The notes under the pieces: model-generated
Database searches by the model: none
What the model saw: the letters and a program-made list of their open reading frames with translations, nothing else
Told to the model about the DNA's origin: nothing
Translations under genes and position numbers: made by a program
Origin: Euglena gracilis
Lineage: Eukaryota
DNA: 64,000 nt
Reading direction: 5' to 3'
Assembly: GCA_039621445.1 (NCBI GenBank)
Contig: CP154954.1
Span: forward strand, 14,302,387 to 14,366,386
Shown here: positions 1 to 64,000 of the stretch, in pieces
Numbering within the stretch: the stretch's first letter is position 1
Layout: the number at the start of each line of letters is the position of its first letter

Positions 1-1449
1 GGCTGTGGACCCCACAGGGGGCCACCGACCACCCAGTGAAGCCAGGCGTACCAACATTTTTGAAAAAAGGGTGAAAAATAGCCCACAAAATCCCAAAATG
101 GCATTTTTTTTGCGGGTTTGGGGTTTTCGGCTGCAAATTTTAGTGAAAAAAAATGCCAACCCAGTTGTATTTGGGCTGCTTTTGGGGTACCAGTTGCTGG
201 GGCTGGACCCCATTGAATTTCCCCCTCCAGGGGAACAAACCAGCACCTCATTTCCCAGTTGTCCAGAGGACCCCAGGGGAAGGTCCGTAAATCCTGAAGC
301 TATGACTGACAACCGCAGGCAAAATACATGCCCCGAATGCTAAATTTGTCTTGCCAACCTTGCAACAAAATGGACAGTGACAGCAGCTCAAGTCCTTCCC
401 ACCGCCGGTAACAACAGCCACCCCCCCTTCATATGACCAATGTTTTGCAATCAACGACCAGGGGTGGGTTGAACGACATGGGGGAGACCTGGGGGGGGGG
501 GATGAGGCGCAAGTGTTGAATATACCTCTGTCAACGGAACACACGATAGAATTGAAACTATGAAAAACCAAACACACCCATCTCAGTGTGGTTTTTCCAC
601 CCATCGTTGAAAATATAAAGATATTGAACAAAATGACACAAAGAGCAAACAATGGTTGTGGGGCAGCAAGGAAAAAAAACCTTTAATTTAGGGCTGCCTA
701 AGAACACCTTTGAATTTCCAATGAAAATATATGAATATTTATGCGAGCACGCACACACATAGAGAGAGAGAGAGAGAGGGAGGGAATTTTTCGAATAAGA
801 GACACAATCATTGTGGGATAAATCATTTAGTGAGGGTATATATATTCTGCGTGGTACAGACTGTCCAAAACGAGCTCACAGGAATTGAAAAAAGAGAGGA
901 GGGAGAGAGAGGGAGAGGGTCATGGGGTGAAGCCTCTTACCTCCCTGGTGAGTTCAAAGCTCCCCATAAATTGCCTTGCAAGTGACCCTTTGCAACATTT
1001 TGGGTGAAGGTGGTCGGGCTGATGGGCGAACCAAGACCCCAGCAGCGGCGATGGCGGCCATGGACAAAAACATGCCAAAGGCGTGACCACCTTCATGACA
1101 AAAGAGAGAGTGTGCAGCCACCAACGCCCACTTCCGGGGCTGGACACTGGGGCAGTGGCCGCCTTGCTCAGGGGAACGCAGGGACTGGCATGGGCGCGCA
1201 CAGTTTCCCATGCCAGTCCAATGCCTAATCAAAGCAGTAATCAGCACCACCAGGCCCAGAGGGCACGGCTGCAGTTGGGGGCAGCGAGTCTGCATCAAAA
1301 TGGCACGATGGACAGCACCTGGCCAGAGAGGCACTATCTGGCACACTGTACTGTGCTGGCCATCGGCACCCCAGCCCCACCCGCAACAAGCACCACCGCG
1401 GCAAGAGCAGCATCATCGAAAGGCAGCAGCCCACATCACTGAAGACTGA

Positions 1450-1800
1450 AGGATGTATATACAATGCCATACAAAATGGGAGCGGGTGGTGCACACCACC
1501 ATCCACAACCGCGAGGAGGAGTACCCCGACCACATCGTCCGCTGCCCCCTGGCCACCGACGCCGAGCAGCTCCCACCGAGCAGCTGGGCGGGGTCATCAT
1601 GGGCCGCCTGGAGTTCGCCCGGATGGCCTGCAGCCACATGGGGTATTTTAAGCAGTCCGTGGCCAACGTTCTCCGTAATGCGATCTGGCGGCGGGGGTAT
1701 TCACGCCGCCTTGTGCAGTCCGTGTGGAGCTGCTTCCTCTTTTAGCGATGGAACGTCACCGAGATCGTGAGCTTCGCAGCTGGTTCTCCAAGGAAATGGC
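1450..1800 (+). mobile_element. Penelope-like element (PLE) reverse transcriptase C-terminal/thumb fragment, frameshifted
   Basis: Two overlapping frames join to give GMYIQ..HTTIHNREEEYPDHIVRCP../..EQLGGVIMGRLEFARMACSHMGYFKQSVANVLRNAIWRRGYSRRLV. This fits the PLE pattern T.LY.K..F...IV.FP...S..P....GV....L.R..R.CS...F......L..RGY. A short gagcagct duplication near 1564-1585 explains the frameshift. Confidence 0.7.
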
Positions 1801-1829
1801 CCCAATCGCACGCCCCCAGCTCCATGGAC

Positions 1830-3162
1830 CACAGCCCTCCCCATGACCTCTCCCGTGGAGCTTTCCTCACTGTCTTCAGCCACCTGACACCCTTTCCTGG
1901 GGGCATCGACGACCTGCTGGTCGAGATGACACCGCCGCCTTGCCCCACCGCGGCCTCCCATACCCGAGTCCTGGACACGGTGATCATCGTCCGGGAGTCA
2001 CACGTGCGCCATCGCAAGCGGCGCAAATGGGAGTGTCCTAATCCGTCCACTGGCCGGGGCATGGAGAGGGGGGCGCCCCAGAGGTGAGGTGTGCCCAACC
2101 TGTAAGCAGCAATGGCTTGACCCGGGGGTGATGCTGTAAGAATCCCGACCTCGGAGAGCCCGGGCGAGTCTCCATGCAACATCCAAAAGAGGGGGACGCC
2201 CCAAGCATCAGAAGCAAACGCTGGCCCACACCATTTGGGCCAGCGTGTGGCGGAATTTACGCTGTGCATTGAACTGGGGGTGACACCGCCAAGGATCTCA
2301 CCCTCGGTGAACCCAGGCGGGCCTGAGAACAGCACGGGGGACGTCTCAAGCCATAGACCAAACCACACCGTGGCGGGGTTTATGCGATCTGATCTGTGAA
2401 TCTGCGCATCAAATACGAGGGGTGGAAAGCGGGTTTGACGGACTATGAAAAAACCGGACGAGGAAGGGCCATCTGCGAGTCATGGGACCCAGACCTGCAC
2501 AACAAAATCTGGGCATCATGCGGCCCCTAGCAACGAAGCATCATCCAAGAATGGCAAGAAGCCGCCGCAGCCCATAATGCTGCCCCACGGATCTCGAGCG
2601 CCACACACATGACTGGCACGAAAGTGACTGTCATGGCTGACAACCCTGGTTCCAGGCACCACCACCAAGGGCCTCCCCCCCTCCCAAGGGCCTCAACCAC
2701 TCACGCCACGCTCCCCGAACAAGACCGAACCATGTTCAGGCGGGCGGCAGGCAGCGTGGTGCCTGTGCCCCCCAACCCTGTCCGCAGAGCAGCAAGCGAA
2801 GTGGGACATACCATGGCCCCAAGCCCCTTGGCAACTGGAGCACACGGGCCATTCCGCGGGTGTGGGGCACACTCGAGGGCCATGTGACTGCGGAGTTGCT
2901 CTCCAGGGTGCCCAAGGGGACGTGACTCACCTGTGGGTGGCCCGGGGTCGCCATCCCTTTCGGTCCATGACTAGCTCACCCACAGAGCATGCCCAGAACC
3001 AAGGAAGTCACCCACCACTGGGTGACTGCCTTGGTTCTGCCGGGCTTTGGTGGATTGAGAAGGATGGCCCGGCTGGTTCCGAAGCCGCCCAGGTCTTCGG
3101 ACCTGCCCGCTGTGTGCGGGACGGGGTGGGCATCCCCTTTACCTTTTTTTACCTTTACCTTT
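1830..3162 (+). mobile_element. Possible 5'-truncated, decayed non-LTR retrotransposon 3' part ending in a (TTTACC)n-like tail
   Basis: This is GC-rich, coding-like sequence with broken frames that ends abruptly in tttaccttttttttacctttaccttt (~3137-3162), resembling a LINE short tandem-repeat tail. I recognised no diagnostic RT or endonuclease motif. Confidence 0.3.
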
Positions 3163-3605
3163 CCGAGGCGCACGCGGCAAACAATTGAATTTTTGCAGCG
3201 GCACACCTGCGACGCACCTGAAAAGCTGCCGCGGCGCACCAACAACACACCCACGGCGCACCAATGACGTTCCCGCGGCACATGCCTTCTTTTGTTATGG
3301 CACGGGCAGGGGATAATTGGGATGGCTATGCCGTCGGTACATGCGGCGCACAGAATGAAACCTTCCGCGGCACACGCGGTCACAAAATTTCTAATGCCGC
3401 GGCGCACGCGGAGCAGAAAAAAAAGAATTTTACGCGGCGCACTAAATGAAAATTTGCTTGCCCCCCCTCTTCAGGCTTTTAGGATTTTAGCCTGTTTTGT
3501 GCATGGCCTGCCGCAACTATTAACGTGCAAACTTGGCAGTTGGTCCCCAGACTCAATTGGCAGCCCGGGCAAGACCTGCCTGGCGCCAAAATGCGCCCAA
3601 ATCCA

Positions 3606-3860
<255 letters not shown>

Positions 3861-4604
3861 CGTGGGTAACCGCGGCCACCCCACAACGGGTGGAACAGGT
3901 CCCGGGGCTTCGTCCCACGGGCACCCAGACAGCCAGAGCCTGTGAGCCTTCCTGGGACGAGCTCAAGGGACCTTCCCTGTGCTTAACCTCACTTTTTGTG
4001 GAAAAAGGAGAGGGGGGGAGAGAGAGACACTCCCAGGGGACACTGCACCATTCACCACGTGATTGTCGTAGAAGCAAACTTGGTTGTCGCACGATTCAGT
4101 GGGGCAGCCCTCGTCGGAGGGTTCTGCTGTGAAATGGGGGGGCTCCTCAAGAAGCGGGGCTATCTGTGGCGTGGCATGCAATTCGGCAATCGCATCTGTT
4201 TGGCACACACAATTGTTTGGCACACACATTTGGCATACACACACATCTGTTTGGCACACACACTGTCGTAACAAGGCTTAAGACCTGATTGAGAGATTTT
4301 CAAAAAAAACTGGTCCTTGTCTAACATTTTCTCTCCAACTATTGGCATATGCTATCACAAACAATATTGTAAATACCCAATTGTTGTATCACACATGTCA
4401 TTTTAGAAAATTTATATTCAAATCCCCGACCAAACACATTACGGTATACTCTCGGAAGAGCAAGAGAAAAACGTCATTTTTTGTGTCCTTTCAATTTCTC
4501 AACATTGATAATCCCTTCCTCTTCTTTTGCTGGACAACAACTCTGGCAATTGTGTGTTTTTCATGATAAGGCGGAGTCGGTGGCAATCGATGGAGCGGCA
4601 CGAC

Positions 4605-5204
4605 CAGGGGTTTTTAAAAAAACGGGGGGGTGAGGAAATCTCCCCCACCCACCCCCCCCCCTGGGGGTCCCGGAGGGACCCACAAAATTGACCAAAAAAT
4701 TGCGAAAAATGCCAAAAATAGAACTTCTTCAAAAATTTTCGGCGCAAAGGTGCCGAAAAGTAACCCCTCCCCAAATAATAAACCCCACCTGAGGACCGAC
4801 TTCGGCCGCCCAAATAATAAACCCCCTCCGCAGGTGTGAAAGCAAAGGGAAAGAATGAGTAAAAAATAGCAGAAATGTTGCAAAAATCAACAAAATGGAT
4901 AAAAGTGGTGTACAAATAATGCCAAAAAAAGCACCCTTTTTTCAAAAAAAAGCCCCAGAAAGCCAAAAAAGTGAAAAGTTTGGGTCCACTTTTGACTTCG
5001 AAAATTTTGCCCAAATAATAAACCCCCCCAAAAAATAACCCTGGACCCCAACTTTGAGTGTCCAAATAATAAACGGGGGGTTATTGATTGGAGGAGTTTA
5101 TGTCCCACCCCCCTCCGGGAGGACCCCCTGGGGGGGGGGGGCGGCTCGGCCGGGCCCACCCCCCCCTCCCCCCCAGGGGTCCACGACTAAAAAAAAAAAC
5201 CCTG
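4605..5204. mobile_element. Non-autonomous hAT-type element (MITE), 600 bp
   Basis: Termini are CAGGGGTTTTT / AAAAACCCTG, with a perfect 8-bp TSD GGCACGAC (4597-4604, 5205-5212). The paralogous empty site with a single GGCACGAC is visible in family B copy 2 (~27808-27833, reverse strand). Internal ccaaataataaacccc repeats are present. Confidence 0.9.
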
Positions 5205-5397
5205 GGCACGACCACCGCAGTGGCACGGGTGGCGCGGTCACGGCCGGGGTGAGCGTAGGGTTCCTGCTGAATGGACCGCTGGCGGGGCTCGAGGGAGCAG
5301 GATGTGCAAGGCGAGGCCAGGGTTACACCAGAATAACAGCCCCTTTGCCCCGACTTCGGACGCCCAAACGATTTATGCTTGTCCACATACAGGTGTT

Positions 5398-5662
<265 letters not shown>

Positions 5663-5974
5663 ACAGCGAGACAGAGGGGGAGAGAGAGAGGGAGATCCTC
5701 ATAAAAACTCTGCTACATTACAGAAGAACCCTGCACTGCAGTGGAAAATATCAGGCAGGGAATGGAGCCCGGGGCTGACGGACATGAAAAGAGATGTCGG
5801 TGGGGATGTCGTTTTGTCCTTGAAGAGCCCTTGACTTTTTGGAACAGTAAAATGGACGCGCTTTGACTGATTGGAATTCATGGAACGTTTTGCACTTTGT
5901 TGTAATCCATTTTTGCGTGGCGAAATGCTGCAAAAAAGATAAAGAAAAAACAACAAACAACGAGGCACGGTATT

Positions 5975-6165
5975 ACCCGCCCCCCCTTGTCCGGGGGGGG
6001 GGGGGTCGTAACACCCCCGTAACCTGCAACCGGTGACCGGGGGGCGGTCGTAAATGAGGGGGTGGCCGCAGGTAAAGTGGTGTTAAAATTTTCTAAATCT
6101 GCAACCTGTGACCGGGGCGTGGTTGTAAATGATGGGTGGTCGTACGACAAGAAGGGGGGGGGGCG
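5975..6165. mobile_element. MITE, same family as 22284-22495 in opposite orientation
   Basis: Shares ggtcgtaacaccccc, aacctgcaac and ggtggtcgtacgac motifs with the reverse complement of 22284-22495. Confidence 0.65.
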
Positions 6166-6899
6166 GGAAGAAACCACCCAAAAAAACGGGGGAGGTGCTC
6201 AACGGTTTTTTCGTCGCAAAAGGGAGGTGGATCAAAAAGTTGCAAAAGTGCTCGGTCACACAAACCGGGATCAAACAAACTGGGGAAAACAAAAACAGGA
6301 GAGAGTTGGTACCTTTGAAACTAAGGGCCCTGTATGGCATGAAAGATCCAAAAAATGAGGGGGAAATTAGGTCACAGACGGATTGGACTTCTTATCAGGA
6401 AAATAATAATTATGAAGTCATAAAATTGCTTTAAAGGTTGGCTTGGAGGCTTGGAGTTCCAATGATAGTAAATGCACCTTAGCAATCTGCAAAAGCCCTG
6501 CCGACTTGGATGGCCAAATGGCGGTGATGGGATTGTAAGAGCTTCAGCAGCCCCAGGCAACTGTGCACATGTGGTCCCTTGCACGGCTCCTAATAGCTGG
6601 TTTCAATTTGGTGCCCTAGCCATGGCCACATAATTGGCCGGAGGTTGAGGAGGGTATTTCAAAACAAAACAACCATGATTTAAAAACACACAATGATGTT
6701 TGTGACATTCACATCCCTTTTTTGGCCATCAGAGCTCTGGGAATTTTTGTCACACTTATATGCCATACTTTTTACACACAATACTTGAATATTCGATAAT
6801 TCAATTGCTTTGAATTTTTGATGTCTTCAGCCACATCGTACACCTGTACCCCATCCCAGGGAAATTCTAAAGCTGGACCCACCCCCTGGGATCCAGCGA

Positions 6900-8715
6900 G
6901 CCACCACCGTTTTTCAGACTTCTAATGCATAGCATACCCGTGCTCTCCATTGGAATGTCTGCACGTGCAGAAGCATTTGTCGGTGGTTTTGTCTGGCGTA
7001 TCCGATTTCCATAACTTCGAGGGGATTGTGGCAGATGTGTCCGAGGAGTCTTCGTTGTTGTTGGGCCTCCGCCCATTCTCGTTGGGCTGCACCCTTTGTG
7101 CGTTTGGGACGGTTACGACCTGGACGTACAATTCATGATTGACCATCTGTTCTGGATTTCAGACGGATGTGACACAATCATGCAGAAATACTACGAAGAG
7201 CAACACCCCTGTGTGGTTGCTCCAGAAATACACCGACATATGGTCAAACTGTACAAGGAAAAAGCACGAGGCTTTTTTTCGACGGTACAATTTCCTGCTA
7301 CGAAAGCCAGGATGGCATTCACAAATTGCCGGGATTCTGGCAATTCCTTTTCTGGCTCAGATTCCATTGCATGAACTTCGGCTCATTTGCAATCCCAGCC
7401 AGCAAAGGACACTACCTACCACATCCAAATCTATGTCTACAATACGGATGGGAATCAACCCTTGACGCACTGAAGACAATGTTCGACGATATCCGAGAAA
7501 TCGGACCACAAAGCATGCTATGGGAAGTATTCCCACTTCCACACGAAATGTTTTGATACAATTACCAAATTTTTCTGAACGAACACTACGGCCCCCATTT
7601 CCAAGTGGTCGGAATCGACCTGACATATCCACAAAAATTCGTCATTTGGGCGTCTGCGGAGTCTGGAACGCGGAGAGTACAGCGCACAAAAAGCTGTAAG
7701 GGCCGAAATGCCAGCTACAACGCCTGCTCAGGCACGACCACAAACACCATTACCAGACGCGGAACCTGACGCTCCTACAGAACTTACAATGGCCGAAGTG
7801 CCTGCAAACCCTACAAAGGCCGCAGCGCCTCTGAGAGACACGGTTCCACCCACCTCCGCACGTGGGGAAAGTGGACGAGAAGCAACTGATGAAGATATAA
7901 TCACACTACACGACGAGACTGAACAAATACAACGTGAATTTCGGCATTTACAGCGGACCCAGACGACTTCATACTCATACCACCAGAAGTCGGGCAGGCA
8001 GCAGGACGCATCCTAGGAGGCGTCCGAAGTGACTTACCTCGATAATCACAATGGTGAGATCGAGGTCTTCCTCCTCAACGTGAAATCCCCGTGACACGGG
8101 ACGTGGCGAACAACCCACACAAGAAGTTCCGGCTTCGACTGCAGAACTGGCAGCAGACGCGGCCAGCTCTACTCCTGTTGTACAAACCACTGTCCAAACA
8201 CCCGAAGTGGTGACAACGACCGAATCGACTACGGTCGAAACAACGCCACCACACGACACAACACCCGTAGTGGTACACACACACACCTGAACAGGTGGTA
8301 CCGACGGCACCTGACGTACCACCTACCACTACACCAACAAAAAACCTGCTTCAAAGTCCCCTGCAGAGCGCCCCTTTCCGCCACAGAAAGAAAAAGGAAA
8401 GAAAAAGGCAGTAAACCTAAGCCTAAACCGCAGCCTGCAGACCCATGCAAACCTGCTGAACGACACAACGAGCCAAAACCACCTGCACCTGGGAGTGGTA
8501 ACAAATCAGGAAAGCGGGCGAAGACCTCAGCTGCTACCACACCAGCGCCAACTTACACTGATGTGACCGGGAAAAGCCGGGTCACATCTACCCTTCGAGG
8601 TAGAACTCGATACAACGTCTGACACAGCGCAAGAGGAAAACATGCCCGTTGACGATAATGCCGCACTTTGGCAAAACAAACAAAAAAATATTGGCCCGGC
8701 CATTAGCCAAATAGG
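6900..8715 (+). pseudogene. Decayed intronless ORF of unknown family with a long S/T/P/E-rich low-complexity region, probably from a retroelement
   Basis: Chain of overlapping + strand ORFs (6950-7556, 7708-8016) and protein-like stretches such as EVPASTAELAADAASSTPVVQTTVQTPEVVTTTESTTVETT, broken by stops and frameshifts. Lacks the homopolymer runs of the flanking DNA. Confidence 0.4.
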
Positions 8716-9065
8716 GGGGGGGGTGAGGGTAGCGGCGTGGCTGAATTTGGTGGTGATCGCTAGTCGTCTGATGAAAAGAGCTTTCAATTGAGGTGTGACT
8801 TTGTACCTGGACGATTGACACAGCCAGATATACGCTCGCGATCGTCGGAATTTGGCAAAATTCAAAATAGCGTGATATTTCAGATCAGTGGTCAGAGATT
8901 GGTCCTGGGAGTGCCTTTTGACCAAAGGTTGGGGACGCCGGTTCTGTCCTGAACCGGCGTCTCTAAAACGCCGCTTTAAACAAAGGGGGGTCGGACGCTG
9001 GTTCTGTCCTGAACCGGCGTCCGCCCCCCCTTTTTGTGGTAAAACCGGCGTTTGGGACGCCGGGT

Positions 9066-10140
9066 TCTTAGGACCAGCTTGGGGAATGCGAGAATCGCAA
9101 AGAGGTTGGAGTCGTTTGGGGTTGTGGCGTAGTGTGTGGTCAAGTCGGCCAGAGTGTCCGATACCCCTTGCTGACATTTGGCAGGTTACATGGCGCACTG
9201 TATGAATGCGGTCTTGTAGAATGTCCTAAATGGGGCATCGAGGAGGGCCGACGATGATGGAATCCTGGATGAGACGCAGGTTGACCTCTTGACCTGCTGG
9301 GTCGATGACCGCTGCGGCGTCTCGGTGGCTGCGCCGTGTGCCAGGTCGACCATGTGGTGGTCCGCTGGTCCGGGGTTGGGTTCGATGTCTCCACAGGTCA
9401 TCAAGGAGCCTCTCCCTACGTGTCGGATTCCTGGGAGGATGCTTGAGGGGGAAGGCCTTACGATGAATCCGGCCACATTTTGGATTATTATTTGGAATGC
9501 GTCAGACCGCGCACTCCAAAGCCCCAGAAATCCACGGGGAACTTATGGTGGCAGAGGAGACGAAGCGTGTGCTGTGTTCATTGTCTGTCCCTTCTTCCAT
9601 TTCCTCACTCCGGAGGACCCAGAGGACGAAACGGACGACGAGTCTGAAGAATGTACGGGGGTATGTTCCGCAGGCATTGTAGGTGTAGATGGAGGTTGTA
9701 GCAAACGTTCTTCCGAACGTTTGGTTGCAGACTTCGCTGCTCTTTTGGCTGTTGTCGTTGTGGATGACGCAACTGTTGTGGGTTCCTGTTCAGTTGCAGA
9801 CGGCGCTGCTTCGGACTCCACCGGTTTAAGTTCAGGAAATTTTGTACGGGGTCCTAGGCGAAAGTTTTGCCATCCGATAAATTTGTTTCCTCCCGATCCA
9901 CCAGGAAGTCAGTCCAGTATCGGGATGGCTAACACATCCTTATTTGCACGTTTGCCCTTGAATAATGAGGCAAAGATCTCTCTTCGGAGGGTTTTGCCGA
10001 ACAGGCGCTTCACGTATTTCCGTTTTCCGTCTTCGTCTCATTCAGGTCGAAGAGGGAGGTATTCTTGTGGGATCGGTTGTCTTGGGTTGAACAAATTGCC
10101 AACTAACACCTGCCAGCCGGTGAGTGACAATAAAATCTCA
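9066..10140 (-). mobile_element. Decayed CRE/SLACS-like non-LTR retrotransposon ORF fragment containing a 2A motif
   Basis: One - strand frame runs about 1.07 kb with four in-frame stops (10038, 9909, 9543, 9186) and no frameshift. It ends ...PAKCQQGVSDTLADLTTHYATTPNDSNLFAILAFPKLVLR (LFAILAFPKLVLR at 9066-9104), resembling the LL.FPK.VL block upstream of the RT in CRE-clade elements. Confidence 0.55.
9366..9419 (-). other. 2A-like (StopGo / ribosomal skipping) peptide VGRGSLMTCGDIEPNPG|P
   Basis: Exact D(V/I)ExNPGP motif in ORF 9186..9476. Identical at 14 of 18 positions to T2A (EGRGSLLTCGDVEENPGP). Confidence 0.88.
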
Positions 10141-12147
10141 GCAGGACAGCTTCGTGTTTTTTTTTTGGGGTGTTTTGGTGTTTTGCAATATTTTTGTGTA
10201 CGATTTCCTGAATTTCTGGACAAAGAGGGGGTTGCTTTCAGAATTTGAAAGTAGCAAGTTTGACTGATCAGCCTGCGTCCATCAACCAATCGCCCCGCTG
10301 ACACCTAATTGTACAGCTTCCCACGCTTTCCCGTGCTTCGAGCCCAGGCTTCTGCAGTTGCGCTGAAATGCTAAATTGGTGTAAGGAGAGAATGGGGGGG
10401 CAAGCGCCTGGGGGTGGTTGGGGGAGCTCCCCTCACCATGTTCAAAAACTACGACATGTGCGCAGAATCGGCACATTACGCACGCCGGGGGGGGGGGGGG
10501 CGAAGGCGCCGGGGTGAGTGGAATCCAGACCAAAGCTCGGTGTGCTTCGGAGAAAAGAACCGAAGCCTTTTTTTTTTTTTTTCCGCAGAAGTCTCTCCCC
10601 ATTCCTTTTGGGAGTCGCTCCATGGAAGCCGTGCGGCAAGCTTGCCACCATTGAGGTGTTGAAGTGCGCAAGTCGAGCCCCGCTTCATCTTGCAGCCCGA
10701 AGCTGGTTGTTGCTGGCCCAGGGTGAGTCCCCTGGGCCCAAGAAAACGTTTGGTGGTGCTTTGCTGATTCTTTGGCACAATGCAGTCACCCTCGCCTACG
10801 CACCCAATGACCAAGCTACCTCTCTGCATTTGAGCATTGAAATGGTAACCGATACCGCTGACGTTATTGTTTGCTTCGGGGGGCACACCACTTGCAATCT
10901 GAAGTGTGCCACTGGCTGAATGACTCTCCTTCCCAGCCTGCAATAGGGTGGACTCTGGCCTGAATCGCCCCTGACCGCCTTTAATTTGCCCTCGCTCAAC
11001 CATCAAATGTGCTGATGAGCTACCGCGGGTAGGAGGTTTCGCAGGAGAATTTCCATGATTCCAGCAATGATTGTTTTGATTGTTTTGTTCTTGTTCCAAT
11101 TATCGGGAAGTCGTCAGCTGAATATGAAACAAACATTTCCGCCTGGCCATGCAAAAGATAACTGCAAGCAAAAGAGCGATAGAAAGAAAATCTCAGTAAT
11201 TCAAACAGAGCCGCCATGGATGCCTTTCAAACCGACGGGGAAAATGAAAATGTGTGTGAGTATTAAGTGTTTTCTTGAGGACCCCAAAGTTCGGCTGCCA
11301 AGGTGCTGGCTGGACCCCCTTTTTCAGCTGAAAAGTTAAGGTAATAACATCCGCCCTCAAAACACCCGCTCTTCACCGACTTTTTTATATACCAAATTTC
11401 ATTTATTTGCATCCAAAACAGATCCCCCAGCCCACCGTCGCCCTGGGGCCTCTCCCTGCCTCTCCCCCCCCCCCCCCCGTCACCCTCACTCTCCGCCTGT
11501 TTTTTGATTGCATTTGCATTTGGATCTTTTGTTTCCACCTGAGTTGGTCTGAAATGTCTGCTTGTCTTACCCTTCTCCTCCGTCCGCCATGGGGCCCACA
11601 CAGTCAGACGCCCCCCAGTCTAGTGCGGTGCCCCGAGGCGCCGTCCCCTCACTCGCCACCGCACGTGTGCCGCATTCTGCCTCGGTCGCCTCCATCCCCA
11701 GGGTGGAATGGGCAGCTGGTTTGCCCAGGCGTGGGGATGCCGTCTTCCACAACCGGACCATGGAAGCTGCGCATGGGGCAGCACCGGAGCTCCCCCAGCT
11801 TTTCACCTCGCATTTTGCTTTTTGACACCAAGATCAGGCTGTATTGTCGGGTGACGACCCCACCCGGGGGGGGGGGGTGCCTGTCTGTGCTCTCCAAGGC
11901 ACCCCAAATCTGACCTGAGTTTCGAAGGCTTTTCCAAAGTTTCCAATGCCCCCCACCGGGATCTGTGAAAACTGTAGGGGCGCCAGCAAAATTTTGTTGT
12001 GTTTCATTTTTTATATAAAAATATTTAAACCTCTCGCTTTTGGCGTCCCATGCTTTGCCGGAGCTGCCGGCCCACCCTGGCGGTCTCTTCCTCCCGCCGT
12101 TGTGCCTCTGCCACTTGGCCCCGCTCCCCTCCGGTCTGCACCGCCAG

Positions 12148-12454
12148 CAAGCTCATACAATAAAAAAGGACGAAAATGAAAAAAAAGGTTTCTTTGGTGG
12201 ATTCCGGTTGAAGTTGAAGTACTCTCAGAAAAAAGAAGCCTATTCCCAAAACCTTGCATTTGCATATGGTAACAAAAACTCTTTGAATCTTTTTAATCCC
12301 TGAGCACCAAACGTGCTTGGATGTGTTTACATGACTGATCAACTGCGTTGTTGTAATGCAGGGATTTAAAGGTAACTTTACCCCCACCGATAGGAAAAAA
12401 ATCGCCGAAAATGGCCGAAAATGGCAAAATTCTGGGGTCAACTGTAGGTGCTTG
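12148..12454 (+). mobile_element. Short non-autonomous TIR element related to 45667-46962
   Basis: Termini are CAAGCTC.TACA / TGTAGGTGCTTG, with subterminal GGCCGAAAAT repeats. The element is absent from paralogous sites at ~20640 and ~51545. No clear TSD. Confidence 0.7.
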
Positions 12455-14787
12455 ACCTGACTGCACCTCCAGCGTGCCGGGCCTTCCACGCGCGCTCAGC
12501 CACCGCGAGGTGCTCACTCTCAGGTGGCAAAAGGACCTTTCCTCCCCTGTGGAGAGCCACACAAGACAACAACAAGAAGTGGGTGGTTGGTGTGTGCAAT
12601 TGCACACGTCAACCATTCAAATGTTCAGAAATGTTGACTGTTCCACGATTTCAGGACTGAAGAACTGCATTTTTATACTCAGTTCTTCAGGATGAAACCT
12701 GGAAATGTTGTGTATTTGTTGTTCCAGGGGCTAAGAAATGGTTTTTCACAGCTTCGATTGCTGTTGTTCAAATTTAGGCGTGCAGGCTGGTCCTTTATAT
12801 GTATTTAAATTCTGCAAATACCTCTGAATATGCATACATTTGTAACAATCACATAACCATTTGTGCAATGTACAAACTCATCATTTTTGGCTGGCACATC
12901 CACTGTTCATCATTGCACAAACGGTTGGTGTGCTCATTTGCGTTCACCAAATCGTTCAGTCAATCTCCCAGGTTAATGAGACAACCATTGCAGGTTTCTA
13001 AACACACCTGCTGGATGATGCTGCTGGATGCATCACAATTTTTTTTCCCCCAGGAGCATTTTTGCCCCCAGGAGGGAATCCAACCTCCCCCCTCTGGGGG
13101 TGTCCAAACCCCCCTGCCTACTAATTTCATAACCTGGTCGTCCCCCCCCCCCCCGGTCAGAAACAAAAATAAATGTTTCTGCGACCGCCTCCCTGGTCAC
13201 AGACGAACATTCATGGTCGTTGAACAGGACGGATGGGAAGTTGTTGCGGGTTGAGAAAACGTCGAGATCTGGACGATGATGAACAATGCAACCAATTCCT
13301 AGTGATCACGCTTCTTCATGAGTTTTCACAGTTCAACCCTGGGGGGGGGGGACTGCAGCTTGTCCAAATTTCCCACGAGGGTGGTCCGCAGGTGGGTGGT
13401 GGTTTTGACACAAAACTGAAGAAAATTTTTATTTGACCCCCCAAAATCAAAATTTGCCAAAAATGACCGTTTTGCAATTGAAATGGTAATCGATACCGCT
13501 GACGTTATTGTTTGCTGCGGGGGGCACACCACTTTGCAATCTGAAGTGTGCCACTGGCTGAATGACTCTCCTTCCCAGCCTGCCATAGGGTGGACTCTGG
13601 CCTGAATCGCCCCTGACCGCCTTTAATTTGACCTCCCTGAACCATCAAATGTGCTGATGAGCTACCGCGGGTAGGAGGTTTCGCAGGCGAATTTCCATGA
13701 TTCCAGCAATGATTGTTTTGATTGTTTTGTTCTTGTTCCAATTATCGGGAAGTCGTCAGCTGAATATGAAACAAACATTTCCGCCTGGCCATGCAAAATA
13801 TAACTGCAAGCAAAAGAGCGATATAAAGAAAATCTCAGTAATTCAAACAGAGCCGCCATGGATGCCTTTCAAACCGACGGGGAAAATGAAAATGTGTGTG
13901 AGTATTAAGTGTTTTCTTGAGGACCCCAAAGTCCGGCTGCCAAGGTGCTGGCTGGACCCCCTTTTTCAGCTGAAAAGTTAAGGTAATAACACCCGCCCTC
14001 AAAACACCCGCTCTTCACCGACTTTTTTATATATACCAAATTTCATTTATTTGCATCCAAAACAGATCCCCCAGCCCACCTTCGCCCTGGGCCCTCTCCC
14101 CCCCCCCCCCCCCCCCACCCTCACTCTCCCCCGTTTTTTTGATTGCATTTGCATTTTCATCTTCTGCTGCCCACCTGAGTTGGTCTGAAATGTCTGCTTG
14201 TCTACCCTTCTCCTCCGTCCGCCATGGGGCCCACACAGTCAGACGCCCCCCAGTCTAGTGCGGTGCCCCGAGGCGCCGTCCCCTCACTCGCCACCGCACG
14301 TGTGCCGCATTCTGCCTCGGTCGCCTCCATCCCCAGGGTGGGATGGGCAGCTGGTTTGCCCAGGCGTGGGGATGCCGTTTTCCAGAAAGGGACCATGGAA
14401 GCTGAGGATGGGGGAGCACCGGAGCTCCCCCAGGTTTTCACCTCGCATTTTGCTTTTCGACACCAAGATCAGGCTGTATTGTCGGGTGACGACCCCACCC
14501 GGGGGGGGGGTGCCTGTCTGGGCACTCCAAGGCACCCCAAATCTGACCTGAGTTTCGAAGGCTTTTCCAAAGTTTCCAATGCCCCCCACCGGGATCTGTG
14601 AAAACTGTCGGGGCGCCAGCAAAATTTTGTTGTGTTTCATTTTTTTTATATAAAAATGTTTAAGCCGTTCGCTTTTGGCGTCCCATGCTTTGCCGGAGCT
14701 GCCGGCCCACCCTGGCGGTGTCTTCCTCCCGCCGTTGTGCCTCTGCCACTTGGCCGGGACGCTCCCCCCTCCGGTCTGCACCGCCAG

Positions 14788-15094
14788 CAAGCTCCTACAG
14801 TAAAAATGGCCGAAAATGAAAAAAAAAGTTTCTTTGGTGGATTCTGGTTGAAGTTGATCTACTCTCAGAAAAAAGAAGCCTATTCCCAAAAACCTTGCAT
14901 TTGCATATTGTAACAAAAACTCTTTGAATCTTTTTAATCCCTGAGCACCAAACGTGCTTGGATGTGTTTACATGATTGATCAAATGCATTGTTGGCATGC
15001 AGGGATTTAAAGGTAACTTTACCCCCACCTATAGGAAAAAATCGCCGAAAATGGCCGAAAATGGCAAAATTCTGGGGTCAACTGTAGGTGCTTT
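14788..15094 (+). mobile_element. Duplicate of the 12148-12454 element, copied by the tandem duplication
   Basis: CAAGCTCCTACAGT ... ACTGTAGGTGCTT at the same relative position. Confidence 0.7.
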
Positions 15095-18000
15095 ACCTGA
15101 CTGCACCTCCAGCGTGCCGGGCCTTCCACGCGCTCAGCCACCGCGAGGTGCTCACTCTCAGGTGGCAAAAGGACCTTTCCTCCCCTGTGGAGAGCCACAC
15201 AAGACAACAACAAGAAGTGGGTGGTTGGTGTGTGCAATTGCACACGTCAACCATTCAAATGTTCAGAAATGTTGACTGTTCCACAATTTCAGGACTGAAG
15301 AACTGCATTTTTATACTCAGTTCTTCAGGATGAAACCTGGAAATGTTGTGTATTTGTTGTTCCAGGGGCTAAGAAATGGTTTTTCACAGCTTCGATTGCT
15401 GTTGTTCAAATTTAGGCGTGCAGGCTGGTCCTTTATATCTATTTAAATTCTGCAAATACCTCTGAATATGCATACATTTGTAACAATCACATAACCATTT
15501 GTACAATGTACAAACTCATCATTTTTGGCTGGCGCATCCACTGTTCATCATTGCACAAACGGTTGGTGAGCACATTTGCGTTCACCAAATCGTTCAGTCA
15601 ATATCCCAGGTTAATGAGACAACCATTGCAGGTTTCTAAACACACCTGCTGGATGTTGGTGTACGTTTTGACTAAAAATATAGGAAAACGCGATTTTTGG
15701 GCCTTTTTCAAGTCCCAAAATTTTCCCGCACATTTTTTCCCCCAGGAGCATTTTTGCCCCCAGGAGAGAATCCAACCTCCCCCCTCTGGAGGTGTCCAAA
15801 CCACCCTGCCTACTAACTAATTTCATAACCTGGTCGCCCCCCCCCCCCGGTCAGAAACAAAAACAAATGTTTCTGCGACCGCCTCCCTGGTCACAGACGA
15901 ACAGTCATGGTCGTTGAACAGGAGGGATGGGAAGTTGTTGCGGGTTGAGAAAACGTCGAGGTCTGGACGATGATGAACAATGCAACCAATTCCTAATGAT
16001 CACGCTTCTTCATGAGTTTTCACAGTTCAACCCTGGGGGGGGGGGGACTGCAGCTAGTCCAAATTTCCCACGAGGGCGGTCCGCAGGTGGGTGGTGGTTT
16101 TGATACAAAACTGAAGAAAATTTTTATTTGACCCCCCAAAATCAAAATTTGCCAAAAATGACCGGTTTGCAATTTTTGGAATCTTTCTTAAAAGAAAACC
16201 AGCCAAGAAACGAACTCACCAAAAACCCATTTCCATTGTGTGTGTGTGTGCGCACGTGTTTATGGTTGTGTGCAAATTGTCCCATCATGCTGACTTTTCA
16301 TATTGGCATTCGAATTCACTCCACCGGTCCTGGACTTTTTCACCTGCACTTCTGACCCAGGTTTTCAGAAAACATTTTGTTCCACCCTACTTGTTATATG
16401 TGTTATAGAAGGAGAACGCTTCCTTCCTTCGCACCTCATTCGTTGCACTGCAGCCACTTTCACCGTGCCATGCCTTTGCCTGTGGTCACGGAGGGTGCGT
16501 TGTTTGTGGATGTCTGTGCAGTGTCAACTGAACTGCACTCCAACCCTCTCCACTGGTGAGAGTGTATTCAAAACGTGGCTTTTGCTTTTGTCGTTTGTTT
16601 GACTGTTGTTGTTTTGTTTGACCCTCTGTTTGTGCGTTGCTTACCCCCCCCCATGTGTAATGAACCCCCTTACCGAGTGAACAGGGGGTCCGAACCTTCC
16701 AGGTTCAGGCATGTGCCGTCACTGCTTGACGGGGCAACTTATCGGAAGTTTTGGCACAATGCTGCTTTCGGCATGGCCCCATTCCAACCCGTCATGGAAC
16801 CACGCAACCTGCTGAAGAGTCCCCCACTGTCTGAATCTTTTGTTGAACACTTGTTGCATTTTTCTCCACATCAAAATGCATTACACGTCGTGTTTTAAGT
16901 TTTTGTCCCCCAAACATCCACTCCTATCGACAGAAGTGATTCTTTTGCATTTCCAACTCAGGCAAATTATTTTTGATGTGAAGTGAAGTGGGATCGGCTT
17001 CCCCCTCAGGTCTCCCAATCTCCCCTCGGGTTTCCAGTCCCCCCCCCACACTGTCTGTGGAAACTGATGGGGCGACACCAAATTTTGTGGTGTTTGGAAA
17101 TGAAATGTCGAAGTTTTCAAGTCCCAAAATTTTCCTGCACATTTTTTTCCCCCAGGTGCATTTTTGCCCCCAGGAGAGAATCCAACCTCCCCCCTGAACA
17201 GGGGGGGTCCGAACCTTCCAGTTTGTCAGCTTTCATAGCATAGAAAATTCCCTGACACCCGCGCTCAAAGAATTTACCCAATTCGGACTCTCCAGATTTT
17301 ACTTTGGTGTCTAATCAGCTTGGGGAGGGGGGAAAATACATGAAATAAAAATTAACCTGCGTTTTATGGATTCCAGACCATTTCACATTCCCTCATTGGA
17401 AAGTGGTCAACCAACGATGGTGGGTCATAAATTGTCACTGCGTGACAGGACAAGGCATCGGAATATTGGCACAAGGCTGGCCCCTTTCCAACCCATTTGG
17501 AACCATGCAACGTGCTGTAGCGTCCCCAATGGCTGCATCATTCGTTGAACATTATTATGCTCCTGCAACTTTGTATTTTGGTGGGATTTCAAGACCCTCA
17601 AGGGGGGGGACTTTACAGAATTTACAAGTTTCGGGGGGGGGGAGTCAAGCTTACCTGGGTGACCCATGCAAGATTTGCTGTGTATTCCTATTTTCCTCAA
17701 TAATGTGCATTTTTTCGGAAACGGACGTTCTCTGATGAAAATGGTGTATCCACCCGAAATTTTTTCAACTTTCTTCTGGGGCACTCCATTGAGGGGCTTC
17801 GTGTTTTTTGGGGTATTTTGGGGGTTTTGCAATATTTTTGTGTACGACTTCCTGAATTTCTGGGACAAAGAGGGGGTTGGCTTTCAGAATTTGAAAGTAG
17901 CAAGTTTGACTGATTCAGCCTGCGTCCATCAACCAATCGCCCCGCTGGCACCTAATTGTACAGCTTCCCACGCTATCCCCTGCTTCGAGCCCAGGCTTCT

Positions 18001-18463
18001 GCAGTTGCGCTGAAATGCTTTATTGGTGAGAAGGGAAGGAATGGGGGACAAGCGCCTGGGGGTGGTGGGGAGCTCCCCTCACCATGTTCAAAAACTACGA
18101 CATGTGCGCAGAATCGGCACATTACCCACGCCGGGGGGGGGGGGCGCAAGCGCCGGGGTGAGTGGAATCCAGACCAAAGCTCGGTGTGCTTCGGAGAAAA
18201 GAAACGGAAGCCTTTTTTTCCGCAGAAGTCTCTCCCCATTCCTTTTGGAGTCGCTCCATGGAAGCCGTGCGGCAAGCTTGCCACCATTGAGGTGTTGAAG
18301 TGGCGCAAGTCGAGCCCCGCTTCATCTTGCAGCCCCGAAGCTGGTTGTTGCTGGCCCAGGGTGAGGGTGAGGTAATGCGGACTGCCCTGAACCTGAGGTC
18401 TCGGTGTTTGAAGGCAGAACTTTTTGCAAAATGATTTGGGTCCCAGAAAATCCTCATTTTTGG

Positions 18464-18554
18464 TTACCTGGAGCCTACAGGGAGGCTTCAGGGAGGCTGG
18501 TTACCTGAGCCTTCCTGGAGCCTCCCTGAGCCTCCCTGGAGCCTCCGGCAGGTA
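18464..18554. mobile_element. Short TA-flanked MITE built from GGAGCCTCCCT units
   Basis: TA-CCTG...CAGG-TA ends. The same family recurs at 20180-20381. Confidence 0.5.
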
Positions 18555-19364
18555 AGTTATTTTGTACATAGGCCATGTTCGACCCTCAACCCCTCTGCAT
18601 CCGCACACAACTCACGTTTGCCCATTTGCTATTTACACCATGACCGCCGATGGCAGAATTGGTTGAAACATTTATCCATTCGCCACAAAGACGCCATGTC
18701 CGCGTAATTTTGCTTTTACCGTTTACCCGTTTGCTATTTACGCCTTGTCCGCCAAATTTTGTCCACACAAAAGGATGTTGTTATTGGGGAGCTGGGGAGG
18801 GGGGAGTGGGGTAGGGGAGAGAGGGGAAGGGGGAGGGGGGAGGGGAGGTCCGGGGGGTGGGGGGGCGGGGGGAGGGGGCCTGTGGCCCCCTCCCCCCGCC
18901 CCCTTTTCGCCTCCCCCGCCTCCCCCCGCCCCCCCCCCGGGCACAGCCAAATGAACACCATTTTGGATTTCACGTGACCCTTTTTTTGCACGGCAAATAA
19001 TTTAGGTACAATTCTGGCCGGATAAATTCATTTTCGGTTTCAATTAAGCTCTATGTTGCGTCCCAGCCTCCCATTACACCCATTTTTGCTTTTTTGGCAA
19101 ACGGTTTATTTTTTTTTTGCTAATTTGGGCTATTTTGCATTGATTTGGGCAAATATTGGGCCAATTTGGGTCAATATGAACAATGTTATGGCATTTTTGG
19201 TCATTTTGTGCCATTTTGGTGATTTTGGGTATTTTTTGGATTTTTGTAAAAATTTTGTGGATATTGTTGGCATTTTTGGGCTATTTGGGTTATTTGAAGC
19301 TATTTTAGGTCGTTTGGTTGCTCTTTGGGGCTTTTGTGGTCATTTTGGCTCGGTTGTGAGCCAG

Positions 19365-20010
19365 TGGATGCAGGCATCAGGCAAGATGCAGACATGGACA
19401 AGGTGCAGATGCTGGACAAGATGCAGACACTGGACAAGATGCCGTGGATGCAGATGCTGGACAAGATGCAGACGATGGACAAAATGCAGACGCTGGACAA
19501 GATGCAGTGGTTGCAGATGCTGGACAAGATGCAGACGCTGGACAAGATGCAGACGCTGGACAAGATGCAGATGCTGGACAAGATGCAGATGCTGGAAAAG
19601 ATGCAGTGGTTGCAGATGCTGGACAAGATGCAGATGCTGAACAAAATGAAGACGCTGGACAAGATGCAGATGCTGGACAAGATGCAGTGGCTGCAGATGA
19701 TGAACAGGATGCAAATTCCAGACAAGATGCAGTGGACACAGATACTGGACGAGATGCAGATGTTGGACAAGATGTAGATGCTGGACAAGTTGTAGATGTT
19801 GGACAAAAGAGGACAATATTGGACAACATGCAATGGTTGAAGATATTGGACAACATGCAATGGATGCAGGTACTGGACAAGGTGTAGATACTGGACAAGG
19901 TGCAGAGACCACACAACATGCAAATACGGGACAAGATGTTGACATTTGACAAGATTCAGACAACGGACAAGATTCAAATGCTAGTCAAGATGCAGATGTT
20001 GTCCAGATGT
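19365..20010 (+). repeat. Minisatellite of 18/27-nt units (GATGCAGATGCTGGACAA), degenerating towards the 3' end
   Basis: Directly visible tandem units. All unit lengths are multiples of 9, giving open frames such as (DADAGQ)n and (MQMLDK)n. Confidence 0.92.
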
Positions 20011-20179
20011 TTCACATCTCTTCTTCTTGTGCCTCGCTGTGCCTGCATTATCCCATTATCCTTGTCACATCCCCGGCGAGAAACTGCTGATTCATGCATT
20101 CTGAGTCTACAACACCACAGATTGCATCACGGCACAACACCTGTCCCACTGTCGTCCGGTGCACAAAAACTCGTTACCC

Positions 20180-20381
20180 CAACCTCCCTGGAGCCTCTAT
20201 GGAGGCTCCCTGGAGGCTGGTTATCTGAGCCGCCCTGGAGCCTCCCGGAGGCTCCCTAAAAGGGAGCCTCCCTGGAGGCTGGTTATCTGAGCCTCCCTGG
20301 AGCCTCCCTGGAGCCTCCATGGAGCCTCCAGGGAGCCTCCCCGGAGCCTCCCTGGAGCCTCCCCGGAGCCTCCGGCAGGTA
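20180..20381. mobile_element. MITE-like element of GGAGCCTCCCT units, same family as 18464-18554
   Basis: Same ggaggctggtta.ctgagcc core and same ...gcctccggcaggta end. Confidence 0.5.
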
Positions 20382-20489
20382 CCCTCCAGGGCAGGATTCT
20401 ATTTTTGCGGTGCACCCAAATGAAACGCAAAGTTACAATCATTTTCAAAGCCATGTGCGAGTTAGGCGGCCTAAGACAGCGAAACCTTG

Positions 20490-21320
20490 TGTTTGATTCT
20501 TTTCCAATAAAAATGGTGATACTGCGGCTCGTTTGTTTCATCCTATTGTGGGCTGGTGCCGCCAGCCCACCCTGGCAGTCTCTTCCTTCCACCGTCGTGC
20601 CTCTGCCATTGGCCGATACGCTTCCCCCTCCGGTCTGCACCGCCAGCGCTGATTGCACCTCCAGCGCGCCGGGCCTTTCTTCCCCTGGACTGACCCCGTG
20701 TGGAAAGCCGTGCAAGACAACTGTTTGCACGTCGCTTTCTTTTGCTCTTTGCCATGAGCAGGTATTATTATTATTGTGTATTTTTTTCGAAATTTTGAGG
20801 CATTTTAAGACATTTTTTTGAAGACTTTTTATGGCATTTTAAGGTGTTGTTTTCCAGGGTGGTCCAAGGGTTATCGAACCAATGTTTTTGATTTTGAATG
20901 TTCCCCAAAATCAAAACGTCAAAAAACACTTTTATTTGAGTTTTAGGACAGTAATATTCAAGCGATGCCAGAAATATTTTTTTTATTCCAAGATTTGGCT
21001 CGTTTTTGGCTATATTTTGCTCTTTGATACTTGTTTGGTTGGAGAAAATCCTGCCAGTCCAAACTGTTTAAGGCATTTCAGACATTTTCAAGATTTTTCA
21101 GATTTTGGCAACATATTTTCAGGCGCTTTTTAAGGCATTTTAGGTTTTTAAGGCGCCTTAAAAATAATAATGTCTGGCCAGGAGGGGGTTGCAGGTGGAC
21201 AGGGCCAGCTAGACGAGATCAATAAGACAGGAAACACCACAGCAAGCCCCATGAAAAAAAAATAGCCACCCAATGTAATCAACCATTTTGTGAGTAACCC
21301 CCAAGTTTCAGCAACATTTC
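20490..21320 (+). mobile_element. Family A distal fragment
   Basis: Colinear with ~51450-52110 (cccaccctggc, gaccccgtgtggaaagccgtgcaagacaac, ggtggtccaaggg, ctggccaggaggg). Confidence 0.75.
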
Positions 21321-22283
21321 GAACTATATTTTGGCCCGACACCCAAATCCAAGCAAACCCCAAACAGAAGGAACCCCTGGCCTGATGCTATGAAGATAAT
21401 TTTCATGAAAATTGCATTGGAACGGCTGAAAGAAGCATTCTTTAAATTTGGGCAACCCCCAAATTTAAATCACCCTAAGCCTTTTTTCGGAAACAAAATA
21501 TAGGTGACTGAACTGCTTATATTTTTGGGGATTTTGCAATCACAGCAGGTATTTTCCAAGGGACAGGCATTCCTTTCTAAGACAGAACGTGTCATTGGTT
21601 GCCCCTGTCAGGAACACCCAAAACCTTGCTGTGTTTTGAACAGGGAGGTGTTTTCGTGTTGGTTCAGGTGAGGTGTCTCTCCCCTGAAGCACCCCCCAAG
21701 GCTTTTTGTCCCCCTCCTCCTTACATGCACGCCTCCCTCTGTCACCCCTTGGACCCGTGTTTTAACATTCTAGCTTTTTTGTGCAAGGCCCAACAAAATC
21801 CTTAACAATACAGATTTGGCCGCTTAAGATTGACCCTGGCCCCTCCCTTCATTTGTGCCCAGGCAAAGCGCCGGGTGGGGGGGGAGGTTATGTGCAGAAA
21901 ACACTGCAATTTTGACAAGGGGGAGTGCAAATTTTTACACTGCGATGGTTTACATTTTTTTTGCAGAATCCAAAATCGTAATAATTTAATTTTTTGCATC
22001 TTTTTTCGACTTTTTTTTGTGCACGCGACAAAATGAAGTTGCATAAAACATATTTTTAGATCAATTCCATCAGCAGTAATTGCATAAGAATGCAATTGGG
22101 CAAACCAACAATATCTTTTTTCAAATTCGCGTCACGTGTTCTTTTGTTGCAGCATTTTTGGTGTTTATTTGATTGCTTTTTTTGAAGAAAAAAATTGCAA
22201 TAAAATGTCCTTGTTTTTTTTTGTGTCCTTGAAGAGAAAAGTGCAAATCATTGTCCGAAAATGCACCGTGTTCGCATATGGTA

Positions 22284-22495
22284 CCCCCCCCCCCCTAGTC
22301 GTACGACCACCCCTCATTTACGACCACCCCCCGATCACAGGTTGCAGGTTACAAAATTTTCACACCACTTCACCTATGACCGCCCCCGCATTTACGACCA
22401 CCCCCCGATCACAGGTTGCAGGTTATGGGGGTGTTACGACCACCCCCCCCCCGGTCACAGGTTGCAGGAACCCGGTCGTACAACTAGGGGGGGGG
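22284..22495. mobile_element. TA-flanked MITE (Tc1/mariner-type)
   Basis: TIR C(n)TAGTCGTACGACC / GGTCGTACAACTAG(n), flanked by TA on both sides (ATGG also repeats just outside). Internal tcacaggttgcagg repeats. Confidence 0.75.
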
Positions 22496-22979
22496 TAATG
22501 GCTGGTTTGCAGCATTTACACACACCAATCACCCAAAGACACCAGCAATATTTGCGTCCTGTCCCTGAGACTTTTTACGTCCGAATGGGAACAGGGGGAT
22601 GAGCATCTCAGGGGGGGGGGGGCTGCCCCCCCCAAGCTGTCCCCATCTCTGATGCGGGAAAGCCCAAAAGGGGTTATTTTTGTCAACTTTTTTGGATTTT
22701 CGCAAAAAAAAAGGTCAATTTCAAGCACATTTGCCAAAAAGTGATGTTTGAAACTTTCCAAAAAAGGTCAATTTTGAACACTGTTCCAGCCTCTTGGCTG
22801 AACCCCCCGGGTGTTCATTTATCATCCCCTGATTCAGTTGTTTTGCCATTAGCTTTGCTTTTTTTTTTTGCTATTTTCATTTAGGTGGCTCGTTGGCCCC
22901 CTAAAGACCATGGCGTCTACATCGCTGTCCTGAAGTTTGCCCCTTGGTCTATTGTGGCCAACACGAACACAAGAAGAGA

Positions 22980-25900
22980 GCATTTAACCTCATCCCAGAC
23001 TTAGACAGCATTTGCAACGTTCCATCCGCCCCCACCCCCTCCTTTTCCCAGGTTAGCCATACTTTCAACAAAATGCTCTCCTCTCTGTCGCTGCCCTGCG
23101 GTGCCGATGTGCGGGTTGAGTGGACGGGCTCCAGAGCGGCTCGGACGGCGTGCAGGCGATTGCCGTGTTTAACCGATGGTTGGAGTGGTATTAATCTTCC
23201 CTGGATGGGTATGCTTTTTATGGTTGCATTGGATTGCATACAATTTGGTAATATATGGCAAAATAGTACGCAGACTCGGCGACCGTGTTTTTGCATGGAT
23301 CTGCTGCACGCCATTGTCAAGTGCTTCCACCAGAGAGTGATTTGCAGAAATACATACAGATACTCAGGTCAACAATAAGCATTTTTTTTTCAGTTTCATG
23401 TCTTTTTTTTACCCTGGAAATTTTATCTTCTTGAAAAGTGCTATAACAGTGAGTTATTCCCGACCCCACTTTGGGAATAGCTCGGACGGGGGGGGGGGCT
23501 GCTCGGGAGGAGCTCCTGTTGGGGGAGCATTGTTGTTGCTTCAAAAGCATTTTTTTGATTTGTGTATTCTGGCTTTTCAATTTTTCGAATTCTGTTTTTG
23601 GTAATATGATAAATTTTAATTATTTTGGCAGTTGTGTTTCATTACAATTCAGTTCAGGGCGTTGCTTAATAAAGTTTGACCCCTCGAAGGGTCCAGCCAG
23701 CCAGCAGCCTTTTCCTTGCAGCCTTTTTCCAGCCCCGGACCTCTTTTCCCCCATCAATGAAACGTTAACTTACTTTTAGATTTACTGAATTAGGCTAAAA
23801 TGGGTCGGAAAAAAGTTGTCCAGGCTCAGCTCCAGCCCAGGACCGTCAGCCTGCAGCCTTTTTCCAGCCAGCCCAAATTGTTGTTGTCGTTTGGGTGAAG
23901 CTGTTTGGGGGCACCATTGGCCTAGTCGGCCCGACCAGGGCAGACTGAAGTCAACCAGGGCAGGGGGGGAGACGCTGCAGGGGGGTGGAAAATATGCACC
24001 GTGCAGTTTTTGCAGTTTTTTGCAGTTTTCACGTTTTGGGTTTTTTGCAGTTTTTTGCAGTTTTTTGCAGTTTTTTTTTTCTTAAAAAACTGCACACGTG
24101 CAGTTTTTTTGCTTTTTTTTTTGATCCAGTTTTGAAGCAACCTGAGATGTTTATTTTGTTGTTTTGGTGACAAGTCCACAATTAAACCCCACCCACTTAT
24201 GGACCCCCCAGGGTTTATAGGATCCGTCCCCTTCCTCGGCGGACGTGGACGTCCTGTCCGATGGCAGCGATGATGAGCTGGTGGATGGGGTGTCAAAGAC
24301 TGAGGAGAGAGGGTGACAAAATTGCGCCTCATCCAAAAGACATCTCAATTTGCTGGACAGCACGCTCTGCCGTCGTCATTCGAGGTGCATGAGTGGGTGG
24401 ACCGATGGATGAAAGCAGGTTGGCTTTTTTGCTTTTTTGAACCATTTATGATGCTACTGTTGGTCACTGTTGGTCATTTTTTTGGGCATTGTTTTGCAAT
24501 TTCAACAATATTTCAAATTTGAACCTTTTTTTTCAGCCATTTCTTTTGACCTTTTTTTGATTTTTGCTTGCGGTGGTTGCAGTATGGTGGCATGGAGTGC
24601 CGCTCGTGGTGCATTTGCGGCACCATGCGGTGCACGAAACATGTGTCACACGCATTGCTGAAGCGTCCCCACCGCCAAATATGAAAAAATTCATCTAATT
24701 TGTTGTTAGTGAGTGTGAAGCTTTTCTGCCCTGTTCCTTATCCCACTCACCATTCTCTGATTTCTTGTTGACACTGCAAGTGAATCTTGTGAAGGGAATA
24801 AGCCTGCTGGTGTTTGAAACAGTAGTGCTGTATATCTAAAAAGTATTGCTGAATATCGATGAATTTAAAATGATGGCATTGTTGATCAGGAAGAGCCTCT
24901 GTTACAGGGCGGTGCAGAAAATGTGTCAAGTGTCAAGAAGATGCTGTGAGGAGAATGCAAAGATAAAAACATGATTGAAAAAAAATGCAGCTATTTGGGT
25001 CTCTGGTTTCTTCCATTCTGACGTTCAGAAAGCCAAAAAAAAGGAGATGTGGCCAACAAAACTGAATTTGTCTCACGGTCATGTAGAAAAAGCATTCGTT
25101 TTGTGCTTGAAGCAGGGATTGTCTTACATACAATATGCCTGTGATTTGTAAACCATCAAGACAGTGCTGGTTGAAGCCATTTCTTGGTGGTAATAGAGTG
25201 GTAATAGAGTGGGAACACACGGACACCAAGATGGCTTGCTCAGATGGACCAAAAAAACAACAAGTTTTGAAGGATGGGTTAATTTGTTTTCAAATTCAAT
25301 TTGCCAAAATTCTTTGAAAGTTGTTGGAAAAAATGACTCACCGTGGTAAAATGGCAAATTGGCAAAATGGGCTAAAATTGAACTCTGGGGATAAATCCTT
25401 CCTTCAAATCTTTTTTCCAGAAATTATATTCATGAAAATTTGACAGTTGGGTTTGTTGTTCTTGAAGCTGGAAAAACAGTGCTGGCTGGACTCCCTGGAG
25501 GGTGGGGGTCCAGGGCGGTGGGTCTAAATCAGATGCCGGTCTGGACCGGTCTGCACCCGAAAGGAGACAAAAAAGCCCAAAGCCATCTGCCTTGGGTTTT
25601 TTTCCAGCCAGTTTATTGATTTAGGCGGCGTAAATTGCCCAAAATTTCTGACGCTCTGTAAACAGCAGAGGAAGCGGAAATCCGCTTCCAAAAAGGGGCC
25701 GTTTTTTTAAGTTTTTTAACAGGTCCCGATTTCGGCCAATTTCAATGAACGTTTGGTTTGCAGTAACAAAGTCCTATAAAGTCGAAAATGCACCGGAAAT
25801 GACCCATTTTTTTTCAAATTGTATGAAAATGAACGAAATCGGTAGGGAAAATACAAAAACAAAAGGAGAGTTCAGATCCACACCTGGTTTCTGCTGTCGT

Positions 25901-28900
25901 CGGCGTGGAAAGAACGCAAAGCCCCCTGCAAAGAGGGGAAAACAGAAAAACTCAGAAACAGGAAGCGGTAAATATCGCATTGCACTTCAAAAGCTGGAGA
26001 TGTGCAACGGAAAGTGAACACAAGCAATAATATGTGATGTAATGTGGACAAAACAGATGCATATTTTTCGCAAAACAAAAACCACTTTGAAAAACATCTG
26101 AAAATTCTAGTGTAAAATGGAACATTGATGTATGACTCCAACCAAACAATATTATTATTATTCAAAATATTCTGTGCTTAAAAAGTAGATAGCATGGTAC
26201 ATTCTCATTCTCAGACAAATTCCAAGGCTCTGATGGCCAAAAAATGAACGAGAATGTCACAAGCATCATTGTGTGGTTTTAAAGCATGATTGTTTTGTGT
26301 TGGCATACCCTCCTTGATTATTTGTTGGCTAGCGCCGACCATGGCTGGAGCACCAAATTCAGAATGAACAATGGAACTATCAGGAGCCATGTAAGAAACC
26401 ACATGCACAGTGGCCTGGGGCTGCTGAAGCTATTGCAATCCCATCACCACCAGTTGGCCGTCCAAGTCGGCAGAACTTTTGCAGATAGTTGGTACGGTGT
26501 ATTTAGGTGCATTTAATTACATTCGTTTTTTTTTTATTTTTTATGCCATACAGGGCTCCTGGTTTGACCCAGTTCGATTGAACCCAATGTGTGTGATTGA
26601 GCATTTATGCAACTTTTTGATATGCCGCCGTTGTGTGACGAAAAAAAATGCCTTCCCCCCTATTTTTGGGTGGTCCTAATAACGTGTCTCGTTCTTGGTT
26701 TCTTTGTGTATTTTTGTAGCATTTGGCCGGGCAAGAATTCATTACAACAAAGTGTGAAACGTTCCATGAGTCATCCCCATTTTATTGTTCCAAAAAAGCA
26801 AGGGCTCTTCAAGGACAATGGGACATCCCCACCGACAGCTGTTTTCATGTCCGTCAGCCCCGGGCTTCATTCCCTGCCTGATGTTTCCCATTGCAGTGCA
26901 GGGTTCTCCTGTAATGTAACAGAGTGGTTATGAGGATATCCCTCTCTCCCTCTCTCTCTCTCTCTCTTTCTCCCTCCTTTCTCGTTGTGTGTGTGTGTGT
27001 GGTATATGTGTGAACAATAAATAGTTTGGGCGTCCAAAGTCGGGGGACAGGGGGCGCACACTTTGGGAGGTTCATTATTTGATCAAAAAAAAGTCGAAAA
27101 TATTGATTATCCGCACCTTTTGATATTAATTTCATTTTTTTCGATATTTCCGCTTTTTTGTGAAGAAGATTGATGTTTTCCCCATTTTTTTTTTGCTTCC
27201 CTGTCAGGGGTGTGGGGGAAATAAAATTTGGCAAACAAAGTCCCTGACCAGGGTCCATTATTTGGGGATATTTGGAAGGGGCGGGCATGGTGGTGATGAA
27301 TGGTGAAGTTAATTCATAATTATGTGGCAGGGTGACGTTTGTGCCCCCCAAGGTGGTCTCAGGTTTATTGAAGGATAGTGTCACGGTTGCAACTTTCTAA
27401 GGTCTAAGAGTTCTTTGTAAATTTCTGGACAGCAGTATTTTATAAAAGTTCTGTATGAATTGCACAGAATGTTTATTCTCGAAAGGGGCAGGTGATTGGT
27501 TAGGAACAGGTTTAGGGTTCCCCCCCCCCGTTGGCATTCTTCCCTCCTAGATTTGCTCGATGTCAGACTGGTTGAGTTCTTGCCAACAGTGTCAGGACAA
27601 TAAGAATTCATAACAGTAATAGCAATTGTCTTGTGTCAGAAGCAGGCGGCTATTCCATACATTGGGAGCAGAATGACCCTGTCCTCGCCTTGCACACCCC
27701 ACTCCCTCCAGCCCCGCCAGCTCGGACAGCAGTGTTGGGACCCACGGTCCATTCAGCAGGAGCCCTCCGCTCACCCCGGTGCTGACCGCACCACTCGTGC
27801 CTCCACGGTGGTCGTGCCGCTCCATCGATTGCCACCGATTTCGCCTTATCATGAAAACCACACAAGTGCCAATATTGGAATTGTTGTCCAGCTGAAGAGG
27901 TGGAAGGGATTCTGAATTTGAGAAATAGAAAGGCAATGGAGAAATAACTGGTTTCCTCTTACGCTTCCGGGTGCATACAGTAATGTGCAGTGTGCAGATG
28001 TTTTATATTAAAAAATTTATAATAATATTTCATATCAATTAGTTATTTACAATGTTGTTAGTGATAGCATATACCAATTGTTGGAGGAGTGAATTTGTCA
28101 AGGACCGTTTTCAGTCAAGGTCAAACCTTGCCTTCTTTGCTTCCGTACTGACAAGTTTTTTTCATCTTTTTTTGAATATTTTTTTTCAGGCTCTCAATCA
28201 GGTCTCAGGCTTTGTTACGACAGTGCAATTGTGTGTGCCAAACAAATGTGATTGCCGAATTGTATGCCACGCCACAGATAGCCCCCCTTCAGGAGAAACC
28301 CCCCCATTTCACAGCAGAACCCTCTGACGAGGGCTGCCCCACTGAATTACAAAAAAACCAGGTTTGCTTCTGCAGCAATGGTGTCCTGAATCGTACAGTG
28401 TCCCCTGGGAATCTATCCCGCCCCTCTCTCTCTATGTGTGTGTGTGCCTGCGCGCATAAGTATTTCTTTCATTTGTTGGGATTTCCAAAGTTATCCTTAG
28501 GCCGCCCTGAATTAAAGATGTTATTTTCTTGCTGCCCCGAAACGCTTTTTCGATCTCTTTGTGTCACGTTGCTGAATTTCTTTTCATATTTGATGGTGGG
28601 TGGGAAACCCACACTCAAATGGTGTCTTTTGTTGTCATTGCTTTCATTCTCTCGCATGTTCCGTTAGCAGAGTATATTCAACACTAGCATTTCATCCCCC
28701 CCCTCATCATGTCACCCGCATGTCGTACGACCCTGGACTTTGGACTGCAAACCATTGGTCGCATGAAGGGGGGGGTGACTGTCGTTATCGTTGGATGTGG
28801 TGGTGGGAAGGATTTGAACCACCTATTGTGCAATATGAAGTTGAAGTTTTTTTGTTTCTTTCAAATTGATTATTTTTTTTAAAGGATGATGGGATGCAGA

Positions 28901-29620
28901 GTGTCGGATAACAAGGTGTGAAATGGAGCAATTGCAGGATGGACAGCGAAGCGGCCTGCCGCTGATAGCCAGTCTCCACCTGCTCCCCATGGCCTCGGTG
29001 CCCATGCCAGGCTTCTGCCAACCACAACCCTTTCTTTCGTTCATGACCCCTATTCTTTCAACTGTCCCTGGTTTGATGCCAAGAAAATTCTTCAATAAGA
29101 AAATTATTAATGCCAAGTAACTGTCAATATTTCTTGCATTTGAGGAAATAATGAGAATCATTTTTGTAAACTCGGTGCTACTGTGGCCCAGCCACCCACA
29201 ACCCCCACCCCAAAAGAAGTTTGGCCAGCTCTTTTCCATTCTTTTCCATTTTTTTACGCCCAGTTGCATGGCCGTTAGGACATTTGTTCTTTTAATGTAT
29301 GTTGAAATTGGTATGCCGTTATGCACGTTCCTTTGCCTGCTGTTTAGCGACAGCTCTTCGCAGTTTTTTTTGTTTTTTTTTATTATATTTTTTCTCAAAC
29401 AGGAATTTGAAGTCGATTCATTCAGTATTATTTTCAGGCTTGCTAGGAAAACAATTTTCAAAGATTTTATCACATTGATTCCAGGGACTGCGCCAACGGA
29501 CCCCGTGCCATATGCTGACGACACATCCCAGCATCTTCCTCTCGGCCTGAGAATGGAACGCGAAGTGAAATTTTTATGTTATCCGAAAGTTTTGTCGCCA
29601 AAGACATTGGCTGGGCGATG
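22980..29620 (-). mobile_element. Family B repeat, copy 2 (putative spliced hAT-like transposase remnant) with nested insertions
   Basis: Colinear with 58170-62750. - strand peptides occur in hAT domain order: KAKSVAIDGAARP (~27840), SANHSLVEALDNGV...LRTILPYITKLY (~23250-23350), and GTLQMLSKSGMRLNAL (~22980-23025; GGWNGTLQM in copy 3), which resembles RWNST..ML. Confidence 0.55.
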
Positions 29621-32614
29621 GATAATTCAATAAGGGATGCTCAAAAAGATTGGACATAATAATGTCCTACTAAAGTTGTGATTGTACACTTGACCCACAA
29701 CCGCCTTGGGGCAACATTTCGACCTCATTGTGCAATGTGACCCCCCAGGATGTGTATTTGGTTTTTGGCCCAAAGATTTTGGGGTTCAGCAAAAAGCGTT
29801 AAAATGACCCGGGAAAATTTTGTCCATTTTTTTCGTTTTTTTTATTGAATTTGGAGTGCTTAAACCCAGAGTGACCGACCCCCTGGAGGGATGACTGATT
29901 CCTTTCTCTAAAAAACAAGTGACAGACTCGTTGTTGAAAAAGAGGAAGTAACACCCCCAGGTCCGGTCTTAGGCGGCGCAACGGAATTTTATTTTGCAGT
30001 TATGTGCAAATGTTCCCAGCGTTTTCTGCTAAAATCACTTCCCGCATCTGGGAAAACGCGATACCCGCTTTAACACTGCAAAAATTGACGCCCCCACTAG
30101 CCTTAGTGGGGGCGGGGGTGTGGGGGGGGGGGTTGTGGGGAGGAGTTGGGGGGGGGGGGGGGCGGAGGTGGTGAGAAACCCGAAATAAATTTTCTCTGTT
30201 CCTGTGTGTTTTTTCGGAATCGCTGTGAAATGTGCTTTTTTGGGGGGGTCATTTTTGGGGTCAAAAAACAATAAAAAATTTGCTCATCAGAGTCCAAAAT
30301 TGGCATTTTGACTGTTCTGCTGGTCAACTTGTTTCAGGTTTGTGAATGGGAACAGTGTGCAATGTGCGACGAGGAACGGTTGTATGCAAATGCAATACTG
30401 ATTTTTTCATCATTTTCACAGTTTATGTAAACCGACATGAAAATGATCGGCCTTCAGAGATTATGTTCCCACCCGTATGTGTTTCATTTCGGCTTTTCGG
30501 CTTTTTGCCATTTTTCTCACATTTTGCTTTTTCGCCGTTTTTCCGACAGCAAAAAAAAAGCTGTTTCGCCGTTTTCACCGATGGCGAAGTGATTTTTTCG
30601 CCGTTTTGACAAATAGCCATTCTGAAAAAAATCGGATTCTGATGGGTGGGAACTTAAGTCATACAAAATTGCGCATGGTGTGGAGACAAATTTTTTGTCA
30701 CAGTACGTAACCTACCGAACAGGATGCATTATCTGAGACCAGAATTTCTTCATTATGCAATAGTTTGCAATAATCCAGCATTCACAGTGGTTGGTGTGCA
30801 AATGTGCGCGTGAATTGTATTTTGAAAAACAACGAGTTCCGGAATTCAAAGTTGCGCATCTGTGATATTCCTGTTAACTGGATCAAAATACCGGCTTTTG
30901 TTGCTCTTGTTGCTGCATTTTTGCATTTGTGATGATGCCAGTTTTCCATGGACCTGAAACATGTCCACCCCCCCCCCCATTCTGACGACCCAGTCGTAGA
31001 GGATAACGTACCAACGACCCCCGGGGGGTTGTTGACAGCCTGGTAGCTGCCAGAACGCCATCACCTGCAATTGTGTAACGTGACTGTTGCGAAATCCAGG
31101 GGACGAACGGCAGGGGCTTTTGAGGATTTACCATAAGCATAGTGCCGCTGGTGGGCGTGGTCCGCGACGTGCACTTGGTTAACCACCTACCAGAGGTCTT
31201 CAATCTCCGTTTGGAAATGGACCTGGACCTGAAAAACCTGGTTGTTGGGAAGAGGGTGTGATAGCTGGAGTTGTGCACACCCGAAGAAGCTAATGCCAGT
31301 GTTGGTTGGGGCGGTACCTGATGGGGTCTGTCTGAACTGGACCAGGTTTTGAATGGTGTTGAGCTCTTAATGGGACTTGCACGTAATGGACGGCCGAAAA
31401 GACTAGCATTGCAAATTTCCCATAAATTATTATTTACAAATTCCACACCTGCAATTTACTGTTTCTTACAGTAATCTTTGAAAGGTTAAGAGGTCAGCGA
31501 CCCCCTCCCATACCCCTACACCCTAGACACCCCTTTGCGACCGAAAACTGGAGGTTGGAGGGGGGTCCTCCCACCCCCCCCCTCCCCCGAGATTCCCATA
31601 CAAGCCTGGGGATGTTATTCGCTGCCACACTTTACGGATTGGGCCGGAGCCAAGGTCCACAATCTGGCTGAGGTGTCTCAAGATCAATCCGCTTTTAGTT
31701 GTAAAAATTTGATTTTTTTTGATCCTCAATCAAGTTTTGTGGGCAACAAATTTTTTTCTGGACACCCAAAATTTTTTTGTGGTTCACCTGTGGACACCAA
31801 AAAAATTTTGTGGTTCACATGTGGACACCCCAAAAAAATTGTGGTTCACATGTCTTTTGTGAACCACACTAAATGTGAAGGGGCTCATCCCCGCGGCAAA
31901 TTTGGGGCAGACTCCCGGCCCTTCCCGGGACTCCGGGCCCTTCTCTCCGCTGTGGACCATTTCCCCTCCAGTCTGCAACGCCTTGATAAACACCCCAAAC
32001 ACACACTCCTTCCCTCCCATAAACCCCCATCATTTTCCCCTCCAGAAATCACCCAAACAAAATGTAAAACCCGAGATCTTTGGAGAACGAAGATGGACCG
32101 TTTATTCCTCCTCATTTCACCCGTCCTCATTCCTGCTGACGGTGACGAAAACCGAAATGCAACAGAAAAGAGATTTTCCCCCATTTTCATCCCCACACAA
32201 AAAAAATAAAATTCATTTGACCCCCACACCCCACACATGCTGCTTCAGAAAGTAAAAAGAAACTTGTTTTTGCCCCACAGCCCGTGCAGAATTTTTCTGT
32301 GGTGGCGTTGAAAACATATTTTTGAGATTGTTTTTCATTTTCGTACACGACAGTTTAATGAACTTTTTTTTTACAAATTAATATTATTCCACTCCAGTTC
32401 AAAAAGTGTTTATTTCTTGAAGTGAATATTTCGGAACCTGTTTGTTTTATTGTCATATTCTGGCTTCCTTGGGCAGCTGTGCGTAACTGTGTGGACCAAC
32501 CATTCCATGTCAAAAACGATTATATGAGGCTCTGCGGACCCCCCTGGGGACCCCCCCCCCCGGAGCCTTCCCAGAGGGCAGCCCAAATCAGTGAAAAATG
32601 TTTGCTCGTGGCAT

Positions 32615-33075
32615 TTCAAGTCAGTTTGGCACCCACCCACCCACGGTTGAAAATAGGCCAATGTGATTTTGGCCTTTACATTCCAGTGGGTGGCCATTCC
32701 CATGTTCTCCATTCCACATCACAGCCTCCGTCGCCATATAACCACCGTGCGGGCCATGTTTGCCGCATTCCTTTAGGTTACTTAGGTTACATTTCCTGCT
32801 ACAAGTTCACATGTGTTGCTGCTCTTTTCCAGTCACTCTCATTTTCTAACGTCCATTTTTGTCTCCTCCCATTCTCTTTCTGATTTCTTTGTTCTTTGTA
32901 TTTTTTTGTTGAATTATTTGAGTGCTAGAAAATAGGACAACCTCAGTGGTACGTGGGGAAAACCGCGATCCTTTTTGGAAGGACATTTGGAATGGCCAAC
33001 ACATATGCTTCCTTCGAAAAAATGATCCTGGTTGATTCTGGGTTTGTTCCATTGGAACTATCTGCTCCAGCATAG
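32615..33075 (-). repeat. Module duplicated at ~63525-64000
   Basis: Shared cagtttggcacccaccca, ccagtg.tggccattcccatgtt, ctgctacaagttcacatgtg and cattggaact. Confidence 0.8.
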
Positions 33076-33289
33076 CGGGTGTGTTGCATGTGTCTCAATG
33101 AGACAGACAGTCAGACACTCAGGCAGAGAAAGAATATTGACACGAAGAATGAGAGGGAGGGGTGTGGCTGGTGGTTCTTCCTGGGACCCCTGGGGTCCCC
33201 TATTGGAGGCAGGATTTTGGCTAAAGAAAACCATGATTTGGCTTTAAAACTGGAAACTGAATGGATGTTCCTATTGCGATCTCAGGGAT

Positions 33290-33850
33290 ACCTATTCTGA
33301 TGTGAGCCACCTCGGACCCTCTGCGGAGTTATTTCGAGCCTCCGCGGAGGCTAGTTACCATTAGACCAACAAAAAGTCAGTATTCCATTTTTGCAGTAGA
33401 CCCGCACCTTCTTACACCGTTTCCATATGCCGATTCGCACGCAGAAACACATTCATGGAAAACAGGCAGAGTCGATTTTCTTCGGATTGCAGAGTGGCTG
33501 ACCCATTGTAGTGACTGATTGTAAAGTGTCTGACTGGTTTTTCAAAAAGACCCCCCGCTGGGGGTAAAAAATTCTATAGTCCAGAGAAGAGTCGAGAAGA
33601 ACGGAAGTTCAGACAGCTCCGGTTTTCCCGGTGTTTATTTGATATATTTTGCAAGAACGAAAATATGTGCAATGAACCTGATGGGTGCAATGGAGCAGCA
33701 GCACACCACGCCGCGGACCAGTTTCTTGGAGCCATTTTGCGAACCCACCCAGGTTACAGTGGACACCCCCCGCCCCGTGACAGCTGACCTTCAACCTACC
33801 CACCAGTATCAGCCCACAAGACAAGGAGCCTGGCCTCTGATTCTGCAACA
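33290..33850 (-). pseudogene. hAT transposase pseudogene, two exon-like blocks
   Basis: ORF 33609..33872 contains GLILVGRLKVSC(H)GAGGVHCNLGGFAKWLQETGPRRGVLLLHCTH, matching hAT DGA..M.G...G....L....HC..H with D read as H. The next block gives VSHSAIRRK (~33476-33502) and AEGPRWLTSE (33295-33324), the RW motif. Confidence 0.68.
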
Positions 33851-36800
33851 TGTAATTCATATATGATGCCAATATCTCTCATTTAATTTAGAGTGTTTGT
33901 TTCCTAGACATGAATGAATTGAAGCACAGACCAATATTTGACCAAATAATTTTCGTTGCCTCCTTCACCGTATTTTTGACATTTTTTTTCAACTGTATGT
34001 CAGGAATTGGGGCTCATACCAAAACAGAAAACTACGGACGATTACAGATTGCTGCGGATAAGCCCAAAACCCCAACTATGAATAATTAATGATAACTGCA
34101 GATAAGCCAATTTTTTTTTGATTGTTGAGGCCATTAGCCACTTTCCGCTGTTGCATCTGGTTTTGCTACTTTGCTACATTTGCTACTTTTTGGCTGCTTC
34201 TGGCTGCTTTTTTTTTTGGCAATTCTGGCCTCCTTTAGCCCTTTGTTTTTCGTCACCTTTAGCCGTTTCTGACTGCTTTTGTTTGCATTTTGTCGTTTTG
34301 GCTGATTCTGACGGTTTTGGCCGCTTCCACTATTTTTTAGCCAACAGTTGGCCATTTCTGGCTGTTCCTGGCCGCTTTCATCCATTTTGTGGCCATTTGG
34401 CTATTTTTGACCTGTATCAGCCTTTTGTGCCCCCTTTTTTAAAGGGCCGCTTTTCTGCTTCTGGCTGTTTCTGGCAGCTACTGGCTGACTTATTCATTTT
34501 TGGTAACATTTTGCTTTTTGTGAGCATTTCAGAGATATTAGGATCAGTCTTTCTGTTGGTTGCAGCCAATTCTGGGTGGATGTCCCCAGTCAACGCAAGC
34601 GTCGTTGCAATTTCTGGATTATTTGCAAATAATTACAAATAACAACAAATGGCGCCCCATGATTCCATGATGGCACCCTCTGATTATCGTCCTAATGATC
34701 GCCTCTCAAGAGCGATGCAAGGCTTGCAGCTGTCATTCAGTCTCTACTAAGACCCCGCCAAGACCCCGTGCCCTGGTTGCTATTGCTGTGCCTACACCAG
34801 GTGCGAGCACCCATGACCCATGATCCGCATCTGTTCACTGCCCTCTTTGTTTGACGAGGTGCCTTTTCGCACTCCATGCAGGGCGTCGCTTAAGGAAGGG
34901 CACCTCATCTCCGGGTGGGAGGGTCCACCAGCCAGCTGCCTTTGATTTTACAGTCCCAGCAAGAATCTTTTGAGGGACACAAACGGACCAAATAAAGCAG
35001 GCAAGAATGGTCTGGAAAACTTTTGGCTTGCTAAATATTTGGGTGGAAAATCAAATGTTTTGCATAGTTGACTTTTTGTTTTCTTTTTTTTTGCAGCTTT
35101 GATTTTCTTTCGATCCAGTTCTGCCCCAGCAGCCTTTGTGCCTTTGTCCTGCTGCACCCCCCCACCCTGGTGGGTTTCTCAGGCGACGCCCTGTTTCCAA
35201 ATTTGTGTTCTTGCAAGCTTCAGCTGCTTTCGAGACATTTAGCTCTTCCTGCCTCTCCTGATACTCCAACATGGCAACCGTCGGAATGTGTTCAACTCCC
35301 AGCCGAAGGGGTGGGGGTGGATGGGACCACCGCAGTGCATACCTCATCCCAGGGATCGAAAATGTGTTATGTGTGTTAAATCACAGGATACACCCAGTCA
35401 GCGTTCGATTTCTGATTAGCTATTTTTTTTGGATCTGATCCTTTTTGAATTTTTTCTGAATCTTTTCTGAACATTTTTAAACTCTTTCCTTCTTATTTTG
35501 GGTATTTCCAAGCCTTTCTGTGATTATCAAGAACTCGTGGCGCACTTTTTTTCCTCCGCCCAGGTTCTGGGGGAAACAAGTCTGGTAATTGGCTGGTTTG
35601 ACATCACAGTTCTTTTGGGACGTGTTTTACTCTTATCACGGCAATATATCTTATGGTATTTATCAGCAGGAAATTACTCAAACATCCAGGATACCCCCAA
35701 ATGAACACGAAAAAAATTATATTACACGTATTATACACACAATTTAATCATATTGATATTATACATCAACAATATATTGTCAGAATAATTTTCTGATAAC
35801 AGAACTCGGCAGGATAAGTGATGTAACAACTCGTTTATTTTCTTCTGATTTGCATAACCACATCCCATTTCTTGGGGGTCCTGATTAGGTTTTACTCTCC
35901 TCGTTCTTTTGCGCCACACCGATATACCGTCATGCCACAGTTTAGGGGGGGGGTGGCGCTCCCCGGCTCTTGGACCTCCTGCCTGGCCTTGAGTCCAACG
36001 CTGGGTTGGCTGCCTTGGAAGCCCCCCAAACAGTCAAATGCGCTCACCGTTGCCGTCCCAGCCAGACGGGTGTCTTGTGTGAAAAACACATTTATTCCGG
36101 CTGACCGCTTTCTGGCCCACCCAAATCCCCACCATCAGAAGCGCACCAATGGGGCACCACTGGACCACACTCTGCACAACATTCTTGCCGAAAAAGGCAG
36201 CTTTTCCTGGTTGACGTGTGTGTTTCTGTGGTTGATTTGTCAATTCATGCAACTGAAGACCTTCTGAAAATGAAGATATGTTGGCATGGATTTAAGCGGG
36301 TGCGCAGTATTCTCTTCTGGTCCAATGCGATCTTTTTGGATACGATGGCTCCATAAATTTGTACGTATTTTATTTTGCTTTTTGCTAATAAAAAAGGTCA
36401 AGAGACCAAAAATGAAAATTATTGCGCCAATAAAAATTCAATATGATGATGAAAAGGGGTAACACATTCCTAAAAATGTCTGAAATTCGACTTGAATTTT
36501 TAAAAGCAGCTTGTCATTGTGCTAGCTCGCAACAAATGACTGGCCAGAAGTGGCAAACTGATCAAATAGTGACCCTGAAACGGTGAAAAATGGCCCCAGT
36601 AATGAATTAAAAGTCAAATGCCGAAATGGCCTCCCTTCGGAGCTTGCCACCACCCCGCCCCTCCTTCCATGCAAACTTGGCCCCCCTAAAGCTTGGCCTT
36701 CCTATTTTTAAGGTTTTTGGTTTATTTTGCCTCTGGCCCACCACATTTCTAAACCCCCCCCCATGCCCAATGAATGCCATTGCCCAATGAACAGGGGCTG

Positions 36801-37827
36801 TTCGGACCGTTTAGATCGTCACCATAATCCTTATCTACACAGAAATCGTACCCCGATGCCCAATGAACGCCCCCCTGTTCGAACCGTCTAGAATGTCACC
36901 TTAGTGTTCACTGGGCGTGGGGGGGGGGAGGTACAAACACAAAGGTACAAATTTGGCCCCCTAAGGTTGTCCCCCCCCCGCCTTGCCTTCCATCGTGGCC
37001 CGGGTCAAGCGGCCTGGCCTGGCCGATGGCCCGGCGGCCCGGCTCAGCACAGTCCGGGAAGCCCAAAAAGATGATTTCGGTATATAAAAAAAACAACTTT
37101 TTTTTGTCGACATCTTTGACCCGTAAATTTATTTCGACATTTTTAACCGGGAAATGACCCAAAACTCAAGCAGCCGGATTTGCATTTAAGCTTTTTCGTG
37201 TTGGTTTGTGCATTTGCGCAAATTACCTAATTAATTTTTTTTCCGGTTGTGTGGCTCCAGGGGGTTTGAAAACACGGCAACAAGAGGTGCAAAAAATGAG
37301 CAAAGTTCTGTTTTTGGCGGTGTGACCCCTGTTACTTTGGGGGGAAATGGTGTTTTTGGGGCTCCGAAAATTGGCTCGGAATTTCGAAAACCCCGGGACC
37401 TTCCCCCCCGGGAGTGGAAAAAAAACACAAAAAAAAAAAGCGGCACAGGATCTTTGCTGCCCTTTTTGCTCTTTTTTGTTGTTTCCCCCGGTGAACCCGA
37501 TCTGCCGGCGCTGTGTGTCCTGGGTGATTGCAGAACTGTTTTTCTTGCGGCGCCTTGGTGTGGTGTTTTTGGGGAGTTTGGTAAAGCGCAGGGAGGAAGT
37601 GCCGGGGTGTGTGGGTGTGGTGTGACCAAGCCGGCAGGAAGGACATAGGGTAAGTAAGACAAGTGCGGGGTGTTTGGCAAAGGGTGCGCAGAGGGGAAGA
37701 AATAGGGTGCACAGTGAATGAAAGGGACGGGTGTCGCCCACCCAATTTATACTATAAAATATATATAATTATATTATACAGTATTATATTATAGTAATTA
37801 TATTATATAATTAATAATTATATATAA

Positions 37828-38296
37828 TAGGGAATTTCTTAAGCCAGAGGGTCCCTACCCCCTCGGGGGGGGGGTCCAGCCAGCCAGCCAGCTCAAATCC
37901 AGCCAGCAGTCCAAATTTGGGCTGGGATCCCCCCACCCCGGGGGTCGACTGAAATAAAGTCGGGTCCAGCCCGGCCGGAGGCCGGGCCAGCCGGCCGCAG
38001 GCTGTCCAGCCAATTGGGCGGCCCAGTTCAACTATCCATGCATTTTTCCCCCTCATCAAAGCTTCCTCCATCGCAGCCCCCCAGCCTTGAGCTGGCTCTA
38101 TCCATCAAATTGTCGAAAACGGGAAAAATTTGTTAGAAATTTTTGTTTTTAACCGACCCAGCACAGCCCAGACCCCTCCAGCCCCGGACCCCCCCCCCCC
38201 GGGGGGTCCAGCCAGCAGCTCATTTCCAGCCAGCAGCCTTTTTGCCAGCCGGAGGCTGGACCCCCCCCCCCGGGGGGGTCCTTAAGAAATTCCCTG
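37828..38296. mobile_element. hAT-type MITE with CCAGCCAG internal repeats
   Basis: TIR (T/C)AGGGAATTTCTTAAG at both ends. No TSD is visible because the left flank is an AT-only tract (~37745-37827). Confidence 0.7.
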
Positions 38297-38325
38297 ATCT
38301 GCACAGCCCGGCAGAAGAAGCCCAA

Positions 38326-38427
38326 CCCTTGAAGGATAAAATTGTGTTTATGGGCGCAAATGCGCACCAACATGATTATGTTGGTGCGCTCATTTGCGCT
38401 TATAAGCACAATTTTGTCTTTCAAGGG
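38326..38427. repeat. ~100-bp imperfect palindrome (foldback), part of a family also seen at ~48238-48415
   Basis: CCCTTGAA...GCGCACCAACAT-gatt-ATGTTGGTGCGC...TTCAAGGG. The downstream sequence resembles 48305-48415. Confidence 0.8.
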
Positions 38428-41400
38428 ATGAGGTTTAGTGCCCATGACGCCGTTGATGAACGGTGTGACAAAGGGGCCGTGACACCGCAGATCAGCGGGC
38501 CATCCAGAAACATAATTTCGTGGGCCGCCTAAGAAAAAGCATGGGGTTCGGGCTCAGAACAGGTCGAAAAAACACTCATTTTCTGCTCGAGAACAGTTTT
38601 TTCTGGGTCCAGGAGGCCAAAAAAATACATGGATTTAGGCAGAATAAATTTTCGCTTTTTTTTCGACTTCCTGGGCCCAAGAGTCCGAAGGAAGCCTGCC
38701 GCGCTATTTTGGGCCGTAAATGGCCATATCTCGGGCTTGGCAGGGAGTTACGGGAAAATCAAAATGCCATTAGGTAGGGTGTTCCAAGGGCTTCAATTTA
38801 GGTCTCCGGGCCTTTATGATTTTGTTTCATTTCCGAGATATTTTAGAAACATCAATTTTTGACCTCTAAAATAGCCCAAAATGGCCCCAGAAACGTGCCA
38901 AAATTCATTAAAAAATGGCTGTAACTCGGACTACACGAAGATTTGGGGGAAAAGGAAAGCAACGTTGGGTGGGGCATTCCCAGGTTTGCTCTCCGGATTT
39001 TTCCTTTGATTTTGCTTCATTGTCCAGATATTTTGGAAATATCGATTATTTTGACCTCAAAAACCGTCCCAAAAAAACCCAAAATGGCTGTTTTGGGCCG
39101 CAAAAGCGCGCCGGAACACGGGCCAGGTGTCTCAGCAGCCAAAACGGCGAACGGAGGGTGATAGAGGTCCTCCAGGGGTACATTTCTTCTGACCGACACT
39201 TCCGGAAATTATATTTTCTCGAGATATTTTCGAAAGTCGATTTATGACCGAAAATCCCCCCCCCCCCGGCAAAATGGCAGAGTTGAAAATGGGGGGTTGA
39301 CGAACCCCCACCCTTCGCGGGTGAATAACTCGGGGTCACACAAAGGTGATTCGAAAACTAGAAATCCAGTCTCTCGTGACTGAAAAAAAGTTTTTCCGGG
39401 AACCGGGCCAAGGTCATGGTGATAATCTGCGGTTTTCATAACCATCCCAGGAGGGGGGAGGGTCTTTATACACCCCTTTTTCCTGGGTGGCAAGCTTCGC
39501 TTTTACTCTAAAGGGATAAGAGCTCAGCGAAAAATGAGACCGCACCACCCTCACCGTGGGCCGATCGACAGGGGGGGATTTGATATTTGCAATTCTTCCA
39601 TTATTTCTGTAACATTTTTTTCCGGCAATCTTCCCTCCATTTTTTACATTTCCACAATGGGTTTTAGCCATTCTTTGAACGTTCCACAAGGGAACAGAGG
39701 TGATTTTTTGTTGTCATGTTGCAGATTGGGAAGTAATTTCGATTAGAAAAACTCACAATCCATTTTATCAGAGACCAAACGTTTCAGCTGTTTTTTTGCC
39801 GTTTTTTTTGGGGGGGGGGATTTTTCACCAAATCAATTCCATATTTCCAGAGTCAGCATGTTCCCAAAATTCCAAAAGTCGTGTTTTTTTTTTGGACCTC
39901 TTTGGTGGAAAGATGCGAATTGCAGCTCAAAAGTTCCATATATGTTGCAAAATGACCAAATTTGTGCAAAAAATTTTTTATGCTCTCTCCAGCAGAAGTG
40001 TATTCATTCCTAAAACCACAATTTCCACAATTTTTTGCGCAATTTTTCCGCAAGTCCAGCACTTTTTCAGCAATTTTTCCGAAGGTCTCCGATATCAATT
40101 CCCCTTCTCTCTTAACTCCTCAAAAAAGCAAGTCTCTTTTTTTTCAGAAAATATTTTTCCCTCCCCCTGATGCTTCGCACCAGGCGTCTTATTTGGGTGC
40201 CTTATTTTTTTAATTTTTTCTCAATCGCAGCGTTGGTTTTGTACAGGGGGTTCCAGACCACCCCCCTCCCTTCTTCAGACTGATGGGGGGTTGGAACCCC
40301 CAGGAACCAAAAACACTTTTTTGTTCTCCGGCTTTGCGCCGGAACACATGATTTTTTTCCTGAACATTTTGCTTATTTTTCAAAAAAAAATCAAAAAATG
40401 TTGTTTTTGGGCCTTTCTCAAGTCCAAATTTCTACAGCGCTTTGTTTTTTTCCCCAGGAGAGAGTCCAACACCGTCCCCCCTCCAGGAGGTCCGGACCAG
40501 CCCCCCCCCCCCTGCCCGCTCATTTCATAACCTGGTTGAACCCCCTCCTTGTCAGAGACAAAAAAATATTTTGGTGACCGCCTCCCTGGTCAGAGACTGG
40601 GGGGTCGACTGCAGCTAGTCCAAACTTGGCTTGGACCCCCTGGGGGAGGGTCCGCTTGCAGGCTAGTGGTGTGCAAGTGACTGGCAGGAAGCACCGGAAA
40701 AAATTTTGTCCCCCCAAAGCCTGCCAAAAATGCCCGTTTTTTGGAATGTTTTTTTTGTACAAAACAAACCGAAAAAAAATCTCACCGAACACCCATTTTT
40801 GCCTGGGCGTGCAGCCTGTTTTTACCAGTTGGGGGGCCTGGGGGACCCGGACCCCGAACCGTTCAGGAGAGAGAAGTGGTGGATTTTCCAGTGGCAGGTT
40901 TTCAAAGCCCCTCGGGATCCCAAGCCTGGGTTTGCATGTGTGTATGTGCGTGTTTATGTTTGTGTATGTTTGTGTGTTTGGTTTTTGATTACCGGTCTTG
41001 ATTTGCATTGCAAATTGTCCCATCGTGCTGATTTTTCGCATTGGCACTCGATTGACTCCACTGGTCCTGAACCTTTACACCTGCAATCTGACTAAGTTTT
41101 TCAAAATTTATTCGTTCTGCCCTGCTTGCTATATATGCTACCTGCTTGCTGGAATACAGTAAGAGAGCACTTTCTTCCTTCTCACCTCATTCGTTGCACT
41201 GCGACCAGTTTGACCGTGCCACACCTTTGCCTGTGGTAAGTGTGAGGGTGCTTGTTTTAGTGGGCGTGTGTGCAGTGTCAACTGAACTGTGCTCAAACCC
41301 TCCACTCCACTGGTGAGAGTGTGATGGAAAACTGCTTTTTGCTTTTTTTTCCTTGTCTGGCTCCTTGTCTTTTGAAAAGGTGATGTTTTTGGAGTTTTCC

Positions 41401-42137
41401 ATTTTTTGAGTGGGTCCCACGGGACCCCCCCCCCCCAGTTGCCCCCCCCCCGGGGATGGGTGGGTTTTTTGCCCCCCCCTCCCTCCGGTTTTTAAAAAAC
41501 CCCTGCATCCAGGCCATTTCGCATTCCCCGTTCGAAAGTGGTTAACCAACGATGGGGGGTCGGGCGTGAACCAGCAGTGCTTGACGGACAAGATATCGGA
41601 AGATTTGGCACAATGCTGCACTACGTTTTCATGGCATGCTCCCTTTCTAACCCATTGTGGAACCATGCAATGTGCTGAAGCGTCCCCCACTGGCTGTATC
41701 ATTTGTTGAAGGTTGCAGCCTAATTTTTTTGAGTTGGATTGGACATTGTGAATTGGTCCATGTGAATAAGAATCTCAACTGCACCAGAACCCCCCAAATG
41801 TTCTGCTTCCCCAATTTTAATATTTTTGGTGGGATTTCAAGATCCACAGGGGGGGGCGGGGATTTACATTTTGGTGGGGGATGTCGTCAGTGATCTGGGT
41901 GAACAACACAAAATTTGTTTACACGCTATTTTCCCCAAATAATGGACATTTTTTTGTCCAAATTTGACATTTTCTGGTGAAACTGATTATGTGCACCCAA
42001 AACTTTTCTGCTTTCTCCTGAATGGCACCATTGGCGGGCTTTGTGTTTGGGGCACCTGGGGGGTTTGCAATATTTTTGTGAACAACATCTTGAATTTCTG
42101 GGACAGGGACGCGCTTGGCTTTCGGAAGTTGAAAGTA

Positions 42138-42352
42138 CCATGCTACATATGTATGAATGCATACACATGTGCCTCCCCCCCCTTGTCGTTGACACGGCGT
42201 GTCGTTGAAACATCCCCCGTGTCAACGACACTTTTCTGGAACACTACCTATTGAATCACAGTGACATTGACATGGCGTGTCGTTGACACACCCCCCGTGT
42301 CAACGGCACTCTCCTGGAACATTGGCGTGTCAACGACAAGGGGGGGGGGAGG
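42138..42352. mobile_element. TA-TSD MITE (Tc1/mariner-type)
   Basis: Inserted at GAAAG-TA-GCAAG, with empty sites at ~10247 and ~17893 and TA duplicated (42136-37, 42353-54). TIR CCTCCCCCCCCTTGTCGTTGACAC / GTGTCAACGACAAGGGGGGGGGGAGG. Confidence 0.8.
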
Positions 42353-43028
42353 TAGTAAGTTTGACTGCTTCAACCTATGCCAATCAGCCAATCTCCCCCG
42401 CCGACAGCTTTTGTACCACTTTTGGACAGACTAAATTGCACAGCTTCCCACGCTTTCCCCTGCTTGGAGCACAGGCTTCTTCGGGTATTCTAAAATGCTG
42501 GTGAGTGAATTTTGAAGTCAAACCTGCTGGTTCACGAGGGTCATGTGCGGATTTTGCGCATTTGTCGCAGTTTTTTAATTTGGTCCCCCCCCCGGGTTAT
42601 TGGTCCTCATCAGGGACCAATAACCAATTTAAACAATTTTTTTTTATCTTGGACCCCGGGGGGGGGGAAGGGTGGGTGGGCCGGCCAAGCCCACATTCCA
42701 CCGGTGCTATACTTCGGCGCCGCAGGCACCAAACTTTTTTTGAAAAGAGTGCTTTTTTTCAGCCCCCATCCTCCTGAAATACCCCCCCCCCCTAAAGTTG
42801 GCCTTTGGCCTTTTGCACATGGCCGCCGAAATTCTTGACATGCAGATTTGGCCCCCCTGATTTTGCCCCCCCCCGTCCGTACCTTCAATCATGCCCCGGG
42901 GGAGGATGGGGAGGTAAGTGGAATCCAGACTGAAACTCGGTACGCTTCGGAGTAAAAAGAATTCACCAGAATCCCCGAAATATCTGTTTCCGAAGAAAAC
43001 CTTCCCCAATTCCTTTGGGTGTCGGAGC

Positions 43029-43331
43029 CAGGCTTGTGCTTAGTTGGGTGCCTACCCCACGGGGGGGGGTGCTAGGGGCAGGCACCCTATAGCACCCGTC
43101 CGACCCCCCCCCCCGGAGGAGGTAGGGTTTTTTGGGCATGCCTGCACATAGCAGGCACCCCCCTCCGACCCCGGCGGCAAAGGTGCCCGGGGGTCCAGTA
43201 AAAAAATCCATTTTCAATGAAAAATTTCTGGTCCCCCCAGACCCCACCCCCTCCCCGGGGGTGTGCCTGCTGGGGACACCCTTTAGCACCCACCCACCCC
43301 CCTCCCCCCCCGGTCGGTAAGCACAAGCCTG
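43029..43331. mobile_element. hAT-type MITE, 303 bp
   Basis: Perfect 14-bp TIR CAGGCTTGTGCTTA. The 8-mer GTCGGAGC occurs at 43021-43028 and again at 43344-43351. Empty site at ~47974. Confidence 0.85.
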
Positions 43332-43841
43332 TTCAGGCTCCGAGTCGGAGCCCGGAAGCCGTGCTGCAAGCTTGCTACGATTGAGGTGTGGAAGCGGCAC
43401 AAGCTGCTGGGAACCTTGCTAAGTGGTTGCCTCCATGGGCTGTTGATCACAGAGGCTTTTGCTTTTGGCCCTTGTTGGCGTTTCTATGGGTTTCCTCATT
43501 TGGAACCAACCTGTGTGCAAGCACCAATAACGCTGTTCTTCAAACTCATTTTTTTGTGTTGGGTATATCATTTTGTAAATTTCTGATCCACAACTCTCTA
43601 ATCCCATCGACAGAAATGCTTCTTTTGCATTTCCAACTCAGGCGAATTATCTTTGATGTGAAGTTGGGGAACGGGATCGAATTCCTCGGGTCGCCCGGTC
43701 TCCCCCTCGGGTTTCAAAGTACCCCCCACGGGGATCTGTGAAAACTGACGGGCCAGCGAACTTTTGTTGTGTTTGATGTTTTTTCAAATGAACATGTTGA
43801 AACCGCGGCTCGTTTTCGGCGTCCCATTTTCCGGCCCTGGC

Positions 43842-44114
43842 GGTCTCTTCCTCACGCCGTTGTGCCTCTGCCACTTAGCCGGGGCACTCCCCCCCTCCGG
43901 TCTCCACCGCCAGCGCTGGTTGTACCTCCAGCGCTGGGCCTTCCACACGCGCCCAGCCACCGCGAGTCGCGCACTCTCGGTCTCTTCCTCCCGCCGTTGT
44001 GCCTCTGCCACTTAGCCGGGGCACTCCCCCCTCCGGTCTCCACCGCCAGCGCTGGTTGTACCTCCAGCGCTGGGCCTTCCACACGCGCCCAGCCACCGCG
44101 AGTCGCGCACTCTC
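43842..44114 (+). repeat. Near-perfect ~137-bp tandem duplication inside family A
   Basis: 43842-43978 is repeated at 43979-44114. Confidence 0.92.
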
Positions 44115-45666
44115 GGGTGGCAAAGGGACCTTTCCACCCCTTGACTGACCCCGTGTGAATGCCGTGCAAGACAGCGACAAGAACGTTTGGGTGGTTGATG
44201 TGCGCAATTGTTGATTGTGCCTCATTTTCAGACTAAATTGCTGTGGGTGAAGGGCACCTTTAAACTCATTTTTTTTCAGGACATCCTGGAAATATTGCTT
44301 ATTTTGATGTTTCAGGCCACAAGAAATGGTTTTTCCTAGATTTAATTGCTGATGTCCAGATTTGGCTCTTCAGACTGATGGGGGGTCTGGGAACCCCCAG
44401 GAAGCAAAAACAAAAACCTTATTTTTATTCTCCGGCGCGTTGCATAAATTTTATGTACATTTTTGCTCGTTTTTCAAAAAGAAAATATAGAAAAACATAA
44501 TTTTGGGGTATTTTTTCTCAAGTCTTCTTTCTCGAGTCCAAAATTTTCCGGCGCCTTTTTTCCCCCAGGAGGGAATCCAGCCTCCCCTCCTCCGGGGGTA
44601 TCCAGGCCAGTCCTCCCCCTGTCTGCCACTTCATAATCTGGTCGACCCCCCTCCTGGTCAGAGACAAAGCAATGTTTTACCGACCGCGTCCCTGGTCACA
44701 GACCAACATTCATGGCCGTTCAACTGGGGGAGGACGTTGTTGGGGGTTGAGAACACGTCGAGGCCAACCTGGACACCATTGAACAATGCAACCCCATTCC
44801 CGGTGATCAGGTTTCCTCATAACTTTTCACAAAACAACCCTGGGGGGGTCGACTGCAGCTAGTCCAAATTTGATTTGGGCCCCGGGGGTTCCGCTTGCAG
44901 GCTAGGTGGTGTTTTTTTTTTAACAAGTGATTGGCACGAGGAAATATTTTATTTGACCTCCCAAAACCTTCCAAAATACCCGTTTTGTATTTTTTGGAAT
45001 GTGTTTTTTTTGGACAAAACCAGCCGAAAAGAGACTCACCAAACTCCCATTTCCACCTGGGCAAGCAGCCAGTTTTTTCCGATTGGGGGACCTGGGGGAC
45101 CCGGACCCCGAGCCGTTCAGGAGAGAGGGGTCCAGCTGGTGGCTTTTCCGGTTTCTGGTTTTCAAAGCCCCTCGGGATCCCAAGGCAAAGTGTGGCTCTG
45201 ATAATGCAAAGTGGTGTGGGTTTGTATGTGTGTATATGTGCGGGTTTATGGTTGTGCATGTTTGTGTGTTTGGTTTTGATTACGGGTCTTCAAGTCTTGA
45301 TTTTGCATTGCAAGTTGTCCCATCGTGCTGGTTTTTCGCTTTGGCACTCGGTTCCCGCTCCACTTGGACCTTTACACCTGCAATCTGACTAAGTTTTTCA
45401 AACTCATTCGTTCCGCCCTGCTTGCTGTATGTGCTACCTGAAGAGAACAGTTTCTTCCTTCCCACCTTTCGTTGCACTGCGACCAGTTTGACCGTGCCAT
45501 ACCTTTGCCTGTGGTAGTGTGTGAGGGTGCTTGTTTTAGTGGGCGTGTGTGCAGTGTCAACTGAACTGTGCTCCAACCCTCCACTCCACTGGTGAGAGTG
45601 TGACGGAAAACTGCTTTTTGCTTTTTTCCTTTGTCTGGCTCCCTGTTTGTGTTTTGAGGTGCCTAC

Positions 45667-46962
45667 GACGCACTTATAGAAAATTTGCCGAAAATGGCCG
45701 AAAATGACGTTTTTTGCTCCATGAGTGGGGATCCCGAAAAGGGCCGAAAATGGCCGAAAATTGCCGAAAATTGCCGAAAATGGAAAAAAATTGCTGCAAA
45801 AATTTTTTCGCCTTTTTTTTTTGCCTAGCGGTTTCTTTTTTCCTAAGGGGCCAATTTTCAGTGCGACTGATTCTTGTCTCTATGCAGCCTCTCTTCTCCT
45901 GCCATTGTGCCTGGACCTGGAACACATCCTGCTCAAAGAACCACCTCCAAATTGTTTTTTTTTTTGTGCCAAAGCTGGAGGTTTTGATGACATTTCACAA
46001 AGAGATTTTTGAAAGATGTTGTAAGTGCGATGGCCTCAAGCAACATCCAGGGTTCGATATAAGGAGGGCGTACATGGTTTAGGTGGGGGGGTGTCCCCCC
46101 CACCCCCCCCCTCCTGGCCCGCAGAGGGGGGTCCGGACCACCCCCACCCCCACCTGCAAGGGGGGTCCGGACCGACCCTCGGGGGCAAAAATTGACCCCC
46201 CCCAAAAAGGGTCAATTTTTTCCTCCGGCGCTTTGCGCCGAAAATTTTTTGCATTTTTGGCACATTTTTGCCCAAAAAGTGCCCAAAATGGCACTTTTGG
46301 TCGTTTTGGGGGGTCAAAAATTTTCGGCCACCCTGACCGCGCACCTGTTTAGGTGGGGGGGGTGTTCCCCACCCCCCCCCCCTGGCCCGCAGGGGGGGTC
46401 CGGACCACCCCCCCCCCACCTGTCCTTATATCGAACCCTGGCAACATCCCGCTCGCGAAACTGAATGACGGAAGTCCTCTAAGAAATTTGTTTCTGAAGT
46501 ATATGCATTTCGATGGCTGGTGGATCCCATCAACCTTTGTGGCTTTTGGTGAGTCTCATCCACGCCAAAAGCCACATAAAAATGTCCATCACGAAGGAGG
46601 TCATTCAACTTTCTCTGACCACCCCTGCCCCACCAATGATTTCGTTCACAATTATGTTTTTGGTCCTTTTTGACAAAAGGGGTTGATCCCACAAAAGTTC
46701 AATGATTTAGCCTACGGTTGGCATTCCTCAAGGTCGCCATCGCTTACCTCTTTGCACCTCACACACAAAATTATAAGTTAGATGTTTGCAAATGCTTAGC
46801 GCACTTTCACCCAGACGGATGATCGTCTCAACATGGTGGAGGAAACTTTGGATCAAGGATTTAACGTAATTTTACCCTCCCCCCACCTATAGGAAAAATG
46901 GCCGAAAATGGCCGAAAATGGCCGAAAGTGGCAAAAATCAGGGGGTCAACAAGAGGTGCTTG
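45667..46962 (+). mobile_element. Internally deleted hAT transposon with CGGBP1-like transposase remnants
   Basis: Removing the nested MITE restores KRFLKDVVSAMASSNIPLAKLNDGSPLRNLFLKYMHFDGWWIPST (46000-46047 + 46449-46535). The 3' part gives FLKVAIAYLFAP and TDDRLNMVEETL, like the hAT dimerisation domain. Subterminal GGCCGAAAAT repeats. Flanks GTGCCTAC / GTACCTAC match 7 of 8 as a TSD. Confidence 0.72.
46048..46440. mobile_element. hAT-type MITE, 393 bp
   Basis: Perfect 18-bp TIR CAGGGTTCGATATAAGGA and perfect 8-bp TSD GCAACATC (46040-46047, 46441-46448). Confidence 0.93.
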
Positions 46963-48664
46963 GTACCTACCCCCACCCATGAAACCCCCTTGCCCAATGT
47001 ACAGGAGGTCCGAGCCTTCCAGTTTGTCAGCTCTTATAGCATTGCGGATGCTCATACACTCACGCTCAAAGGATTAGCCCAATTCAGACTGTCTAGATTT
47101 CATTTTGGTGTCCAGCAGGCTTGGGGGGAAGGTACATGAAGTATTACTGCACAATAAAAATAAAAACAACAAGAATAATAATAATAGTAACAGTAATAAT
47201 AATAACAATGAACCTGTATTTTTATGGATTCCAGGTCATTTAGCATTCCCCGTCTGGAAAGTGGTCAACCAACTATGGTGGGTCGGGCGTGAACCAGCAG
47301 TGCTTGACGGACAAGATACCGGAAGATTTGGCACAATGCTGCACTACGTTTTCATGGCATCGCCCCTTTCTAACCCATCGTGGAACCATGGCATCCTGCT
47401 GAAGCGTCCCCAACAGGCTGCATCATTGGTTGAACACTGGTTGCAGTCTATTTCACTCGAGTTGGATTGGACATTGCGATGGTCCATCTGCATGAAAAAC
47501 TCACCTTCAGCTAACCCCGACCAGATGTTCTGCTCCCCTTTATATTTTGGTGGGATTTCAAGATACTCTGGGGATTTTTCATTTGGGGAGGGAGTCATTG
47601 GTTTTTTTGGGTGATTCATACAAAATTCGTTTACACCCTATGTGCATTTATTTTATCCAAAATGGGCGTTTTCTGGTACAACTTCCTGAATTTCTGGGAC
47701 AATGAAGGGGGTATGCTTTCGGAAGTTGAAAGTAGCAGTTTGACTCAACCTCTGTCCATCAACCAATAGCCCCCGCCGACACCTAATTGTAGCTTTCCCC
47801 TGCTTCGAGCCCAGGGTTCTTCAGTTGTTCTGAAATCCTCAATTTGTGTGTGGATTTTGAAGCCAAACCTGCTGGGTACGAGGGTCATGTGCGGATTTCA
47901 CCCAATTGTCGCTCAGTTTTGTTTCGGAGCCCGAAAACTCTGTTTCCGAAGAAGTCTCTCTCTTCCTTTGGAAGTCGGAGCCCGGAAGCTGTGTGGCAAG
48001 CTTGCTACCATTGAGGTGTGGAAGCGGGACAAGCTGCAGGGAATCCTGCTCAGTGGTTGCCTCCATGGGCTGTTGACCATGGCTGCCTTTGCCTTTGCCT
48101 TTGGCTCTTGCTGGCTTTACTATGGGTTTCCTCGGTTGGAACCAACCCTTGTGCCTAGTTGCCGTGTGCCAAGTACCTAAAATGGCCCAAAAAGCCTTCT
48201 TCGACCGAATATGCTTAAAATGTTTTCACCTTTGCCTAAAATTGTGTTATATGGACGCAAATGTGCCCACAAACGTTCGCGCACCCACACAACACAATTT
48301 TCTCATTCAAGGGTCGGGCTGCAGCGCTTATGAACGGACAGCGTCGATAAACGGCGTGACAAAGGAGCCGGGGCCGCGCGAACCAGCGGACCGGACCGTC
48401 CAGAAACATGATTTGGTGGGTTTGTCACACCGTTCGTCGAGTTCATGGGCGCCAAAGCGCGCACGACAACACAATTGTGGTTGTGCACACAAACGTGCGC
48501 AGAAACGAAATATTTTTATGGGTTCTGCATGGTCGATAAATGCTGTGACAAACCACAACCTTCAAACGCCGGCAGTGGTTCTTGTGTACTAAAGCGCACA
48601 GCGTGTCGTTGGTGGACGAGAAGGGCAAATGAATTTCCAGACATGAAGTACCAGAAATTCATAA

Positions 48665-48807
48665 GTGGTTCATTTGCACCTGAACGGCCACAAATTGAAC
48701 GACTGAACCGAACTGAACTGAACGACGACTGAACGACTGAACGAATTCAACTGAACTGACTGAACTGAACTGAACGACATGACGCGCGCTTGGCGCAAAT
48801 GAACCAC
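48665..48807. mobile_element. Tiny TIR element filled with (ACTGA/ACTGAACG)n repeats
   Basis: 16-bp TIR GTGGTTCATTTGC(A/G)CC. No TSD identified. Confidence 0.6.
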
Positions 48808-51800
48808 CAATGGAGAAGTGAAAGAGCGACATCATTGGACCCCAGGGTTGTATGAGGTACGTGGTGGGGGGATCACCTCTTCCCAGGGGGTAAGGTGGCA
48901 GGGGGTCGCAGAGATTTTATCACTTTTGTGGGTGAGAGCGAAGATCACCCCTGGGCAAATGGGGGTCCCTGTCGAACCCCCCCCCCCCGGGGTTCGGGCC
49001 ACCTCGAGAACCGGAGGATTATCACCATTATCCCGGCCCGGTTCCTGGATTTTTTTTTCAGTTACCATCCCAAATTGATTTTTGCTGCAAAGAGTTATTA
49101 ATCAAAATCTGGTCAATTAGGGCACCAGACGAGGCCACCAGAGGCAGAGGGTGGCAATCTGCCCCGGAATGACACACCTCAAAACAAAAAAAGGGCTCAC
49201 CCAAACCCCAAGGACGCAATTCCACCAACCTGCCAGGGTCACCGCTACCGCCGACGTTGTTGTTCGCTTGGGGGGCACAGTTCTTGCAATCTGAAGTGTG
49301 CCACTGGTTGAATGACTCTCCTTCCCAGCCTGCCATGGGGTTGACTCCGGGCTGTATCAGATCTCCTCGCTCTCCCCAACCCTGACAGCTTTTGCGGGTC
49401 ATTTGCCTTAACGTTCTGAACCATCAAATGTGTTGGAGGGAGTTGCTTGTTGTGCACTTCATTGGCGATTTTCCACGATTCCAGTGATTTTGTTCAGCAG
49501 AATGACAAAAGATTGTGCTTTGTTCCTGTTCCAATGAGCGCATGAACCGGGCATTTCCCCCTGACCATGAACTGACCATGAAATTCAAACAGAGCAGCCA
49601 CGGAGGCCTTTCAAACCCATGGGGAGATGTACCTCCCCACAACGTGGGAACGTGCCTTCAACCAAAAGATGGCGTTTTGCACTTGCCCGGGAATATCTGT
49701 GTCGGGTGTGCTTCCCAACTCCTCTGTGACATGATGAAGGGGCAGTGCTCAGGGGGATTTTTTAAAAGTATCTGAAGCGTGTTTTCAAGTAATTTCTGTT
49801 TTTAGCATTGTTTTCTTTTTTCTGCTTTTTTTTCTTTGTTTCAAGTTGGCAACTCCGGGGCTGTCAAAGGTTGAAGCGCCACAGAGCGGCTCGTGCAACA
49901 CATAATAAAAAAGGAACTAAACGAATTAGAATATGACTAAAGAAAGTCAACAAAAAATAAGAATAACGACAAAAATTCAAAAATAATTTATTAGATAAAT
50001 ACCAAAAATATATGACAAGCAAAAAATATAGAAACCATAAAAATATGACACAAATCGAAATGATGAAACAAATTAAAGCAAAATAAATATAAATGCACAC
50101 AGCAGGCAGCATCTGGAGCATGATTTGTGCTGCATCTCCTTTGAAGTTCTGGGCATACCCCATTTTGTGGCCTGACAGATGATTCCACCTTTCGCTTTCA
50201 GGAATCCGAAGCTGTTTTCTTTAGGACCCTGAAGGGGAGTCCAGCCGTCCGGCTGCAGAGGTGCCGGCTGGAGTCCCCCCTTTTCAGCTGAAAAATTACG
50301 GTAATAAAAAAAACCGAACAACCACCCTGAAAACACCCGCTTTTGACCATATTCAGACCAATTTTCACCAACTTGCTTCCGGAAAAGGATCCTCCAGCCC
50401 ACCTCCCCCATAACCTTCTACACCCATTTTGTGATGGCATTTTTTTGACGTTCCCCCCCTAACTTGGTCAGAAATGCCCCAAACGAGTGGGGTTGTCTGC
50501 GTGTCTCTCCTCCTTCCCCGGAAAATCGCCGCCGCGGGGCCCTCACGGTCACACGCCCCCCAGGCTGGTGCCCTGCTCCGGGGCGTGTGCCGGCCCCTCA
50601 CTTGCCCCCGCTGCTGCTTTCCGCCTGGGTCGCCTCCATTCAGGGTGGGACGTGCTGCCGGCTGCCCAGGTGTGGGATATGTCATTTTCCGGAAAGCTAC
50701 CATGGAAGCTGGGGACCAGCCTCCGTCTCGTGCGTGTAGTCTCCTCTTCCTAACCGGGGGTTTTCACTTTGCACCTTGTTTTTCACAAGAAAGATTGATG
50801 GTTTTTTTTGGCAATGAAGGTGTCCGATGTCCATTTTCCCTAACCACAGAGCCCCTCTCCAGGCTTATGGTTGGGACAGTTTATTGTGGTATAACTTTTG
50901 TGGTTATTCAGACTCGTTGGCTGTTTTGGTTTGGCAAGATTTTGTTCTGTGTGTTTTTGTTGGTTTCGAGAGCTTTGCTTAGAAGTGAGTTTCATTCAAT
51001 ACAATTGCTTGATTTGGGACCGAATTTTCAGCTGAAACCATTGCTACCCTTTATTTTTGCTATTTTTTCCAGAAATCGAAAATTTCAAATCCTCATGCTC
51101 CCAAAGATTCAAAGCGTCCTGTTTCCTGATGATTTGATAACAACACATTTCTTTTAGGCAGCCCAAACGTTCAGTCTGGAACAATTTTCAGTATAGTTTC
51201 CTAATTGATGCATTGTGTTTCTAGCTTAAAATTTTTTTTCAGCAAAATATGTTGTATATCATTTTGTAAATTCTGATCATTAATTCCTCAATTGACAGAA
51301 ATGCTTCTTTTGCATTTCCAACTCAGGCAAATTGTTCTTGATGTGAAGTCGGGGAATGGGATCGGGTCGCCCAGTCTCCCCCTCGGGTTTCCAAGTGCCC
51401 TCCACGGGGGATCTGTGAAAACTGACGGGGCGCCAGCCGGCGTCCCATTCTCCGCCAGCACTGCCGGCCCACCCTGGCGGTCTCTCCCTTCCAGCGTCGT
51501 GCCTCTGCCACTTGGCTGGGACGCTCCCCCTCCGGTCTGCACCGCCAGCGCTGACTGCACCTCCAGCGCGCCAGGCCTTCCACACTCGCTCAGCCACCGC
51601 GCTTCGCGCACTGTCGGGTGGCAAAGAGACCTTTCCACCCCTGGACTGACCCCATGTGGAAAGCCGTGCAAGACAACCGTTCAAGAAACTCTCTTTTGCT
51701 CTTTGCCAGGAACCATTTCAATGCGCTATTTGCAAGGGTGGTCCAAGGGCTATCGAACCAACATTTTTGATATTGAATGTTCTCCAAAATCAAAAAGCAA

Positions 51801-52337
51801 AAAAAAACACTTTTTTTTTGAGTTCTGGAGTTGGACAGATAGAAATCGTTTTTTTCTTCTTGGATTTGGCTCCTTTTTGGCGGGATTTTGTGCTTTGTTT
51901 TTTTTTGTTTGGTCGGAGAAAATTCTGCCAATCCGAAGTATTTAAGCCTTTTTGAAGCATTATAAATTTCTCAAAAAAGGACTTAAAAAATAATGCCTGG
52001 CCAGGAGGGAGGGGGCTGGTGTGGACAGGGCTAGCCAGACGGGATCAATTAAACCGGAAAGTCTCGTGAAAAAACACCCAATGTAATCAACTCCTTTGTG
52101 AGCAACCCCCAAATTTCGCATTTGCACACCAACCAACCAAGAGGCTCAGCGTGTTTGGAGCTGGAAAATGAAGGTGATGAAATTGTGGTATATTTCACTT
52201 GTATTCTTATGGTTCTGAACCCTGCCCACATAAACACTGCTGGTGTTTTTGGGTGATTGGTGTGCGCAAATGCTGCAAATCAACCATATGCAAACACGGT
52301 GCATTTTTGGACAATCATTTGCACTTTTCTCTGCCGA

Positions 52338-52342
<5 letters not shown>

Positions 52343-52422
<80 letters not shown>
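52343..52422. repeat. (TA)n microsatellite
   Basis: Perfect AT dinucleotide tract of about 80 bp. Confidence 0.98.
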
Positions 52423-52427
<5 letters not shown>

Positions 52428-54949
52428 CATAAAACACCACAGAGTCATTTTTTTGCAAGAAATCTTTTTTTTTCAAAAAAAAACGATAAACACCATACAC
52501 CATAGTCACGCCAAAAGAAAGCGTCACAAAAAAAGACATGGTTGGTTTCCCCAATTGCATATTTTTATTTCATGATGTGATTACTGCTGCTTTCATCGTC
52601 TATGTACGCATTCGCGCACACTACCGTCAGTTTTACTGTGGTGTGGGTGTCACAGAGTTTAAACATCACTGGGATAGTTATAGACACTGAATTCTACCGA
52701 TAATTGGTGGCAGTCCTCCTATGTCTTTTATACCCTCATCAACCATCAGTGGCAGATTTAACAGCCAGTTTCTACCTGTTTTATTTGTTGCTTGTGAATT
52801 TCCTCTCTGTTTGTAACCAACTTCAAAAAAAACCTTCACAACGCATTGCAGGGCTTCAGAAGCAACCAAAGGGTGGATATGTCACCCCACCCCCAAAAAA
52901 CCACCTCCCGCAAGCAGTTGTCAAGGAAAGAGAAGGACCGGGGTTGTGTGTATGTGTGTGTCTGTGTGTGTGTGTGTCTCACCCCCCCGTCAAACAAATT
53001 GTTAAATTGAAATGAAAATTAAGAGTATTTGATTAAGATTTGAATTATATTAGAACAGCAGACCCAAAACAACGATGGGCCCAAAAATTACCTGTTATTG
53101 TTTGCACAACCTTTCATGATCACATCTTTTTTGGTGTCTGACACGGTACAATAAGCAACATTTTTTGTTCCACAGGGGCGTTTTGTTCCTGCAACGCGTG
53201 CCGATGACCGCCAGCAAAGCCACCGCGCCGCGGCCGCCCCAGCCTGCCAAGCTCGTAGTCTGCCTGAAGGGCCCGGCTGCCAAGCGGTCCGCGACCAGAG
53301 GGGGCCCGTGTCGGTACCACTCCTGCCTCAACTCCTGCAACGTGTGTCAGCATCGCATTTCTGGGGCGGTATTTTTTTCCAAGCTGTTTTATCTTTTACA
53401 CCAGTGAAGTACGATATATTATGGTGTCGTCAAGTTACGATGCATGGTGTGGCGATAACAGCTCCCCCCCCCGGCGATTCCAGGGGTGGAAAAGTTGAAG
53501 AATTTGGATGAAATATTGTCTTCAAATTAATAAAAAACATTAACCCAAAATGCTGGGGAATTACCCCCAACATTGTGGACCCCTCCCCGAGGTCCTTTGG
53601 CACCATCTTTATCCTCCCATCAACGGGAACACACAGCACCCAGCAGCGGGGATTCACTAGTGCTTGTTTGATGGCGGTGGGGGCATGTTTTTTTGTAGCC
53701 TCTCAATGGTCCACCCCACCACCGTCCAACGTCATCGACATTTAGCCCCCTTGTCCACCGACCACTTATATAAACACCAAGCACCCCGGGTGGGGCATGC
53801 AGGTCAAGGGGTGCGTATAACCCACCCTGGTCAGGGGTTGTTTGGCCACGGTTGGTGGGCAAGGGGGGGGGGCAGGGGGTGGCGGGTGCAATTGTTATGA
53901 TTCACCCCAGTTGATTTAATCAAACCCCAGTTCACCCCAAGTTCATTATTAAACTTTTCTGGAGTCGCAGTCTGCAATGTCTGTTGTTGATTTGTAATTC
54001 CTCCTGGTTTCACAGTGTTCTTGGGGCTACTGAAGAGAACGGAGTCAAATGGTGAATGCACAGGAAGGATGGTGCCCATGCACAGGAAGGACGACCTCCT
54101 CATCGTTGTCTCCAATCTTCCATCCTTCTATTAATGTTTGTGTCAAATTTATGGGCCGACATTTCTAAGTTTATCTCCTTGCAGGTGTTTAACCTCCCTC
54201 TCTCCAAGCATCACGCCACCTCAACCACGCCAGATGCCATAAGGGTTGGGGTTCAGATTTGGAAATGGTAGGGTTTGGTGCAGGGAATGGGTTTTGGAAT
54301 GGGATGGGGTTAGAATTTGAAGGTTGAGGATATGGATAGGGTTTGGGTGGGGACAGGGTCAGGTCGATAAATAAGTTTAGGAAGAACGTCTGCCGTTTAC
54401 TCTGAAAATATATTGTTTTTTTTCCAACAAAAAATGATATTGGGGATTGAAGTGATACCTTCTTTAAAGTGAATTTAGATGGCCTGGAATGCATTTTTCA
54501 CTGTTTTGGGGTTTTTTTTGCGCACATTTGCTTTTTTGACCAACTGCGTTGCCATCACTGCACAGGGCGGCGTGCCCAACAAGCCGAGACGAACAAGTGG
54601 GGACGTACAACACCGACCTCCGGCGTCCGAGAATTTTTTTGACAATTCCCACTTTTCTTCACCCTTTTGCACACCTTTTTGGGGTTTCCACCGGAAGGGA
54701 GAAACCGTCAATCAAAACAGGTGCGACACAAAACACTGGTTTTCGGGGAGCAACCCCCATCCGGTGAAGCCATGGTTCCAAAGCACCGGAAGTAAAAGTT
54801 GACTTTCTGGGGGGTCCGGGTCCCCCCCCCCCCGGGATCGGTCTGGACCTTGCTTGGCAGGTTGGGGGGGATCCGAACCACCTCCGGGGTCCGGGGGGAG
54901 GGGGGCACAGCCCACATCTAATCCATATACCCCGCCCCATATTTACCCC

Positions 54950-56183
54950 TCTTACTGCACCCATGAAGAGCCTGGGCAAGGCTGAGCCTGTCGTGGTGAG
55001 CGGCACAGACGGTCCGGGTCTCGGTGTATGCGAGAGGGGTTGAAGAGTCCCTCTTCGCCATTTTCGCCACCCACCACCGGCGCCGAGGCAGCCTCCCCCT
55101 CCGGGATTTCGGGTGCCTCCCTCATTGCTGGGGTGGGACGACGGCGGCGACGATCGGCCAATGGCCTCATCGACGCCTTCTTCTTCCTCATCCTTATCCG
55201 CTGTGGAGAACTCAGGAGGGGGCAACCCCTTCTGCTGGGCTTCCTGTCTCCTGCTGCTCGAACCCGCTTCACCTGGCAGAGGAGCTTCTCAGGCAGCTTG
55301 GATGTGGGCTTCGTGCTGGCCCCTCGCCCCACCTTAGTTGCGCGGAGCGTTTGGATCCTTGCGTCACTGGATGGCCTCCGTCTGTGCCTGTTTCTCCGTC
55401 GCCTTCACCTCCAGGATATGCTTCAGCACCTCAGAAGTTCACAGCGGCTCGGCATTCCACCAGACCGGCATGCTGCACCGTGTTCCAGATGTGCTCAGTG
55501 TACTCGGACGCCTGTATTTTCTCCTTCCCCGTCAGCACTGTCACTATGTGCAGGAGGCTGGGGTTCGACACGTGGTCCCAGAGCATCACGGGGGAGGGGG
55601 ACTTCAGATGGGTGGAGACGGGACATTGCACAGGTGCGCATTACATCGTATGCATCAACAGACAGATATGGAACTTGCACATTCATCCCTGTTGGAATGA
55701 ATGCGCAAGTGCGCATTCTTATACTACTACCCAGGTGAATGATGCATCCAGACTGATTTCATTTTTTAATATCATGGGTCACGTGTTCGTGGTGTGGTCA
55801 CACACACACAACACATATTTTGAGCTTATCCATCTCGGTGTCGTGCAGGAGTATGTGGAGGGAAAATTTCACCGGCCGGGCCCGCGACGACGGAGCTCTG
55901 GCTGGAGATGGCCACGCCCCTCTTCGCCTGCAGCCCCACCATCCGCTTTTTGGAATTCTGCCTGTTATGGCACCCCTGCCTCGGACGCCGCTGCGTAGCA
56001 GTTCACCCTTTTCATCGTCCTCAGCTCCTCATGGACCTCCCAGGCGTCGTCCACAGGCCAAGTGTACCGGGTCCTCGGTCATGACCTCTTCAAAGAGAAG
56101 AATGCGCAGATGTGCAATCATGTCATGTCACATATTGACTGTTGCAATGCATATCCGTGGCTCTACAAAATATATCGTATCAT

Positions 56184-56214
<31 letters not shown>

Positions 56215-56780
56215 CCAGACACAATGCTTACCGTCTTCTGCGTCCGTTTGTAGCCCGCCTTGCGCAGCGCCAGAACTCAACACCCACCGGTACCGCCCTG
56301 GCGCCTCCTGCCGCTCTCCCTCCTTGTAGTTGTCCTCCGACATCTTCTTCAGGCGGCCGTGAGGTGCTGCCCAACAACTACGACATGCTCCCGGTCTGTG
56401 ACGGAGGGTGCGAGGCAGGCAGGAGGGGAAAGGCCCACCACCGGCCCAGGGGCGTCGGGCAACACCACCACCTTCTTCTTCTCCCTCTTCTTCTCCGCCT
56501 CCAATTCCTCCACTTCCGCGTCTTGGGGGATTTGGGTTGGAACGGGTTGCAAGGAGGTGTAGCTGCCACAGCTGCTCCAAGTAGTGGCTGCGGAACGGGA
56601 CATGGGGTCCACCAGGGGCAGCACCGCCACCACCACCCGTTCAGGTGTTCCGGTAACGCCGCCTGTAGTCGTTGTCGAACCACAAACCGGGGTTCCCGGC
56701 CAGGTCGCGCCGCAACTGGGCCTGCCGCTCCAGGGCCAGCTGGGAACGGTAGGCAGCGGAGTGAGCAGGGTGGCGGGGCG
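54950..56780 (-). pseudogene. Decayed spliced gene with a possible Myb/SANT-like (trihelix) segment
   Basis: GC-rich exon-like blocks are separated by AT/TG-rich spacers, with a clear donor ...AAGACG|GTAAG at ~56230. Frame-shifted peptides TDREHVVVV..HGRLKKMSEDNYKEG..RYRWV..LRKAGYKRTQKT resemble W.....L...GY.RT..QC. Confidence 0.35.
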
Positions 56781-57199
56781 CACCCTAACCCTAAGTTGTA
56801 CCCTAACCCTATTCCATCATTAACGGAAAAAAAATTTGACCCCCCCTCCCAACTATAGGCCCCCCCCTGGGGGGCCCTATGGTTGGGAGCTGCCAATTTT
56901 GACCCCCCTCCAAACTCTAGCCCCCCACCCCCTGGGGGGCCGGGCCCAGTAGTTGGGAGCTACCAAAATTTTTAGCTTTGGTCTCTGGACAGGCTGGATT
57001 TACCCCAGGGGAGGGGAGTCCAAGGCGAGGGAGAAGCATTCAGGATGCAGCAGCCTCGTAATCATGTGAAACTCTCCGTTCTGACACGTACTCACATAAC
57101 GCAAGCAAGGGCTTGAACTGTGTCAAACCTTGGGGGTAGCAGCAACCACCACTGGCACGCTTCCAACTGCTGGTGGTGCCAGAAGGGGGATTTCGTTTG

Positions 57200-57375
57200 G
57201 TTATATGTATTGTGTAGATGCGCATTTTCCAACTGACCAACATCTGCGCATTCACACCTTCCTTTCTACCAGAAGGGCAATCTCTAACAAATACACCCTC
57301 GATTTCTGCCCTCGTCCTCTTACACACACCGGACCAATTAGAACCTTCCAATTGGAAACAGATGCCACATCACCG
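57200..57375 (-). pseudogene. Possible PIF/Harbinger (DDE_Tnp_4-like) transposase fragment
   Basis: CGICFQLEGSN...RDCPSGRKEGVNAQMLVSWKMRIY (frame of ORF 57040..57351) loosely fits G.IGAIDGT....RKG..S.NVQ.V.D..M.I. Confidence 0.3.
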
Positions 57376-58762
57376 GACCGTAGGCCCCACCCCACTCAAA
57401 ACCACCCATCACATCCATACCACCCCAATTATTTTCTCCAAAATCCCTCAATTGCTGCCCCGGCGGGGTGAAGGGGTTGGGCAGCGTCAACTGGAGGTCA
57501 CCTCACATTCTAGGGTAGGGTTTTGGGGATCGGTTGGGCAGGCACCCCTGTCCGGTGCCCGGTCTTGTTTTCTTTACCCTTTTTGCAAAAACCAACCCGA
57601 CCCGGGGTACCCCGGGCTACCCCCCTCGGGTGGTGTGCCTGCTAGGGGCAGGCATCTTATGGCACTCACCCCCACTCCCCCCCTGTCGGTAAAAACAAAA
57701 CCTCACAAGCACTTCAAGGTTCACAAGCACTTTTGTAGTTTATGGCCAATCTCATGCCACCATCCGAGGTATGTGCCTCTCCCGTGCACCCATAGTGCCA
57801 GTCGGTGCCCGCCAGCTGAGAAACAATGAAGAAAACCTTGTGATCCCTGCACCATTGTGTCGTGCAATGAATCACGTCATCAAAAGTTGTTCAGTTTTGG
57901 GGTTAACGGAATGTTGCTTTTGACATATTATTGTTTTTCTGTTGGGTTTTTTAATTCGGCAGCCCATTTTGCTCACTCATTTGTGAGTGTCCAGTGGTTT
58001 TTCCATGGCCAAAGAGTATTTAAAACGTCTATCAATCGATAGGAGGGAGCAGGTTTGGAGGGACACGTTTCATTTGAGATAGCTGCCTGTGCAGCCATCT
58101 CCCAGCCGGAGCATTGCTATGTGCTTCAGAAAGCAACTGTTTTGCTTCATCATATTTGCCCGACAATGGTGGATTTAACCTCATCCCACACTTGGACGGC
58201 ATTTGCAACGTTCCGTTCCATCCGCCCCCACCCCCCCCCTTTCCCCGGCAAGCCATCCTCCCAACAAAATGCTCTCCTCTCTGTCGCTGCCCTGCGGTGC
58301 CGATGTGCGGGTTGAGTGGACGGGCTCCAGAGCGGCTCGGACGGCGTGCAGGCGATTGCCGTGTTTAGCCGAAGGTTGGGGTATCCTTCTGTGACAATCA
58401 TGTCCCGAATCGTAATCTTCCCTGGATGGGTATGCTTTTTATGATTGCATTGGATTGCATACAATTTGTAAATATAGGACAAAATAGTACGCAGGGTCGT
58501 CGACCATTGTTTTTGTATGGGTCTGCAGCACGCCGCTTCCACCAGAGAGTGATTTCCAGAAACAAATTCATATGCTCGCGCCAACAATCAGCGATTTTTT
58601 ATTCATTACTCGTCTTTTTTTCCCCTGGATATTTCATTCTTGAGGGGGTTGTGGTCGTTGGGTTATAGAGCCATCGTTGTTGCTATTTACCATTTGGCCC
58701 AGTCGGCCCTCTCAGTGCCAACCAGGGCCGATTTTGCCGATACTCGTAGGGCTGGTGGGGAA

Positions 58763-59022
58763 CAGGCTTCTTTATAAGTCACCTGACCCCCCCCCCCGGG
58801 TGAGGGGGGATGGGTGGGTGGATCCGGGCCGGACCCCCCTGGGGGGGGGTCCCGCGCCGGAGGCGCCGGGTATTCCTTTTCGGGGCGAAGCGCCAAAATT
58901 TTTTGAAAATTGCCTTTAGCGGGCCCGATTTTGGGGGGGTCCCCCCCCAGGGGGGGGTCCCACACCACCCTGGGTGGGTGGGGGGGGGACCCCCCCCCCC
59001 GGCGGTCTTAAAAAGAAGCCTG
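58763..59022. mobile_element. hAT-type MITE, 260 bp
   Basis: TIR CAGGCTTCTTT(A/T)TAAG and perfect 8-bp TSD GTGGGGAA (58755-58762, 59023-59030). Confidence 0.92.
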
Positions 59023-60332
59023 GTGGGGAAGCTGCCACACCGCGTGCACCTCGTGCAGCACCGCATGCGCCGCATGGCGCACCGTGTGCACCATGTACAT
59101 TTTTTCCAGAAATTCTCTGCATGAAATTACTCACTTGATTTTGCCGTACTGAAGCTGGAAAAACTGTGCTGGCTGGATCCCTTGGACCCGGCTGGCACCC
59201 GAAAGCTGGCAAAAAGGCCCAAATACACCTGCCTTGGGTTTTTTCCCGGCCAGTTTATTGAGGTGGAAATTTAAATAACGACAAAAAAGGGAATTTGACA
59301 ATTTTTTTTGGCCGTTATGGACCTCTTTTAATCTTTTTTTTTTGGTTCTGGCCAGTTTCGCTGCCCTGTGAAGATTTTATTGACACTCACCCTCACCACT
59401 CCCACTCACTTTTTGGGGGAGTGTCAGCCATCCGAATGGCAGTGTTCGCTGGAAAAAACGGTGCTGGCTCGGACTCCCCGGCAGGGGTGGCGGCAGGGGG
59501 GGTCCAGGCTGAAGTCATCAAAAAGTCAAGTAACTGAATTCATCGAATATTCAAAATATTGTGTGTCAAAGAGTAAAAAGTATGGCATATTCTGTGACAA
59601 AAATTCCCAGCCTTGACGATGAAAAATGTATGACATTGTTACAAGTATCATTGTGTGGTTTTGAATCATGATTATTTTGTATTGGCATACCCTCCTGAAC
59701 CTCCGGCCAATTAAGTGCCGGCTGGAACACCAAATTCAGAATGAACCATGGAACTGTTAGGAGCCGTGTAAGGGACCACATATGCACAGTGGCCTGGGGC
59801 TGCTGAAGCTCTTGCAGTCCCATCACCGCCAGTTGGCCATCCAAGTCGGCAGAGCTTTTGCTGATAACTAAGGTTCATTTATTACCATTTGAACCAATTG
59901 CCATAGTTAAGGTGCATTTACTAATATTTGAACTCCAAGCCTCCAAGCCAATACACCTTTGTTGGGTTTTATACCAATTTTAAAAATATTTTATAATTAT
60001 TCTATGTTCCATTTTTTTTTTCATATTCTGGCTTTATGTGCAATAACGTGTTGTTGTTGTTGTTGTTGTTGGTTTTTTCTGTCTTTTTTTGCTGCATTTG
60101 GCCAGGCAAAAATGCATTCCAACAACGTGTGAAGTGTTCCATGAGTCATTCCCAAGTTAAAGCGCGCCCACCTCACTGTTCCATACCGACAAAGGCTCTT
60201 CAAGGACGAAAGGACATCCCCACCGACGTCACCGTTCATGTCCGTTAGCCCCGGCCTCCATTCCCTGGCTGATATGTCCCGCTGCAGGGTTCTCCTACAA
60301 TGTAAAAGAGTGGTTATGAGTTTTTTTGTCGT

Positions 60333-60369
<37 letters not shown>

Positions 60370-61356
60370 GTGTGTGCTTGAGTGTGTCTGTCTGTATATT
60401 GACAAGCATAAATAATTTGGGCGTCCAAAGTCGGGGGACCTAAATTCACTTGATATGAGAGGGTGAGTTCTTGCCAACAATATCAGAACAATAAGAACTC
60501 AGAACAATAATAAAAATTGTACCGTGTGTTTGCCAAAAGCAGGCTGCTATTCCAGTATGACCCTGTGCTCGCCTTGCACACCCCACTCCCTCCAGCCCCG
60601 CCAGCTCGGACAGCAGTGTTGGGACCCACGGTCCATTCGGCAGGAGCCCTCCGCTCACCCCGGCGGTGACCACGCCACCCGTTCTTCCACGGTGGTCGTG
60701 TGGCTCTGTTGATTGCCACCGACTTCGCCTTATCATGAAAACCACACAACTGCCGATACTGGAATTCTTGTCCAGCTGAAGAGGTGGAAGGATTCTGAAT
60801 TTGAGAAATGGAAAGGCAATGTAAAATAACCTTATTTCTTTTGTGCTTCCGAGAGTATACCGTAAAGTGCTTGGTGGAGGTCTTAAATGCATTTTTTTCT
60901 GAGGTAATAAATGTTGCATAACAATTGGTTATTTACAATATTGCTTGTGGCAGTATACGTTTTCAGTAACGAGAAGCCTTGTCTTCTTTTCTTTCACACT
61001 GTCAAGTGTTTTTCCTACAGTTTTTTTTTTGAATATTTTTTTTAGGCTCTCAATCAGGTGTAAGGTTTTGTCACCAGGGTGCAATTGTGTGTGCAAAACA
61101 GATGCTATTGCCGAATTGTATGCCATGCCACAGATAGCCCCGCTTCTTGAGGAGCCTCCCCATTTCACTGCAAAACCCTCCGACGAGGGTTACCCCACTG
61201 CATCACAGACACACAACCAGGTTTGTTTCTGTGACAATCATGTCCCGAATCGTACAGTGTCCCCTGGGAATCTCTCTCTCTCTCTCCTCTCTTCTCAATC
61301 GGTGTTGCTGGGGGTTGCCGACCATGTGTGGGTGCGTGTGTTGTCAGTCTGTTGTT

Positions 61357-61429
61357 GCGGTTTCGCCCCAGGCTGGCAGGTCGGGTATCGTCAGGGGTGA
61401 CGACCCTGCCGACCCTCGTCCCCGACCGC
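61357..61429 (-). ncRNA. Type III hammerhead ribozyme, copy 1 (core intact, stem II with two mismatches)
   Basis: The - strand reads GCGGUC^ GGGGACGA-gggucggcaggg-UCGUCaCCC CUGACGA u ACCCGA-ccugccagcc-UGGGGC GAAACCGC. It has a GUC triplet, the CUGANGA and GAAA core, 5-bp stem III and 8-bp stem I with one bulge. Confidence 0.82.
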
Positions 61430-61709
61430 TCTTGTATGTGTGGTGCAGACCGTTAAAAACGAGCTCTGCGCCACCCTCCCAGGGGGGGGGGGTCGGGGGG
61501 CTGAAAAAAATAGCCCCCGGAAAACAAGGCAGCGCAGGACGGAAAAATGGCTCCGCTACCTACGGGGCACCCCCGGGAACAGCACCATTTGGGGAGGGCT
61601 AGTCAAGGCCCTTTTGGTGCGGAGAAAGACAAAATTGCCGAAAAATACGGACAGTACCCGAAGGCGAGAGCGTGATCGGTGTGGTGGGCGTGTGTTGTCA
61701 GTCCATGTT

Positions 61710-61782
61710 GCGGTTTCGCCCCAAGCGGGCAGGTGGGGCATCGTTACGGGTGAAGACCCTGCCAACCCTCGTCCCCAACCGC
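61710..61782 (-). ncRNA. Type III hammerhead ribozyme, copy 2 (stem II perfect, core mutated)
   Basis: The - strand reads GCGGUU^ GGGGACGA-ggguuggcaggg-UCUUCaCCC GUAACGA u GCCCCA-ccugcccgcu-UGGGGC GAAACCGC. CUGA has changed to GUAA, so it is probably inactive. Confidence 0.72.
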
Positions 61783-61879
61783 TCTTGTCTGGGTGTTGTC
61801 AGCCTGGGTGTGTTGGTTGCTGGATGGCTGGCTGGACTCCGAGGGTGGGGTCCCCTCCGGCTTTTAGGAAACCCTTGCA

Positions 61880-61928
61880 TACCCCAGTACCCCAGTACCC
61901 CAGTACCCCAGTACCCCAGTACCCCAGT
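61880..61928. repeat. (TACCCCAG)n octamer tandem repeat
   Basis: About six perfect units. Confidence 0.95.
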
Positions 61929-64000
61929 GACACTGTTCATTCATTCGTTTTGTTTGAGAAGTTGTAGTTCGTCCGTTTACAATTTCGGTGCCGTTCCACC
62001 CAGCAGGATGGACAGCGAAGCGGCCTGCTGCTGATAGCCAGTCTCCCCATTCCCTCGGTGCCCATGCCACGCCTCTGCCAATCGCGACCCTTTGCTTTGT
62101 TCATGACCCATATTCGTTCAACTGTCCCTGGTTTGAAGCCAAGAAAATTCTTCAATGTCTTTTCAGAGGAGCCTTGGAAGCACAATCCAGTCATTGTTTT
62201 TCTGCTTTTCAAGTTGTATTTGCCGTCTTCCAGCATCCCCCCAACCAGCAGTTTCTTATTTTGGCTTGCTGGATCCCCGGATTCTGAAACAGCCAGAGAA
62301 TCAGCAATTCATCAATGGCTAGTTCATTTTGACAAACAATCAGAAACATGTTTGTAGAAGCGTTTTTCTTGTGGCCAACCAACCCACGACCCCCACACTC
62401 AAGAGAAGTTTGGCCAGCTATTTTTTTTGTTTCTAACGTCTTTTTACAACGAGTTGCATAGTCGTCAGGGCATTTCTTTTTCGTGTGTCGTAAATGTTAT
62501 GGCGTAATGTACACCATTTTTTTTTCTCAAAAAGGAGTTTAAAGTCAATTCCTTCAGTATTATTTTTAGGTTTGCTTGGAAACCAATTTGCAAAAATTTT
62601 GTCATGTGGATACCAGGGACTGCGCCAACGGACCCCGTGCCATATGCTGACGACCCATCCCAGCACCTTCCTCTCGGCCTGAGAATGGAACGCCAAGTAA
62701 AAACCCTGTGTTATCAGTGGGGTTTGTCACCAAAGACATTGGCTGAGCAATGTATAATTTAATAAGGGACAATCAAAAAAGGTTGGGCAATGGATGCTTT
62801 CCCACCCCATTTGAAATGGTACATCTGATATACAAAAGGCTTTGGGTCAATATATTATATTTTTTTGCATGCAGCTGTTCTTCGTTTTCACATTGCACAC
62901 TGTTCCCATTCACAAACCTTAAACAATTTACACTGAAAACAGGAAAAAAGGTAGCTGTGCATTTCATGAGGCAAACGAAAGAACAAGCAGCATGTTTTCC
63001 ACAATTTCAGCCGAAGGGATGGATTGCGCAAATGCGTTACACTGACCATGTGCACATTTGCACACACCATCCATTTGTGTACAGACCCCGAGGCAGGTAA
63101 AAGCGAAAACGTTCATCAAAAATTCCAGGGGAGAAGCAGGAGAGAAACAATGGGTGTAGGGTGTGTGTAGGGGGGAGGGTTCCGGGACTGTCGTGCATAC
63201 CAGGGATTTTGTGTCGTGCAGAAATAAAACAGCCAAAAAAAAAGAAATTCGGCCAAAGCTGTGGAGTGACAGCCCCAAAAAAAGAGAATTCGCTCAGATC
63301 TCTCGCAGTCATGATCCCCCTCGATCCAATTTCTCAAAGTTCTGGAATTCCTTGCGAAGAAATAAAATTCCGTTAGTGTATGTGTTTGCGCACACCAACC
63401 AAAAGAAGTTTATTTGTGAGTTATGCCGTCCAAGTCAGTGAAAAAAAGTGTACTCCTGGCATTTCACCCAGTTTCAGTTCCAGGTTAAATCAATTTCAAT
63501 TCAAAATCAGTTTCAATCAATTTCAGTCAGTTTGGCACCCACCCACCCACTGTCGGAAAGGGCTGTTATGGCCAATATGGCTTTGGCCTTTATATTCCAG
63601 TGGTTGGCCATTCCCATGTTTTCCCTCCACCGCTTTTCCACATCACGGCCTCGGTAGCCATACGGCCACCGTGCAGGCCATATTTTTTTTTTAGGTCACC
63701 CCTCCTGCTACAAGTTCACATGTGCTGCTTCTCTTTTCCAATCACTCACATTGTCCATCACCCTTTCTTTCTTATCTCCCCCCATTCTCTTTCTGACTTC
63801 TGTTTCTGATTCTTTCTTTTTTATATTTTTTTTGAATTATTTTAATGCCGGAAAATAGAACAACGTCAGTGGGATGTGGGGAAAATTGCGATTCTTTTTG
63901 GAAGAGCATTTGGAACGCCCCTCGCACAATCTCCCATCAACAACTATCCCAGATGATTCTGGGCCTGTTTCATTGGAACTTGGTGCTCCAGATTGGCGGA

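Follow-up and report, generated by a model that had tools for sequence, protein, structure and literature searches.

The window analysed here is a stretch of 64,000 nucleotides, and its minus strand at 61328–61800 probably holds a decayed, truncated copy of an abundant 353-nt repeat carrying a type III hammerhead ribozyme. The copy spans about 1.35 units, and the life cycle inferred for the repeat is retrozyme-like. The family to which it belongs is very abundant, non-coding, GC-rich and transcribed, with a unit of about 353 nt.

Anatomy of the repeat pair

The repeat finder detected two direct repeats of 93 nt at 61353–61445 and 61706–61798 with 87% identity and a start-to-start spacing of 353 nt. 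With blastn they extended to about 123 nt (61326–61448 and 61679–61802, 85.6% identity over 125 columns). A 23-nt IUPAC pattern derived from the repeat occurs at only two places in the 64-kb window, both of them the repeat copies (expected number 0.00). The minus strands of both copies read as type III hammerheads. The preliminary description had located the repeats and their cleavage positions, 61424 and 61777, correctly, and both programs confirmed the spacing it gave. The element comprises the following features:

61326–61448, no strand assigned: direct repeat copy 1 (repeat finder, blastn)
61679–61802, no strand assigned: direct repeat copy 2 (repeat finder, blastn)
61328–61800, minus strand: stretch of the high-copy family, about 1.35 units of the 353-nt repeat (contig depth in DNA run X1)
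61357–61429, minus strand: hammerhead copy 1, type III, GUC, predicted cut after the C at 61424 (fold, descriptor and Rfam)
61710–61782, minus strand: hammerhead copy 2, with GUU at 61777 (fold; 18 of 19 pairs standard)
61449–61678, minus strand: spacer of the unit, non-coding, with poly-C and poly-U runs, GC 0.59 (contig depth, base count)

Along the minus strand the order is hammerhead 2, spacer, and hammerhead 1 with a short tail. The boundaries of the family stretch are accurate to approximately ±10 nt. Summed contig depth in X1 ranges from 83,380 to 757,619 per bin within 61328–61800; outside the element it is 35 at 61284–61305 and 1,440–3,621 at 61812–61877. The GC content of the unit is 0.60.

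In the predicted fold, both of the window copies and of the majority form of the family described below, helix III is the open helix and helices I and II are hairpins. Stem III of copy 1 is GCGGU/ACCGC, and its stem I consists of eight pairs and one bulged A. The core of this copy is complete (CUGACGA with an extra U, then GAAA) and the cut-site GUC is present. Two of the six pairs in its stem II fail, an A·C at the closing 10.1/11.1 pair and a G·G, and 17 of the 19 designed pairs are standard. Copy 2 has a fully paired stem II (six pairs), a stem I with one C·U mismatch and a ruined core, GUAACGA, with two changes relative to CUGANGA. The pairing confirms that the copies are damaged in different places, copy 1 in stem II and copy 2 in the core, as had been proposed. 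There is no compensatory change between them. With two stem II pairs missing from copy 1 and two core residues lost in copy 2, the ribozyme at this locus is most likely dead and predicted to be inactive.

Genomic context

Three features define the surroundings of the element:

61293–62002, no strand assigned: 710 nt unique to this paralogue, enclosing the element (blastn, paralogue comparison)
61880–61928, no strand assigned: (TACCCCAG) x 6.1 tandem array, adjoining the element (repeat finder)
61271–61292, plus strand: (TC)n run closing the flanking repeated segment 60065–61292 (paralogue comparison)

The unique 710 nt sit between two segments that recur at 26691–28433 and 28934–29653. There the filler between them is an unrelated, AT-rich sequence of 500 nt; a portion of it is found again at 409–770 in inverted orientation. 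Two paralogous segments in the window thus lack the element at the equivalent junction, and these element-free paralogues may be taken as a sign of insertion. Since both paralogues have a TC/GA-rich tract at this place without the element, the (TC)n run belongs to segment 60065–61292 and not to the ribozyme element. As a candidate target duplication the flanks share only an 8-nt word, a weak case since 229 of 5000 shuffles equalled it; a 4-bp target duplication of the plant retrozyme kind was not seen at the element flanks.

The window as a whole has a CpG observed/expected ratio of 0.63 and a TpA ratio of 0.50. It contains several (CA)n arrays, one (TAGA)n array and many poly-G/C runs. As no more than a guess, this composition would loosely suit an animal genome that is large and full of repeats.

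Family size and majority letters

The family was characterized with public sequencing runs aligned to the locus: DNA runs X1 (organism A) and X18 (organism B), and RNA runs X24 and X21. At a likeness of at least 80%, 2064 contigs from X1 and 753 from X18 aligned to the stretch. At 61382 the family has G instead of the C of the window in 485,868 of 488,527 depth units (X1) and 50,418 of 50,617 (X18), and at 61386 it has C instead of T in 511,620 of 513,132 (X1) and 47,211 of 47,335 (X18). These two majority letters convert the A·C and the G·G of copy 1 into pairs. Two further changes, G to A at 61411 and A to C at 61436, are also nearly fixed in the family, and both agree with copy 2. The majority form, which is copy 1 with these four letters changed, has 19 of 19 standard pairs and a calculated energy of –28.0 kcal/mol in the hammerhead fold; G10.1–C11.1 is present where copy 1 has A·C. 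Among 40 of the 59 family rows of differing letters, none falls in the CUGACGA, GAAA or GUC of copy 1, and 25 of these 40 fall in the spacer. The suggestion that the complementary defects of the two copies hide a complete ribozyme is therefore borne out, as the contig majority of two species restores stem II of copy 1 with all 19 pairs. Judged by its sequences, this is a real hammerhead ribozyme family, predicted to self-cleave, whose typical members carry the predicted ribozyme intact.

The spacer (X1 depth 31,825–191,305) is both rarer and more variable than the ribozyme part, which is 3 to 20 times deeper by contig depth. Such a difference is expected if subfamilies with different spacers share the motif. 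A secondary insertion in the spacer, which the preliminary description had considered, is not apparent: the spacer itself is covered by family contigs of both species. Hints of arrays elsewhere come from single contigs only ("goes back 273", "goes back 350"), and the locus holds about 1.35 units. Exact-pattern scans of metagenome, prokaryote genome and viral contigs yielded no further family members.

Rfam, descriptor and chance tests

An Rfam search of the whole 64-kb window gave no family at the gathering threshold, and a search of the 751 nt around the element gave no hammerhead at E ≤ 10. In a 96-nt search copy 1 matched RF00008 with 12.1 bits (E 4.1; gathering score 48.5), which does not surpass the scores of two unrelated families listed alongside it, and for copy 2 no hammerhead match was obtained at E ≤ 10. 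The gathering score of the RF00008 covariance model (48.5 bits) is reached by neither window copy, and the match on the minus strand anticipated earlier thus fails at curated thresholds. Since Rfam recognises neither copy, the case for a hammerhead rests on the family.

A full hammerhead descriptor is likewise passed by neither window copy, and it has no other match within the 64-kb window. Copy 1 passes only when the stem II requirement is dropped. With the four family-majority letters it passes, the stems having 3+/6/5 pairs and the insert 1 nt. In random first-order Markov sequence (150 x 64,000 nt, 9.6 Mb) the descriptor found no match in any of four settings, which combined two compositions with stem minima of 3/4/4 and 3/6/5. 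On these sequence comparisons the predicted hammerhead motif is beyond chance only at the family level.

Simple matches to CUGANGA...GAAAC at 12657, 15295 and 62429 were rejected as hammerheads because they fail the descriptor. The matches at 12657 and 15295 are copies inside one 2.6-kb tandem duplication.

Competing folds and probable loop-loop contact

In a competing, nested hairpin, loop 1 is paired with loop 2, and stem I with part of the core. This fold is calculated to be more stable than the hammerhead fold, with –37.5 versus –28.0 kcal/mol for the majority form and –35.3 versus –20.2 kcal/mol for copy 1. The 353-nt monomer as a whole does not fold better than its shuffles (z = –0.62).

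Loops 1 and 2 of both window copies share a 6-nt run of Watson-Crick complementarity. Runs of this length are not rare when loops are so rich in G and in C (2101 and 1088 of 20,000 shuffles). With the majority letters the run extends to 10 nt counting G·U, which was equalled by only 79 of 20,000 shuffled loop pairs. The complementary loops 1 and 2 probably form a tertiary contact, as predicted from their letters. Watson-Crick pseudoknots joining loop 1 to loop 2 of hammerheads are described as common in the literature. Long helices, a stem II of 6 pairs and pairing between the loops are reported for type III hammerheads of deltavirus-like RNAs and of termite and dipteran genomes (PMC7936874). 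CChMVd carries a natural extra A10, whose replacement by U increased the rate of trans-cleavage 3–4 fold (PMC3705267). Both unusual features, the extra U after A9 and the predicted pairing of the loops, have precedents.

It is quite improbable, in our judgement, that the likeness to a hammerhead is accidental, that the conserved feature is a long hairpin or nothing, and that the RNA never self-cleaves. Such a reading would account for the lack of an Rfam match at curated thresholds and for the advantage of approximately 9.5 kcal/mol of the alternative hairpin in the majority form. No RNA read ends at 61424, and the copies could be highly identical simply because the family was amplified recently. 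Against it stands the combination of core, cut site, ordered helices, G10.1–C11.1 and 19 of 19 pairs, for which even the relaxed descriptor found no match in the 9.6 Mb of random sequence searched at each setting. Moreover, there is no other descriptor match in the window, and the sites at which the window copies fail are the very sites kept by the family majority.

RNA evidence

On the element we observed 154 RNA reads from X24 and 41 from X21, taken from approximately 6 and 5 in 100 of the reads of each run. In X24 the depth is 44–55 with the first mate on the plus strand, versus 4–6 with the first mate on the minus strand. Under the usual stranded protocol, this means that the RNA is mostly of the minus strand, i.e. 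the ribozyme strand. The letters that restore stem II are present in 50 of 51 and 50 of 50 of those X24 reads. At the cut site 61424 neither read ends nor a dip in depth were found in these samples (~5–6 in 100 of X24 and X21). At either edge of the unit the reads continue into sequence that does not resemble the window (42 and 46 reads, agreement 0.97–0.99). Among the joints listed, none had RNA support for a circular or joint RNA in the ~5–6 in 100 of the two runs, from libraries that may lose small circles. With no RNA ends at 61424 and with exits into foreign flanks, the reads give no indication of cleavage, of tandem transcripts or of circular RNA. The release of circular 353-nt monomers, as postulated in the preliminary description, is not reflected in reads that cross the cut site without a dip or an end pile-up and continue into unrelated sequence. 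The absence of ends and of a dip at 61424 is compatible with no cleavage and also with cleavage followed by ligation; it neither shows nor excludes self-cleavage.

These data bear on a second explanation, which we regard as unlikely. The ribozyme would be real, but the repeat would be of an ordinary kind, satellite or SINE-like, or a segment inside host transcripts, which the ribozyme would at most trim, and there would be no circle-based retrotransposition. The main X24 transcript indeed contains one unit within unrelated flanks and reads straight across the cut site. The huge summed depth, set against only two copies in the 64-kb window, suggests long arrays elsewhere. In addition, the 353-nt monomer has no special fold, and no primer site, purine tract or clear target duplication was found. 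This explanation is at odds with the locus, a short 1.35-mer inserted at a place where the two paralogues carry different sequence, a situation that demands some means of dispersal. Partial multimers would also be expected from the copying of circular or multimeric templates, as may be inferred from the models in PMC4918200 and PMC7229834.

Primer site, purine tract and reverse transcriptase

The element contains no tRNA-Met primer site. A scan of the window with a 12-nt motif, which we take to represent this site, gave 3 matches at 2 mismatches versus 3.12 expected. No purine run of at least 9 nt was found in 61300–61810, and no tRNA gene in the 64-kb window.

Pfam searches gave no family at E ≤ 0.1 in the six frames of 1–5000. 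Neither a family nor a reverse transcriptase was found in the six frames of 54001–58001 and 59001–64000 or in the three plus-strand frames of 10001–18501, and 10 long open reading frames of the window matched no family. The only sub-threshold rows in the frame scans are Baculo_p48 (13.2 bits) and FhuF_C (13.0 bits). A coding region for a reverse transcriptase or a GIY-YIG domain beside the element was thus not found in the stretches scanned. In the region 1450–1800 one minus-strand frame has an FDD-like motif, for which a protein search restricted to proteins of near length gave no match at E ≤ 0.01. The Penelope-like reverse transcriptase fragment proposed for this region, 60 kb away from the element, therefore lacks both a Pfam family at E ≤ 0.1 (positions 1–5000) and a protein relative at E ≤ 0.01.

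We regard it as very improbable that the unit derives from the terminal repeat of a Penelope-like element and was mobilised by the family of the fragment at 1450–1800. Partial tandem copies are typical of Penelope-like elements, which would suit the locus. A 2026 preprint (10.64898/2026.07.22.740005) argues that animal retrozymes descend from such elements. However, the hammerheads of Penelope-like elements and of animal retrozymes are type I (PMC7229834, PMC4209133 and 10.64898/2026.07.22.740005), and the hammerhead here is type III. With no Pfam family in 1–5000, no protein relative and no reverse transcriptase in the other stretches scanned, the Penelope link has no support.

Proposed life cycle

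Based on the majority form and the structure of the locus, we propose the following scheme for the family. The minus-strand RNA would fold with an open helix III of 5 pairs, a helix I of 8 pairs with a bulged A and a 12-nt loop, and a helix II of 6 pairs with a 10-nt loop. The core would be CUGACGA with one extra U before helix II and GAAA after it, and the RNA would be cut after GUC. Transcripts with two ribozymes would cut themselves into 353-nt monomers, which could then be ligated into circles. These circles may be copied by a reverse transcriptase supplied in trans. If copying went round the circle more than once, partial multimers like the 1.35-mer at this locus would result. A retrozyme-like life cycle of the family is plausible but unproven. 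To call the copy in the window a decayed non-autonomous ribozyme element, as was done before, is a fair reading, because it is non-coding, multi-copy and transcribed and because the paralogues carry unrelated sequence at its place.

Comparison with known systems

The element resembles plant LTR retrozymes (Cervera, Urbina and de la Pena 2016, PMC4918200) in its type III hammerheads within direct repeats, its non-coding sequence, its dimeric arrangement, its transcription and its GC content (0.60 here, more than 55% in plants). It differs in the spacing of the ribozymes (353 nt versus 400–1000 nt), in the length of the direct repeats (~125 nt versus 300–400 nt) and in copy number, which is tens to hundreds in plants and far higher in the family described here. 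Plant LTR retrozymes also have a tRNA-Met primer site, a purine tract and 4-bp target duplications, none of which was found here. Their ribozyme has canonical 6-pair and 4-pair stems with short loops, whereas the present one has long complementary loops and an extra U (PMC4918200).

With metazoan non-LTR retrozymes (Cervera and de la Pena 2020, PMC7229834) the family shares a short unit (150–450 bp in metazoans), a very high copy number and transcription. Neither those retrozymes nor the element here has an LTR, a primer site or a purine tract. Metazoan retrozymes are type I, frequently with a weak helix III functioning as a dimer, and with a GC content below 50%, whereas the present repeat has a type III hammerhead with a predicted stable 5-pair helix III and a GC content of 0.60. 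The axolotl repeats of 331 and 353 nt carry type I hammerheads (PMC7229834), for which reason we rejected an identity with the axolotl Rtz_353; that both units measure 353 nt seems to be coincidental.

Atypical type III hammerheads occur in toad and termite deltavirus-like RNAs, in the genomes of termites and dipterans and in the satellite RNA of cereal yellow dwarf virus-RPV (PMC7936874 and PMC3088659). They have in common with the element a 6-pair stem II, Watson-Crick complementarity of loops 1 and 2, and helices longer than those of the viroid type. They have a first stem I of 5 pairs, an internal loop and an extra hairpin, whereas helix I here is a simple 8-pair helix with one bulge and a 12-nt loop. 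The genomic cases reported are isolated motifs, in contrast to the high-copy repeat family described here. Hammerheads of Penelope-like elements (PMC4209133) also have a nucleotide inserted between A9 and G10.1, keep G10.1–C11.1 and lie in repeated, partly tandem DNA. They are, however, minimal type I ribozymes beside a gene for a reverse transcriptase with GIY-YIG, and no such gene was found here.

The architecture therefore fits neither described retrozyme class: the type III hammerhead and high GC content are plant-like, and the short LTR-less repeat is animal-like. We tentatively raise the possibility of a third retrozyme architecture, a very abundant, LTR-less and GC-rich 353-nt unit with a type III hammerhead predicted to be competent as a monomer, a Watson-Crick loop-loop contact and a U after A9. 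Should the host be an animal, at which the microsatellites of the window hint, the family would be the first of its kind there: in the full-text literature, supplementary hammerhead lists apart, we found no animal genome with a high-copy repeat family bearing a type III hammerhead.

The local copy itself is without functional consequence. The significance would lie in the family. At present retrozymes are divided into two classes, LTR-bearing plant elements with type III hammerheads and tandemly repeated animal elements with type I hammerheads (PMC4918200 and PMC7229834), and a high-copy family that mixes these traits would blur this division. A third architecture, if true, would link the LTR-dependent type III elements of plants with the short tandem units of animals. 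The family would also show that long loops and an inserted U make such variants escape the Rfam hammerhead model and the usual descriptors, and surveys may consequently undercount such hammerheads. If the proposal is true, the family would provide a new test case for the mobilisation of ribozyme repeats and for the origin of viroid-like and deltavirus-like type III hammerheads.

Architecture of the ribozyme element

The ribozyme element (approximately 61328–61800) comprises about 1.35 units of a 353-nt repeat, namely copy 2, a spacer, and copy 1 with a tail. A repeat search identified a direct repeat of 93 nt (61353–61445 and 61706–61798) with 87% identity and a start-to-start distance of 353 nt, which reaches 61326–61448 and 61679–61802 by blastn (85.6% identity, 125 columns). 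A 23-nt pattern derived from the repeat matched twice in the 64 kb, both times in the repeat (0.00 matches expected). On the - strand both copies contain the following parts in type III hammerhead order.

Parts of the hammerhead motif and location of the two copies
strand, first part: helix III 5' strand GCGGU, then the cut-site residue
strand, first hairpin: helix I, 8 pairs, one bulged A, 12-nt loop
strand, between helix I and helix II: core heptamer and one extra U
strand, second hairpin: helix II, 6 pairs, 10-nt loop
strand, closing the motif: GAAA, then helix III 3' strand CCGC
61429..61357, - strand: hammerhead copy 1, GUC (C at 61424), CUGACGA and GAAA intact
61782..61710, - strand: hammerhead copy 2, GUU at 61777, perfect helix II

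Copy 1 keeps 17 of the 19 designed pairs; two of the six helix II pairs fail, an A.C at the closing position 10.1/11.1 and a G.G. Copy 2 keeps 18 of 19, with a single C.U mismatch in helix I, and its core reads GUAACGA with two invariant residues altered. No compensatory change was observed between the copies. The repeat search, blastn and the - strand reading agree with the coordinates and the account of both copies in the preliminary description. A short direct motif resembling CUGACAACAC is present on both sides of each hammerhead on the - strand (61801–61810, 61333–61350 and 61686–61700).

The covariance-model check with Rfam failed for the window copies. There was no match in the whole window at gathering thresholds, and no hammerhead in 61200–61950 at E<=10. 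A search of 96 nt round copy 1 gave Hammerhead_3 over the full model (1–54) with 12.1 bits (E 4.1), where the gathering score is 48.5; this 12.1-bit value was equalled by two unrelated families, and the search round copy 2 gave no hammerhead match. A custom descriptor (CUGANGA, an optional 1-nt insert, GAAA, U-H and three stems) took copy 1 only with the helix II requirement dropped and had no other match over the whole window. By a standard test, the window copies alone are not more than chance.

Related copies in public sequence data

A run search yielded 20 rows from 16 studies and two organisms that contain part or all of the stretch. We aligned two DNA contig sets (X1 from organism A, X18 from organism B) and two raw RNA runs (X21 and X24) to 61240–61878 at a likeness of at least 80%. 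Judged by the number of contigs placed (2064 for X1, 753 for X18), the family is large and multi-copy in both species. Depth was high over approximately 61328–61800, where X1 bins ranged from 83,380 to 757,619 units of summed contig depth, a quantity that is not copy number; the X1 flanks had 35 (61284–61305) and 1,440–3,621 (61812–61877). Pattern scans of metagenome, prokaryote-genome and viral contigs gave no other family copies.

At four places, inside the ribozyme or just upstream, copy 1 lacks the letter that most of the family carries.

Majority letters relative to copy 1 (depth units with the majority letter/all)
61382, C>G: X1 485,868/488,527; X18 50,418/50,617
61386, T>C: X1 511,620/513,132; X18 47,211/47,335
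61411, G>A: X1 408,023/409,607; X18 33,781/33,906
61436, A>C: X1 568,966/571,828; X18 43,838/44,090

Copy 2 has the majority letter at all four places, and the letters at 61382 and 61386 make both helix II non-pairs of copy 1 pair. For CUGACGA, GAAA and GUC of copy 1, no differing letter occurs among the 40 of 59 variant rows listed. Only a small part of the contigs aligned to copy 2 (about 9,000–15,000 depth units). There, C is present at 61745 in 8,255 of 8,992 depth units and at 61754 in 14,435 of 15,481, matching copy 1 in the core and in helix I, respectively. One 155-nt X1 contig (depth 234) is identical to 61630–61784, with the damaged core of copy 2 included; precisely this defective form may thus be multi-copy itself, or X1 may cover the locus deeply.

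The four letters were substituted into copy 1 in silico. The resulting majority form has 19 of 19 standard pairs (-28.0 kcal/mol) and passes the descriptor with six pairs in helix II, five in helix III and a 1-nt insert. The descriptor had 0 matches on both strands of 150 random 64,000-nt sequences in each of four settings (window or element composition, with stem minima of 3/4/4 or 3/6/5). It had been suggested that the complementary defects of the two copies hide a complete ribozyme; since natural copies carry the letters that restore helix II, this idea is borne out. We consider that the locus is probably a truncated and dead copy (1.35 units) from a large non-coding repeat family whose RNA contains a genuine type III hammerhead. 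The ribozyme part of this reading is likely correct.

Unusual features of the ribozyme

The extra residue has a precedent in CChMVd, for which PMC3705267 describes a natural A at this place and a 3–4 fold increase in trans-cleavage when it was changed to U. Helices I and II have 8 and 6 pairs. PMC7936874 describes type III hammerheads that combine long helices, loop-loop pairing and a stem II of 6 pairs, both from deltavirus-like RNAs of toad and termite and, as isolated motifs, from the genomes of termites and dipterans; an internal loop and an additional hairpin set their helix I apart from the present one. Such pseudoknotted motifs, so far known as isolated copies, are the nearest likeness.

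In both window copies, 6 consecutive nt of loop 1 are Watson-Crick complementary to loop 2, which is not rare for such G-rich and C-rich loops (2101 and 1088 of 20,000 shuffles). In the majority form the complementary run extends to 10 nt with one G.U included, a length that 79 of 20,000 shuffles attained. Watson-Crick pseudoknots joining helices I and II have been predicted in about 40% of hammerheads.

The complementarity of the loops also makes a nested alternative hairpin possible. For the majority form it beats the hammerhead fold (-37.5 vs -28.0 kcal/mol) and is also the MFE structure. In viroids, a self-cleavage-off state exists as an alternative fold; by analogy the hairpin could be such a state, and it could also be a ground for doubting activity. 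A chance look-alike dominated by this hairpin would agree with the computed energies and the low Rfam score; set against the helix II letters of the natural copies and the empty random sequences, it seems to us quite improbable.

Transcription

Samples of about 6% of X24 and 5% of X21 placed 154 and 41 RNA reads, respectively. Over the ribozyme, X24 reads reached a depth of 44–55 where the first mate maps to + and 4–6 for the other strand, which means - strand RNA of ribozyme polarity if the common stranded protocol was used; X21 reads lie in both directions. Of the X24 reads, 50 of 51 have the majority letter at 61382 and all 50 have it at 61386, so copies with the intact motif are transcribed. 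X24 reads exit the unit at 61326 (n=42) and 61665 (n=46) into sequence unlike the window with an agreement of 0.97–0.99, and none of the joints listed was supported in the sampled RNA (about 5–6 in 100 of each run). Because of these exits on both sides and the lack of RNA joints, the main X24 source looks like one unit embedded in another transcript. In the X24 transcript, another copy of the CUGACAACAC-like motif is located about 30 nt downstream.

No place passed the pile-up test for molecule starts or ends in the same read samples, and there was no depth dip at 61424 (49.4, 44.5 and 40.5 in the three surrounding bins). The absent end pile-up, dip and joints, together with the read exits, are evidence against efficient processing. 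In folding, the 353-nt monomer of this locus has no advantage over shuffled sequences (z = -0.62). An ordinary satellite or SINE-like repeat that carries a real ribozyme but forms no circles would be consistent with these reads and with the restored motif; we regard it as rather unlikely.

Genomic setting

Self-comparison of the window placed 59507–61292 and 62003–62786 again at 26159–28433 and 28934–29653 (same strand, 76–87%), and 59507–61292 inverted at 6832–4009. The flanks of the ribozyme element belong to this long repeated segment; in each of its three copies, the part 60065–61292 closes with a (TC)n run. The segment of >3 kb is thus present three times (59507–62786, 26159–29653 and, inverted, 6832–4009; 76–87% identity), with different filler at one internal junction: the ribozyme element, 500 nt of AT-rich sequence, or ~3.2 kb with (TAGA)n. 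The AT-rich 500 nt between the conserved parts of the second copy are unrelated and recur in part, inverted, at 409–770 (76%). A further repeated pair is 63520–63991 and 32613–33070.

The 710 nt at 61293–62002, in which the ribozyme element is accompanied by a (TACCCCAG)6 array, are exclusive to this copy; the element therefore came by insertion or replacement, although any insertion was not a clean one. The sole candidate target duplication is an 8-nt word (61823 and 61311); 229 of 5000 shuffled flank pairs did as well or better.

Pfam scans found no protein family in six frames of 1–5000, 54001–58001 and 59001–64000, in the + frames of 10001–18501, in ten long ORFs, or in the scanned parts of the >3-kb segment. 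The supposed reverse transcriptase fragment at 1450–1800 had no Pfam match and no protein relative. A Penelope-derived unit, proposed together with that fragment, would account for mobilisation of the element; we consider it very improbable.

Elsewhere, a 2.64-kb unit is tandemly duplicated (10836–13479 and 13477–16174, 96%), bracketed by direct repeats of ~570 bp (10161–10727 and 17804–18365, 93%); its three + frames contain no Pfam family. CUGAAGA...GAAAC matches in these units (12657 and 15295) are not hammerheads. The region 19360–19860 is minisatellite-like, with overlapping internal repeats (77–81%) and long open frames on both strands. Window composition is unusual (TpA o/e 0.50, CpG o/e 0.63, CC/GG and AA/TT 1.3–1.4). 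The 64 kb contain 20 poly-G or poly-C runs of 12–19 nt, and the simple repeats include several (CA)n arrays, (TAGA)n over ~190 nt (3657–3848) and (AT)40 at 52343–52422.

Relation to retrozymes and proposed cycle

Retrozymes are described as two classes (PMC4918200, PMC7229834, PMC7761336; 10.64898/2026.07.22.740005). According to these descriptions, plant LTR retrozymes have type III hammerheads 400–1000 nt apart, LTRs of 300–400 bp, a primer site, a purine tract, 4-bp duplications and a GC content above 55%; animal non-LTR retrozymes have type I hammerheads, tandem units of 150–450 bp and a GC content below 50%. The element shares some traits with each class but fails defining features of both. 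Its GC content is 0.60, and it contains neither a tRNA-Met primer-site motif nor a purine run of 9 or more. Full-text searches covering the main text of articles found no report of a similar high-copy type III hammerhead repeat.

By analogy with PMC4918200 and PMC7229834, the odds of a retrozyme-like cycle for the family appear roughly even. Transcripts would self-cleave to 353-nt monomers, which would be ligated to circles. The circles would then be reverse-transcribed in trans, and integration would yield partial multimers. The finding is genuine, though the local copy is most likely inactive.
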